Assembly (NCBI GenBank): GCA_944353935.1 | Contig: CALVPV010000001.1 | Span: 1-52,065, forward strand | Direction: 5' to 3' | Origin: an uncultured Clostridia bacterium | GTDB lineage: Bacteria > Bacillota > Clostridia > Christensenellales > Borkfalkiaceae | Length of the DNA stretch: 52,065 nt | Shown: positions 1-52,065 of the stretch, one piece after another | Layout of the letters: each line of letters starts with the position of its first letter | How positions within the stretch are numbered: position 1 is the stretch's first letter | Position numbers and translations under genes: made by a program | The notes under the pieces: model-generated | Databases searched by the model: none | Told to the model about the DNA's origin: nothing | Seen by the model: the letters and a program-made list of their open reading frames with translations, nothing else

Positions 1-394
1 ATTCTATGGGGGTGTTCGCCTCTACGAGTTTGCCGGGCGACCTGTCCGCTTCGTCCTGATCCCAGGACGTTGTAAACAGCCCAGTTATGGACGGGCCGAG
101 AAAGGAGAAGAAAAAGAGCACTATGAGCGTCACCAGCCCCACCATAGAGAGCTTGGAGCGGAAGAACCTCCTTGCCACCACCGCCGCGGGAGAGAGCGTC
201 TTTACCCTGTCTTCAATGTGTTCGGGCTCTGGCTCCTGCTGCGCGAGCTGATAGTCTGCGCCCGCCATCTCCGTTTCCGCCATCTCTTCCGCGGGCACGT
301 TTACAAACTGCCCCGTAGCCTGATCGGGGGAGAGATCTTCCGGAGCGACGCCGAGGGCGCTTTCGCCGTTTAAAGGTTGTTTTTGGTTATCCAT
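1..394 (-). CDS. ABC transporter permease, OppC/DppC-like (N-terminal part only; gene runs off the left edge)
   Basis: Hand translation from ATG at 394-392 gives MDNQKQPLNGESALGV...VVARRFFRSKLSMVGLVTLIVLFFFSFLGP, an acidic tail followed by a first TM segment. It starts 12 nt after the OppB-like stop. It is absent from the ORF track because no stop lies in the window. Confidence 0.7.
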   Translation of the reverse strand, partial: MDNQKQPLNGESALGVAPEDLSPDQATGQFVNVPAEEMAETEMAGADYQLAQQEPEPEHIEDRVKTLSPAAVVARRFFRSKLSMVGLVTLIVLFFFSFLGPSITGLFTTSWDQDEADRSPGKLVEANTPIE

Positions 395-406
395 CGGCTT
401 GACTCC

Positions 407-1402
407 TTATTTAGTGATCTTAACGCGCGGATCGACTACCGCGTACATCAGGTCGGCAAGCAGCATGCCGAGCACGGTAAGTATGGCAAGGAACATATTG
501 TAGCCCATTACAAAGGGTATGTCGCCCTCCTTTAAGGCGGTATACGCTATGTTACCGATACCGGGTATGGCGAACATCTGCTCGGTTATCATCGCGCCGC
601 TGAACAGCGTGGGCAGCGTGCCCGCAAGCAAAGTTACGAGCGGGACGAGCGTGTTGCGGAAGGCGTGCTTATATATGACCTTGCGTTCGCTCAAGCCCTT
701 GGCGCGCGCCGTGCGGATGTAGTCGGCGTTGAGCACTTCCAGCGTGTTGGTACGCGTGTAGCGCATGAGCGAGCCGACGGAGAGGAACACCATTATGCCT
801 ACGGGCATTATAAGGTGCCATACCATATCCCAGAATATCGACCAGCCGGAGGCGCCTATGGGAAGGGTGCCGTGCAAGCCCTGTACGGGCAGTATGCCAA
901 GGCCTACGGAAAAGACCTGTATACATATTGCCGCAAAGAAGAACGTGGGCAGCGCGGTGCCTATCATAGTGAGCACGTTGGACGCATAGTCCAGCACGCC
1001 GTACTGCTTGGTGGCAGCCTTTACGCCGAGGGGGATGGCTATTATTATTTCCAGGATGTATGCGGCAAACGCTATGCCGAAAGATACGCCCATGTTTTCA
1101 ACTATGACGTCGCCCACGGGGCGGTCATATTTGAAGGATATGCCAAGGTCGCCCTGCAGCACGCCGAGCATCCACTTCCCATACCTTTCAAGTATTCCGA
1201 AGAATGAACGGTCATCCACGCCGAACAGTTCTTTAAGGCGGTCAAACTCTTCCTGCGTAATGTCGCCGTTGGTGAGCTGCTGGCCATATTTTATGGTCAC
1301 GAAGTCCACGGGCAGCGAATTTATAAGGAAATAGATTATGAGCGAGACGCCTATAAGAACTATTATGGCGAGGCCGATTCGTTTTAAGACATATTTAACC
1401 AT
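407..1402 (-). CDS. ABC transporter permease, OppB/DppB-like
   Basis: 331 aa with multiple TM segments. N-terminus is MVKYVLKRIGLAIIVLIGVSLIIYFL, and the loop DYIRTARAKGLSERKVIYKHAFRNTLVP is typical of Opp/Dpp membrane components. Confidence 0.9.
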   Translation of the reverse strand: MVKYVLKRIGLAIIVLIGVSLIIYFLINSLPVDFVTIKYGQQLTNGDITQEEFDRLKELFGVDDRSFFGILERYGKWMLGVLQGDLGISFKYDRPVGDVIVENMGVSFGIAFAAYILEIIIAIPLGVKAATKQYGVLDYASNVLTMIGTALPTFFFAAICIQVFSVGLGILPVQGLHGTLPIGASGWSIFWDMVWHLIMPVGIMVFLSVGSLMRYTRTNTLEVLNADYIRTARAKGLSERKVIYKHAFRNTLVPLVTLLAGTLPTLFSGAMITEQMFAIPGIGNIAYTALKEGDIPFVMGYNMFLAILTVLGMLLADLMYAVVDPRVKITK

Positions 1403-1438
1403 TGTAACTTACCGTTGCGATCATGGCATGACGCCCGA

Positions 1439-4258
1439 TCAGACTTTATAGTCTGCGTTGTAGCCCACTTCCCATATCTTGTTAAACAGACTGTCGTATG
1501 CGTTGGGGTTTTGATTGAGGGTGGTGCCGTCTATCTTTTCACCGTTATATACGGTGAGGTCATACCTTTGATAGAGCGGGAATTCCACCGCAAGTTCCAT
1601 AACGAGGTCGAGCGCATGCCAATAGTGCTGCCTGCGCTGCTTTTCATCGAGCACCTCGCGGGCTTCGTCTATAAATTTGGAAAGTTCCTCTATCACGCCG
1701 TATTCATATTCGTACTTGCCGCCGCTGCCATGATCCTTCTTTATTTCATTGTAGCCCCAGTTTACCGTACTGCCCGCTGTGGAGTTCATGTGGTATACCT
1801 GGTACATGTCGGGGTCGATGGTGGACGACCATGCAGCCGCCCATACGGTGAGCCCGCCGCGGGTAAGTTCGCTGAGCGCGGAGGCGTTGGTGACTACGCT
1901 TATTTCAAAGCCGATGCCGTTGAGTATCTCCTTTGCCTGCTGGAACACCTGCCATGCGGGGTGGTCGGTGGATTCGCCCGCAACGGTGAACTTTATGGGC
2001 TGTATGGGGTTGTCGTTGTTGTCCGCGAGCACCTTGCCGTCGCTTGAAATTTCAAAATCTGCTTTGCGGAGCATATCAAGGATCTGGTCGCCCGTTTTAT
2101 CGTAAGAATAGTCCACGGTGATACCATCATCGACGGTGATATCATCATCGGTGGTGAAAGAATATGGCGTTTTGCCACCCTCACTATCGGGGGGATATGC
2201 CCACGATTCAAGGGACATCGGGCGGTAGATGGGTTCACTGTTGCCGGCGCCGAAGTAGGTGTTGATGAGGTCTATGTTCATAGCCTTCATTATGGCGCGG
2301 CGCACCCACACATTGGAAACTTCCTCCTTGCCGGCATTGATGCCCACATAGCCGTAGCCGTTGGTGCGGGTCTTGTCCCATTTAAGGTAGCTTATACTGT
2401 TGAGGGCATTGATATTATCCGACGTGCAGTTGGGGGTGCCCACGTCTATTGTCCTGCTCTGCAGGGACTGCAGCATGACGTTGGAATTTATCTTTTGATA
2501 CTGTAAGTACTTTATGCGGGCATTTTGGATGGGGCCGCCATTTTCAACGCCGTCGAGCAGGTCAAAGTAGGTATTGCGCTCATAGTAGACGCGGCCCACC
2601 GATTCAAACTGACCGGGTGTGGGATACTTTTGATCTGCAGAAAGGCCGCTGCTGGTGCTTGCCTTGTAGGGACCGGCGCCCACGGGAACGCGCTGGCGCT
2701 GGCTGTTTTTGAGCACGTTGTTCATAAAGTCCGAGCTGTTGAACACCACGCCGTTTATAATGGGGTGGTCATCGCTCTCATACTTTTCAGCCTCCTCTGT
2801 GGGGGCATAGTAGTGCTGAGGGGCAACGGTGAAGGCAAAGTTCCATATAGCCTTGGGGTCCACCTTGTTTATGAGTATGGTGAGCACGTCGTATTCGCCG
2901 TCCAGCTCGTAAGATTTGCCATCCTCCCCTTCAAAGGTGTTGACCTTGCTTGTCTTGATGCCGGTTATTTCTTTGCCCTGGAAGGAAACGAGCTTGGAAA
3001 TTTCATCGGAAAGGATATAGCTGTACAGCGTGTTTGTGGTGCTGCTGCCGAGCGCCGTGGACGCAAATGCAAGGTAGTCGAAGGCAAGGTTGTCAAAGTC
3101 GGGGTTGCCGTTTTCCTCATTGTCCCTGATGCCCACGGTACTTATGTAAGCCTTTTCGAGCGCCCATTCGCGGAGCTCATCTTCCGTCTTGCAGGCGGCA
3201 GCTTCTTCCTTCATCTGCTTGTTCTGGCCGTCGTTTTCAAAATCGAAGACATATACTTCGTAGATATTCTTTTTTACGTCCTCTTCGGTGACGGAATCGT
3301 CTGCAAGCACATAGTCGCCGTTTTCAGGATCTTCAAGTATAACAAAGTCCTTTAACGGCTTTTGATTACCGGGCTGCATTTCATAGTTGACCAAGCCGTA
3401 CTGGAACAGGAAGTACTGCCAGTATTCGCCCTTTTCAAACATATAGGTCTTTCTTGATTCGTCAAAGCCGGAGACGGCGGCGTCATAGGCACTGTTGAGC
3501 TCAGTATCGTAATTTTCAAGGAAGTACCTGATATCCTCTTCCGTCTCTTCCCTCTCTGCTTCCGTCATACCGGAATACTGATATACATTGTTCGGTTTAC
3601 CGTTTAAATCGTAATCGATATACCTGTCATTACACCAGTCATATATCCTGTCGAGGCGGTCTTCGGCTTTCTGCGCGGCAGTATTGTTGAGGTCTTCTTC
3701 AGTACCGCCGCCCTGGCTCCTGTAATCTTCCAAGCCGACGATATCGGTGGAGTACATTGTGGAGGAACCTGTATACGAGGGATCGAGGTACACGTACATG
3801 TTAAAGAGGACATCATCTATGGTGAGATCCTCGCCGTCGGAGAACTTGATACCCTTTTTTATGAGGAAGTTGTACTGCGTGTACGCCGCATTTGAAGGAT
3901 CTACGACCTCATTTTGCTGTGTGCCGTCAAGGTACTTTATATTGAGGTCCTTGACTACGCAGGCTTCGTCGTCGCCGTAGACATAGTTGCCGTTTTCCGA
4001 ATTGAGCATGCCTATCTGCGTCTGGCCGCTTATTTCGGAGTCGTATGCGGCAGTCGCAAAGAAGGGGCTGTATACGCCGTCCATGCCGTCTATGGCAAAG
4101 ACTATGGGCGTCTTTTCCTCCGCCTCTGTAGATACATGCACATCGCCGCCCGGGGTGTCGGGGCCGGGACCGGGACCGGGATTCTTATCCGCGCAGCCCG
4201 CAAACAACCCGAATGCCATTACTGCGGCAAGCGATACCGCCAAATACTTCTTTTTCAT
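1439..4258 (-). CDS. ABC substrate-binding lipoprotein, family 5 (Opp/Dpp-like), unusually long (939 aa)
   Basis: Signal peptide with Cys (MKKKYLAVSLAAVMAFGLFAGC) followed by a PGPGPGP linker. Family-5 blocks are present: IKKGIKFSDGEDLTIDDVLFN, VLTILINKVDPKAIWNFAFTVAPQHYY and GAGPYK. GAGGTG SD precedes the ATG. Confidence 0.8.
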   Translation of the reverse strand: MKKKYLAVSLAAVMAFGLFAGCADKNPGPGPGPDTPGGDVHVSTEAEEKTPIVFAIDGMDGVYSPFFATAAYDSEISGQTQIGMLNSENGNYVYGDDEACVVKDLNIKYLDGTQQNEVVDPSNAAYTQYNFLIKKGIKFSDGEDLTIDDVLFNMYVYLDPSYTGSSTMYSTDIVGLEDYRSQGGGTEEDLNNTAAQKAEDRLDRIYDWCNDRYIDYDLNGKPNNVYQYSGMTEAEREETEEDIRYFLENYDTELNSAYDAAVSGFDESRKTYMFEKGEYWQYFLFQYGLVNYEMQPGNQKPLKDFVILEDPENGDYVLADDSVTEEDVKKNIYEVYVFDFENDGQNKQMKEEAAACKTEDELREWALEKAYISTVGIRDNEENGNPDFDNLAFDYLAFASTALGSSTTNTLYSYILSDEISKLVSFQGKEITGIKTSKVNTFEGEDGKSYELDGEYDVLTILINKVDPKAIWNFAFTVAPQHYYAPTEEAEKYESDDHPIINGVVFNSSDFMNNVLKNSQRQRVPVGAGPYKASTSSGLSADQKYPTPGQFESVGRVYYERNTYFDLLDGVENGGPIQNARIKYLQYQKINSNVMLQSLQSRTIDVGTPNCTSDNINALNSISYLKWDKTRTNGYGYVGINAGKEEVSNVWVRRAIMKAMNIDLINTYFGAGNSEPIYRPMSLESWAYPPDSEGGKTPYSFTTDDDITVDDGITVDYSYDKTGDQILDMLRKADFEISSDGKVLADNNDNPIQPIKFTVAGESTDHPAWQVFQQAKEILNGIGFEISVVTNASALSELTRGGLTVWAAAWSSTIDPDMYQVYHMNSTAGSTVNWGYNEIKKDHGSGGKYEYEYGVIEELSKFIDEAREVLDEKQRRQHYWHALDLVMELAVEFPLYQRYDLTVYNGEKIDGTTLNQNPNAYDSLFNKIWEVGYNADYKV

Positions 4259-4303
4259 CAGATTTTCACCTCGCTGAATTTTTCAAATGCCCTTTTAAGA
4301 GCG

Positions 4304-5659
4304 TCACTGTTGTACGATCGTTACTTCTATGGGTGTGCTACCTTCGCCGGGGACAAAGGTCTGCCCTACGCCGAGTTCGCCAAAGATGCCTTCATATTCG
4401 CCGCTGCCGTATACGACTTCAGCCACCAAAGTGGAACTTTTGATAACCGTAAGGGAACAGCCGTCAAAGACGATATTTGTGAACTTGCTAAGGTCGTAAG
4501 ACGAGCCGTCCGCAGAGATAAATCCTACCGTGTAATAGTTAGGCAAATTTATCCTTTGTATGTACGTTACCGAGTAGGTAGCGTCTTTAAATACAATGTC
4601 GTGCAAGTAGCCGCCGTCGGTAAAGCCGAACTGGCTGTAAGCAACCGCCGACCTATCCCTGTCTTGAGTTTTAAAGTTAGAGATCGTATGGCCGTTGCCG
4701 TTGAATTCGCCGCTGTAACCGGAGAATGTGAAGCTATTGCCGTCCATATCGATATCTTTATCTATCCAGTAATTTGCATCGCTGTCTATAGACGCAAGGT
4801 CGGCAGCCTTAGATACCACCTTCCAGTCGCCCGTGAGCCACTCTATCGTTACGGTTATGTGGGGATTGCTGTCGTCAAGGCGGAGATTACCGAGTTCAGA
4901 CAGCGAATAGATGTGCTGCTCCTGCCCGTCTGCGTTGTAAACAAAGTAGCGGACGGTGTGGCCTGACCATTCGGGCGCCCTTACGGGTGCGATGACGTTG
5001 GAAGGGGTCGTGTAGTTCCTGTCTACATGGTTTACCACGCCTGCGGCGGCGGCCTCTTTGCCGACGTCTATGGTAAAGGAATAGTTTTCCGTCCAATGAG
5101 CAACGAGGTACAGATAGGAATAGTCCTCCTGCGGGAGCTTTTGCGAAAAGTCCCAAGGCTCGCCTTCAAATATAGACACGCCGTTTTCGTCCACGAACTC
5201 GTCGCCGTCTTTGAGCGGCTGGTCGTTTTCGTCAAGGACTGCGGGATACCACCCCGTGACGTGGTAGTACATCAGGCTCGGAAGGTTTATGCCGGAAGAG
5301 CCGGTCTGCCCTTCCTCTTTATCCGTATCGCCCTCTTCACCCTCGCCGCCCTCGCCGGGCGTCTGGTCGGTGTCGGTATCGGAATCGGCGTCGTCATCCT
5401 TGTCTTCTTCGCCCTCTTCCGCCACGGCATCGCTCGGCTCCATTATGGTAGTGCCGGGTTTGTAGCGGAACGTGCGGATGCCCGTCTTGTCTGCGGAGCT
5501 GAACCTGCCCCCGTTGGCGTCGTATATGACCGTTGCGGTGTTGCCGACATCAAAGGGGTCAAACGCCTCGCTGCAGGCGGCAAGCGCGCAGGTGATACAC
5601 ATCACCGCAATGAGGCAGAGGATAGCTACCCATCTGCGTTTTATGTTTTGTAAAATCAT
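4304..5659 (-). CDS. Putative surface lipoprotein with Listeria-Bacteroides-type repeats, an acidic linker and a GLUG-like C-terminal region
   Basis: Lipobox CALAAC. Repeat 1 is TVIYDANGGRFSS...FRYKPGT. A D/E/G/T-rich linker covers aa 77-118 (nt 5306-5431). Repeat 2 is YHVTGWY...PWDFSQKL...LVAHW. The block FSGYSGEFNGNGHTISNF is GLUG-like. GAGAGG SD. Confidence 0.75.
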   Translation of the reverse strand: MILQNIKRRWVAILCLIAVMCITCALAACSEAFDPFDVGNTATVIYDANGGRFSSADKTGIRTFRYKPGTTIMEPSDAVAEEGEEDKDDDADSDTDTDQTPGEGGEGEEGDTDKEEGQTGSSGINLPSLMYYHVTGWYPAVLDENDQPLKDGDEFVDENGVSIFEGEPWDFSQKLPQEDYSYLYLVAHWTENYSFTIDVGKEAAAAGVVNHVDRNYTTPSNVIAPVRAPEWSGHTVRYFVYNADGQEQHIYSLSELGNLRLDDSNPHITVTIEWLTGDWKVVSKAADLASIDSDANYWIDKDIDMDGNSFTFSGYSGEFNGNGHTISNFKTQDRDRSAVAYSQFGFTDGGYLHDIVFKDATYSVTYIQRINLPNYYTVGFISADGSSYDLSKFTNIVFDGCSLTVIKSSTLVAEVVYGSGEYEGIFGELGVGQTFVPGEGSTPIEVTIVQQ

Positions 5660-5668
5660 ATAAACCTC

Positions 5669-5932
5669 TCAAGAGAACCACAGCTTGAGCAGCAAAAATA
5701 CCAGGCCGAACGCGGCGATTATGCAAAGTATCTGCGGGAGCATTGCCCTGTACATCGCCCACACCGCCATGCGGTATTCCTGCTTGGCCTGCTTTTTTTC
5801 TTCTTTGCTTTGAACGGCGGCCTTACGTTCGCCCCTGTTTTTGCGGAAAATGCCGCGGTTCCAGGGCATCCATTCGGCAGACATGTCCGCTATAGTGCGG
5901 CCGTCGTCCTCATACTGCTGTCTTTTGTTCAT
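5669..5932 (-). CDS. Small membrane protein, unknown function
   Basis: 87 aa with a basic, charged N-terminal half and one C-terminal TM (MLPQILCIIAAFGLVFLLLKLWF). GGAGA SD. Sandwiched 10-25 nt from both neighbours. Confidence 0.6.
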   Translation of the reverse strand: MNKRQQYEDDGRTIADMSAEWMPWNRGIFRKNRGERKAAVQSKEEKKQAKQEYRMAVWAMYRAMLPQILCIIAAFGLVFLLLKLWFS

Positions 5933-5956
5933 TGGCTGTCTCCGTTATAAGCAAGA

Positions 5957-8900
5957 TCAGAGCTTGCCGAAACTTACTCCGCCTTCGGGAGCCTTATCCA
6001 TGGCGGAAAGGTTTGGGGTTATGGCTGTGTCGCCATAGCTTACAACAAGGCCGCCGTCGCGCACTATTTCGAATTTGAGCGGTGCGTCTTCGTCCGCGCC
6101 TTCTTCGCCTTCGGCGTCTTTCGCGCTCGATTCTACGGGGCGGACGCTGAACAGCGACTTTCCGTCATTGCCCACAGCAACAAGGAAGGAGAGCGTGTTG
6201 TTTTCATCCAATACCGTTACGAAGTAAGCTACTTCGCTCTCTATCTCGCTGTATACGGGTTTGCCGTTTTCGTCAAACGTGTAGCCGTAAGCCGTAAATT
6301 TAGGCATGGTGAGCTGTTCAAGCGAGAAGATATCCAAGGTGATATCGAACGCCTTGTAGCCGAGCTCGTCCACCACCTCTATCTGCCCGTCACCTTCGTC
6401 CGCATAGGGGATGAAGTACAAAAGGTCTGTCTGCCAAGGGCTGTCTTCCGCAGACGAGCGGAGAGTGAGGTCGGAACCGTCGTACATGAATATGCAGAGG
6501 ATGCTTTCGCCGTCGGGCTTGCCCATATAGAGCTGTTTGCCGGTAAATTCGATGGCGATAACAGAACTATCGGAACCGCCGAAGGCGTCGCTGAGTTCGT
6601 AGGTGCCTATCATTTCAAGGTTGCCCTCAGGGTTGCCGCTGTCGGTCTCGTACAAAAAGTACATGTTGCCGTAGCCGTCCGCCTTTACGGTATAAGTCCA
6701 CTCCTGCATGATGCCGTAGATGTCCTCATAGGACTCTATGGTGATATCGGTGAGATAATCGTAGTAAGTATATGTTTTGCCGCCGACTGTAAGGTCGCTG
6801 CCGCTGAACGTGCCGGAAAGCGCCTTTCCGCCCGCGGGCGTAAGCGTCACGCCGTCAGCCGTTATTTCCGCAACGCCGAACGCGGTGACGTTGCCGTCCT
6901 TGTCGAGCTGCCTGAAGTAGCTGTTGCCGTTGTACGTGTAAAGGTTGTAGCTGCCGAGCACTTCGGGGTCGGACAACTTTTTATAGCGCCATGCCGAACC
7001 GAGCGAAGAATACGTGGGAAGTATGACTTCGGGCTCCGACGCAAGTTGATTGTAGTAGGCGATCTGCCAATCCGTGTAGTTGACGGTATTGAGTATCATC
7101 ACGCCGTCTTCACCCACGGTGAGGTCTATGCGCGCATAATTTTCACCGTCGAAGTCATAGAACACAGCCTTGCCGGTGAGATCGGCTACAGGGGTGCCGC
7201 TCTGTTTGAAGGACGTGAAGTTGACGGTATAGCCGTCCTGCCCGTAAGTTGCGCCGCCGACAACGCTCACGGAAGCGGTGTACCATACATCACCCATGAA
7301 TATATCGGCAGTCTTGCCCTTTAAAAAGAGCTGCGAATCGTTGTACGTAGCGCCGGTGAGCAGAGTCTGTTCGTTTTCGCCGAGTTCACGCAGCGGAACG
7401 GACGCATACTGATCCGACATGAGCACGGATACATCGTACACAAAGTCGCGGCGGGATATTTCTGCAAAGTCCTTATTATAATATAATATGGAAACGCGCG
7501 TAGCCGAAGAAAATTCTTCGTAACCGTTTAAATTGTTTACCGCATACCCTGCGGACAGGTCGGTGACAACCGTTGCAAAGTATGTGCCTTCGGGCTCGCC
7601 CTGTAAAACCTGCTTGCCTTCTGCCACTTTGTAGAGCTGAGGAACGCCGAATGCGTTGAACACTATGTTGAAGGTGCCCTCTTCCTCGCTGCCTACGACG
7701 GTATCGGGATTGCTTGCGTCTATCTCCAACCCGCGGAGAACGGGGAGCATCACGCGCCCTTCTTCGGAATCATAGGGCACATAGGTGATCACAAAGTAGA
7801 GCTCGTCGTTGGTGACGGCATTGTCCTCTGCGTCGAGTTTGTAGATGAGCGGGTGCCACATGCTTACAGCCACCTGATTTTCATAGAGGGGCTTTGCATT
7901 CTCCCCCGCCACCGCTTCATACTCTTCATCGGAGAGCACTTTGTATCTGAGCGGATAACTTATGCCTACGGAGCTGCTGTACTGCTGGTAGTAATCTATA
8001 TAATTAATGAAAGTAAGTTCGGGGTCGTTTACAAGGACGGTGTTGCCGGAAAGGAAGGTGAACTGCGCGTCCCAACCGTCGCCGTAGAGCGAGAAATATG
8101 CCTCGCCGAGGGCGTCTTCATATGCCGTTCCCTTATTGATATACCCAAAGTAATTGGCAAAGTCGGGGGCTAAGCGGAAGGAAGCCGCAAGCTCGTCTTT
8201 GACCGTGATGCAGAAGTCGTCGTCAAGGATTATGTTCCATGCGTCGGACACCTCGGATTCGGTGACGTTGTTGTTGAAGCACTGTTTGCCTACGAGCACG
8301 GGAATGCTGTCGCCCGTAAAAATTATGCCGGCAAGGCTGGTGCACTGGGCAAATGCCAAAGTGCCGATAGAGCGGATGCCCGTGCCAAATATGATGGTGT
8401 TTACGCCCGAACCGTTAAACGCGAAATCGCCTATCGTGAGAAGCGAATCGGGGAAGGTGAGCTCTGTCACCGCGGCGGTGAACATGAACGCCTGGGTGCC
8501 GATGGATTCGAGCTTGTCGCCGAATTCAAGGGAATTGAGCATAGCGCAGTAATAGAACGCGTCTTCGCCTATCGTCACCACGTTTTCAAGCACGGGAATC
8601 ATCGTGAGGTTGTTGAGCGGGACTTCGTAGTCGAGCAGCTCATAGTCGTCATAGCCGGGAAGGGTCGCCGCGCCGTTTACGTCGCCCGTATATGAGCGGA
8701 ACGCCCTGTCGCCGATGTACGATACGTATTGCAGCCATTCGGGGCAAACCGCGGTACCTGTAGTGCCGTCGGTGCCGAACATGTAGCATGCTTCAAACGC
8801 AGATTCGCCTATGCGGATGAGATCTTCGGGATAGTCGAGCACGAGATTTTCAAGCGAATACGCGTAATAGAACGCGCCTTCGGCTATGTCGCGCACGCTC

Positions 8901-9835
8901 TCGGTCACGCGGACGGTGCGAAGCGTCTGCGGTATGTACAGCGACCCGTCGTCCATTTCGCTCTGGGCGATATTTTCGCCGTCCGTATAGACGCTGAACG
9001 AATAGTAGTTATCGGTATACTTCTCTGCGCCGAACACATACGCAAGGAAACGATCCTGCAGGCGGGATCCTCCGATGAAGGGAACAGTGAGCATTTCAAG
9101 GCCGCTGAGCCCTTCAAAAGCGCCGCAAGCTACAGATGTATAGCAGTCGGGAACGGTGACGGAGGTTATCTTACCCCTCACGGAATTGTTTTTGAACACC
9201 CCCTCCCCTATCGCGGAAGCAGACATCGGGAAAGTGACGGAAGAGGCGCTGCCGTTATACGCGGTGACTACGCCGTTATCGTCTATCACAAATTCCTCGT
9301 CTTCGGGGGTCGTCCACACGGCGTAAAGGGTGACGGTTTCACCCTTTGCCGCTATATTCAAAACCGGTGTGCCTGTCGGATACTGCACTGCCGCTCCCGG
9401 AGCGGTGGCAAAACCGGCAAACTCGGCGCCCTCGGGGCAGCGTTCGGGCAATGTCACACTTTCGCCGATGGCGACCTGCCCGAATTCCACGGTTTCCAAA
9501 GGCCCGTAATTCAATACAATATTATAATATTGTGAAAGTAATTTGTAGTAGAGGGTGATGTTGGCATCGGGGACGACGGTACCTTCGTAGCGCTGTGTAT
9601 ACCCGGCATCCGTCCAATAGCCTTCAAAATCCTTATTTTCCTCCGTAACGGTGGGCAGAGGATCCCCGGGGAGCCACAGGCTTTGCTGAGATTTACCGTC
9701 CTGAGAAATGAGGGTGACGGTGACGGCGTTGGGTTCATCCTCCCCTTCGTTCGTGCACGCGGCGCCTACCACAAGGCAAACCACGGCAGCCAACGCAAGC
9801 AAAATGATGAATAATTTTTTTACAATACGATTCAT
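5957..9835 (-). CDS. Large surface (lipo)protein with a Listeria-Bacteroides repeat and BspA-type leucine-rich repeats
   Basis: I prefer the ATG at 9835 (MNRIVKKLFIILLALAAVVCLVVGAAC). The N-terminal repeat reads FEGYWTDAGYTQ. There are many LRR_5-like units (IGEGVF, IAEGAFYYAYSLENLVL, IGESAFEAC, IGEDAFYYCAMLNSLEF, IGTQAF, IGDFAF, IGTLAFAQCTSL). The following ~750 aa are unassigned and look beta-rich. Confidence 0.85.
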   Translation of the reverse strand: MNRIVKKLFIILLALAAVVCLVVGAACTNEGEDEPNAVTVTLISQDGKSQQSLWLPGDPLPTVTEENKDFEGYWTDAGYTQRYEGTVVPDANITLYYKLLSQYYNIVLNYGPLETVEFGQVAIGESVTLPERCPEGAEFAGFATAPGAAVQYPTGTPVLNIAAKGETVTLYAVWTTPEDEEFVIDDNGVVTAYNGSASSVTFPMSASAIGEGVFKNNSVRGKITSVTVPDCYTSVACGAFEGLSGLEMLTVPFIGGSRLQDRFLAYVFGAEKYTDNYYSFSVYTDGENIAQSEMDDGSLYIPQTLRTVRVTESVRDIAEGAFYYAYSLENLVLDYPEDLIRIGESAFEACYMFGTDGTTGTAVCPEWLQYVSYIGDRAFRSYTGDVNGAATLPGYDDYELLDYEVPLNNLTMIPVLENVVTIGEDAFYYCAMLNSLEFGDKLESIGTQAFMFTAAVTELTFPDSLLTIGDFAFNGSGVNTIIFGTGIRSIGTLAFAQCTSLAGIIFTGDSIPVLVGKQCFNNNVTESEVSDAWNIILDDDFCITVKDELAASFRLAPDFANYFGYINKGTAYEDALGEAYFSLYGDGWDAQFTFLSGNTVLVNDPELTFINYIDYYQQYSSSVGISYPLRYKVLSDEEYEAVAGENAKPLYENQVAVSMWHPLIYKLDAEDNAVTNDELYFVITYVPYDSEEGRVMLPVLRGLEIDASNPDTVVGSEEEGTFNIVFNAFGVPQLYKVAEGKQVLQGEPEGTYFATVVTDLSAGYAVNNLNGYEEFSSATRVSILYYNKDFAEISRRDFVYDVSVLMSDQYASVPLRELGENEQTLLTGATYNDSQLFLKGKTADIFMGDVWYTASVSVVGGATYGQDGYTVNFTSFKQSGTPVADLTGKAVFYDFDGENYARIDLTVGEDGVMILNTVNYTDWQIAYYNQLASEPEVILPTYSSLGSAWRYKKLSDPEVLGSYNLYTYNGNSYFRQLDKDGNVTAFGVAEITADGVTLTPAGGKALSGTFSGSDLTVGGKTYTYYDYLTDITIESYEDIYGIMQEWTYTVKADGYGNMYFLYETDSGNPEGNLEMIGTYELSDAFGGSDSSVIAIEFTGKQLYMGKPDGESILCIFMYDGSDLTLRSSAEDSPWQTDLLYFIPYADEGDGQIEVVDELGYKAFDITLDIFSLEQLTMPKFTAYGYTFDENGKPVYSEIESEVAYFVTVLDENNTLSFLVAVGNDGKSLFSVRPVESSAKDAEGEEGADEDAPLKFEIVRDGGLVVSYGDTAITPNLSAMDKAPEGGVSFGKL

Positions 9836-9956
9836 AAGTACCTCGCACAGAAAAAGCAGCCGTCGGCTTAAAACTGCCTGCAATATGCGATCGCATCAGC
9901 TTTACAAAGCCGCACAAACATATTTCCGCGCCAAACTTTTGCTTTTATACCTAACT

Positions 9957-9986
9957 ATTATACAGATTCTGTCACGCCAAAGTCAA
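9957..9986 (-). promoter_or_regulatory. Predicted sigma-70-type promoter of the LRR/ABC gene string
   Basis: Minus strand reads TTGACT-18 nt-TATAAT, about 120 nt upstream of the ATG at 9835. Confidence 0.4.
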
Positions 9987-10304
9987 ATAATTCTTTACAA
10001 CTTTTCAAATTTATCCATTTGAATAATATATATAATATAGAAATGAAAATTATGTGAGCAAAACCGTCACCGCAACATCACGGGGCGCATTTATAATTAT
10101 TCATTTATGCATTTTTGCCGTATAATTTTGCACAGACTGCAAACGTTCGGCATATAAACCGTAAAAACAAGGTAAAATTTATGATGAGCAGTTGATAAAA
10201 ATACTTTTTATGCTTTGAATTATACAGTTTATGCCGCAACTGTTGAAAAATCTAAAAAACATGGTAGAATTTTAAATGTAGACAAGCTGTTTCCCTCCTT
10301 CACA

Positions 10305-10353
10305 TAAAAAAAGCCGGTGTACGTTTGAAAGCACGCGTACACCGGCTTTTTTT
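10305..10353. terminator. Bidirectional intrinsic terminator
   Basis: A 12-bp stem AGCCGGTGTACG/CGTACACCGGCT is flanked by an A-run on one side and a T-run on the other. Confidence 0.6.
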
Positions 10354-10450
10354 ACCGAGATCTGCACGAAAACGGCCGCCGCCCGCACAAAAAGCACGAA
10401 AGAATTTTTCCGTGATATGAAAAAGCCGCCTCAAATTGCAGAGGATTTTT

Positions 10451-10486
10451 CCACAAAAAGGGAAAAAGGGCGCAATATGCGCCCTT
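10451..10486 (-). terminator. Intrinsic terminator (copy 2 of a duplicated hairpin)
   Basis: Minus strand reads AAGGGCGCATATTGCGCCCTT followed by TTTCCCTTTTTGTGG. Confidence 0.55.
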
Positions 10487-10611
10487 ATCAAAGATTCGGG
10501 TTTAGTGGATAAAAATGCTACCTTCCAAACCGAGCAGAAGGGTTGCAGATTGCGTACTTTCAAATGCGAGGGCGAGGGAGTTTACTAAGACGTAAATGAC
10601 CGAAGCCCGAG

Positions 10612-10641
10612 ACATGAAGAAAGGGCGCAAGATGCGCCCTT
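10612..10641 (-). terminator. Terminator-like hairpin directly after tRNA-Gly (copy 1, weak U-tail)
   Basis: Minus strand reads AAGGGCGCATCTTGCGCCCTT followed by TCTTCATG. Including the GATA/TTT flanks, about 25 of 28 positions match the hairpin at 10466-10486. Confidence 0.45.
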
Positions 10642-10651
10642 ATCCTCTGTT

Positions 10652-10726
10652 TGGAGCAGGTGACGGGAGTCGGACCCGCCAAAATCAGCTTGGGAAGCTG
10701 ACGCCATACCGCTAGGCGACACCTGC
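10652..10726 (-). tRNA. tRNA-Gly (anticodon CCC), CCA encoded
   Basis: Hand-folded cloverleaf. Acceptor GCAGGTG/CACCTGC, anticodon stem TCAGC/GCTGA, loop TTCCCAA, T-stem GCGGG/CCCGT, discriminator T then CCA. The T-loop reads TCCGACT, which puts C at position 55. Confidence 0.85.
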
Positions 10727-11000
10727 AAAACTGTCTTTAATAATATACCATAGTCCGGCAAAAAAGAAAAGCGTTTACGCGACGAATTTTTAAATTTATT
10801 TGAGCAACTTTTGTCCCTTTATGCGCCATTACGGCACAACTTACATGGAAAGGCCGTATTTGACCGCCTCAATCACAAAAAGATGTTTGCCTGTTATGGT
10901 ATATTGTTATAATTTATTATACCGAATAGCCTCGTTTTACAGTGCATGCGGTTAAAACTATAAATATTTTAAATTTTTTTAAAAAACACCTTAAAATCAT

Positions 11001-11029
11001 TTGGCGTTTTGCCTGATTTTAAGTATAAT
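11001..11029 (+). promoter_or_regulatory. Predicted promoter of the Pro-like tRNA
   Basis: TTGGCG-17 nt-TATAAT, ending 22 nt before the tRNA 5' end. Confidence 0.45.
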
Positions 11030-11050
11030 AGTTTACGCTGTTTGAATAGC

Positions 11051-11127
11051 TGAGGTGTAGCGCAGCTTGGTAGCGCGTCTGGTTAGGGACCAGAAGGTCG
11101 TGGGTTCAAGTCCCGTCACCTCAACCA
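11051..11127 (+). tRNA. tRNA-Pro-like gene with anticodon AGG, CCA encoded
   Basis: Hand-folded cloverleaf. Acceptor TGAGGTG/CACCTCA (U1-A72), D-arm TAGCGCAGCTTGGTAGCGC (Pro-like), anticodon stem TCTGG/CCAGA, loop TTAGGGA (A34 G35 G36 G37), T-arm GTGGG-TTCAAGT-CCCGT, then A73 and CCA. Confidence 0.8.
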
Positions 11128-11130
11128 CGG

Positions 11131-11161
11131 AAAAAGGAGTAGCCGAGCTGCTCCTTTTTTT
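11131..11161 (+). terminator. Intrinsic terminator of the Pro-like tRNA
   Basis: GGAGTAGC-CGA-GCTGCTCC followed by a T7 run. Confidence 0.7.
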
Positions 11162-11201
11162 GTGCCGAAAATAGTTTATTCAAAGCGCAAGTTTATATTA
11201 A

Positions 11202-11235
11202 GTCGGCGCGCGGGCGCACGTGTCCGCGCGCCGGC
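11202..11235. terminator. GC-rich hairpin downstream of the collagen-like gene
   Basis: GTCGGCGCGCGGGC...GTCCGCGCGCCGGC forms an imperfect stem of about 14 bp. The tail is T-rich only on the plus strand. Confidence 0.4.
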
Positions 11236-11245
11236 TTACTTTTGT

Positions 11246-12046
11246 TTAGCCCGTGACCGAATAGCCTGTGATCACCACGTAAAAAGTAGCATTCGCAAGA
11301 TCGGCGATATTGTCAAGTTTAATCTTCAAAATATCGTCTGCGTTGGCATTGATCAAGATAAAACCGGAGGCGCTTCCGCTCATCTGCCCCATAACCAGTG
11401 TAGAAGGCGGCTGTACAACGCCGTTCAGTTCTACCGTTGCATTCACCATACCGCTTGCCGAAAGAGAATAGAGCGACCTGACATCTATCAAATACACGCC
11501 GCTATTGCCAAGTTTTATTTCCGTGCCGCTCGCCGTAACAACGGATGACCCTGCAGGAAATATCTGCGATGTGCCGAACTGAACATATTCGTTCCCTGAC
11601 GCATATGTTCCCTCGGCAGAAAAGATACACTCGCCCGATACGGGAGGGCTTATACCGTCCTCCCCCTTAGGCCCGGTCGCGCCCGTCGCGCCGCGCGGGA
11701 TAACAAAATCCAGGACATGGGAATTACCCGAGCCGCTGTCCGTTACGGCGGCGTATTCCTCCGGCTCCGCCGTTGTCGTATTTCCAACGGCAAGGCTGTC
11801 GGCAGTACCGGTCGCCCCTGTCGCCCCTGCTGCTCCGTCCGATCCCGCAGGCCCGGTCATGCCCGTTGCGCCCGTGGCTCCTGTACTTCCTGTTGCGCCC
11901 GTTGCACCGGTATTCCCTCGCGGGCCTGTAACGCCCTGCGGGCCGGTGGGGCCCTGTATGCCCGTGTAAGATATCACGGTAAAGCAGCCGTGCACTGTAC
12001 CGTCACGACAACAGGACAAATACGTGCGTAAAAATTCTTTTGTCAT
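11246..12046 (-). CDS. Collagen-like triple-helix repeat protein with a BclA/C1q-like C-terminal domain
   Basis: I prefer the ATG at 12046 with GAGGTG SD (MTKEFLRTY...). About 17 G-X-Y triplets ([25 protein letters not shown]...), a second short GXY run ([13 protein letters not shown]), and a beta-rich ~130-aa tail. Confidence 0.85.
11807..11962 (-). repeat. G-X-Y collagen triplet repeat (coding)
   Basis: aa 29-80 of the collagen-like CDS, with a GGN-NNN-NNN periodicity dominated by GAT/GPx triplets. Confidence 0.85.
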
Positions 12047-12053
12047 AAACACC

Positions 12054-13121
12054 TCATATGAGACGATGCCTTTGCATGAAGTATTGCTTGTTGTAAAGGT
12101 AGCTTTCATCCTTAGGTTTGATGCTGCCCGCAAGTTCGTTATAATAAAAGGCTTTTTTATGGTCGCCCATCCTGTCGTACACCACACAGAGGCGGATATA
12201 GGGGATAAACCCCGAATAATCGCAGTCGATGAACGCCCCGCTGTTTATATCCTGCGGAAGCGCGGCTGCCGTCCTATACCAATATTCGGCAGACGGCAAA
12301 TCCCCGCGGGCATAGAAGCTGTCGCCGAGTATGCAGCACGCACGGCTCTTGGGCGGCGCCTCTTCAAAACTCTTTAAAAGAAAGCGCGTCGCCTCTTCGT
12401 TATCTCCGAGTGCCGAACAGGCATCGTACAACATCAGGCATGCTTCCGCCTTATTTTCCGACCAGCCGTCACTTTTAAGAAAGCGCGTAAGCACCGCCGT
12501 ACACTCCGCATACATCCCGTTATAGAAAAGTTCGCGGCCGTAATAGAACATCCCGCGGACGTCTAAAGTGCCGCCCTTTGATATGATTTTTTGGTATATG
12601 CGCAGGTTGCGCATGGGCTGCGCGGGCTTTACTTTTTTATGAAGTATCCGCGCATCCGAATATAATATCCTGCCGCGCGGCTCTATCGCTTCATGCACGG
12701 CGCCTTTCCATTTAAACCCCATACAGCGGCGGAAGATGCGCTCGCGCACATATCTGAGGACATCCCTGCCGTCGTCGTCCTGCGTCACGTATTGCAAAAA
12801 CGCAACATCATACTCCTCCATCCGCTCTTTGAGCGCGCAGAGCTTTTTTACATCCTCTTGCGCAATGACGTCATCCGCATCCAGCCACATCACAAGTCCG
12901 CAGGTCGCCTTTTCAAATGAAAAATTGCGGGCAGCCGAAAAATCGTCACACCATTCGAAGGGATAGACCTTATCCGTGAACGAGCGCGCAATGTCCTGCG
13001 ACCCGTCCTGCGAGCCCGTGTCAACGACGATTATTTCATCGGCTAACGAGCGCACGCATTCAAGGCAGCGGGCAAGCACTTCCCGCTCATCTTTTACTAT
13101 CATGCAAACGCTGAGCGTCAT
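12054..13121 (-). CDS. Family-2 glycosyltransferase with a C-terminal TPR-like domain
   Basis: GT2 hallmarks are [28 protein letters not shown] and WLDADDVI. The C-terminal half is helical-repeat-like ([12 protein letters not shown]..., [17 protein letters not shown]). Its stop lies 7 nt upstream of the collagen-like start. Confidence 0.85.
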
Positions 13122-13167
13122 ACTTCATTATATGAACGTATATGGGCAATTGTCCGCCCGTACGCAC

Positions 13168-13197
13168 TTGACACAAAACATTACCACCGTTTATAAT
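13168..13197 (+). promoter_or_regulatory. Predicted promoter
   Basis: TTGACA-18 nt-TATAAT, 20 nt upstream of the ATG at 13217. Confidence 0.45.
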
Positions 13198-13216
13198 TAT
13201 AAAAAAGGTAACATGT

Positions 13217-13681
13217 ATGAGAAAAAGCAAGCGGGAAGTAACAGACAAAACGGAAATATTAAAACTTATAGATGAATGTGATACCATAAGGCTTGGGTTA
13301 CACGACGAACCATACCCCTACATCGTACCGCTGTCCTTTGGCTGGGAAAATATCGGCGATACTATAAACTTTTACGTTCATTGTGCAAAAGAAGGAAAGA
13401 AATTAGACCTTATCGGCAAAAATGCAAATGTATGTATCGAAGGCGATATACTTGACGGATACGTTGACATGGGTCACTCCGTAACGGCCGACTACAAGAG
13501 CTTTATTGCTTTTGGCAAAGCGGAACAGGTATTCGGAAGCCAACTTGTACACGGCCTTAAACTTTTACTTAAACATTGCAAAACAGAAAATTACAGCGCC
13601 GAAGAGTGTGCCGCTCTGGGAATAACTGCCGTCGTAAAGATAACAGTTGAAAAAATAAGCGCAAAAAAAAGATTTAATTGA
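13217..13681 (+). CDS. Pyridoxamine 5'-phosphate oxidase-family (FMN-binding split-barrel) protein
   Basis: 154 aa. MRKSKREVTDKTEILKLIDECDTIRLGL..PYPYIVPLSFGW...FYVHCAKEGKKLDLI fits the Pyridox_ox_2/Nim-like pattern. Confidence 0.7.
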   Translation: MRKSKREVTDKTEILKLIDECDTIRLGLHDEPYPYIVPLSFGWENIGDTINFYVHCAKEGKKLDLIGKNANVCIEGDILDGYVDMGHSVTADYKSFIAFGKAEQVFGSQLVHGLKLLLKHCKTENYSAEECAALGITAVVKITVEKISAKKRFN

Positions 13682-13776
13682 GTTATATCTTAGCCGATGT
13701 GACCCGATTTGCTATTTTTTAATTACAGCGCAGCTTTATTATGGCAGAAAACAACTAAAAAGCAATACCTTGATAT

Positions 13777-13805
13777 AAAGGGCGGCGCAACATGCGCCGC
13801 CCTTT
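13777..13805. terminator. Bidirectional terminator between convergent genes
   Basis: AAAGGGCGGCGC-AACAT-GCGCCGCCCTTT. Confidence 0.65.
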
Positions 13806-13814
13806 CAATGGTTT

Positions 13815-15137
13815 TCAGTTTCCGAAAAATTCACGGTAAATTGCCCTTATGCACTTGTCGCAGTCTTCGTTTTTAACGCCGACGATTATGTTGAGTTCCG
13901 ACGAACCCTGATCTATCATCTTTACGTTTATTTCCGCCGCAGCCATAGCCTTGAACAGCCTCGCCGACGTACCTACCGAAGACGACATGCCGTGGCCGAC
14001 GGTGGCAATCAGGGCTATGTCTTCCGTGACCCTCATCGTATCGGGCGAGACGGCTTCGTCTATCCCGTGCAGGACGAGGTCGAGCTTACCTTCTTTAAGC
14101 GCCGAACTTTCAACGACGACGGACATCGTATCTATGCCCGACGGTATGTGTTCTACCGGTATATTGTACTTTTCAAGGACGGAAAGCACCTTGCGCACAA
14201 AACCTATCTGGGAGTTCATCAAAGATTTTTCGATGAAGATTACCGTAAAATCCTTTTTCCCCGCTATGCCGGTCACTATACTCCCGCTCGGCGTATAGTA
14301 CACGCTGGGCTGTATGAGCGTGCCTTCGTCCTCGGGGCGGAAGGTATTTTTGATGTGAATGGGGATATTGGCTTTACGCACGGGGAATATCGATTCCGAA
14401 TGGAGCACATTGGCGCCCATATAGGAAAGTTCGCGCAGTTCCTTATAGGACAGAGCCTTTATACGCCTGGGACTGTCGACTATCCTGGGATCGCATGCGA
14501 GAAAGCCGCTGACGTCCGTCCAGTTTTCGTATACGGTGGCGTTCACCGCACGGGCGACTATCGCGCCGGAGATATCCGACCCGCCGCGCGAAAATGTCTT
14601 GACCTTGCCGTTTGCACCCCTGCCGTAAAAGCCGGGGAAGACCGCCCTTTCCGCTCCGCGAAGCGCCTCGTTTATCGCCTTTTCCGATCTTTCGGCGTCA
14701 TACGCACCCTTTTTATCAAAGAAGATGACGTCCTCGGCGTCAACGAACTTAGCGCCGAGAACCTCAGCCATAACGCGGGCGGAGAGATATTCGCCGCGGG
14801 AAGCGGTGAAATCTTCATCGTTTTCGCTGTTGATGCGCGCCTCCGTTTCGTCAAGCACGGAATTTATGTCAAAATCTATATTAAGTTCCCTTACGATGCT
14901 GTTAAAGCGCGAGCGGATCAGTTGAAACGCCGCCCCGCAGGAACCGTTCTTTTCCACCTCTTTGTGGCATTCGTACAAAATATCGGTGATCTTTATATCG
15001 CCCGAATAGCGCTTTCCCGGCGCCGAAACCACGATGTACTTTCTGTCTTTGTCAAAATCTATTATTGCCTTGACGCGGTTCATTACATTGCCGTCCGCCA
15101 TGGACGTACCGCCGAATTTACATACTTTTAATGCCAT
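13815..15137 (-). CDS. lysC: Aspartate kinase
   Basis: 440 aa. N-terminus MALKVCKFGGTSMADG, an amino-acid kinase core, and a C-terminal ACT-like pair (ALIATVGHGM..., IIVGVKNED). Confidence 0.92.
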   Translation of the reverse strand: MALKVCKFGGTSMADGNVMNRVKAIIDFDKDRKYIVVSAPGKRYSGDIKITDILYECHKEVEKNGSCGAAFQLIRSRFNSIVRELNIDFDINSVLDETEARINSENDEDFTASRGEYLSARVMAEVLGAKFVDAEDVIFFDKKGAYDAERSEKAINEALRGAERAVFPGFYGRGANGKVKTFSRGGSDISGAIVARAVNATVYENWTDVSGFLACDPRIVDSPRRIKALSYKELRELSYMGANVLHSESIFPVRKANIPIHIKNTFRPEDEGTLIQPSVYYTPSGSIVTGIAGKKDFTVIFIEKSLMNSQIGFVRKVLSVLEKYNIPVEHIPSGIDTMSVVVESSALKEGKLDLVLHGIDEAVSPDTMRVTEDIALIATVGHGMSSSVGTSARLFKAMAAAEINVKMIDQGSSELNIIVGVKNEDCDKCIRAIYREFFGN

Positions 15138-15154
15138 ATGATATTCCTTGATAA

Positions 15155-16342
15155 TTACTTTATGCGTTTTGCCTCTATATAGTATCTCTTCTCCCTGCCT
15201 TCACCCATGGAGAAAGTTTTTTTGGGCAAGTTGCCCTGCCGCTCTATCAGCCCGAAAAAGTCACCCTTCTGCATTGCAGGCAGCAGTATCCCGACGCCAT
15301 CGCCTGACAGCGCGCTCACCTGTTCGTCACCGTGGATATAGTCGACTTCGCCGCCGTGTTCCGCAATGAAGGCGGCAATATAGTCGTCAAGCCGCCTTAT
15401 GCCGCTCGGGATATCTTCGGGAAAAGGAAGCGAAGATTTGGATGCGCCGTATAAAATTTCTACGTTTTGACCGCCGCATATGTTCCATCCATCGATAAAT
15501 TCTAACGGCGACGCCGTGCGGACGAACCTGTGTATGGGATGGAATATCAGGGCGGGGTCGTATATATTGACCGCCTCGCAGAGCGCAAAGCGCGCGGGGT
15601 GGACTTTTCTGCTCTCACCGTCCAATCCCCGTTTGACTTCCTCCCACATGAGTTTTGCAGCGGCGAGCGAATGATTACCGTCGCCTACGGCAAAGAGCAT
15701 GCCGTCCTCTGTGCAGAGAGAGTAAAAGGCGTCGCGAACCTGCCGCGAATTTTTTATAAATATGCCCTTTATGCTCCCGCCGCCCATATTCAAGCGGCTG
15801 TCGTACAGAATATCGCCGCGCTCCGCGGCAGAGAGCACTTTAAATTCAGGATCGTCATACAACAGCATTATATGCGGCAGTTCGAGCGCCGCGCCCCTGC
15901 GTATGTCCACACGCGGAGGCAGGCGGTCTTCCACCGTCTCTTCCGTGGAGCGTATAAGCGCCCCGTCGCCGACGCGGAAAGAATAACTTTCAAGATCCAC
16001 CGCGAGCATTATCCCCGTTCTCACCCTGCCGCCAAAGGTACGCTCGGTGAGGATGAATCCCTCTTCACACTCCTTAAAGACGCCCTCTTCAAGGTAGCGC
16101 GCCATCGCCTTGTTTATTGCCTCGGTGCGCTCTTTGCGCCCGCTCTTTAAATATATTTCCGGGTATATAAGGTGGTACGTGCTGTACTTTCCGCGGGTGA
16201 GCTCTTCAACGTTTTTCCAATAAGCCGCATCGCCCGTAAACTGGTCGCAGGCGATGACCGCCCACGTATATATGTCCGCTTCGCGCGGGAGCAATATCCG
16301 CGGGATGCCTATGCAGCCCGCCTCTTCTTTTGCAAGCTCCAT
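15155..16342 (-). CDS. DUF1015-family protein (function unknown)
   Basis: 395 aa. The motifs WAVIACDQFT and AVGDGNHSLAAAK match DUF1015 as I remember it. GAGG SD, 8 nt after the mini-ORF stop. Confidence 0.6.
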   Translation of the reverse strand: MELAKEEAGCIGIPRILLPREADIYTWAVIACDQFTGDAAYWKNVEELTRGKYSTYHLIYPEIYLKSGRKERTEAINKAMARYLEEGVFKECEEGFILTERTFGGRVRTGIMLAVDLESYSFRVGDGALIRSTEETVEDRLPPRVDIRRGAALELPHIMLLYDDPEFKVLSAAERGDILYDSRLNMGGGSIKGIFIKNSRQVRDAFYSLCTEDGMLFAVGDGNHSLAAAKLMWEEVKRGLDGESRKVHPARFALCEAVNIYDPALIFHPIHRFVRTASPLEFIDGWNICGGQNVEILYGASKSSLPFPEDIPSGIRRLDDYIAAFIAEHGGEVDYIHGDEQVSALSGDGVGILLPAMQKGDFFGLIERQGNLPKKTFSMGEGREKRYYIEAKRIK

Positions 16343-16350
16343 TTTTTACC

Positions 16351-16461
16351 TCAGTTGAGATTGATGAGGAATACAGTGAGTGCCGCAAGCACGACGGCAA
16401 GTATCTTTATCGGCACATATTTTGTAAAAAGGTCTTTAAAAATCTCGCTCAGTTTTTTCAT
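16351..16461 (-). CDS. 36-aa single-TM mini-protein, translationally coupled to cdaA (resembles a CdaR N-terminal anchor)
   Basis: Hand translation gives MKKLSEIFKDLFTKYVPIKILAVVLAALTVFLINLN*. Its ATG overlaps the cdaA TGA (ATGA). It is below the 60-aa cut-off of the ORF track. Confidence 0.45.
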   Translation of the reverse strand: MKKLSEIFKDLFTKYVPIKILAVVLAALTVFLINLN

Positions 16462-17279
16462 TCTTTTGCCTCCGCCGCAAGGTCATCCCAATAGTAGTCG
16501 CTGAGGGCGTTTTTAAGGTCGGCCGCATCGGCATACTTCTTTTTTATTGCGCCGTTTTTTACTATGGAGATAATACCTGTCTCTTCCGAAACGACGAGCG
16601 CCGTAACGCTCGCGACCGAAGTCACGCCGAGCGCCGCGCGGTGGCGGCTGCCCATATCCTTGGGGAGATTATCGCTCTGCGCAAGCGGGAGAAAACACCC
16701 CGCCGCATATATCTTGCTGCCCTCCACTATCATTGCCCCGTCGTGAAGGGGCGTCTTGGGGTAAAACACCGTCTCTATCATCTGGGCGGATATCTCCGAA
16801 TCGACTATGGTGCCGCTCTCTATGATGTTTTCCGGCAGGTTATCGTTTGAAAGGACTATGAGCGCGCCGATATTGTTCTTTGACATATTCTGCAGCGCGC
16901 GCACCATTTCGTCGATTATCACGTCCACGCCGCCCGCGTTGACTTTGAGCCTGTCGTTCCTGCCCTTTACCATATTGTCGAGCAGCACCCTCTTGATTTC
17001 GGTGTTGTACATGGTAAAGACAAGTATCGCGAGCATCATTATGACTATGAGCAGGAACTGCGATTCTATGTTCTTTGAAAAACCGAACGCAAACCCGCAC
17101 CACACCACGGAGAAGACGAACACGACGATGAGTTTGTAGCTTTTGTTGGTCTGCAGTACTTTGAACGCATAATAAAAGAGCACGACAAAGAAAATAAATT
17201 CCATGACGTACGAAAGGGCGTTGTCGCCGAATTCGTCAAAAAAGACGCGCACATTTTCTGCAAATGCTTGCCAATTCAC
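16458..17279 (-). CDS. cdaA: Diadenylate cyclase CdaA
   Basis: Three N-terminal TM helices plus a DAC domain (PLHDGAMIV and GSRHRAALGVTSVASVTALVVSEETG). GTG start preceded by GGAGGT. Confidence 0.92.
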   Translation of the reverse strand: MNWQAFAENVRVFFDEFGDNALSYVMEFIFFVVLFYYAFKVLQTNKSYKLIVVFVFSVVWCGFAFGFSKNIESQFLLIVIMMLAILVFTMYNTEIKRVLLDNMVKGRNDRLKVNAGGVDVIIDEMVRALQNMSKNNIGALIVLSNDNLPENIIESGTIVDSEISAQMIETVFYPKTPLHDGAMIVEGSKIYAAGCFLPLAQSDNLPKDMGSRHRAALGVTSVASVTALVVSEETGIISIVKNGAIKKKYADAADLKNALSDYYWDDLAAEAKE

Positions 17280-17441
17280 TTAATATACCTCCGTTCGGCG
17301 CGAAAGGGCGCCATGCAAGAGATTGAAGCCCGCACATAAAGGCATATGCGGCTGCCGCGGCGCTTTGCCACGATAAAGCGCCTTTTTAACATTATATAAT
17401 CAAATCGGCGAAAAATAAAGCGTTTTGCCGCCGCAATTTAT

Positions 17442-18422
17442 TCAACCGAAAAATATTTGCGAACATACAAGGCGATAGGCGCTGTCCTGGGTGAGTTCCC
17501 CGCACTTTACGGAGGCTATTGCCGAATAGATTGCCGAACAGAGCCGTTCGGTGCGCGCGACCCCCAGCCTTTTTGCCTGCTCCCTGCTGCGCTTTACCAC
17601 GAACTCCTTCATCCCGAGCAGCTTAGAAAGCTCGGCATCGCTCAGGCGGGAATTTGCCGCCGTTGAAAGATTCCTGAAATAGGACAGCATGCTGTTCATG
17701 ACGGACATGCCGTCCATCCCGCGGGAGATAAGTTCGTCGGCGATCTCGTAAAACCTTGAATGATTGCCTGCGGCAACAGCGTTAGTCATTTCATATATGC
17801 GGTAGTCGGAATCCTTATAGACGAGCTCATCTGCCTCCTGCACGGTGAGCGTGCCGCACCCGCCCTTGTACTCTATTATCTTTTGCGTCTCTATGGACAC
17901 GCGCGACATATCGCACAGGCAGTAGCGCGCGATGTTCATGCACACTTCCGCATCGGCGGCGACGCCCGATCGCTTGAGCGTAAGGTATATCCAGCGGGTG
18001 ACCTCTTCCTCATCCGCCTTTCCGCAATCGACATAGCAGATCCCCGCCTTGCGCCTTAGATCCGCCGCGCCTTTTTTTGCCTGAGCGTTCACGATGACGA
18101 GCACGGCGGTTTCCGGGAAAGCGGAAAAAAACGGCTTTAAGTATTTTTCGTAATCCTGTTCGGTCGGATAAAAGCCCGTGACCTTGACGACACGCTTTTC
18201 CGCCATGAACGGGAAGGCTGAGAGCGCGTCCGTGAGGCGGGATATAGCCCCGCCTTTGAGCGTCTCCCCGTCAAAGGATGTAAAATTGAGCTCGGGCATC
18301 TGCAGGTAGGCGTTTTTTATCATCTTTTCCGCATTGTGCAAAAAGTAGGCGTCCTCGCCCTGCAAAAGGAATATGCCCCCTCCGCCCTGCGCTATGAAAT
18401 TTTTAAGTTCGGTAAACTTCAT
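17442..18422 (-). CDS. holA: DNA polymerase III delta subunit
   Basis: I prefer the ATG at 18422 (AGAGGGG SD), giving MKFTELKNFIAQGGGGIFLLQGEDAYFL. It directly follows comEC, as in the Firmicutes comE-holA arrangement. Confidence 0.75.
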   Translation of the reverse strand: MKFTELKNFIAQGGGGIFLLQGEDAYFLHNAEKMIKNAYLQMPELNFTSFDGETLKGGAISRLTDALSAFPFMAEKRVVKVTGFYPTEQDYEKYLKPFFSAFPETAVLVIVNAQAKKGAADLRRKAGICYVDCGKADEEEVTRWIYLTLKRSGVAADAEVCMNIARYCLCDMSRVSIETQKIIEYKGGCGTLTVQEADELVYKDSDYRIYEMTNAVAAGNHSRFYEIADELISRGMDGMSVMNSMLSYFRNLSTAANSRLSDAELSKLLGMKEFVVKRSREQAKRLGVARTERLCSAIYSAIASVKCGELTQDSAYRLVCSQIFFG

Positions 18423-18453
18423 AAATGCCCCTCTTGCAAGCGTCAAATAAAAA

Positions 18454-20565
18454 TCAAGCCGGCACGAGCACGCCCTTGCGGCGAGTGTTGCCCGATGAAA
18501 ATATTTTACCATCTTCGGCGATAAATTGCAAGTCGCCGCAGTCGTATAAGTTATAGCCGAAGACGCTTTCTTCAAAATAGACGCATGTGCCGAACGACGC
18601 GCCGCCTGCGGTCGATGCCGCAAACAGAAGGTCGCAGCTTTCTATGCCAACCTCTTCGCCGCAACTTATGCCTATACTTATGCCGGCAGCGTTAACGAGC
18701 ACGTCATACCCGTCGATATATGTAAAGTCCATGCCTGCGACCGTGAACTGCTTTTCATAGTGCAGCGTCCTGCCGGGATAGGGCTGGATGGCATAATTTG
18801 CAAAATATACATACACTTCGCCGCAGTCCACGCCGGAGCGTATGCAGGCGGAGGCACTTTCGTCGCCGCCGAGTATGACGAGCGAGTCCGGCTCCGTTCC
18901 GCAAGCAGAGAGCATGGAAGAAATGTCGTATGAGGACGGCTCTTCCGAAATGACGAGCACGCTGCCCTGCGGCGAGGATATGAGCACGGCATAACTGCCG
19001 CCGTAATACGACGACGCGGTTATCCTGACGCCGCCGGCGGGGACATAGTTTTTAAATGCCATTCCCGCGGCTATGACGGCAGCGAGCACCGCCACGGCGA
19101 GCAGCCTGAACCTGACGCGCATGTTCACGTGGCCGGACAGGATGTACGCCGCAAAAAAGTACGGCAGGGCGAACACTCCGAAGTCGAACCCGCTTATCAA
19201 TGCACGCTCTGCATGGGCAACGACTATGAAGGATGTGACGGCCTCCAAGGGCACGGCAAACACCGCAAAGAGCACAGACGCTGCGGGGCTTACGATAAAT
19301 GCCACAAGCGTGACGGCAAACTGTATGGTGAATATGCCAGACAAGAGAGGCACAAAGACTATATTGAGCACGAGCGAAGCCCAGCTGACATAGCCGAAAC
19401 AGGATATAAGTATGGGAAAGGTGGCTATCTGGGAAGAGATAGTCATTGCGGCGGCAGACGCTATGGAGCGCGGCACCTTTATTTTTTGCAGCGCCCGCGT
19501 GATGTTCTTACAGAACAGCGCTATGCCCGCCACCGCCGCCACTGAGAGCTGAAAACCGACCGATATCACATTCAACGGATTGACGAGCAGGACGGCGACA
19601 AAGGAGAGCCCGAGGGAAGAGAGCATATCGTACTTTCCCGCAGAGAGTTTGACCGCTTCGGCGACGGCACACATTATGGCAGCGCGCACAGCCGAAAGGG
19701 TAAAACCGCATATCCCCGTATAGAAGAACACGAGCGCGACGCTTAAAAGCGCCACGGGGATGCGCCCGAGCCGCAGCTTTTTAAGGATGAAACTGACAAA
19801 GCCGTACACGAGCACAATGTGCATGCCGGACACGGCAAAGACGTGCGCCACGCCGCCGTAGCGGAATGTGTCCATCGTGGACGTCTCTATATACTCTATA
19901 TTGCCCGTGAACATGGCATAGGCTATCGCGGCCGTATCCCGGGGCAAATTTTCATAATACAGCGAGCGTACCGCCGAATTTATAGACCCGAACAGCGAAA
20001 AGCCGTATTCGGAAGACAGCTTGCCGGAGGGATACGCCATATAGCGGACATCCTCCAAAAGGCGGGAAGAATTTCCGCCGCCGTAGGCGAACGGCACGTC
20101 TGTATAGACCGTGCAATCAAACGAAACGTTGTACCCGACGTCGCAGAATTGCCCGTAATTTTCGTCCAGATAGACGATCATCGACCCTTCTACCCGCTCA
20201 CCTTCGGCGATTATATCGTCTATCTTTATATACTCCCCGCTCTGCGTGAACGATTTTTCCGTAACGACACCACCGACCGAATAAGAGGCGCCGTCCGTGA
20301 GCGACGTTGCGGAATGCTGCTCCAGTTTGAAATACACCCCGAGCGCCCCGTAGGCAAAGAGCGCCGCGCCGAGCACGGAAAAGACGATGCCGGCGACGTT
20401 GTGCCTTATTATAAAAAATATCATGGCTGCCGCCGCTGCGGGGACTATGGCGATCAGCCACCAATAGGGGAAGCTGTTATACGCCGAAAGGTAAGAAAAA
20501 CCTGCGCCCGCACCTATCGCAAACGCAAGCACGACCGCAGGACGGATATTGACCGGCTTTTTCAT
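18454..20565 (-). CDS. comEC: DNA internalisation competence protein ComEC/Rec2
   Basis: About 10 TM segments, the competence-domain motif GGVAHVFAVSGMHIVLV, and a C-terminal beta-lactamase-like part. The start is uncertain (ATG at 20565 or TTG at 20574). Confidence 0.85.
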   Translation of the reverse strand: MKKPVNIRPAVVLAFAIGAGAGFSYLSAYNSFPYWWLIAIVPAAAAAMIFFIIRHNVAGIVFSVLGAALFAYGALGVYFKLEQHSATSLTDGASYSVGGVVTEKSFTQSGEYIKIDDIIAEGERVEGSMIVYLDENYGQFCDVGYNVSFDCTVYTDVPFAYGGGNSSRLLEDVRYMAYPSGKLSSEYGFSLFGSINSAVRSLYYENLPRDTAAIAYAMFTGNIEYIETSTMDTFRYGGVAHVFAVSGMHIVLVYGFVSFILKKLRLGRIPVALLSVALVFFYTGICGFTLSAVRAAIMCAVAEAVKLSAGKYDMLSSLGLSFVAVLLVNPLNVISVGFQLSVAAVAGIALFCKNITRALQKIKVPRSIASAAAMTISSQIATFPILISCFGYVSWASLVLNIVFVPLLSGIFTIQFAVTLVAFIVSPAASVLFAVFAVPLEAVTSFIVVAHAERALISGFDFGVFALPYFFAAYILSGHVNMRVRFRLLAVAVLAAVIAAGMAFKNYVPAGGVRITASSYYGGSYAVLISSPQGSVLVISEEPSSYDISSMLSACGTEPDSLVILGGDESASACIRSGVDCGEVYVYFANYAIQPYPGRTLHYEKQFTVAGMDFTYIDGYDVLVNAAGISIGISCGEEVGIESCDLLFAASTAGGASFGTCVYFEESVFGYNLYDCGDLQFIAEDGKIFSSGNTRRKGVLVPA

Positions 20566-20634
20566 CTGCAGCAAAATATCCGACGGGCCGGGGCGGCATA
20601 CGCCGTACCCCGGCCGCGGAAGACCTTTGTATTT

Positions 20635-23600
20635 TTATGTCAAAGAAATTTTATCCGATATGCTGCGCACGAAGATGCCCTTCGACGCGCCGTAGTCTAT
20701 GCACAAATTGATGTACGAAGCAAACCTGTCGGACAGCCGAGGCACCTTCAATTCACGCTGCACCGCCACTACGAGCTCATCGGAATACATGCTCACCTTG
20801 TTTAAAAGTATGCTCTTTACGAGCGATATTATATCGTACGGCGAATAGTCCGATTCCGAAGTGCGCAGCTGCACCCCGTCTTCCACGCGGTAACGGTCGA
20901 ACGACGAAAATTTATCCGAACGGAATATACTGCGCACGCCGGCGATATCCGCAGACTGATAGCCGCATCCCTGTATCAGGGAATTTATCTTTGCGTCCAG
21001 CTTTACGCCGTGCTTTGTAAGCCCGAAGGCAGCGAGCACCCGCTTTAAAAGGAACTGCGCGGATATCGGCTCTTCCGCGGAGACGACCGCCTTTATCACC
21101 TTAATTATCTCCGCGTCGTGTTCGCCCGAAAGTATATACTGGGCATCGACAGCCTTTTCGGCAAATTTTGCCGCCTTGTACGGCTTTTTAAAGCCGGTAG
21201 CCACCGCCTTGCCGCCCGAACACAGCTTGTCGAGGTATTCCTTTATCTTTTTTATCTCCCTTTTGGGATTATTGAAAAAGTTTATGGAATACAGCCTTAT
21301 GACGTTCCAGTTGTTGCGCCTTAAAGTCTGCACCTGCATCACCGTGCGGTCTTTTACGGAGAAATGGCTTTCACCGTCGCATAAAATAGCGAGTATAAAG
21401 TTGTGCTTGTTCTTCGGATCCACGACGGCGACGTCTATCTTAAAGTCGGATACGCCCACGTCGCAGCGGCAGTCATAGCCATAGTTTGACAGTTCCTCCG
21501 CCACGTACTTGCCTATGCCCGTCTTGTTTATTATCATTTCGTCGCTCTTGACGGCGATGCTCGTGCGGCCCTTTTCGGCAAATTCCAAAAAGGCTTTGAG
21601 CCCCGCCACGCCGCGGGAATTGGTGCGCGAAAGATCTATCATGGAATAGCGCATAGAAGAGAAGATCATCATCTCTTCCCTTGCGCGCGACACTGCCACG
21701 TTGAGCCTGCGCCATCCGCCGTACTGATTGAGCGGGCCGAAGTTCAAAGAGACCTTTCCCATCCTATCCGGACCGTAGCAGACGGAGAACAGTATGACGT
21801 CCCTTTCATCGCCCTGAACGTTTTCAAGGTTCTTGACGAACAGCGGCTCGTCACGCTCGTATGCCGCCTCTTCGAGCCCCTTTTCCTGTATGGCCTTAGT
21901 GAGCAGTTTTTCTATATAGTTCTGCTGAGGGGTGGAGAAAGTGACGATGCCCATGCTGGAGCGGCGCAATTTTTCGTCCCTGAGCCTTCTTATCACCTCT
22001 TCAACGAGCGCCTCCGCCTCCTGTTTATTGCACTTGGTGAATCCCCTGTCGTACACGCCGTCCTTTATATAGACCATCTTTACCTTGCTGTCGAGCGCGT
22101 CCGGCGAAGGGAACGTACAGAGCTTGCCCGAATAGTACATTATGTTGGAGAAGGCGATGAGGCTTTCGTGCTTGCTCCTGTAATGCCACAAGAGGTGCAT
22201 CTGGGGCATACCGAGCGACAGGCAGTCGTCCAGCACGCTGTCCAGATCTTCCGCCTCCATCTCCTCTTCATCCTGCCCGAGCGCCATGAAGAACGTCGTG
22301 GGCGACAGCTGCTTGGGGTCGCCGACTATGACGGCGCTCTTTGCCCTTGCAAGCGAGGGAACGGCTTCGCAGGTGGGCATCTGAGATGCCTCGTCGAATA
22401 TGACGATATCAAAGAGGTCGGGTTCGGAGGCAAGGTACTGCGAAACGGTGAACGGGCTCATGAGCATGCACGGCGCGACAGTTTTGAGCAGCTGAGGAGT
22501 CTCCGCGAACAGCGACCTTAAATTGAGGCGCTTTACGTTGCCGCTCGTCTGGCGGCGGAACGCCATCAGTTCGAGCGCGAGCGGGCCCTCGGTCTCCTGC
22601 GAGGGAAGGCGGGCGATCAGGTCGTGGCGTATCTTTGCCTTTGTGGCGGCGGCAAATTCTTCCGTGAGCATGGCAAACTTTGCCGCGCTTTCGTCAAGCA
22701 GGCTTGCCGAAAATTTAGACAGCTCCTCGTCTGCGGGGATGTTCGTCTGCACAAAGTTGCGGAAGACGTTTTTGCGGAAAGAGGACAGTATCTGCTCCCC
22801 GCTTATTTTCCCGCTCTCCATTGCGTCCGTTATAAACGTCAGCCCCATGGAGTTGAGTTCCTTTGCCGTGTTTTTATATGAACACCAGCCCGCGAGCATG
22901 TCTATGTTGTCTATGAGCGCGCCGCACTTGGAGGAATAGTATTCGAATATATCTTCGTCCGTGCCGAAGGACTTGTCGGCTTCGGTCACCTCGTTGAAAT
23001 ACTCCTTTGCGGAGATGAACGCGCGCGCCGCGGCTATAACGCCGTTGAGGAGAGGCTTGGCATAGCCGCCCGTTATATGGTTGCACACGCTGTTGAACGC
23101 GTCCGCGTTATAGTCCATAAAGACCTGCGAACACAGCGTATGAAGGTCGTTGAGCGGCTTTAAAAAGAGTTCCCTCTTTTTATCGTTTATGCCGCCGAAG
23201 CCCATAAAGTTCTGCGAAAGTGCGGTATTGTTTACTATCCTCTCCCTCGCCTGCCACAGCTCGTACGCGCGTTTTACCCATTCGAGCTCCTCCTTTTCCG
23301 GTATGTGCGCCTTTGCGCACTTGTTCAGGCGCTTTATTACGGCGAGCACCACGCGGGAAGAACGGTAATTTTCGCCCCAATTTTCGAGCTCGCTTTCAAG
23401 GTCGGGGGCAAATTTATCTATATCGGGCAGCGAATTGAACCTTGTGAACCACAGTTTGGATACGTTGTCGTACATGACGTTGGCATTGTAGAACTTGTAG
23501 AACTGCCCCTCGTCGCATGTGAAAAAGGTGTCCAGGGCGCCGTCGCGCAATGTAGTGGCGATCCTTATGAAGCCTTCGAGCTTGCGGGCGGTAAAAGTGC

Positions 23601-26262
23601 TTATCTTTTGATTGAACGTATCCAAAAAGAGCCCGAGGTAATTTTTAAGGTGTTTGAGCTCGGCAAGCACCACCTCCGCGGCGCACAGCACGGCGTTTTT
23701 GACTTCGTCCGTGCACTCGGTGAGGTTGACGTTTTCAAAGGGCGAACGGTACACGCCGCCGCATTCCTTTGCCGCTATCTGCGCCTTTACGAGCATCTTT
23801 TCACAATTTTCCAGCCTCTCCTTTGTAAGGCTGTCGTAAAAGGTGCTCTCTATATTGACGAGCTCGGGAGCATTCTTGTTTTGCAGGTAGTACAATATGC
23901 CCTCGTACACGGACACGCCCAGCCTGCGCCTTTTGTGCAGCGCATTGTACGGCCTTGCGAGCGCGTCGCGCGTTTCGGCTATCTCTTTCCCCTCGCGGAG
24001 GAAAGCCTCTTCGGTATTTTCGTCCTTTAAAGACAGAGTGTTTTCTATATCCTTTATGACCGCGGCCTTATCCGCCGACTTGCCTGAGGAGAACTCCATG
24101 CAGAATTCGCCTATGCCTATCTCGTTCAGTCGCTTTTTTACCACGGAGAGGGCGGCCTGTTTTTCCGCGACGAAGAGCACGCGCTTGCCTGCGTCCACGG
24201 CGTTGGCTATCATGTTGGTTATCGTCTGGCTCTTGCCCGTTCCGGGAGGGCCGTGAAGCACGAACGTCGTCCCCTTGGCGGATTCGGCTATCGCGGAAAA
24301 CTGAGAGCTGTCCGAAGGAAGGGGCACGAGCACGTCGCAGGGGTCTATGTTATCTTCTGCTTCGCCCGCAAGTTTATTTTCGGGCAGTTTGTTGGAATTG
24401 GAAAGAAGGCTGGCTATGAGCGGATTGTTTTTATAGCGCGAGATGTTGTTTTTTACGTCGCTCCACATGGCGTAGCGGGCAAAAGTAAACTGTGCGCAGT
24501 ATACGTCTTCCGTGACTTCCCACCCTTTGAGATCGGCCGTCTTTGCGCGGAAGAGCGCGAGCATCTCCGCAACGGAGAGCCCTTTGCCCTCCATCCCGCG
24601 TATATCTATGCCGAATTCCTGCTTTAAAAATTCAAGCAGCGTGGTGTTTACGGTGACGTCTTCACCCTTTTCCATGGTGACGCCCTGCTGTTTGGTGCGG
24701 CGCAGCCTTATAGGCATGAGCGCTATGGGCGCATACTTGAATTCGCGCTCGTCGTCGTGTTTCCACTTCAAAAACCCGAGCGTAAGGCAGAGCGTGTTCG
24801 CGCCCACCTCCTCTTCCGCGGTACGCGCCTTTCTTATGAGCGAAGACGAATTTTCCGAAAGGGCGGACGCGCCCTCATAGGAACGGAGGATGCCGGAGGA
24901 CATCTCTATGTCGATCAGCTCTTTGAGCGCGCGCACGCCCGGGCTGCCGCCGAAATATGCGGCGTCCTTTATAGGCGTGAGGTTGGGCAGTATACTGAAT
25001 TTATCGCCGCTCTCCAGCCCGCCCGCAAAGGACGCGAGGTCGGCGGTGACCAGATGTATGCAGTCGTGCCTGTACCTGAAATTTAAAAGATTGTTCTTTA
25101 AAGAGAGATCCAGCAGGCGGCGCTGCCAGGTCTTTTCCTTGGAGGCTCCCTTTTCAAGAGAATATTTTGCGGCGTCTATGATCTCGCCCGGCTTTTGGTC
25201 GTAGGAGAACTGCGCCTCGCCCAAAAGCTCGTACCTGCCGCCCTGCTTTACCTTTATGGGTATGGAATACACTCCGCCGATGCGGCAGCGCTTTATATCC
25301 ACGCAAATTTCGTATTCGCCGCGCCTCAACGCGGAAGAAAAGTGAGATTCGCTCGTCGTAAAGCTGGCGTTTTTATGAGAGAACAGATCGGCAACGTCAA
25401 ACAGTGCAAGGTTGTTGACGCCGTCCTGTACGTATTTTTCTATGACGGACATATCGTCCTGCGTGGTCACGGTAAAGCAGCTTTCATACAGCCATACGCC
25501 CGCGGCGACGCGCTCCCTGCCTATGACTATGACGGGATTGAGCTTTGCCGCTTCCAGGCAGGAGGCGTACAGGAGAGCCATTTCCAGCGGGGTGGCGGCT
25601 TTGGAAGATATGACCTTTGTTATGCCGCCGGCGCTGACGGGGCTGTCGAGCGGGGGCTGAGCGACAGCCTCCACGTTCTGATTGCGCAATGCAGCGTATA
25701 TGGCTGCGGCCGCACCGCGCACCGCGTTGCGGTCATTGCCCGAATACCCGCTCCATTCCGAAGAAAAGCCCCACGTTTTAAGCTGCAGGCCGGCTTCGGC
25801 AAGTATCTTTTGGCAATCGGCTATCCTGGGGCGAACCAAAGAAGCGAGCATCTCCACATTGCCGGAGAGCCCGCCCCAGAAATCTATGGGGAGGCAGGTG
25901 ACGCTTGCGGAAAGTTCGCACACCTTTACCTTGCCGGAAGTGACGGCAATGTTTACGGTGCAGTTTTCCGGCTCTTCAAGTTCGGCAAGATACTTGGGAT
26001 TTAGTATCTTATCTACGGTGACCTCTACGCTGCTCTCCGGCGGGATGGCGGAAATTTCTGCCGTTTTGGGCAATATAAGTTCCGTGCTGCCGCTGACGGA
26101 CACGGTGAGCGACTCTGCGGCGCTCTCCCCCCTGTTGTACAGCCTGAACGCCGTGAACAGCGGCATGCGGCAATAATAGGTCGCGTAGCTGACCGTATCG
26201 AGAAGTTCGCCTTCGAGCTCAATGGTCTCGGCGAGTTGTTTTGATTTTTTATTCGTTGCCAT
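20635..26262 (-). CDS. Giant SF1 (Upf1/DNA2-like) helicase with a DUF4011-like region, a Vsr/DUF559-like endonuclease fold and a DUF3320-like tail (Hhe-like)
   Basis: 1,875 aa. Helicase and flanking motifs: WQRRLLDLSLKNNLLNF, GANTLCLTLGFLKWK, GPPGTGKSQT (aa 671-680), VIFDEASQM (1287-1295), VIVGDPKQLSPT, WHYRSKHESLIAFSN, NVQGDERDVILFS and NVAVSRAREE. The endonuclease-like region reads DFKIDVAVVDP..ILAILCDGESHF, and the tail reads EPISAQFLLKRVLAAFGL. Confidence 0.85.
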   Translation of the reverse strand: MATNKKSKQLAETIELEGELLDTVSYATYYCRMPLFTAFRLYNRGESAAESLTVSVSGSTELILPKTAEISAIPPESSVEVTVDKILNPKYLAELEEPENCTVNIAVTSGKVKVCELSASVTCLPIDFWGGLSGNVEMLASLVRPRIADCQKILAEAGLQLKTWGFSSEWSGYSGNDRNAVRGAAAAIYAALRNQNVEAVAQPPLDSPVSAGGITKVISSKAATPLEMALLYASCLEAAKLNPVIVIGRERVAAGVWLYESCFTVTTQDDMSVIEKYVQDGVNNLALFDVADLFSHKNASFTTSESHFSSALRRGEYEICVDIKRCRIGGVYSIPIKVKQGGRYELLGEAQFSYDQKPGEIIDAAKYSLEKGASKEKTWQRRLLDLSLKNNLLNFRYRHDCIHLVTADLASFAGGLESGDKFSILPNLTPIKDAAYFGGSPGVRALKELIDIEMSSGILRSYEGASALSENSSSLIRKARTAEEEVGANTLCLTLGFLKWKHDDEREFKYAPIALMPIRLRRTKQQGVTMEKGEDVTVNTTLLEFLKQEFGIDIRGMEGKGLSVAEMLALFRAKTADLKGWEVTEDVYCAQFTFARYAMWSDVKNNISRYKNNPLIASLLSNSNKLPENKLAGEAEDNIDPCDVLVPLPSDSSQFSAIAESAKGTTFVLHGPPGTGKSQTITNMIANAVDAGKRVLFVAEKQAALSVVKKRLNEIGIGEFCMEFSSGKSADKAAVIKDIENTLSLKDENTEEAFLREGKEIAETRDALARPYNALHKRRRLGVSVYEGILYYLQNKNAPELVNIESTFYDSLTKERLENCEKMLVKAQIAAKECGGVYRSPFENVNLTECTDEVKNAVLCAAEVVLAELKHLKNYLGLFLDTFNQKISTFTARKLEGFIRIATTLRDGALDTFFTCDEGQFYKFYNANVMYDNVSKLWFTRFNSLPDIDKFAPDLESELENWGENYRSSRVVLAVIKRLNKCAKAHIPEKEELEWVKRAYELWQARERIVNNTALSQNFMGFGGINDKKRELFLKPLNDLHTLCSQVFMDYNADAFNSVCNHITGGYAKPLLNGVIAAARAFISAKEYFNEVTEADKSFGTDEDIFEYYSSKCGALIDNIDMLAGWCSYKNTAKELNSMGLTFITDAMESGKISGEQILSSFRKNVFRNFVQTNIPADEELSKFSASLLDESAAKFAMLTEEFAAATKAKIRHDLIARLPSQETEGPLALELMAFRRQTSGNVKRLNLRSLFAETPQLLKTVAPCMLMSPFTVSQYLASEPDLFDIVIFDEASQMPTCEAVPSLARAKSAVIVGDPKQLSPTTFFMALGQDEEEMEAEDLDSVLDDCLSLGMPQMHLLWHYRSKHESLIAFSNIMYYSGKLCTFPSPDALDSKVKMVYIKDGVYDRGFTKCNKQEAEALVEEVIRRLRDEKLRRSSMGIVTFSTPQQNYIEKLLTKAIQEKGLEEAAYERDEPLFVKNLENVQGDERDVILFSVCYGPDRMGKVSLNFGPLNQYGGWRRLNVAVSRAREEMMIFSSMRYSMIDLSRTNSRGVAGLKAFLEFAEKGRTSIAVKSDEMIINKTGIGKYVAEELSNYGYDCRCDVGVSDFKIDVAVVDPKNKHNFILAILCDGESHFSVKDRTVMQVQTLRRNNWNVIRLYSINFFNNPKREIKKIKEYLDKLCSGGKAVATGFKKPYKAAKFAEKAVDAQYILSGEHDAEIIKVIKAVVSAEEPISAQFLLKRVLAAFGLTKHGVKLDAKINSLIQGCGYQSADIAGVRSIFRSDKFSSFDRYRVEDGVQLRTSESDYSPYDIISLVKSILLNKVSMYSDELVVAVQRELKVPRLSDRFASYINLCIDYGASKGIFVRSISDKISLT

Positions 26263-26293
26263 AACTTTCCTTTATTACCTCTTTTACCATTCC

Positions 26294-26323
26294 ATTATAC
26301 ACCATATATCGGCGTCACCGCAA
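26294..26323 (-). promoter_or_regulatory. Predicted own promoter of the giant helicase gene
   Basis: Minus strand reads TTGCGG-18 nt-TATAAT, about 30 nt upstream of the ATG at 26262. Confidence 0.4.
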
Positions 26324-26467
26324 GGGAAAAACAAAAAAAATCGCCGTCGGAAAAAAATTAACTTTTTTGCCGTTTTTTATTTTTTTATCGAATTATTTTT
26401 TCTTAGCCCGCCCGATATGCTCCGCCCACACGGCAAAACACGGCAAATTATTGCCCGGGCGTGCAAA

Positions 26468-26498
26468 TTAAAAACGCCGCCCGCGGCGGCATTTTTAA
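26468..26498. terminator. Intrinsic terminator after helD
   Basis: AAAAACGCCGCCCGCGGCGGCATTTTT, a perfect GC stem with an A-run on one side and a T-run on the other. Confidence 0.7.
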
Positions 26499-26533
26499 AC
26501 GAAAATTCAAAATTATTTTGATCCGATAAAATA

Positions 26534-28906
26534 CTAACGCACGACGGCGAGCGCCTTGAGCGCACGGGTGTACGCGATGTATTTTTCATTGTCGCTCATA
26601 TCCGAATCGACGACGGCGACGGCGGTAAATTCCAGCCCCTTGCTTTCGTATACCGTCATAAGGTTTATGCGCGTCTTGGAGATGTTGCCCGTTTCGCGTA
26701 TGATATTATAATTTTTGCGCGAAAATTCCGCAAGGCGGGCTTCGGAAGTAATTACCGCCTTCAGCCCCTTTACCCCGCTGAGCCAGCCCGTCACCTTGCG
26801 CGGCTGAAGGTAGACTATCTCCGACCCGTCGCAGCCTATAGACTGCATGTCTATGCCGAGCTCGCCCGACACGAAATCGACTATCTGGTTGGTGTTGCGG
26901 TAATTTTGATTGAGCGTATATATGTCCCTTTCCACCACAGTCCAATCCGCGAGCCCGCGATGAGGCGTTATGTTCTGTTTGAGGTCGCCGAACACGTTGA
27001 AACGCGCCCTTTCGTTGACCGATTTGAGCACCTGATATTCCCCTTGTGAGATATCCTGCCCCTCGTCCACAAACACGAACGAATGCTTGGGGGAGAGGTC
27101 ATATCCCAGTTTGCATAGAAGCATGCACATGGCATATACGTCCGACGGATACAGCTTACCCGCGGGCACGCCGTATTTTTTGCGGTATTTTTTGAGCGTT
27201 TCGCCGTAAAAGAAGCGCGCCACGTCCACGCCGCTTTCGCATTTGCCTATGGAGACGAGGTTGCTTTCACCGCGCAGCACGTCGGCAAAATCGTACGCGG
27301 CGGCAAACAGGTCGGCTATCTCTTTGACATAGCCGGCAACGGCTTCTGCCTCTTTTTTCAGTTCCCTGCGCTTTTCTATGCGCTCGGCATAGGTGAGCAC
27401 TTCGGCGCCGCCCACGTTTATGCGGTAGCGCATCAGGTCGGAAATTTCCTTATCCACGGCGGCAGAGAGCGCGGCGAGGTCGGCGACGGCGTCGGCGCAC
27501 ACCTTTTCCCCGTGGCGGCGGACGTGCCGCATCGCCTTGTAAAAGGAGAGCAGTTGCCTGTAAAAAAAGCCGTATGTGCCCATCCTCGGGTCGTTTTTAC
27601 TGAGCGTGAGAAATTCGGCTATGTCGCCGACGCTGTTAAAAAGCAGCCTGAACGGCTTTGTGTAATACAGCCCCCCGCCCGCCTTTTCCTTTATCTCCCC
27701 GAGGACGCATCTGCGCACGCGGATACTTGAATTTTTTATCTTTTCGTAGAGTTCGTTCTGCACGGCGCACCTTTTAAGCACCTCTTCCGCCATGCCAAAG
27801 CATTCTTCCGAAGCGAACATCCCGCGCGCGCCGTCGTATATCTTTGCCAGCTTCTTTTCCACGTCGGAAATAAATGCCTGCGAATAGATATACGCAAGGT
27901 AACTTTCGGGCGGGCGTTCGGTACGCTCTATGCGCCCCTCAAGGTCTATCCCCTGGCTTGAAAGCAGGGTGAGGAAATAGCGTTCTATGGTACACGTCTT
28001 GACCTTTTCAAGTTCAAGGACGGTCGAAAGTTCGTCTATGAAAGAATTGAACGAATCGGACGGCGTTATAACGAGGACGTCGCGCGGGCGTACGCCTTCA
28101 TTGTTGTACATGATGTACGACAGCCTGTGCAGCATTATCATCGTCTTGCCGCTGCCGGCGATGCCCTGGACGACAAAGCGGGCGTCTTCGGGCAGAGTGA
28201 TTATCTCGTACTGCTTTTCCTGTATGGTGTCTATTATGTCGGTGATGCCGCTCTTTTCTTTGCGGCTCTTTATCACTTCGCGGAGGAACGGGTCAAAGAT
28301 GATCTCTTCGTCCCTGCCGCCTATCTCTTCGGCGGAAAGGTAATCCTTTACCGAGAGATATTCGTTCCTGAAATCGACCACCTTGCCGCTCTTTGTGCGT
28401 ATTGCCCTGCGAAGAACGAGCTTGTAGTTAAAGTCGTTTATTTTAAAAGAAATGCGGCTCTTTTGATAGTATCTCCTTGCAAGCGGAGCGCGCCAATCGA
28501 CTATTTCGAGCCCCTCGTCGCCGCGCTTGCCTATATAGTAGCTGTTATAGCCGTCCTTGTCGTCCTCCACATCCATCCTGGCAAAGTAGGGCTCGTCGAA
28601 AAACGGTTTGTAAGTTTCTATGCGTGCACGCGCGGAGGAGATGCGCGCCTTGAGCTCCACTACCTTTTTGTAGCTCTCGGCATTGTAGTCGAGGTCGGAC
28701 ATCACGGCGGCGATCTCTCTCTTCGCCTCCTCTATGGCAGCTTTCAGCTTGTTGATGTAGATATAGCGCAGCATGGACATCACGGCGTTTATATGCCTGT
28801 CTTCGCAAACCGCCTGCTTATCTGCGTCCAAAAGATCCAAAAAGAACTGCTTATCCGGTTCCTTGTGCGGATCTAAAATTTTTTTGATGGTTTTGATATC
28901 TGCCAT
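26534..28906 (-). CDS. helD: HelD-type (helicase IV-like) UvrD-family SF1 helicase
   Basis: I prefer the ATG at 28906 (MADIKTIKKIL). HelD N-terminal signature: PYFARMDV...YYIGKRG...IVDWRAPLARRYY. Further motifs: TIQEKQYEII, VVQGIAGSGKT, FVFVDEGQD, FGDLKQNI, NYRNTNQIV and YESKGLEFTAV. Confidence 0.85.
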   Translation of the reverse strand: MADIKTIKKILDPHKEPDKQFFLDLLDADKQAVCEDRHINAVMSMLRYIYINKLKAAIEEAKREIAAVMSDLDYNAESYKKVVELKARISSARARIETYKPFFDEPYFARMDVEDDKDGYNSYYIGKRGDEGLEIVDWRAPLARRYYQKSRISFKINDFNYKLVLRRAIRTKSGKVVDFRNEYLSVKDYLSAEEIGGRDEEIIFDPFLREVIKSRKEKSGITDIIDTIQEKQYEIITLPEDARFVVQGIAGSGKTMIMLHRLSYIMYNNEGVRPRDVLVITPSDSFNSFIDELSTVLELEKVKTCTIERYFLTLLSSQGIDLEGRIERTERPPESYLAYIYSQAFISDVEKKLAKIYDGARGMFASEECFGMAEEVLKRCAVQNELYEKIKNSSIRVRRCVLGEIKEKAGGGLYYTKPFRLLFNSVGDIAEFLTLSKNDPRMGTYGFFYRQLLSFYKAMRHVRRHGEKVCADAVADLAALSAAVDKEISDLMRYRINVGGAEVLTYAERIEKRRELKKEAEAVAGYVKEIADLFAAAYDFADVLRGESNLVSIGKCESGVDVARFFYGETLKKYRKKYGVPAGKLYPSDVYAMCMLLCKLGYDLSPKHSFVFVDEGQDISQGEYQVLKSVNERARFNVFGDLKQNITPHRGLADWTVVERDIYTLNQNYRNTNQIVDFVSGELGIDMQSIGCDGSEIVYLQPRKVTGWLSGVKGLKAVITSEARLAEFSRKNYNIIRETGNISKTRINLMTVYESKGLEFTAVAVVDSDMSDNEKYIAYTRALKALAVVR

Positions 28907-28949
28907 GCGAGCCCCGGTTTTTTGCTGATGCGCAAAGTGTCGTTGTTTT

Positions 28950-28978
28950 ATTATAACACGGCATTCAAAAAAAATCAA
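28950..28978 (-). promoter_or_regulatory. Predicted helD promoter
   Basis: Minus strand reads TTGATT-17 nt-TATAAT, about 45 nt upstream of the ATG at 28906. Confidence 0.4.
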
Positions 28979-29102
28979 TACCCCTTTTTACCAAAAGCCG
29001 TACCCTTTTATAAGGCTGCCGCAAAACAGAGATATTGAAAATAAAACTATTCAAACATATAATTATATTGCAATAAAACATTACATAACCGCATAACAAA
29101 GC

Positions 29103-29146
29103 AGATAAAAGCGGGAGCAAAGAGATAAGTAAACTTTGCCCCCCGC
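29103..29146 (-). terminator. Intrinsic terminator after the TrmH-family gene
   Basis: Minus strand reads GCGGGGGGCAAAG...CTTTGCTCCCGC followed by TTTTATCTGCTTTG. Confidence 0.55.
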
Positions 29147-29162
29147 CATAGTGCTGACCGTT

Positions 29163-29999
29163 TTATTTGAGTTTATTTTTTATGCACGCTTCATATGTGA
29201 GCACCGTGGCAGCCACGCCGACATTGAGGCTGTCGCACTTGCCGAGCATGGGGATGGCGATCATTTCGTACTTGCCGCCGTACCACTCCCTTGCTATGCC
29301 GTAACGTTCGCTCCCGACAACGAGCGCCGTATTTTTACCGAACGGCTCATCGTAGTAAAAGTGTTCCGCACGCGTGTCCGCAAGGTAAATGACAAAGCCG
29401 TGCTTTTCAAGCCATGCGCGGCATTCCGCCACGCTTTCAAATTCAAACACGGGAACGGTGAGAATCGCCCCCTGGCTGGACTTGATGAGTTTTGGGTGAG
29501 TCATGCGCACCTTTCTGTTACAGAAGAAAACCGCATCGGCTCCCGCCCCGTCCGCCATTCGCAGCATCGTGCCAGCATTGCCGGGGATCTCCACGCCGTC
29601 TATGACGAGTATCACCGACTTTTTAGGCGGAACAAAATCGGCAATATCCCGCCGAGGAAGGGCGGCGAGCGCCATTATCCCGTCCGGCTGGCCTTTTTCC
29701 GATATTTTTTCATAGGTCTTTGCCGATACCGTAAACCTGTCCGCCGTCTTTGCCGCAAGGTTTTTTATCAGTTCGGCAACCTCGGGCGTACGTACGTATT
29801 CGGGGCATACGATAAGGCATTCTATGTGCATGCCGAATTTTAGGCACATGGACGCGAGCCATATCCCCTCTGCCACAAAGAGCTTTTGGGGATTTGGCTT
29901 TGTGTTGGACAGCACGCCCTTTATTCGCTTTATTATGCCGTTCTGTTCGCCTATCGGGCGAAAGTTGAGCTCATTTAAAAGCCGTTCGATGTCTACCAT
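29163..29999 (-). CDS. SpoU/TrmH-family RNA 2'-O-methyltransferase
   Basis: SPOUT motifs VIDGVEIPGNAGTMLRMADGAGA, LVVGSERYGI and IPMLGKCDSLNVGVAATVLTYE, with an N-terminal extension of about 100 aa. Confidence 0.85.
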   Translation of the reverse strand: MVDIERLLNELNFRPIGEQNGIIKRIKGVLSNTKPNPQKLFVAEGIWLASMCLKFGMHIECLIVCPEYVRTPEVAELIKNLAAKTADRFTVSAKTYEKISEKGQPDGIMALAALPRRDIADFVPPKKSVILVIDGVEIPGNAGTMLRMADGAGADAVFFCNRKVRMTHPKLIKSSQGAILTVPVFEFESVAECRAWLEKHGFVIYLADTRAEHFYYDEPFGKNTALVVGSERYGIAREWYGGKYEMIAIPMLGKCDSLNVGVAATVLTYEACIKNKLK

Positions 30000-30051
30000 A
30001 TCTATAATGCAAACCGCGGAGCGCAGCAGCGCTTGCCGCTATCTCTTTTGA

Positions 30052-30471
30052 TCAAAACTCCAAAAGATTTAAACCTATCTCTTTTGAAAACTTTCTGCCT
30101 ACGCTGCCTTCGATTACGTCTATGACCATCTCGCAGGTGGCGGAGACGACGGCGCTGTTGAGATGGCCGCCAAAGACTTTGCCGCTGCCGTCGCCCGCGC
30201 TCATGTGCAGGTGCGAATAGAGCTTTCCGTCCATCCTTGTGACGGTGCCGAGCAGGGAGACTATCTCGTAATCGCCTGCATAGCTGTTTGACGAATATGC
30301 CTTGCTTTCGGGCGAAAAGACGCCCACGGTAAATTTACCCACCGCGCCTATCGCAGATACGGAAGCGAGCGCTATTCCCTCCCTTTCGCAAACGGCTTTA
30401 AGTTGTTCGCAGATTTCTTCCCCTCTGTCTATACGGACGATAATCTTTTTGTCGAAAACCCTGTATTCCAT
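30052..30471 (-). CDS. PPC (DUF296) domain protein
   Basis: 139 aa. VRIDRGEEI...L, the pattern GAVGKFTVG...YEIVSLLGT, and LHMSAGDGSGKVFGGHL fit the PPC/DUF296 fold family. Confidence 0.7.
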   Translation of the reverse strand: MEYRVFDKKIIVRIDRGEEICEQLKAVCEREGIALASVSAIGAVGKFTVGVFSPESKAYSSNSYAGDYEIVSLLGTVTRMDGKLYSHLHMSAGDGSGKVFGGHLNSAVVSATCEMVIDVIEGSVGRKFSKEIGLNLLEF

Positions 30472-30580
30472 ATTTTATCCGTTAAAATTTTGCCGTACGG
30501 CGAATAGCGACCTTATATTACGGCCGCGGCATAAAACAATTTGCCGCGGCCGCGCAATATTGTCGCTTATAGAGCAAACC

Positions 30581-32113
30581 TTACTCCCACTCTATAGTTG
30601 CGGGGGGTTTAGAAGTTATATCGTACACAATGCGGTTTGCGTGCTTTACCTCGTTTACGATGCGGTTGGAGATTATCTCCAAAACGTCGTAGGGGATGCG
30701 CGCCCAGTCGGCAGTCATCGCGTCTACCGAAGTGACCGCGCGGATGGCTATGACGTTTTCGTATGTGCGGAAGTCGCCCTGAACGCCGACCGTCTTGCTG
30801 TTGGTTATCACGGTGAAGTACTGCCAGATCTTATCGTCAAGCCCTGCCTTTGCTATCTCTTCGCGCAGGATATAGTCGGAATCGCGCAGCGTTTCAAGTT
30901 TTTCCTCCGTGACTTCGCCCATTATCCTTATGGCGAGCCCGGGGCCGGGGAAGGGCTGGCGCATCACCACGCTCTTGGGGAGCCCGAGTTCAAAACCGAC
31001 CTTTCTCACCTCGTCCTTGAACAGGTCGCGGAGGGGTTCTATGATCTCTTTAAAATCGACTACGGAGGGGAGCCCGCCCACGTTGTGGTGGCTCTTTATG
31101 ACGGCCGATTTACCCTTGCCGCTCTCTATGACGTCGGGGTAGATCGTGCCCTGTACAAGGTAATCTACGGCACCTATCTCTTTGGATATCTTTTCAAACG
31201 AGCGGATGAACTGCTCGCCTATTATCTTGCGCTTTGTTTCGGGATCGGATACGCCCTTCAACTTTTCAAGGAAGACGGCGCCGTCGTCCACCTTGATGAG
31301 GTTCATGCCGAGCCCGTCTTTGAATACGGACATGACCTCCTCCGCTTCGAACTTGCGCAAAAGCCCGTGATCGACGAACACGCAGGTGAGGCGGTCGCCC
31401 ACCGCCTTGTGGATGAGCGTTGCCGCAACGGCGGAATCTACGCCGCCCGACATTGCGCAGAGCACCTTTTTATCGCCTATCTTTTCTTTGAGCTCCTTCA
31501 CCTTTTCGGCAACGAAGCCCGACATAGTCCATTCGCCGTGCGCGCCGCACACATTGTACAAAAAGTTGCGGAGCATGAGCGTGCCGAACTGCGTATGCTG
31601 CACTTCGGGATGGAACTGCACGCCGTATATCCTGCGCTCGTCGTTACCGAATGCCGCATAGGGGCAATTGTCGGAACGGGCTATCATCTTAAAGCCGTCG
31701 GGGAGCATCGTTATCCTGTCCGTATGGCTCATCCAGCAGACAGAACTTTCGGGAACGCCTGCGGTCAAAGGGCTGTTTTGACTGTAAACTTCGGCCTTGC
31801 CGTATTCCGACGTATCCGCGCGCTCCACCGTGCCGCCGAGGATATGTGCGGTGAGCTGGCAGCCGTAGCATATGCCGAGGACGGGTATGCCGAGATCAAA
31901 AATTGCGGGATCTACTTTGGGGCTGCCCTCGTCATACACGCTGTTAGGCCCTCCGGTAAAAATTATGCCTATGGGAGCGTATTCTTTTATCTTTTCTATC
32001 GTCATATCGCACGGCACGAGGTCGCAGTAAACATTCTGCTCGCGCACGCGCCTTGCAATGAGCTGGTTGTACTGACCGCCGAAGTCGAGTACCAGAACTT
32101 TTTCGCGCTGCAT
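30581..32113 (-). CDS. guaA: GMP synthase (glutamine-hydrolysing)
   Basis: 510 aa. GATase region [20 protein letters not shown] and ICYGCQ, PP-loop SGGVDSAV, and the C-terminal ...PPATIEWE. Confidence 0.97.
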
Positions 32114-32174
32114 ATTACTTTCCTTGAAGATTATTTTTTGCCGCGGAGTGCGGCGCGTAAAATAAAGAGGTATT

Positions 32175-32211
32175 AAATATTTTACGGCGGAAGCAAGTAT
32201 CTACTTCCGCC
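32175..32211 (-). terminator. Hairpin/partial terminator between guaB and guaA
   Basis: Minus strand reads GGCGGAAG...CTTCCGCC followed by GTAAAATATTT. Confidence 0.4.
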
Positions 32212-32232
32212 TTGAATATGTTTTTTAAGACA

Positions 32233-33726
<1,494 letters not shown>

Positions 33727-33739
33727 TTAAACCGTTTTG

Positions 33740-34489
33740 TCACGCCTGATCAGCAAGCCCGCCGAGCGCGGCGGAGAGAGTGTTGAAATATTCCGTATCT
33801 TTTAAGGAAGGCGAGATGTTTTCATAGACGGAAAGTATGCCCTGCGCCACTTCGGCATCGTCGCATTCTATCACGTAGAGCGAGAGCGAACCGAGCGCGT
33901 TGTTGACGGGGAAACTTTCTATCGAATAATCGGCCTTGCCGCCGAATGTAAACCGTTCGCGCGAAAACGAGGGATCGAGCGCCTCTACCGCAAACCCCAC
34001 CGCCGCTTCGGCATCGCCGCCGCGGTACAGCGCCTCTGCAACGGCGCCGTATATGTAATGCCTGTAACTAAATTCAAGCAGGGGAGCGCTTTGGGCAAAC
34101 TGCTCGTCGCGCTCGGCGCAATACTCTTCAAACCCCTCGTCATCGACGAGCATGGTGCAATATTCTGTTATATACCCGTCCTTTTCCGAAAGGATGCTGT
34201 CTTCCGCGCAGCGCGCAAGGTCGGCGATATCGTCCGTGTAAGAATAGTACAGCGACGCGTACTTTACGGCAAAGCCGTAATTGCCGAGCTGCTCGCACCA
34301 ACCGCAGAGCGTTCCCGGGAAGCCGAAACTTAAAACGGCGAACACCACGACGGCGCATCCCGCCACTATACCTAAGGTAGAAAGGGCGGATTTTATGATT
34401 ATCTGTTTCAAAGCCGTATACCGAGTCAAACGGAGCGGCGGTAAAAATCGCCGCCCGCACACCGCCGCACAACGGTTGCGCGGCAGCAC
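33740..34489 (-). CDS. Hypothetical membrane-anchored protein (start uncertain)
   Basis: The ORF-track start is a GTG with no SD. An internal TTG at 34411 would give MKQIIIKSALSTLGIVAGC.., which looks like a signal or anchor sequence. No family recognised. Confidence 0.5.
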   Translation of the reverse strand: MLPRNRCAAVCGRRFLPPLRLTRYTALKQIIIKSALSTLGIVAGCAVVVFAVLSFGFPGTLCGWCEQLGNYGFAVKYASLYYSYTDDIADLARCAEDSILSEKDGYITEYCTMLVDDEGFEEYCAERDEQFAQSAPLLEFSYRHYIYGAVAEALYRGGDAEAAVGFAVEALDPSFSRERFTFGGKADYSIESFPVNNALGSLSLYVIECDDAEVAQGILSVYENISPSLKDTEYFNTLSAALGGLADQA

Positions 34490-34581
34490 ATTTTTATTTT
34501 AATTATTTTATCACAGCATCAAATAAAATGCAAGTGTTTGAAAACATTCATAATCGGCAAAACGTGCAATATAAATGTAAT

Positions 34582-35232
34582 ATGAAAAAAATTTTTTATG
34601 TATTGCCCGCCATTGCCGCCGCGGCGGCAGTTTGCGGAGGCTGCAAAGTCAAGACAGACTACAGAGAATATGTATCCGAACGCAGGTACGACATCTATGA
34701 ATACACAGGCGACGACGTAAAGATAAGCATGTACTGCACGGAAAAGGAATCGCCGTTCATTGCGGACGGCATCAAGGGCGACACCTGCAAAACGGCGGAG
34801 ATATACGCCGACGTGCAGGAAGCGGAAAATGTAGCCGTCACATCCCAAAGTTTTACAGGCGGGGAAATGAGCTACCTTGCAGCACGCGGCGTGTGGTACA
34901 TAAGTTTTTCCTGCGAAGCGCCCGAAGGCAGCGAAATAAAGATCACGCTCGAACGCGACGGGGAAAAACAAGATTACACCCTGCTGAGCGTACTCACCGA
35001 CGGAGTGATGACCTGCGAACAGGCGCTGGACTGCGTGATTGAACACGACGGGGAGCTCTTTGAAAAAATGACGGAGAACGGGATATTCAAGGGCGAGATC
35101 ATTATAAGGCTCTTATACGACGACAAGTGCTACTACTACGTGGGCGTGTGCGACAGGGAGGGAAACATGCACGCCTACCTTGCCGACGGGCAGTCGGGTA
35201 GGATAATATTGGAGAGGACTCACTCGATGTAA
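34582..35232 (+). CDS. Hypothetical lipoprotein
   Basis: I prefer the ATG at 34582, giving MKKIFYVLPAIAAAAAVCGGCKV. No family recognised. Confidence 0.6.
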   Translation: MKKIFYVLPAIAAAAAVCGGCKVKTDYREYVSERRYDIYEYTGDDVKISMYCTEKESPFIADGIKGDTCKTAEIYADVQEAENVAVTSQSFTGGEMSYLAARGVWYISFSCEAPEGSEIKITLERDGEKQDYTLLSVLTDGVMTCEQALDCVIEHDGELFEKMTENGIFKGEIIIRLLYDDKCYYYVGVCDREGNMHAYLADGQSGRIILERTHSM

Positions 35233-35291
35233 AAACGCCTAAACAGGCGCTTTTACATCACACATAGTACTATGAAATCGCCGTAAAAGCG

Positions 35292-35834
35292 TTAAATCAC
35301 CTTTTCATAGCACAAAAACGTGCCATTTGCGCGCGTCAGGCTGCCGCAGCATATAAAGCCGCATCCGGCGAGCAGTTTTTGCATCGGCACGTTGCGGGCG
35401 TGAGTATCCATCTTAAGCGACGCCTTCCCCCGCCTTTTTGCCTCCTTTACCGCCTCGTCGATACAGCAGCGGGCGGCGCCCCTGCCGCGGAACGCGGGCG
35501 CCACGGCGAGCGTATGCACGGCAAGATACCCTGTACTCCCTTGCGCCTTTTCCGTAAGCCACGCAAAACCTGCGGCGTCATATTCTTCGTCCCGCTCAAA
35601 CACGGAATAGACGGCAACTATTTCCCCGCCATAAACGAGCTTGCGAAAATTGCCGCCCGAAACGGCGTCCTGTATATAGCCGTCGTAAGGAAAGCCGTCC
35701 TGCCACTGCGGGTTGCCCTGCTGCGCCATGAACGCGCGGGCGGCGGCAAATATCTCTTTTATGCGCGGAACGTCACACCGTTGCGCGATACAAACTTTTT
35801 CTTCCATGGCAATAAAATTACGGGCGTGCCGCAA
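35292..35834 (-). CDS. GNAT-family N-acetyltransferase
   Basis: The block LAVAPAFRGRGAARCCIDEAVKEAKRRG is a GNAT motif A. The TTG at 35834 has an AAGGAGG SD 10 nt upstream. The alternative ATG at 35807 has no SD. Confidence 0.8.
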   Translation of the reverse strand: MRHARNFIAMEEKVCIAQRCDVPRIKEIFAAARAFMAQQGNPQWQDGFPYDGYIQDAVSGGNFRKLVYGGEIVAVYSVFERDEEYDAAGFAWLTEKAQGSTGYLAVHTLAVAPAFRGRGAARCCIDEAVKEAKRRGKASLKMDTHARNVPMQKLLAGCGFICCGSLTRANGTFLCYEKVI

Positions 35835-35857
35835 GCGGCGCGCCCCTCCTTAAAAAT

Positions 35858-36973
35858 TCAGCTCTCCATAAATTCGATTATTATGCTGTTTTGCACGAAC
35901 AGGAATTCTTCCTTTATGCGCACCCTTGCGCCTCTTATGTCAAGATAGCGCGCCACCTTTTTCAGCGGCAGGGCGTACTCCTTAAAAAAGTCGGAGGAGA
36001 ACATTTTATTATACTCATCCGCATCGAGCCCGTCAGCCGTGCGCAGGGCGAGCATGATATATTCAAACTTCTGCCCCTCCCTGTCCACCTCTTCGGAATT
36101 TATGACGGGAAGGTGATCGGTAAAGATACATTTGAAATATTCGTCCAGATCGAAGGTATTTGTAAAACGCACGTTGCCTATGCAGGACGACGCCGAAACG
36201 CCGAACCCGATGTATTCGCCGCGATGCCAATAGTTGAGGTTATGGCGGCTCGTTTTGCCGTCCTTGCAGAAGTTTGAAACTTCATAGCGGGCAAAGCCGA
36301 GCTCTTTAAGGCGCCTGAACCCGGCGTCGTAAAGCGCAGCCACTTCGTCCTGGTCGGGGAGCTCGCCGTTGAGGTAGTCCGTATAAATGGGCGTGCCGTC
36401 TTCGGGCGTGAGCGCATACATGGAAATATGGCTCGCGCCGGCATCGGCGGCAAAATCTATGGTATAGACTACGTCGCGCGCAGTCTGCCCCTTGAGCCCG
36501 ATGAGCACGTCGGCGTTGAAGTTCTGCCCCTTTAAAGGGGCTGCACAGTCAAGGAAGTCCTGCGCGGAGTGTATCCTTCCTATATCCTCAAGCTGGCTGT
36601 CTATGGCGGACTGCAGCCCTACGGAAAACCTGTTTATCCCGCACTTTTTGTAAAATTCTATCTTTTCCGCCGTGACGGTGCCCGGATTGAGCTCTATCGT
36701 TATCTCCGCATCCTTGGAGAGGGAGAAATTTTTGCGCGCGGAGGCGACAAGCATGCCTATATAGCTCTCGTCTATGACGGACGGAGTGCCGCCGCCTATA
36801 TAGAGAGTATCGAACACGTAATCTTTGAGCTGCTTTTTGCGGAAGCTCATTTCACGGTATACGCACGCCATGTAACTTTCGGCATAGCAAAGTTTATCCG
36901 GGAAAGAAGCAAAGTCGCAGTATGAACATTTACTTTTGCAAAACGGAATGTGTACGTAAATCCCTGCCATCAT
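35858..36973 (-). CDS. hemW: Radical SAM heme chaperone HemW (HemN-like, oxygen-independent coproporphyrinogen oxidase family)
   Basis: N-terminus GIYVHIPFCKSKCSYCDF (a CxxxCxxC motif) and a HemN_C-like tail. Sits in the lepA-hemW arrangement typical of Firmicutes. Confidence 0.9.
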   Translation of the reverse strand: MMAGIYVHIPFCKSKCSYCDFASFPDKLCYAESYMACVYREMSFRKKQLKDYVFDTLYIGGGTPSVIDESYIGMLVASARKNFSLSKDAEITIELNPGTVTAEKIEFYKKCGINRFSVGLQSAIDSQLEDIGRIHSAQDFLDCAAPLKGQNFNADVLIGLKGQTARDVVYTIDFAADAGASHISMYALTPEDGTPIYTDYLNGELPDQDEVAALYDAGFRRLKELGFARYEVSNFCKDGKTSRHNLNYWHRGEYIGFGVSASSCIGNVRFTNTFDLDEYFKCIFTDHLPVINSEEVDREGQKFEYIMLALRTADGLDADEYNKMFSSDFFKEYALPLKKVARYLDIRGARVRIKEEFLFVQNSIIIEFMES

Positions 36974-37278
36974 ATCACCCAGCGATATTTTTTAAGGTCT
37001 ACTTTTAAGTCGCCCGAAAAGCCGACTCCCTCTGCCGCAAGCAGCTCTCTTTGCGCGTTCTCCCCGCCGAAGGCAAACGCCGGGGAAAGGCTGCCGTCGG
37101 CAAACACTACCCTGTGGCAGGGGATGACGCCGGGGCGCGGGTTTACGTGGAGCGCCCAGCCGACCTGACGCGACATACGCGGCGCGCCGCACATGCGCGC
37201 CACGTCCCCGTATGTTAAAACTTTGCCGCGGGGGATAGACATGACTACGCCGTATACCCGCTCGAAAAACCCTTGCAT
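36970..37278 (-). CDS. MGMT-family (methylated-DNA--protein-cysteine methyltransferase DNA-binding domain) protein
   Basis: 102 aa. IPRGKVLTYGDVA and the active-site-like motif IPCHRVV. ATGA overlap with hemW. Confidence 0.8.
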   Translation of the reverse strand: MQGFFERVYGVVMSIPRGKVLTYGDVARMCGAPRMSRQVGWALHVNPRPGVIPCHRVVFADGSLSPAFAFGGENAQRELLAAEGVGFSGDLKVDLKKYRWVI

Positions 37279-37279
37279 A

Positions 37280-39088
37280 TCAGTCCTTGTTGGTCTTTAA
37301 TATCTGCATGAACACTTCGGAAGGCACTTCCACGCTGCCTATCGTGCGCATGCGCTTTTTGCCCTCTTTTTGCTTTTCCAACAGCTTCTTTTTGCGCGTG
37401 ATGTCGCCGCCGTAGCACTTTGCAAGCACGTCCTTGCGCATAGCCTTGACGGTCTCGCGCGCGATTATCTTGCCGCCTATCGCCGCCTGGACGGGGATCT
37501 CGAACAGCTGGCGAGGGATGGCGTCCTTCAGATTTTCGCAAAGCGACCTGCCGCGCGCATAGGCGGAATCTTCGTGGACGATCATCGACAGGGCGTCGCA
37601 CGCCTCGCCGTTTAAAAGAATGTCAAGTTTTACAAGTTTGCTGCGGCTGTAGCCTATGAGCTCATAGTCGAAACTTGCGTACCCGCGCGTGCGCGACTTA
37701 ACCGAATCGAAAAATTCAAATATTATCTCATTTAGCGGCATTTCATATACGAGCTGTACGCGGTTTGCGTCCAGATAGTTCATCTCTTTGAACACGCCGC
37801 GCTTTTCGCGGCAGAGATCCATTATCGGGCCGAGATAGTCGGGCGGAGAATAGATGTCCACCTTGACTATGGGCTCCTCCATATGCTCTATCTCCGCCTG
37901 CGGAGGAAGGTGCGAAGGATTGTCCACGAACAGCTCGCTGCCGTCCGTCTTTACCACCTTGTAGCTTACCGAAGGCGCGGTCGTGATTATGTCGAGGTTA
38001 AATTCGCGCTCTATGCGCTCCTGGATTATCTCCATATGAAGGAGCCCCAAAAACCCGCAGCGGAAGCCGAAGCCGAGCGCCACGGAATTGTCGGGTTCAA
38101 ATACCAGGGACGCGTCGTTGAGCTGTAACTTTATGAGCGCGTCTTTAAGGTCGCCGAATTTGCTGCCGTCCAGCGGGTAGATGCCGCAGAACACCACCGA
38201 CTGCACCTTTTTGTAGCCGGGAAGAGGTTCCTTTGCGGGAGCGTCGGCATTTATGACCGTATCGCCCACGGCGACGTCCTGTATGCTCTTTATGGACGCC
38301 GCGATATAGCCGACTTCGCCGGCGGACAGCCCGTTCTTTTCATACAGCCCGGGGGCGAAAACGCCCACTTCGGTCACTTCATACACCTTGTCGGAGCGGA
38401 AGGTCTTTATCCTGTCGCCTTTTTTTACGGAGCCGTCTTTAAGGCGCACAAAGAGAATGACGCCCTTATAGTTGTCGTAATAGCTGTCAAAGATGAGCGC
38501 TTTTAAGGGCGCATCCAGGTCGCCGTCCGGCGCGGGGAAGTATTTTACGATATCCTCCAATATCTCCTTGATGTTGACGCCCTCTTTGGCGGAGACGAGG
38601 GGCGCATAGGAGGCGTCCAGCCCTATAACGTCCTCTATCTCCTTCTTCGCCTCTTCAGGGCGCGCGGAGGGCAGGTCTATCTTGTTTATCACGGGCAATA
38701 TCTCAAGGTCGTTTTCCAGCGCAAGGTAGACGTTTGCAAGCGTCTGCGCCTCTATGCCCTGAGAGGCGTCCACGACAAGTATGGCGCCTTCGCACGCGGC
38801 GAGTGAGCGCGATACTTCGTACGTGAAGTCAACGTGCCCCGGAGTGTCTATTAGGTTGAAGACATATTCGTTGCCGTCTTCGGCGGAATAGAACATGCGG
38901 ACGGGCGTGAGCTTTATCGTTATGCCGCGTTCACGCTCTATATCCATTGAATCGAGCAGCTGATCCTCCATATCGCGGAGCGATACCTGCCCCGTGAGCT
39001 CCATTATCCTGTCTGCAAGCGTGCTCTTGCCGTGGTCGATGTGAGCTATTATGCAAAAATTTCTGATAAATTTACTCGGCTTTTTCAT
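37280..39088 (-). CDS. lepA: Elongation factor 4
   Basis: 602 aa. [28 protein letters not shown], and a C-terminal LepA-specific region. Confidence 0.97.
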
Positions 39089-39287
39089 ACTTTAAAATAT
39101 AACAAAAAATTTAATACGCATATAATTATATAAAATCCCGGCCGATTTAGCAAGAAAAAAGCGGGCGGCTTTTTTTCTTAAATTATTTATACTTGCAAGG
39201 CGTTGTGCAGATTGACAAAAACACGTTAATAAGTTAACATATAATCATTAAGTTTACGCGGGCACGTTCCCGCGGGAGGGAGATCTT

Positions 39288-40439
39288 ATGAAGGCATACG
39301 AAATGAGCCGCGCGCAGCTCGAAGAAGAGATCGCGCGCAGGCAAAAAAGGCTGATACCGCTGAATATCGTAGTCGTGATAATTTCGCTGATAGCCGCGTT
39401 CACGATATTCTTTGCGCCGCTGATCACCGTCGACCTTTCCAAATCGGGGCCGCTGATGGACGAAATGGCATCGCAGAGCGGGCAGGCAGGCGAAGAGACG
39501 ACGGATAACATGCTCGCCGTATTGGAGGATTCGGGCATAAAGATAGACGTGACGACGTCGTGGCTGCTCGGCACGGCATTTTCCGAAGACCCGTCCGCAG
39601 AGATAATTTCAATGGCGGCGGACATAGTGAGGGAAAACGAGGACGCACTTATCACCGAAGTGGCGCTGCCGATGCTCGTGGATTCGCTTAAAGAAGAGGG
39701 AAACGACATACCCGAAATAAAAGACCCGCAGGCGATTTTAAACAAGATAAGGGCGCTGGAGAGCGCGCAGCCTTCACAGGTGGACGAAGCGATAGACGAC
39801 GCGCTTTTGGAAGTTCAGAGCCAGCTGGGGAAGGACTTCCTGCCCGACGAATCGCTTGACGAAGCCGCGCAGAAAGTGCGCGAAATATATGACGATACCG
39901 TGCAGAACAACGACGGGGCATTTACGCTTGAAGCTTGCGTATGCGTCACGTTCTCGACCATGAACAGCGAAGAAGGCCAGAGCGGCGAGATATACACATC
40001 CTACGACGAACTTATAGACGGCATGCTCTCCGAGCAGGGTGAAGACTTTGCAAACACGATAGACCAGGCAGCCCCCTACCTTAAGATAGTTGCCGGCGCA
40101 ATGATATTTTTTGCCGCGGTGTGGGTGATACTTGCGCTGTTTGCGCTTTTAAGGATATTCACCAAAAACAAGCGCTTTACGATGTGGTACGTAAAGCTCT
40201 TCGGTTGCTATCCCTGCATCCTGTTCTGGCTCGCCCCGCTGCTGGCAAACACCCTGGCGCCCGCAGTTGCCGCGGAAGCCGCGGGCACGGTGACCGCAGC
40301 GCTGGCGATGATCTCTTCAACGGCATGGATAGGCGGGCTTTGCTACCTGCTGTTGTGGGCAATATCCATATTCTGGGCATTCCCCATAAAGCGCGGGATA
40401 AGAAAGTGCAAAAAACAATTAAAGACCGTGGGTGCGTGA
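39288..40439 (+). CDS. Hypothetical multi-pass membrane protein with an acidic extracytoplasmic segment
   Basis: 383 aa. GGAGGGAG SD. One N-terminal TM, an acidic region of about 200 aa, and about 4 C-terminal TMs. No family recognised. Confidence 0.6.
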   Translation: MKAYEMSRAQLEEEIARRQKRLIPLNIVVVIISLIAAFTIFFAPLITVDLSKSGPLMDEMASQSGQAGEETTDNMLAVLEDSGIKIDVTTSWLLGTAFSEDPSAEIISMAADIVRENEDALITEVALPMLVDSLKEEGNDIPEIKDPQAILNKIRALESAQPSQVDEAIDDALLEVQSQLGKDFLPDESLDEAAQKVREIYDDTVQNNDGAFTLEACVCVTFSTMNSEEGQSGEIYTSYDELIDGMLSEQGEDFANTIDQAAPYLKIVAGAMIFFAAVWVILALFALLRIFTKNKRFTMWYVKLFGCYPCILFWLAPLLANTLAPAVAAEAAGTVTAALAMISSTAWIGGLCYLLLWAISIFWAFPIKRGIRKCKKQLKTVGA

Positions 40440-40448
40440 CACCCGGCT

Positions 40449-40487
40449 AAAAAACGGTGCGGCAAAATTTGCCGCACCGTTTTTTTC
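40449..40487. terminator. Bidirectional terminator between convergent genes
   Basis: AAAAAACGGTGCGGCAAAATTTGCCGCACCGTTTTTTT. Confidence 0.75.
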
Positions 40488-40509
40488 GTTTGTTTCAAAT
40501 CGGAAATTT

Positions 40510-41649
40510 TTAAACTTTGAGCCCCCAGCAACGGCGGCGCTTGATGAGCTTGGGATCCCAGCTCTTCCAAAGCTGTTGTATGTTGCTGTTTTCTTCCAGC
40601 TCAGGGCCCGTTTCAAGGTACTTGACGCCGAGCTTTATCAGCCCTTCGAGGCAGTGATCGATGACTATGGAGACCGCGCCCGTATTGGCGTACTTTGCGG
40701 TCACGCCTACGCTCATCATATCCGCCCTTTCTATATGCGTCATCGCCCTTATGAATGCAGGCAGGCCGAAAGGTATCACGTGCCCCCTGCCCTTGCGCAT
40801 CGCCTCGCTTATGCGGGGCATCATAAAGCCGTAGACAACAACGTCGTCGTTTTCATCCACGACAGCGCAGGAAAGTTCGGGAACATACACCTGCTTTATC
40901 GATTCGAGCTCCCTCGCCTTCTGCTTATCGTTTATGGGGCTCGTACCGAACAGGTGGGCAAACGCTTCGTCCAGCACGGTCAGGCACTTCATTCCGTATT
41001 CGTCGAACTTTTTCCTGTCGTGCTTGTAAAGGTATGCAAGATCCACCACCTTGAGATTGTGCTTTTTCTTTATCGTCTCCGCAAGGTTTTTTACGCGCAT
41101 ATCCTGTTCGGCGGGCACCTTTATCTCATAACTCGTCCAGTCCACCACCTTGTACGCGCCGAGCTTTTCCATATGCTCCACATAGTACGGGAAGTTGTAA
41201 AGTTCTATGTAAGACGCCTCCTTGTCGAACCCGTCCACGAGCATGCCCTCTTCATTGAGGTCGGAAAAGCTGATGGGGCCTATGATCTCCTCCATCCCGA
41301 GCTCCTTTGCCCAGGCAAAGAGCTTTGAAAATAGCGCCTTGGTGACTTCAAAGTCATCGATGACGTCGAACCTTGTAAAACGCAGCTCGTTTTTGCCGAA
41401 TTTTTCATTGGCGCCACGGTGCCAGATGCCGGCTATCCTGCCCGCTATCTTGCCGTCCTTGTACGCAAGGAACATGCGGCAGTCCGCAAAGCGGAACGCG
41501 TCGTTTACGGCGGGGTCGAACTCCGCAAATTCGTCAAAGTAAAAATTGGGGGCAGCGTACTTGTTGCCCTTATACAGATCTATCAAAAATTTAAAAAATT
41601 TCTTCTTTCCCTTTTTATCGCTTAAACTTATTTCCTTTACTTCTATCAT
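40510..41649 (-). CDS. Uncharacterised protein, possibly a double GNAT-like acyltransferase fold
   Basis: I prefer the ATG at 41649 (MIEVKEISL..). The patterns FLAYKDGKIAGRIAGI and VGVTAKYANTGAVSIV resemble GNAT strands and motif A. The assignment is weak. Confidence 0.35.
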   Translation of the reverse strand: MIEVKEISLSDKKGKKKFFKFLIDLYKGNKYAAPNFYFDEFAEFDPAVNDAFRFADCRMFLAYKDGKIAGRIAGIWHRGANEKFGKNELRFTRFDVIDDFEVTKALFSKLFAWAKELGMEEIIGPISFSDLNEEGMLVDGFDKEASYIELYNFPYYVEHMEKLGAYKVVDWTSYEIKVPAEQDMRVKNLAETIKKKHNLKVVDLAYLYKHDRKKFDEYGMKCLTVLDEAFAHLFGTSPINDKQKARELESIKQVYVPELSCAVVDENDDVVVYGFMMPRISEAMRKGRGHVIPFGLPAFIRAMTHIERADMMSVGVTAKYANTGAVSIVIDHCLEGLIKLGVKYLETGPELEENSNIQQLWKSWDPKLIKRRRCWGLKV

Positions 41650-41781
41650 ATTTTTCTCCGTTTTTAAGCCGCCTGCAAGCGGCCTCATTGTGCCGCAGCG
41701 GCACAAAATCATCATAAAACCAAAATGCCCTTAAAATCAACGTGCGCGGGCAGGGCCGCCCTTGAGCGCAATTATGGTACT

Positions 41782-41810
41782 ATTTTAACATTGCACGGCT
41801 GATTTGTCAA
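41782..41810 (-). promoter_or_regulatory. Predicted promoter
   Basis: Minus strand reads TTGACA-17 nt-TAAAAT, about 130 nt upstream of the ATG at 41649. Confidence 0.45.
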
Positions 41811-41849
41811 TACAATTGTCATATAAAAATATTACAAGCGATATGCCCG

Positions 41850-41885
41850 CCAAAATAAAAACCGCGGCGATATTCATGCCGCGGA
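41850..41885 (-). terminator. Intrinsic terminator after the mreB-like gene
   Basis: Minus strand reads CCGCGGCA..TCGCCGCGG followed by TTTTTATTTT. Confidence 0.65.
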
Positions 41886-41890
41886 AAAAC

Positions 41891-42901
41891 TTAGTCCTGT
41901 GTTGCAACTTTTTTTGTGAAATAGTCGTTGGATATGATCATCCCCGCGCCTATGACCGAAGCGAGCTGAGGTTCATCGAACGTATTTGCGGTGATGTTGA
42001 GCTTGGAAGAAAAATAGTCGGCAATGCCGTCCATTTTGCACAGCCCGCCCGAAAGATATATGCCGCTGTGCATGACCGCGGAGGCAACTTCTGCGGGGAG
42101 CGAAGATATCATGAGCACGATATACTCTATTATTTTATCGATATACAGCGTGAGCACGTCGTATATCTGCGACGTCGTCACCGCAACTGACGCGGGCGCG
42201 CCCGAAGAGGCGTCCCTGCCGTCCACCACCATCAGCTTATTGTCGTCCGCAAGCAAGCTGCCCACGGTGTTTTTGATGCGTTCCGCGGTGAGCGCGCCTA
42301 TGCGGAGGTTGTGGTTTTCCGCCATGATATCCATGAGGTGCACGTCTATATTGCCGCCGCCGAGGTTGAGGCTCATGCCCGATATCACCCCGTCGAGCGA
42401 AAACGCCGCAATGTTGGTAAGGCCGTAACCTATATCCACGCTGAATACCGGCGTAGATTCGCTGAGCGGCACGTTATGGCCGAGAACGGCGGCAAAGGGC
42501 GCCTGGGTAAAATACACCTTGCCTATATTGCATTCGTCCGCAAGGGCAAAATATTTGCGCTTTAAGTCGGGCTTGGCGCCGCAGGGGAGCACGAACAGCA
42601 CCTCCGTTTTGCGGGCACGGCGAAAAGTTATCTCTATCTTTTCAAGGAAGTAGCGCAAAAGGTCGGCAACTATATCTTCGTGGATGATGTCGCCGTCCAC
42701 CACGGGATTTATTATGTGAGTGTTTTTTGCGGCACGCCCCGATAGGGCACGCGCCTTTTCCCCGAGGAATTTTACGGTGTACCTACCCGAACCGGGGAGC
42801 TGTTCTATAGCGGCGCACGTCGCTTCCGCAAGCACAACGCCGCACCCCGATTTATATATCTTGGTCACCCATGAACCCAAATCAATAGCAAGTTTTATCA
42901 T
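41891..42901 (-). CDS. MreB/Mbl-family actin-like protein (divergent)
   Basis: 336 aa. KLAIDLGSWVTKIY, VVLAEATCAAI, VDIGYGLTNIA and LNLGGGNID are actin-fold phosphate and adenosine motifs. ATGA overlap with maf. No mreC/mreD follows. Confidence 0.8.
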   Translation of the reverse strand: MIKLAIDLGSWVTKIYKSGCGVVLAEATCAAIEQLPGSGRYTVKFLGEKARALSGRAAKNTHIINPVVDGDIIHEDIVADLLRYFLEKIEITFRRARKTEVLFVLPCGAKPDLKRKYFALADECNIGKVYFTQAPFAAVLGHNVPLSESTPVFSVDIGYGLTNIAAFSLDGVISGMSLNLGGGNIDVHLMDIMAENHNLRIGALTAERIKNTVGSLLADDNKLMVVDGRDASSGAPASVAVTTSQIYDVLTLYIDKIIEYIVLMISSLPAEVASAVMHSGIYLSGGLCKMDGIADYFSSKLNITANTFDEPQLASVIGAGMIISNDYFTKKVATQD

Positions 42902-43455
42902 ATATCTTCCCGTACTTCTTTAAGCATTTTCCTGACGAGCGCCACCGGCAGCCCGACCACGTTTGTGTAGCTGCCGAAATATTGTTTTACGAGCCCGCCG
43001 TCCTGTATGCCGTAGCTGCCCGCCTTGTCCATCGGCGAACCGCCGGCAACGTAATTTTTTATAAATTCGTCCGAAAGGACGTTGAATTTTACTTCGGTCT
43101 TGTCATAGCGCACAAGTTTTTTGTACTTGTTGCGCACGCATACCCCCGTTATGACAAAGTGCGTCCTGCCGGAGAGCAGTTTGAGCGTTTCCACGGCGTC
43201 CGCTTTGTCCTTAGGCTTGCCGAGTATCTCGCCGCGGAACACGACTATCGTATCGCACCCTATCACGGTGCTGCCAGAATGGCGGGAAAACACTTCGTCG
43301 CACTTGCGCTCCGCAAGGGCGCAGGCAATGTCTTCGGGGAAGAACGATATGTTCACTTCTTCCCCGCCGACGGCGGGATCGACAATAAAATCATTAAGAA
43401 TTTGCGAAAGCAATTCCCTGCGGCGAGGGGATGCGCTTGCCAGAACGTATTGCAT
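42898..43455 (-). CDS. maf: Maf-family nucleoside triphosphate pyrophosphatase
   Basis: 185 aa. MQYVLASASPRRRELL, VIGCDTIV and DKAGSYGIQ. Confidence 0.92.
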   Translation of the reverse strand: MQYVLASASPRRRELLSQILNDFIVDPAVGGEEVNISFFPEDIACALAERKCDEVFSRHSGSTVIGCDTIVVFRGEILGKPKDKADAVETLKLLSGRTHFVITGVCVRNKYKKLVRYDKTEVKFNVLSDEFIKNYVAGGSPMDKAGSYGIQDGGLVKQYFGSYTNVVGLPVALVRKMLKEVREDI

Positions 43456-43522
43456 GAGTCTGCCTTATATAAGTAATGCCGCTTTTGCGGCGGCATTGCA
43501 TTCCGCAACAAAATGTCGCGGG

Positions 43523-45037
43523 TCAAAGGATTTCAAGGTTTTTGTGGAACGACTTCCTGAATTCCGCCCCGGATGCCATCGCATCACGGATCTCAAGGGC
43601 GGCGTCGCCCTCTACCTCCGTCTTCATTATGACGGAATCGCCCAAAATATCGCAGTTGATGCCCTTGATGCAGCCCGACATGCTCCTGTCGAGGCTCTCC
43701 GCTATGCGGAGCATAACGCCGAGGCGCCTGACTATCTCTATATCCTCTTCACGGAGGATGTCCTTAAAGCGCGCCCAGTCAAGGGGATTGATGTCCTCCT
43801 TTTTATGGCAGCACGCGGTGAACGCGGCAAGGACTATCTCCCTGTGGGTGACGCCGTAGAGGTTGGCGTTGAGTATCATATACCAGCTGTGGCGCTGATG
43901 GTTGTAGTATTTGATGCGCATCCCGCAGTCGTGCAAGGTAGCCGCGACTTTGAGCACTTTGAGGTACTGGCGGGGGAACTTATGCAGGACGCGGAGCTGT
44001 TTAAACAGCTGTATGCTGAGGTTGACGACATGTTCTACATGCTTTTCGTCGCAGCCGTACCACTTTACGAGCGTCGTGAGGGAATATGTGAGCACGTCCG
44101 AAACAGGCTTTTCCAAAGTGGAAGGGAGCGCCTGATTGAACATTATGCCCTCCCTTAAACCGGCGCCGGATATAGTGAAATTTTCCGCATGGATATACGT
44201 CACGAACGACTTGATGACGGCAAGCGCCGCGGGAAGGATGTCCGCGCGCTGGGCGGACAGCCCCTTGATCTTTTTCTTTTTGTCAAGGTCGAGCACCTTT
44301 ATCATATCGTAAAGGGGCAGGAAGTCCTCCGTGAGCATGTTGTAATTGTGAACGGTATCCAGCGGATACTTGTGCACCATTTTGTTTATCTTGAACAGGT
44401 TCCTGAACGAGCCGCCAACGCCTATCATCTGCACGTCGGGATCCACTTCGGTGAGCCACTCCACGCCCTTGAGCTGTTCGGTTATGAACTCTTCTATCTT
44501 GTTTGCCTGCTCTTCCGGCTTGAGCCCGTCCTGAGCGAACAGGTCGGTGAGCGTAACGGAGCCGAAAGGCAGCGTGGCATAGTTGAGCATGTTGCGCCTG
44601 TTGTAGTAGACGATCTTTGTGGAACCGCCGCCTATTTCAAGGATGAGCCCCTTGGGGATATCCATGGTGTTTATTACGCCGCGGTATACCAAAGTTGCCT
44701 CCTCTTCCGCGGTGAGCACCTTGATCTTTATGCCGCAGTTTGCCTGGATCTCGTCTAAAAAGCTGCGCTGGTTCTTTGCCTTGCGCACCGCTTCCGTGGC
44801 GACGGTGATTATCCTGCTGACGCCGCTCGCATCGCAGAGCTTGCGGAACATTTTAAGCGTTTTTATGGTTTCCACAACGCGCTGCGGCTTTAAAAATCCG
44901 TCGCGCTCCATATCCTGCCCGAGGCGGACACTCTCTTTAAGCTCGTCCACCACCATGAAATAACCTTCCTGAAAAAGGTTTACGATGACAAGCCTGGCTG
45001 AATTGGATCCTAAATCAATAATTCCTATCTTTTCCAA
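43523..45037 (-). CDS. ppx: Ppx/GppA-family exopolyphosphatase with a C-terminal HD domain
   Basis: 504 aa. IGIIDLGSNSARLV, LEIGGGSTK and an HD region ATLHDCG. TTG start with AGGAGTG SD. Confidence 0.88.
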   Translation of the reverse strand: MEKIGIIDLGSNSARLVIVNLFQEGYFMVVDELKESVRLGQDMERDGFLKPQRVVETIKTLKMFRKLCDASGVSRIITVATEAVRKAKNQRSFLDEIQANCGIKIKVLTAEEEATLVYRGVINTMDIPKGLILEIGGGSTKIVYYNRRNMLNYATLPFGSVTLTDLFAQDGLKPEEQANKIEEFITEQLKGVEWLTEVDPDVQMIGVGGSFRNLFKINKMVHKYPLDTVHNYNMLTEDFLPLYDMIKVLDLDKKKKIKGLSAQRADILPAALAVIKSFVTYIHAENFTISGAGLREGIMFNQALPSTLEKPVSDVLTYSLTTLVKWYGCDEKHVEHVVNLSIQLFKQLRVLHKFPRQYLKVLKVAATLHDCGMRIKYYNHQRHSWYMILNANLYGVTHREIVLAAFTACCHKKEDINPLDWARFKDILREEDIEIVRRLGVMLRIAESLDRSMSGCIKGINCDILGDSVIMKTEVEGDAALEIRDAMASGAEFRKSFHKNLEIL

Positions 45038-45149
45038 AACAAATCACTCCTAAACTCGATTAACCGCACGCATTGCCAGACGAGTTTCATTGTTTTCTCA
45101 TTGCACATGAGTACAGGTAACTTAATTACTATAGATTTGCGGACGGCTG

Positions 45150-45187
45150 AAAGCAAACAAAAAGCGCCGCAAGAATTGTTCGCGGCC
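45150..45187 (-). terminator. Intrinsic-terminator-like hairpin inside the long ppx leader
   Basis: Minus strand reads GCCGCGAACAATTCTTGCGGC followed by GCTTTTTGTTTGC. Confidence 0.45.
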
Positions 45188-45255
45188 CAACTGAAAATCG
45201 CACACGATCTTTATCGCATATCCGCATTTTTTTTACAGTCATCCAAACTATGAAA

Positions 45256-45264
45256 ATTATACCA
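45256..45264 (-). promoter_or_regulatory. Extended -10 element (TGGTATAAT)
   Basis: Minus strand reads TGGTATAAT, about 220 nt upstream of the ppx start and about 70-100 nt upstream of the leader hairpin. Confidence 0.4.
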
Positions 45265-45405
45265 TAATACTTTATTTTTGTATAGATTTTTTCAATAAAT
45301 TTGTGCAGGTTGCACATAAAAAAAGTGATAAAAAACACGATTTGAACGAACTTATCAGCACCCGCTGCAGTTCGTGACAAATAATCGACGTTTTGTGGCA
45401 GGGCG

Positions 45406-46218
45406 TCAGCCGCCGGGAGCGACGAGATCCTTTATCCTGGCGCCCGTGAGGGGGCAGAAAAAGTCGGGCGCTATCTCTTTGAGCGGCTCTAAAACGAATG
45501 CCCTGCGGGAGTATTCCGGGTGAGGGACGGTAAGCCCGTCTTCGCAGATGACCTGCCTGCCGTAAAAGATGATGTCTATATCCAGCGTCCTGTCGTCCCA
45601 GCGGAGCGAGCGGCTGCGTTCGCCCGCCTCCTCTATGCGGTGTATCTCGTTTAAAAGGGCGCGCGGCGGGAGATAGGTGTCTACGGCGACGCAGGCATTC
45701 AAAAACATGTTCTTTGCGACGCCGCCGTAGGGCGCGCTCTCTGTATAAGACGACACCTTTTTTACCGTTATTCCACGCGTCGACGCGAGTTCCTTTACTG
45801 CAAAATCGAGGTATGCCTTTCTGTCGCCCATGCTTGAACCGAGCGAGAGATACGCCCTTTCGCGCCGGAGAAAAACTTCTGCCGACATCGTTTTGAATTT
45901 GGCCTTGACGGGGGCCTGGGGCTTATCCACGCGCAGGCGGACGGAGCGCGCCGAAGGGAAATTTTCAAGTATAGCCTGCGCGCAGCGGCAGGCGAGCGTC
46001 TCTATGAGGTTGAACACATTGCCCGTCGCAACAGCCGTTATCAGCTTGCACGCGGTGGAGTAATTGACGGTCTGCGAGATCTCGTCGTTTTTCGCCGCTT
46101 CGTAAAAATCGCAGTCGATCTCTGCGGAAAATACAAAGCGCTTGGGCTGTTTCTTTTCAAAATCGTTCACACCGTGACACGTCTTTATGCAAAGTTTTTT
46201 AATGAACACCTTGCCCAT
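45406..46218 (-). CDS. folK: Bifunctional dihydroneopterin aldolase / HPPK (FolB-FolK fusion)
   Basis: The N-terminal half is FolB-like (IKTCHGVNDFEKKQPKRFVFSAEIDCDF). The C-terminal half is HPPK-like (AYLSLGSSMGDR, RWDDRTLDIDIIFYG, PHPEYSRRAFVLEPL). Perfect AAGGAGG SD. Confidence 0.88.
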   Translation of the reverse strand: MGKVFIKKLCIKTCHGVNDFEKKQPKRFVFSAEIDCDFYEAAKNDEISQTVNYSTACKLITAVATGNVFNLIETLACRCAQAILENFPSARSVRLRVDKPQAPVKAKFKTMSAEVFLRRERAYLSLGSSMGDRKAYLDFAVKELASTRGITVKKVSSYTESAPYGGVAKNMFLNACVAVDTYLPPRALLNEIHRIEEAGERSRSLRWDDRTLDIDIIFYGRQVICEDGLTVPHPEYSRRAFVLEPLKEIAPDFFCPLTGARIKDLVAPGG

Positions 46219-46990
46219 TGAAAGCCTCCTTTTTTATAGCCTCTACGTTTTCCTTTACGTCGTGCACCCTTACGAACATTATGCCTTTTTTTACCGCCGA
46301 CGCCGTCGCGCGCACGGTGGGAGCAAGGCGGTCGCGCACGTCCCCGCCGAAGAGCGACTTGCGGCTCACGCCTAAGAGCAGCGGATAGCCGAGGCGGGAC
46401 AGCCTTTCATACCCGCCGAGCAGTTCAAGATTCTGCTGCCTGCTCTTTGCGAACCCGATTCCGCCGTCAAGGCATATCCTGTCCTTGCATATGCCTGCAG
46501 AAATTGCAATATCCAGCGATTTTTTTAAAAAATCTTCTATTGACCCCCATATATCACCCGACAAAGGCGTATGACTGTTGTGCATTATACACACCGAAGC
46601 GCCGTAAGAAGCTATGACGTCAGCCATATCGGCATCGTGAGTCAATCCCCAGACGTCGTTTATCATGTCGGCGCCCTCGCCGAGCGCCGCGCGGGCGCTT
46701 TCGGAAAAATAGGTATCGATAGATACGGGCACGGAGAAATGCTTTTTTATCAGGCGCAGCGGCTGCAGAAAACGTGATATCTCTTCCGCGGCGGAAACTT
46801 CCCTGTACCCCGGGCGCGTAGACTGCGCGCCTATGTCTATCACCTCGGCGCCGTCCTCCACCGCCCTTTCCACGGCGGAGAGCACGGTGTATTCCGTCTG
46901 CCTGCTGCCTTCCCAAAAGCTGTCCGGCGTGAGGTTGACGATCGCCATCACGTGCGTGCCGCACGTAAATTCTTTACTTCCTATCTTCAT
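46199..46990 (-). CDS. folP: Dihydropteroate synthase
   Basis: I prefer the ATG at 46990, which overlaps the folE TGA (ATGA). Motifs: VMAIVNLTPDSFWEGS, DIGAQSTRPG and GIGFAKS. Confidence 0.9.
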   Translation of the reverse strand: MKIGSKEFTCGTHVMAIVNLTPDSFWEGSRQTEYTVLSAVERAVEDGAEVIDIGAQSTRPGYREVSAAEEISRFLQPLRLIKKHFSVPVSIDTYFSESARAALGEGADMINDVWGLTHDADMADVIASYGASVCIMHNSHTPLSGDIWGSIEDFLKKSLDIAISAGICKDRICLDGGIGFAKSRQQNLELLGGYERLSRLGYPLLLGVSRKSLFGGDVRDRLAPTVRATASAVKKGIMFVRVHDVKENVEAIKKEAFNGQGVH

Positions 46991-47532
46991 TTTAAAAGCG
47001 CTATGACCTCCGCCACCCTCTCCTGCGGGAATTGACCGGCAGTCGCGTACGTCACCGTCTTGGAGCCGAACTTTTTGACCCCCCTGCACGTCATGCAGGT
47101 GTGCTCCGCTTCACAGATGACAAGCACTCCGCGCGCACCGAGGCAGGTATAGACCGCCCGTGCCACCTGCGATGTGAGCTGTTCCTGCAACTGCAGGCGC
47201 CTTGCGAACACCTCTACCGTGCGCGCGAGCTTGGACAGCCCCGCCACCTTTTTATCCGGCAGGTACGCTATGGCTATCTTGCCGAAAAAGGGCATCAGGT
47301 GATGTTCGCACATAGAGGAAAAGGCGATATCCTTTTCTATGACTATATCGCCCGACTGCACGCCGAACGTCTTGGAAAGGTGTTTTGACGCATCGTCGCC
47401 GTTGCCGCACAAAAGTTCGGCATACATGTCGGCGACGCGCGCCGGGGTATCCCTGAGCCCCTCCCTTGTTATGTCTTCGCCCACGGCTTCAAGAAAATCC
47501 GCCACGGCTTTTATAGCCCTTTCCCTATCCAT
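46987..47532 (-). CDS. folE: GTP cyclohydrolase I
   Basis: I prefer the ATG at 47532 (AAGGAGG SD). Motifs: GLRDTPARVADMY, FSSMCEHHLMPF and CMTCRG. Confidence 0.92.
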   Translation of the reverse strand: MDRERAIKAVADFLEAVGEDITREGLRDTPARVADMYAELLCGNGDDASKHLSKTFGVQSGDIVIEKDIAFSSMCEHHLMPFFGKIAIAYLPDKKVAGLSKLARTVEVFARRLQLQEQLTSQVARAVYTCLGARGVLVICEAEHTCMTCRGVKKFGSKTVTYATAGQFPQERVAEVIALLK

Positions 47533-48722
47533 TGCTTTGCCTCCTTTAAAAGAGTGAACGAACCGCAGACGGCAACGACTTCGCCGTCTGCATTTTCCAT
47601 TGCTTCGCCTACGCTTGCCGCCCCGCGCGCCGACGGGAATGCCGAACGGCAGGCGGCGAATATCTTTTCGTATTCCATCGCCCTGTACCCCGAAGGCTGC
47701 ACGGCGACGACGTTCTCCGCACACCTGCCGAGCATGCCGAGCGAGGATGTGATGTCCTTGTCGCTCAGGCACCCGTATATGAGCGTCCGCCTTTTGCCTG
47801 CATACCTTTTGAGCCTTTCAGAAAGCGGGATAAAACTTTCCGGATTGTGCGCGCCGTCGAGTATATATATTTTGCCGCCCGATTCTATCTGCTGCACCCT
47901 TCCCGGAAGAAAAGCCGCGGCTATGCCCGCGCGGACGGCATCACCGTCCAATCCGATGAGCCGCGCCCCCTCTATTGCAAGGGCGGCGTTATACGGCTGG
48001 CGGCAGCCGAGCATCTTTGTAAAATAGCGCCTTCCTTCAAGCGAAAAGAAAGTCCCTTCGTCCCCCTCCTCTATATCGCAGGGGCAGGCGCACAGCGACG
48101 CCCCCTTGCCGTAAAAGATGTGGCGCACCTCCTGCGGCACGCACTGCGAAATGACGGAGGGACAGCCGGAGATTATACCCGCCTTGTGGGCGGCAATCTC
48201 TTCGAGCGTATTGCCGAGGTATGCGGTGTGTTCCCGCGAGACGGAAGTTATGAGCGCGAGCACCTTTTTTTGAGCCGCGTTGGTCGTATCCAAAAGCCCG
48301 CCCATGCAGCACTCTATCACCGCGTATTCGCAGCCTTCGCCGGCAAACATCGCAAAAGCCGCCGCGGTCTGCCGCTCGTACGCGGTGGGCGCATCCCCCA
48401 TTCCGTCTGCTGCCGCCTGCACGTTTTTAAGGTATTTTTCGCACAACAGGATGTCCTGCCTGCCGTTGACGCGGAACTGCTCTTCAAAGCAAAAGACTTC
48501 CGGCGTGGTATAGGTGCCCACGGTTTTGCCGGCGGCAAGCAGTACGGAGGTGAGATATTCGCACACCGAACCCTTGCCGTTTGTGCCTGCCACATGGACG
48601 ATCTTCAACTTTTTATCCGGGCTGCCCATCCTGTCCAACAGTTCGCGCGTGCGCTCCGTGCCGAACTTCATCCCCGCGCTGCGCATGTTTACTATATTAT
48701 TGACAACTTTTTGTGAATCCAT
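47511..48722 (-). CDS. folC: Folylpolyglutamate synthase / dihydrofolate synthase
   Basis: Mur-ligase P-loop HVAGTNGKGSV. The start is uncertain (ATG at 48722 with GGAG, or GTG at 48740). Confidence 0.88.
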   Translation of the reverse strand: MDSQKVVNNIVNMRSAGMKFGTERTRELLDRMGSPDKKLKIVHVAGTNGKGSVCEYLTSVLLAAGKTVGTYTTPEVFCFEEQFRVNGRQDILLCEKYLKNVQAAADGMGDAPTAYERQTAAAFAMFAGEGCEYAVIECCMGGLLDTTNAAQKKVLALITSVSREHTAYLGNTLEEIAAHKAGIISGCPSVISQCVPQEVRHIFYGKGASLCACPCDIEEGDEGTFFSLEGRRYFTKMLGCRQPYNAALAIEGARLIGLDGDAVRAGIAAAFLPGRVQQIESGGKIYILDGAHNPESFIPLSERLKRYAGKRRTLIYGCLSDKDITSSLGMLGRCAENVVAVQPSGYRAMEYEKIFAACRSAFPSARGAASVGEAMENADGEVVAVCGSFTLLKEAKQWIGKGL

Positions 48723-48755
48723 AAAAAAAGAACTCCGCACTGTTTTCCGGCGTCC

Positions 48756-48788
48756 TTAAAAAGCAAAAGGGCGCAAAATAAGGCGCCC
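48756..48788 (-). terminator. Expression-platform terminator of the THF riboswitch
   Basis: Minus strand reads GGGCGCCTTATTTTGCGCCC followed by TTTTGCTTTTT, located between the aptamer and folC. Confidence 0.7.
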
Positions 48789-48799
48789 TAAATAAACTT

Positions 48800-48885
48800 G
48801 ATCCCGGGACGCGCACAGCCACCGCAGGTCTGACCTTTCGTTTGCCGACTGTCCTATCGGCAACACTTAACGCGCCTGTGCAATT
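48800..48885 (-). promoter_or_regulatory. THF (tetrahydrofolate) riboswitch aptamer
   Basis: Minus strand reads CACAGGCGCGUUAAGUG-UUGCCGAUAGGACAGUCGGCAA-ACGAAAGG..CCUGCGGUGGCUGUGCGCGUCCCGG. It matches the conserved CGCGUUAAGUG / ACGAA / GCGGUG blocks. The loop GGAC is complementary to the 3' GUCC, which fits the pseudoknot of the E. siraeum THF aptamer. Confidence 0.8.
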
Positions 48886-48896
48886 TGTTTTTATGA

Positions 48897-48925
48897 ATTA
48901 TATCACCATATGCGCGATTTTGCAA
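48897..48925 (-). promoter_or_regulatory. Predicted promoter of the riboswitch-fol operon
   Basis: Minus strand reads TTGCAA-17 nt-TATAAT, ending about 15 nt before the aptamer. Confidence 0.55.
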
Positions 48926-48959
48926 GAATATTGAAAGGGTTTTTGCCGATACTTATTGT

Positions 48960-49631
48960 ATGGCGCTTATTTTTGTGAGGACGGCTATAATTTTTATAAC
49001 ATTGCTCGCGGTCATGAGGCTGATGGGCAAGAGCCAAATAGGCGAAATGCAGCCGTTTGAATTTATAATAACGCTGCTCATCGCCGAGCTTGCCTGCATA
49101 CCTATGGCGGACTCCACCATCCCCCTGCTGTACGGCGTGGTTTCCATAGCGGCGATGTTCATACTGCACCAGACGGTGTGGCTGCTCGATCTGTGGTTCA
49201 GGCCTATGAAAGCCGTGATATGCGGAAGGCCGTCCCTTGTGATAACGCGCGACGGCATAGACGAATACCAGCTTAAAAAGAACAACCTTGACGTGAGCGA
49301 CCTTATAGAGAGCATGCGCGCGGCGGGGTACTTCAGCCTTGACGACGTCTACTACGGGCTGTATGAAGCCAACGGGAGTTTTTCCGCGCTGGAAAAGGAG
49401 CAGAAGACCTGTTCGCTCGCCGTTACTCTGATAGACGGAGGCAGGCTCAACGCACACAACCTTGCGACCTGCGGGATAGACAGGCAGCAACTGGACGGCT
49501 TTTTGAAGGAACAGGGCGCCCCGTTGAAAAAAGTGTTGGTGATGACCGTGGACGGCAACGGCAGGGTGTACTTTCAAAAAAAAGGCGGGCGATATAAAAT
49601 ATTTTATTTAGAGGCAAAAAACAGATGGTGA
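48960..49631 (+). CDS. DUF421 (YetF-like) membrane protein
   Basis: 223 aa. RTAIIFITLLAVMRLMGKSQIGEMQPFEFIITLLIAEL is the typical YetF N-terminal signature. Confidence 0.8.
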   Translation: MALIFVRTAIIFITLLAVMRLMGKSQIGEMQPFEFIITLLIAELACIPMADSTIPLLYGVVSIAAMFILHQTVWLLDLWFRPMKAVICGRPSLVITRDGIDEYQLKKNNLDVSDLIESMRAAGYFSLDDVYYGLYEANGSFSALEKEQKTCSLAVTLIDGGRLNAHNLATCGIDRQQLDGFLKEQGAPLKKVLVMTVDGNGRVYFQKKGGRYKIFYLEAKNRW

Positions 49632-50002
49632 GATCGATAGTCCTCACGGTGGCAGCAATAGCCGTATGCGCGGGCTTTTTTGTGTTTGTGGATATGTACC
49701 TTGAAAGGCAGTTCGACGAATTTTACAATGCCGTGGATACCCTTTACGAAAAGACCGAAAACAAAACGGCAAACCGCGGCGATGCCGACGCCGTGTGCAC
49801 GATGTGGAAACAAAAGCGCAGCCGCCTGCACATCTTTATCCCTCACAACGACATCGCCTATGTGGATTACAGGCTGAACGAGGCGCTCTCGCTGATATAC
49901 ACGAACGACTACGCGCCCGCGCTTGCAAACCTTGAAATAGTGCGCAGCATGGCAAAGTCCCTGCCCGACAATTACAGCCTTAAACTTGAAAACATATTTT
50001 AA
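49625..50002 (+). CDS. DUF4363-like small membrane-anchored protein
   Basis: 125 aa with an N-terminal TM followed by a helical region. It overlaps the DUF421 gene by 7 nt, the usual DUF421-DUF4363 pairing in Clostridia as I recall it. Confidence 0.6.
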   Translation: MVRSIVLTVAAIAVCAGFFVFVDMYLERQFDEFYNAVDTLYEKTENKTANRGDADAVCTMWKQKRSRLHIFIPHNDIAYVDYRLNEALSLIYTNDYAPALANLEIVRSMAKSLPDNYSLKLENIF

Positions 50003-50060
50003 ATTTTTTGCCGTTACGGCAACGGGCGCGCCGGGTAAAAGAGCGGCGCGCCCGTTAAGT

Positions 50061-50399
50061 TCATTCGTATTCGTCGTAACTGCGCCGCTGGCCGTGCGAC
50101 GGGCCGCACATCTCGGCGGGAGCCATCCCCTTGCCCTTTTTGCGGCAGCGGGGTTTTTCGCCCGGAGGAGCAAGTTCCACATCCGTGATGATGACGTCTT
50201 CGCCTATGCGCACGACAGACTGTACCGGCACGAATATGTCCGGCCGTGTAAGGCGGAAGCCCTTGCAACCCGTGACATAAAATCCGCACACCCTGCCTTC
50301 GGGAAAGGAAAAGACGAGATCGCACACCTTGCCCAGATTCCTCCCGTCCTTTACGCACACGACGTCCATCTGTTTTAGTTCGGTATAAGAAAATTCCAA
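50061..50399 (-). CDS. ylmC: YlmC/YmxH-family (PRC-barrel) sporulation protein
   Basis: I prefer the TTG at 50399, 4 nt after GGGAGGTG. The sequence FSYTELKQMDVVCVKDGRNLGKVCDLVFSFPEGRVCGFYV fits YlmC, with an extra C-terminal tail of about 30 aa. Confidence 0.7.
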   Translation of the reverse strand: MEFSYTELKQMDVVCVKDGRNLGKVCDLVFSFPEGRVCGFYVTGCKGFRLTRPDIFVPVQSVVRIGEDVIITDVELAPPGEKPRCRKKGKGMAPAEMCGPSHGQRRSYDEYE

Positions 50400-50571
50400 A
50401 AGACACCTCCCGCCGCGCGCCGCACAGTGCCGGCGCGGCGACAATGCGGCATTGCGCCCTGCGGGCGCGCCGCACCATACATAATATGCGGCGAAAAATT
50501 TTTTTGTTCCAATTTTATAACCGCAACGAGAGCATCCCTTTAAATTTTGCGTGTCCGCAACCCGGAACCAT

Positions 50572-50605
50572 ATATAGAAAAGGCCTGCCGCAAAAGCGGC
50601 AGGCC
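50572..50605 (-). terminator. Intrinsic terminator after cvpA
   Basis: Minus strand reads GGCCTGCCGCTTTTGCGGCAGGCC followed by TTTTCTATAT. Confidence 0.7.
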
Positions 50606-50618
50606 GAAAATATAACCC

Positions 50619-51170
50619 TTACTTTTCAAATATGGCTTTGAGGGGATTGTTTGCAAACAGATCGTCCAGCTTGAATATACTGTCTTTGAGCTCCGAAGCA
50701 AAATTCGCCGCGGTATCGCCGCCTATCCACGCCACTATCTGGAACACGATGAGCAAGATGGCAAGCGCAACGGCAAAGAAGAACGCCGCGCCGAGTATCT
50801 TGTTTATTATTTTAAACAGGATGTTGTCTATCTCTACAATGCCCTTTATAATCTTTACAATTATTATCCTAAGTATCTGGACGATGATGAACAGAACGAT
50901 GGCGAGCAGTATCCTGTCCGTATGGATATCGGCAAAGAACGTGCCGACGTCGCCGCTGTCCTTGAGCCAGTCGTTGAACTTATCCAAAAGATTGCGCACG
51001 GCATCCCAATCAAGGACAAAGCCGAATATGAGATAGCATACGAATACAGATATAATGATACCGAAGATGCCGCTCGTGAAAAATTTAAGCCCCTTTCCAA
51101 AGCCGACCATGGCGCCGATAAGGACAAAAAGTATACACCCGACAAGAACGATAATGTCAGCCGTAATCAT
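50619..51170 (-). CDS. cvpA: CvpA-family membrane protein
   Basis: 183 aa with 4 TM segments. N-terminus MITADIIVLVGCILFVLIGAMVGFGKGLKFF is typical of colicin V production protein homologues. Confidence 0.75.
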   Translation of the reverse strand: MITADIIVLVGCILFVLIGAMVGFGKGLKFFTSGIFGIIISVFVCYLIFGFVLDWDAVRNLLDKFNDWLKDSGDVGTFFADIHTDRILLAIVLFIIVQILRIIIVKIIKGIVEIDNILFKIINKILGAAFFFAVALAILLIVFQIVAWIGGDTAANFASELKDSIFKLDDLFANNPLKAIFEK

Positions 51171-51372
51171 GTATGTTTTGACCTCCGAATTATTTGACGG
51201 TTATATTATAACATTAAAATGCCGCCAATGCAATGGTAAATCGTGCAATTTTTACACAAAAAATGATAAAAATTCCACAAAGCAAACGGCAGCGTTTTAA
51301 AAGACGCCGCAAAGCCCGTAACGGCATGCCGGTTATTGACACAAGGGACGGTTTTTATTCGGGCATGCGCCC

Positions 51373-52065
51373 TTATTTTGCGCGCACGTAAACTATGCCC
51401 GCCGCACGCGGACCGATATGAGTGCCTATCACGGGGCAGATATTGAACATCTCTTCCCCCTCGCGCCCGGTCATTGAGGCGAGTTTTTGGCAGTTTGCGC
51501 TGTCCATGCAGTATATTCCGCGCACGGCAAACGATTCGTCCTTTTTATCTTCGGCATAGCGCGAAGCGATGTACTTCAGCGCCGTGTTCATGCCTATGCT
51601 CTTGTGGATGAGCTCCACTTTACCGTCCTGCCCGAGCGTTATTACGGGCTTGATCTTGAGCATGCTGCCCACGGTCGCCACCGCCCTGTTTATCCTGCCG
51701 CCCCTCTTTAAATATTCCAACGTATCGAGCGCGGCGAGCAGGACTATCCTGGGGCGAAGCTCGTCGAGCGCGGCGATCACCTCTTCCGCCGGCCTTTCGC
51801 GCAGGCGAACAGCCTCTTTTACGAGTATGCGGAGCATGTACGTGGTGCACTTTCCGTCATACACGCGTATCCCGCCATAGCCCGATTCACGCGCGGCGCG
51901 CACCGCCCAGTCATAGGAGCCGGACAGCGCCGAAGCGATGGGAATGACGAGCACCTCGTCCCCCTTTGCCGCCGCATCGGAAAACACTCCCGTAAGGACA
52001 TCGAAATTGAGCTGCGAAGTCCTGGGGAATTCCGTAGACGATACAAGTTTTTTGTAGAACTGTTC
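51373..52065 (-). CDS. DegV-family fatty-acid-binding protein (C-terminal ~230 aa; the start lies beyond the right edge)
   Basis: The frame is open to the window edge (..EQFYKKLVSSTEFPRTSQLNF..). Motifs: SALSGSY, LDTLEYLKRGGRI and THIGPRAAG. Confidence 0.85.
   Translation of the reverse strand, partial: EQFYKKLVSSTEFPRTSQLNFDVLTGVFSDAAAKGDEVLVIPIASALSGSYDWAVRAARESGYGGIRVYDGKCTTYMLRILVKEAVRLRERPAEEVIAALDELRPRIVLLAALDTLEYLKRGGRINRAVATVGSMLKIKPVITLGQDGKVELIHKSIGMNTALKYIASRYAEDKKDESFAVRGIYCMDSANCQKLASMTGREGEEMFNICPVIGTHIGPRAAGIVYVRAK

Follow-up and report, generated by a model that had tools for sequence, protein, structure and literature searches.

What is a 1875-aa helicase-nuclease doing between a helD-like gene and comEC-holA in the 52,065-nucleotide stretch of DNA analysed here (the window), which comes from an uncultured Clostridia bacterium? 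The initial annotation had read it as an Hhe-type immunity gene, with an unassigned N-terminal module, that had been inserted between its neighbours. Positions 20635..26262 of the minus strand hold the sole long ORF there, a complete CDS, and the ORF and the motifs quoted for it were all recovered at the coordinates originally given. The features of the locus, in the direction of transcription, are these:

26534..28978, minus strand: upstream neighbour, HelD-like UvrD-family helicase (profile matches; conserved synteny)
26475..26488, minus strand: predicted intrinsic terminator of the upstream helD-like gene (sequence)
26294..26323, minus strand: predicted promoter TTGCGG-N18-TATAAT (sequence and cross-species conservation)
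20635..26262, minus strand: CDS of the predicted ProA/PDC-S37-family SF1 helicase with Vsr-like nuclease domain (ORF and translation; PADLOC and NCBIfam profiles)
25888..26223, minus strand: N-terminal beta-sandwich domain, aa 14-125 (AlphaFold2 strands aa 14-123; Foldseek)
25222..25887, minus strand: putative transglutaminase-like alpha/beta core without the catalytic Cys/His, aa 126-347 (alignment, Foldseek, relatives' Transglut_core)
24625..25119, minus strand: DUF4011 domain, aa 382-546 (Pfam E = 9.9e-29, profile positions 1-158 of 158)
24121..24312, minus strand: first helicase-core segment, carrying Walker A GPPGTGKSQT at aa 671-680, nt 24223-24252 (Pfam, PDB chain matches, motif check)
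22417..24120, minus strand: insertion of ~570 aa separating Walker A from motif II, aa 715-1282 (AAA_11 split in two stretches)
21643..22416, minus strand: helicase motifs II-VI, Upf1/Sen1/IGHMBP2-like, aa 1283-1540 (C-terminal part of AAA_11, AAA_12, PDB chains)
21235..21507, minus strand: MTES_1575 (Vsr/DUF559-like) nuclease-fold domain, aa 1586-1676 (Pfam 64.2 bits against a cutoff of 38.2)
20638..21165, minus strand: C-terminal DUF3320 and tandem winged-helix tail, aa 1700-1875 (Pfam, structure model)
20586..20615, minus strand: GC-rich hairpin GGCCGGGG...CCCCGGCC past the stop codon, with a weak T tract only (sequence)

Profile searches placed the protein close to a named family. It scored 1466.7 bits on the NCBIfam ProA model (NF058533.1, "anti-phage protein ProA", an equivalog), 33 bits under the curated cutoff of 1500 bits, with ProA profile positions 1-1707 of 1903 aligned to aa 25-1681 and the C-terminal tail alignable with canonical ProA members. 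On PADLOC PDC-S37 it scored 925.7 bits (a score that the search returned without a curated threshold) in a full-length match, aa 377-1861 corresponding to profile positions 11-1535 of 1550. The close relatives P0127 and P0131 reached 1461 and 1406 bits on NF058533.1, more distant relatives with the same N-terminal module 1511-2282 bits, and a Klebsiella plasmid copy 2225 bits; on PDC-S37, canonical plasmid ProA reached 1183 bits. These profiles indicate that the protein is a divergent, borderline (just sub-threshold) member of the ProA/PADLOC PDC-S37 single-gene helicase-nuclease family. That the family is anti-phage is read from the name of the model only, because a limited literature search found no ProA defence paper; with the Klebsiella gene as query for annotated ProA, E. 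coli genomes gave no match, and 10 representative relatives had no recorded names in the protein collection.

Hhe, reportedly described by Gao et al. in 2020, is likewise a single gene that combines DUF4011, a Upf1-like SF1 helicase and a Vsr-like nuclease domain, but only the C-terminal half of our protein could be aligned with it. The NCBIfam Hhe model (NF042953.1) gave 651.5 bits against a cutoff of 2000 over aa 970-1689 only, PADLOC Hhe gave 449.8 bits over aa 1117-1681 only (versus 926 for PDC-S37), and the 375-aa N-terminal module was not aligned by the Hhe profile. Since the ProA/PDC-S37 matches were much higher and near end-to-end, Hhe identity was rejected. The earlier placement in a defence family of helicases with a Vsr-like nuclease thus held, PADLOC returning the defence-annotated PDC-S37, while the Hhe label itself fell.

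The helicase assignment rests on a complete motif set. Motif II, IFDEASQ (aa 1288-1294), lies ~610 aa from Walker A, and the later motifs VIVGDPKQLSPT, WHYRSKHESLIAFSN, NVQGDERDVILFS and NVAVSRAREE were all found, as were the DUF4011, Vsr-like and DUF3320 strings quoted earlier. Pfam AAA_11 matched in two pieces (64.9 bits) and AAA_12 over aa 1346-1536 (57 bits; cutoff 27 each), and the closest solved structures by sequence were UPF1, SEN1 and SMUBP-2 (IGHMBP2) chains (E = 1e-8 to 1e-5). Helicase motifs were invariant across 84 aligned relatives; within the clade, identity was 82-85% in the helicase core (82% for motifs II-VI), and the insertion was 66% conserved. With its Walker A, DEAS motif II, later motifs and Pfam scores above cutoff, the protein is by sequence a Upf1-like SF1 helicase. 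It shares core motifs I-VI with the eukaryotic Upf1-like SF1B helicases (UPF1, SEN1, IGHMBP2), but the likeness is confined to the core, as the eukaryotic proteins have no DUF4011, nuclease domain or N-terminal module and only the bacterial family has the ~570-aa insertion within its core. The domain architecture first proposed was borne out by Pfam for DUF4011, the split SF1 core (AAA_11, AAA_12) and MTES_1575, and DUF3320 was borderline (23.3 bits in the whole protein against a cutoff of 25; 25.9 bits for the C-terminal fragment scanned alone). Behind the nuclease fold, the modelled tail matched the winged-helix domains of cullin (WHB), ESCRT-II and JetB.

For the nuclease-like domain, the C-terminal model matched the DUF559 structure 3hrl with a TM-score of 0.70 (normalised by target length) and an rmsd of 3.6 Å, in line with the fold suggested earlier, and this, with the Pfam match above cutoff, supports a Vsr/DUF559-like fold. 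DUF559 motifs are expected to carry Glu before x-D-G. Here Leu 1627 stands directly before C1628-D1629-G1630, and the acidic catalytic set before x-D-G appears incomplete; with the canonical Glu replaced by Leu, nuclease activity is best treated as putative. The initial annotation had noted this Leu correctly but regarded it as unusual to the protein, a view that did not survive comparison: position 1627 is Leu in 51/84 relatives and Glu in 4/84, and the domain is the most conserved part of the protein within the clade (87% identity). Leu before CDG is a family-wide majority trait, not a local defect. D1610, D1629 and D1638 are kept and are near-invariant across the 84 relatives, and the focal protein has a loop after DG that is shorter by 3 aa.

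We then turned to the N-terminal module, in which residues 1-378 gave no Pfam match. The AlphaFold2 model (mean pLDDT 86.6, with strands across aa 14-123) resolved it into a beta-sandwich, for which Foldseek returned CARDB, PDE-delta and RbmA-type sandwiches, and a putative transglutaminase-like core, for which the top PDB folds were transglutaminase 2, factor XIII and protein 4.2 (E = 2.4e-4, over ~116 columns only). Pfam Transglut_core was sub-threshold in relatives (16.4-17.8 bits; cutoff 23). Relatives carry the motif G-T-C-L-D ... G-H-A-F-x-G-x-W in this core, and the focal protein has ATPLE and GRERVA at the sites where relatives have G-T/N-C-L-D and G-H-A-F. The Cys/His pair was present in 60/84 full-length relatives and neither residue was present in the focal clade (Pro225, Arg251), which upholds the earlier remark on a transglutaminase-like pattern without Cys/His; the pair has been lost in this clade, and the focal protein cannot carry out any step that requires it. 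Four members without the pair still scored above the ProA cutoff, so that the pair is the ProA majority state and may not be strictly defining. The module was found in at least 1,420 50%-identity clusters (779 clusters at E <= 1e-10); when the N-terminal domain was used for a second homologue search, most of the sequences retrieved were truncated fragments, and they served as alignment rows only. Described at first as unassigned and unusual, the first 375 residues match the N-terminus of the ProA profile and are best taken as the standard N-terminal module of ProA.

Compared with ProA/PDC-S37, the focal protein is collinear end to end, N-terminal module included: sandwich and putative transglutaminase-like module, DUF4011, split SF1 helicase, MTES_1575 and DUF3320/winged-helix tail follow in the same order. 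The residue before (C/L)DG is Leu, as in most of the family, the unit is a single gene, and the profile aligns from position 1. It differs in its sub-cutoff score, in the shorter loop after DG, and in its Cys/His loss, which is common to a minority branch of which parts pass the cutoff. It differs also in setting: the examined Klebsiella plasmid copy is flanked by IS elements, whereas the focal gene is chromosomal, syntenic and core-like.

Whether the gene was inserted could be judged from its relatives. Full-length orthologues occurred in at least 80 species, including 8/8 named Candidatus Coproplasma species, and protein length stayed at ~1870-1877 aa in most of the listed orthologue clusters. 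A helD-like gene lay within 4 kb upstream in 54/60 focal-anchored loci, even where downstream genes differed; the helD-gene-comEC order recurred across species at 49-91% identity; all of the helD-anchored loci long enough for the test (21/21) carried the ProA-like gene; and helD directly abutting comEC was not found in any sampled relative. No integrase, transposase, repeat or tRNA was found at the gene borders, no mobile or defence genes were found nearby, and the GC content of the gene (0.52-0.56) was like that of its flanks. Gene identity tracked that of the neighbours (Spearman rho 0.85-0.94). The dN/dS was 0.045-0.076 (~0.05) over 1,875 codons, ratios that are approximate because dS was saturated (>1); in the dN ranking, which is the robust part, the ProA-like gene equalled aspartokinase and fell below helD, holA and comEC. 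Together these data indicate that the gene is vertically inherited beside the helD-like gene in a Candidatus Coproplasma/Christensenellales-like clade under strong purifying selection, and that it is an old, conserved chromosomal gene of these gut Clostridia. The marks of a mobile defence island or recent insertion (patchiness, empty sites, mobility genes, deviant composition) are missing.

The gene also seems to be transcribed alone. Across 9 species, TTGC and GTATAAT of the promoter are invariant and the remaining spacer is not conserved, an AAGAGG/AAGGAAA ribosome-binding region lies downstream, and the promoter is predicted to be of conserved sigma-A type. The terminator at 26475..26488 would divide the helD-like and ProA-like transcription units. 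The promoter and the two hairpins (26475-26488 and 20586-20615) agree with the original description of a gene with its own promoter and hairpins on both sides. The upstream neighbour scored 108 bits against HelD_BACSU (cutoff 419), and the downstream neighbours are comEC and holA. The idea that helD and the ProA-like gene form a two-component defence system was considered and rejected: in PADLOC helD gave generic UvrD-motif matches only and nothing specific, a terminator and a promoter lie between the genes, and canonical ProA and P0127 have no helD partner. The helD-like gene is a syntenic partner, and any functional partnership is putative.

We consider the protein most plausibly a ProA/PDC-S37-family member acting as an innate guard fixed in the chromosome, not as a mobile defence cassette (probability roughly 0.55), because of the ProA/PDC-S37 scores, structure matches and intact motifs together with the low dN/dS, conserved promoter and vertical inheritance. 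By analogy with its family and from domain logic, it may be an ATP-driven enzyme that works on its own in nucleic-acid surveillance. Its DUF4011 and helicase modules would load onto the single-stranded nucleic acid of an invader, phage or plasmid, and translocate along it; DNA would be held by the winged-helix tail, and the Vsr-like domain would nick or cleave, while the N-terminal sandwich and pseudo-transglutaminase module could serve as a non-catalytic sensor or an autoinhibitory binding module.

Some features sit uneasily with a guard function, namely the ProA score below the equivalog cutoff, the lost Cys/His pair with Leu for the canonical Vsr/DUF559 Glu, and the presence in every sampled genome, fixed synteny and housekeeping-like rates, which are atypical for defence genes. 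A second, distinctly less probable reading, which we still take seriously, is that a ProA-derived helicase-nuclease became fixed in the lineage and has given up phage defence for genome maintenance. It might, for instance, clear R-loops, stalled transcription complexes or replication conflicts, sharing a pathway with its HelD-like neighbour, an RNA-polymerase recycling motor. The occurrence across Coproplasma and the wider species set, the occupied helD-anchored loci, the nearby helD despite differing downstream genes, the aspartokinase-like dN, the identity that tracks neighbours, the lack of mobile or defence genes nearby and the loss of the putative catalytic Cys/His would all fit this reading, as would the closest solved cores, since UPF1, SEN1 and IGHMBP2 work on RNA or RNA-DNA substrates. 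In Pseudomonas aeruginosa, moreover, a core DUF4011 gene flanks the defence hotspot cDHS1 (PMC10250203); like ours it encodes a large DUF4011 protein and is a conserved core gene rather than a variable defence gene, but it belongs to another phylum and genomic context, and the likeness rests on DUF4011 and core status. Genome maintenance is harder to square with the terminator and separate promoter between helD and the ProA-like gene, with the next relative P0127, which does not adjoin helD, and with a whole architecture, nuclease domain included, kept as in defence-annotated ProA; moreover, core status within a species is also seen for some defence genes. A fuller scenario, in which a mobile defence-annotated ProA member was captured as a clade-wide core gene, lost Cys/His and now performs housekeeping nucleic-acid surveillance, such as the removal of transcription-replication conflicts or R-loops, with the co-inherited HelD-like motor, is more doubtful still.

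Two further readings have little to recommend them. A recently inserted Hhe-type stand-alone immunity gene, as first proposed, would account for the Hhe matches in the C-terminal half and for a monocistronic gene with hairpins on both sides, but we hold it very improbable: the Hhe score is far under its cutoff and partial where ProA/PDC-S37 runs near end-to-end, composition and borders carry no trace of mobility, and insertion fails because synteny is conserved, with core-gene-like conservation across at least 80 species and no empty site among the sampled relatives. Least probable of all is a decaying, functionless remnant. The loss of both Cys and His, Leu at position 1627 and the shortened loop could be read that way, yet the selection signal contradicts it (low dN/dS over the whole coding length), and protein length, the helicase motifs, the promoter and above all the nuclease-like domain are conserved.

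For annotation, the gene should be named ProA-like (PDC-S37), not Hhe, and be left out of any count of horizontally acquired islands. As a member of a known family it is of modest interest, for being fixed like a core gene and for having lost the Cys/His pair, and practical impact is limited for now because its hosts are uncultured gut Clostridia. If domestication were true, a defence gene would have turned genome-maintenance gene, or the reverse, pointing to an ancestral cellular role of DUF4011 helicases. One family offers a natural contrast between an IS-flanked Klebsiella plasmid copy, with Cys/His in most canonical relatives, and a focal branch that is chromosomally fixed beside a helD-like gene, evolves at a housekeeping-gene rate and has no such pair; it could reveal the role of the N-terminal module and whether DUF4011 helicase-nucleases also serve the cell in ways other than phage defence. 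Among sequence records, the family is nearly absent from phages (3 records), and 557 plasmid records carry relatives.

The 1875-aa focal protein is encoded by one long open reading frame, identified by ORF calling and translation, and all motif strings quoted in the initial annotation were found in the translation at the residues it gave. Walker A (GPPGTGKSQT) lies at aa 671-680 (computed nt 24223-24252) and IFDEASQ at aa 1288-1294; the helicase motifs are intact. The domain layout is as follows.

20635-26262, minus strand: focal ORF, 1875 aa
aa 14-125: beta-sandwich (AlphaFold2 model)
aa 126-347: alpha/beta core following the sandwich (AlphaFold2 model)
aa 382-546: DUF4011 (Pfam, E = 1e-28)
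in two pieces: AAA_11 (Pfam)
aa 1346-1536: AAA_12 (Pfam)
aa 1586-1676: MTES_1575 (Pfam, 64.2 bits against a cutoff of 38.2)

DUF3320 scored 23.3 bits in the whole protein, just under its cutoff of 25, and 25.9 bits when the C-terminal fragment was scanned alone, while residues 1-378 matched no Pfam model.

We then compared the protein with models of defense families. One of its two best matches was NCBIfam NF058533.1 (“anti-phage protein ProA”), on which it reached 1466.7 bits, 33 short of the cutoff of 1500; the alignment pairs aa 25-1681 with profile positions 1-1707 of 1903, starting at the very N-terminus. The other, the PADLOC candidate PDC-S37, gave 925.7 bits over aa 377-1861. A protein from a Klebsiella plasmid, WP_064360768.1, is recognised by both models (ProA 2225 bits, PDC-S37 1183 bits), so these are two labels of one family; the anti-phage label itself is taken solely from the NCBIfam model name. 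The Hhe-type identity proposed in the initial annotation did not hold, as the Hhe models were far weaker: 651.5 bits on the NCBIfam equivalog (cutoff 2000), covering only aa 970-1689, and 450 bits on the PADLOC model (aa 1117-1681). We class the focal protein as a new, borderline member of a family that is already known and named.

The N-terminal module, previously described as unassigned, corresponds to the N-terminus of the ProA profile. Using aa 1-378 as HMMER query in a full scan of 1.84 billion cluster representatives, we found at least 1,420 relatives at E ≤ 1e-3 and 779 at E ≤ 1e-10. In nearly all full-length hits the module sits N-terminally in proteins of 1,850-2,300 aa, and the module-bearing relatives tested on ProA are bona fide members (2096-2282 bits). 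AlphaFold2, given 26 sequences, returned a confident model (pLDDT 86.6, pTM 0.82) comprising the sandwich and core, and Foldseek against the PDB ranked transglutaminase 2, factor XIII, protein 4.2 and transglutaminase 3 first (E = 2.4e-4), although these matches covered only ~116 columns; generic beta-sandwich domains ranked below. A transglutaminase-like or papain-like core is expected to carry a Cys/His/Asp signature. We aligned 84 full-length relatives with MAFFT, and 60 of them carry G-[TN]-C-[LIM]-D ... G-H-[AIV]-F-x-G-x-W-L ... D-D; two relatives gave sub-threshold Transglut_core (Pfam) matches. Cys and His are both absent from the focal protein and 20 others, all its orthologues included, whereas Asp is kept; the focal group reads ATPLE and GRERVA at the Cys and His motifs. 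The early impression of a transglutaminase-like fold without Cys/His was correct. Four members lacking the pair nevertheless score above the ProA cutoff (1511-1629 bits). The family normally begins with this module, and the special feature here is the loss of the putative catalytic pair.

The C-terminal model (pLDDT 80.8) matched the DUF559 structure 3hrl (TM-score 0.70, normalised by target length), and the tail beyond the nuclease fold was modelled as several winged-helix domains that match cullin WHB, ESCRT-II and the kleisin JetB. Leu 1627, initially flagged as an oddity where an acidic residue was expected, is family-wide (Leu in 51/84 relatives, Glu in only 4/84); D1610, D1629 and D1638 are nearly invariant among the 84 and present in the focal protein. 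Within the focal clade of gut-Clostridia orthologues, the nuclease-fold domain is the most conserved segment (87% identity; helicase core 82-85%, N-terminal module 60-67%) and therefore constrained, not decaying. On sequence grounds it is a putative nuclease under constraint.

To describe the genomic setting, we mapped the signals and neighbours around the gene.

26534-28978, minus strand: HelD-like UvrD-family helicase gene (helD), upstream
26475-26488: clean terminator after helD
26294-26323: focal promoter TTGCGG-N18-TATAAT, with a purine-rich ribosome-binding region
after the focal stop codon: GC-rich hairpin
downstream: comEC, holA, a DAC-domain gene, DUF1015, aspartokinase

TTGC and GTATAAT are invariant at equal spacing in 9 species, the rest of the intergenic sequence being unalignable. 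Given the helD terminator, the conserved promoter and the hairpin, the focal gene is an independent, conserved transcription unit. The promoter and hairpins noted initially are thus real, but the insertion deduced from them is not. Scanning one genome per GTDB species yielded 116 stretches encoding a relative, of which 80 loci were kept, all with orthologues of 49-91% identity that are full-length unless the contig is too short. All hosts are uncultured Clostridia, Candidatus Coproplasma (8/8 named species) or labelled Christensenella / Christensenellaceae. A helD-like gene lies within 4 kb upstream in 54 of the 60 loci with >3 kb of upstream sequence (median gap 190 bp), and comEC-holA-DAC-DUF1015-aspartokinase follows in many. 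A lineage at 67% identity has other, still housekeeping, downstream genes (DUF898, dapB, dapA, asd) and retains the guaB-guaA-helD-focal gene block. In metagenome contigs anchored on helD (55-84% identity), chosen to avoid selecting on the focal gene, the latter was immediately downstream in 21/21 loci long enough to test. Across orthologue loci its identity tracks that of its neighbours (Spearman rho 0.88 helD, 0.94 DAC, 0.85 aspartokinase) and exceeds comEC by 24 and holA by 13 points on average. Against the closest species its dN (0.059) equals that of aspartokinase (helD 0.11, holA 0.15, comEC 0.22), and dN/dS is 0.045-0.076, with dS saturated. Its GC content matches the flanking DNA, and no mobility or tRNA genes occur at the gene's borders in the window. 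These data show strong purifying selection and vertical inheritance; such syntenic, core-gene-like conservation is the very outcome that the initial annotation had itself named as refuting its call.

The family at large is mobile and the focal branch fixed, since relatives covering the module include 557 plasmid records (244 Klebsiella, 108 Ralstonia, 45 Acinetobacter, plus rhizobia and others) and the canonical Klebsiella copy stands alone between IS110, IS5 and IS3 transposases, in contrast to the chromosomal focal gene. Hardly any members turn up in phage records. The next relative without Cys/His, P0127 (a cluster of 160 members), is chromosomal among housekeeping genes, with helD not adjacent.

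We favour, at a probability of roughly 0.55, a chromosomally fixed single-protein surveillance helicase-nuclease that may act like ProA, in which the N-terminal module would have been reduced to sensing or regulation without catalysis. The main rival is domestication into genome maintenance, possibly tied to the co-inherited HelD-like motor. It is favoured by the gene's core-like behaviour, its UPF1/SEN1-type helicase core and the precedent of a DUF4011 gene that is core in P. aeruginosa (PMC10250203); the HelD link is weakened by the separate transcription units and by the absence of such a partner in the rest of the ProA family, and we regard this rival as less likely than the favoured reading. 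An Hhe island is contradicted by the sub-cutoff Hhe scores and conserved synteny, and a dead relic by strong purifying selection and intact helicase motifs. With the module, the nuclease residue and the supposed island each explained or refuted, the remaining interest is the gene's evolutionary state: fixation as a core-like gene together with loss of the Cys/His pair.

The upstream gene (26534-28978, minus strand) is only HelD-like (HelD_BACSU 108 bits, cutoff 419; HelR models also far under their cutoffs). Even so, it and the focal gene are inherited together throughout the clade. In six orthologue loci (L032, L051, L071, L073, L075, L079) a helD-like gene is absent from the available upstream sequence (~6.8-10 kb); in L073 holA, DAC, DUF1015 and aspartokinase lie inverted downstream, suggesting that the locus was rearranged. 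One sub-lineage (L031, L061, L068-L070, L077) has ~3.7 kb between helD and the ProA-like gene (~6300 to 10000 in locus coordinates), against ~100-300 bp in other loci. Some orthologues (P0010-P0012, 1934 aa; L011 near 10001) have a ~58-aa insertion right after the start codon that others lack; judging by the extra DNA seen when the upstream regions are aligned, this insertion looks Ala/Pro/Lys-rich.

Elsewhere in the window, ARAGORN called tRNA-Gly(CCC) (10652-10726, minus strand) and a tRNA-Pro whose anticodon, AGG, is unusual (11051-11127, plus strand), a pair lying in the only strongly AT-rich kilobase (10001-11000; GC 0.39 versus ~0.52 elsewhere). The mechanically called holA (17442-18623) and comEC (18454-20574) ORFs, both minus strand, overlap by 170 nt, and comEC begins at TTG, an ATG following 9 nt later (20565-20563); translation probably initiates downstream of the start sites listed. 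Two further large ORFs occupy 5957-9883 (1308 aa) and 1439-4258 (939 aa), both on the minus strand.
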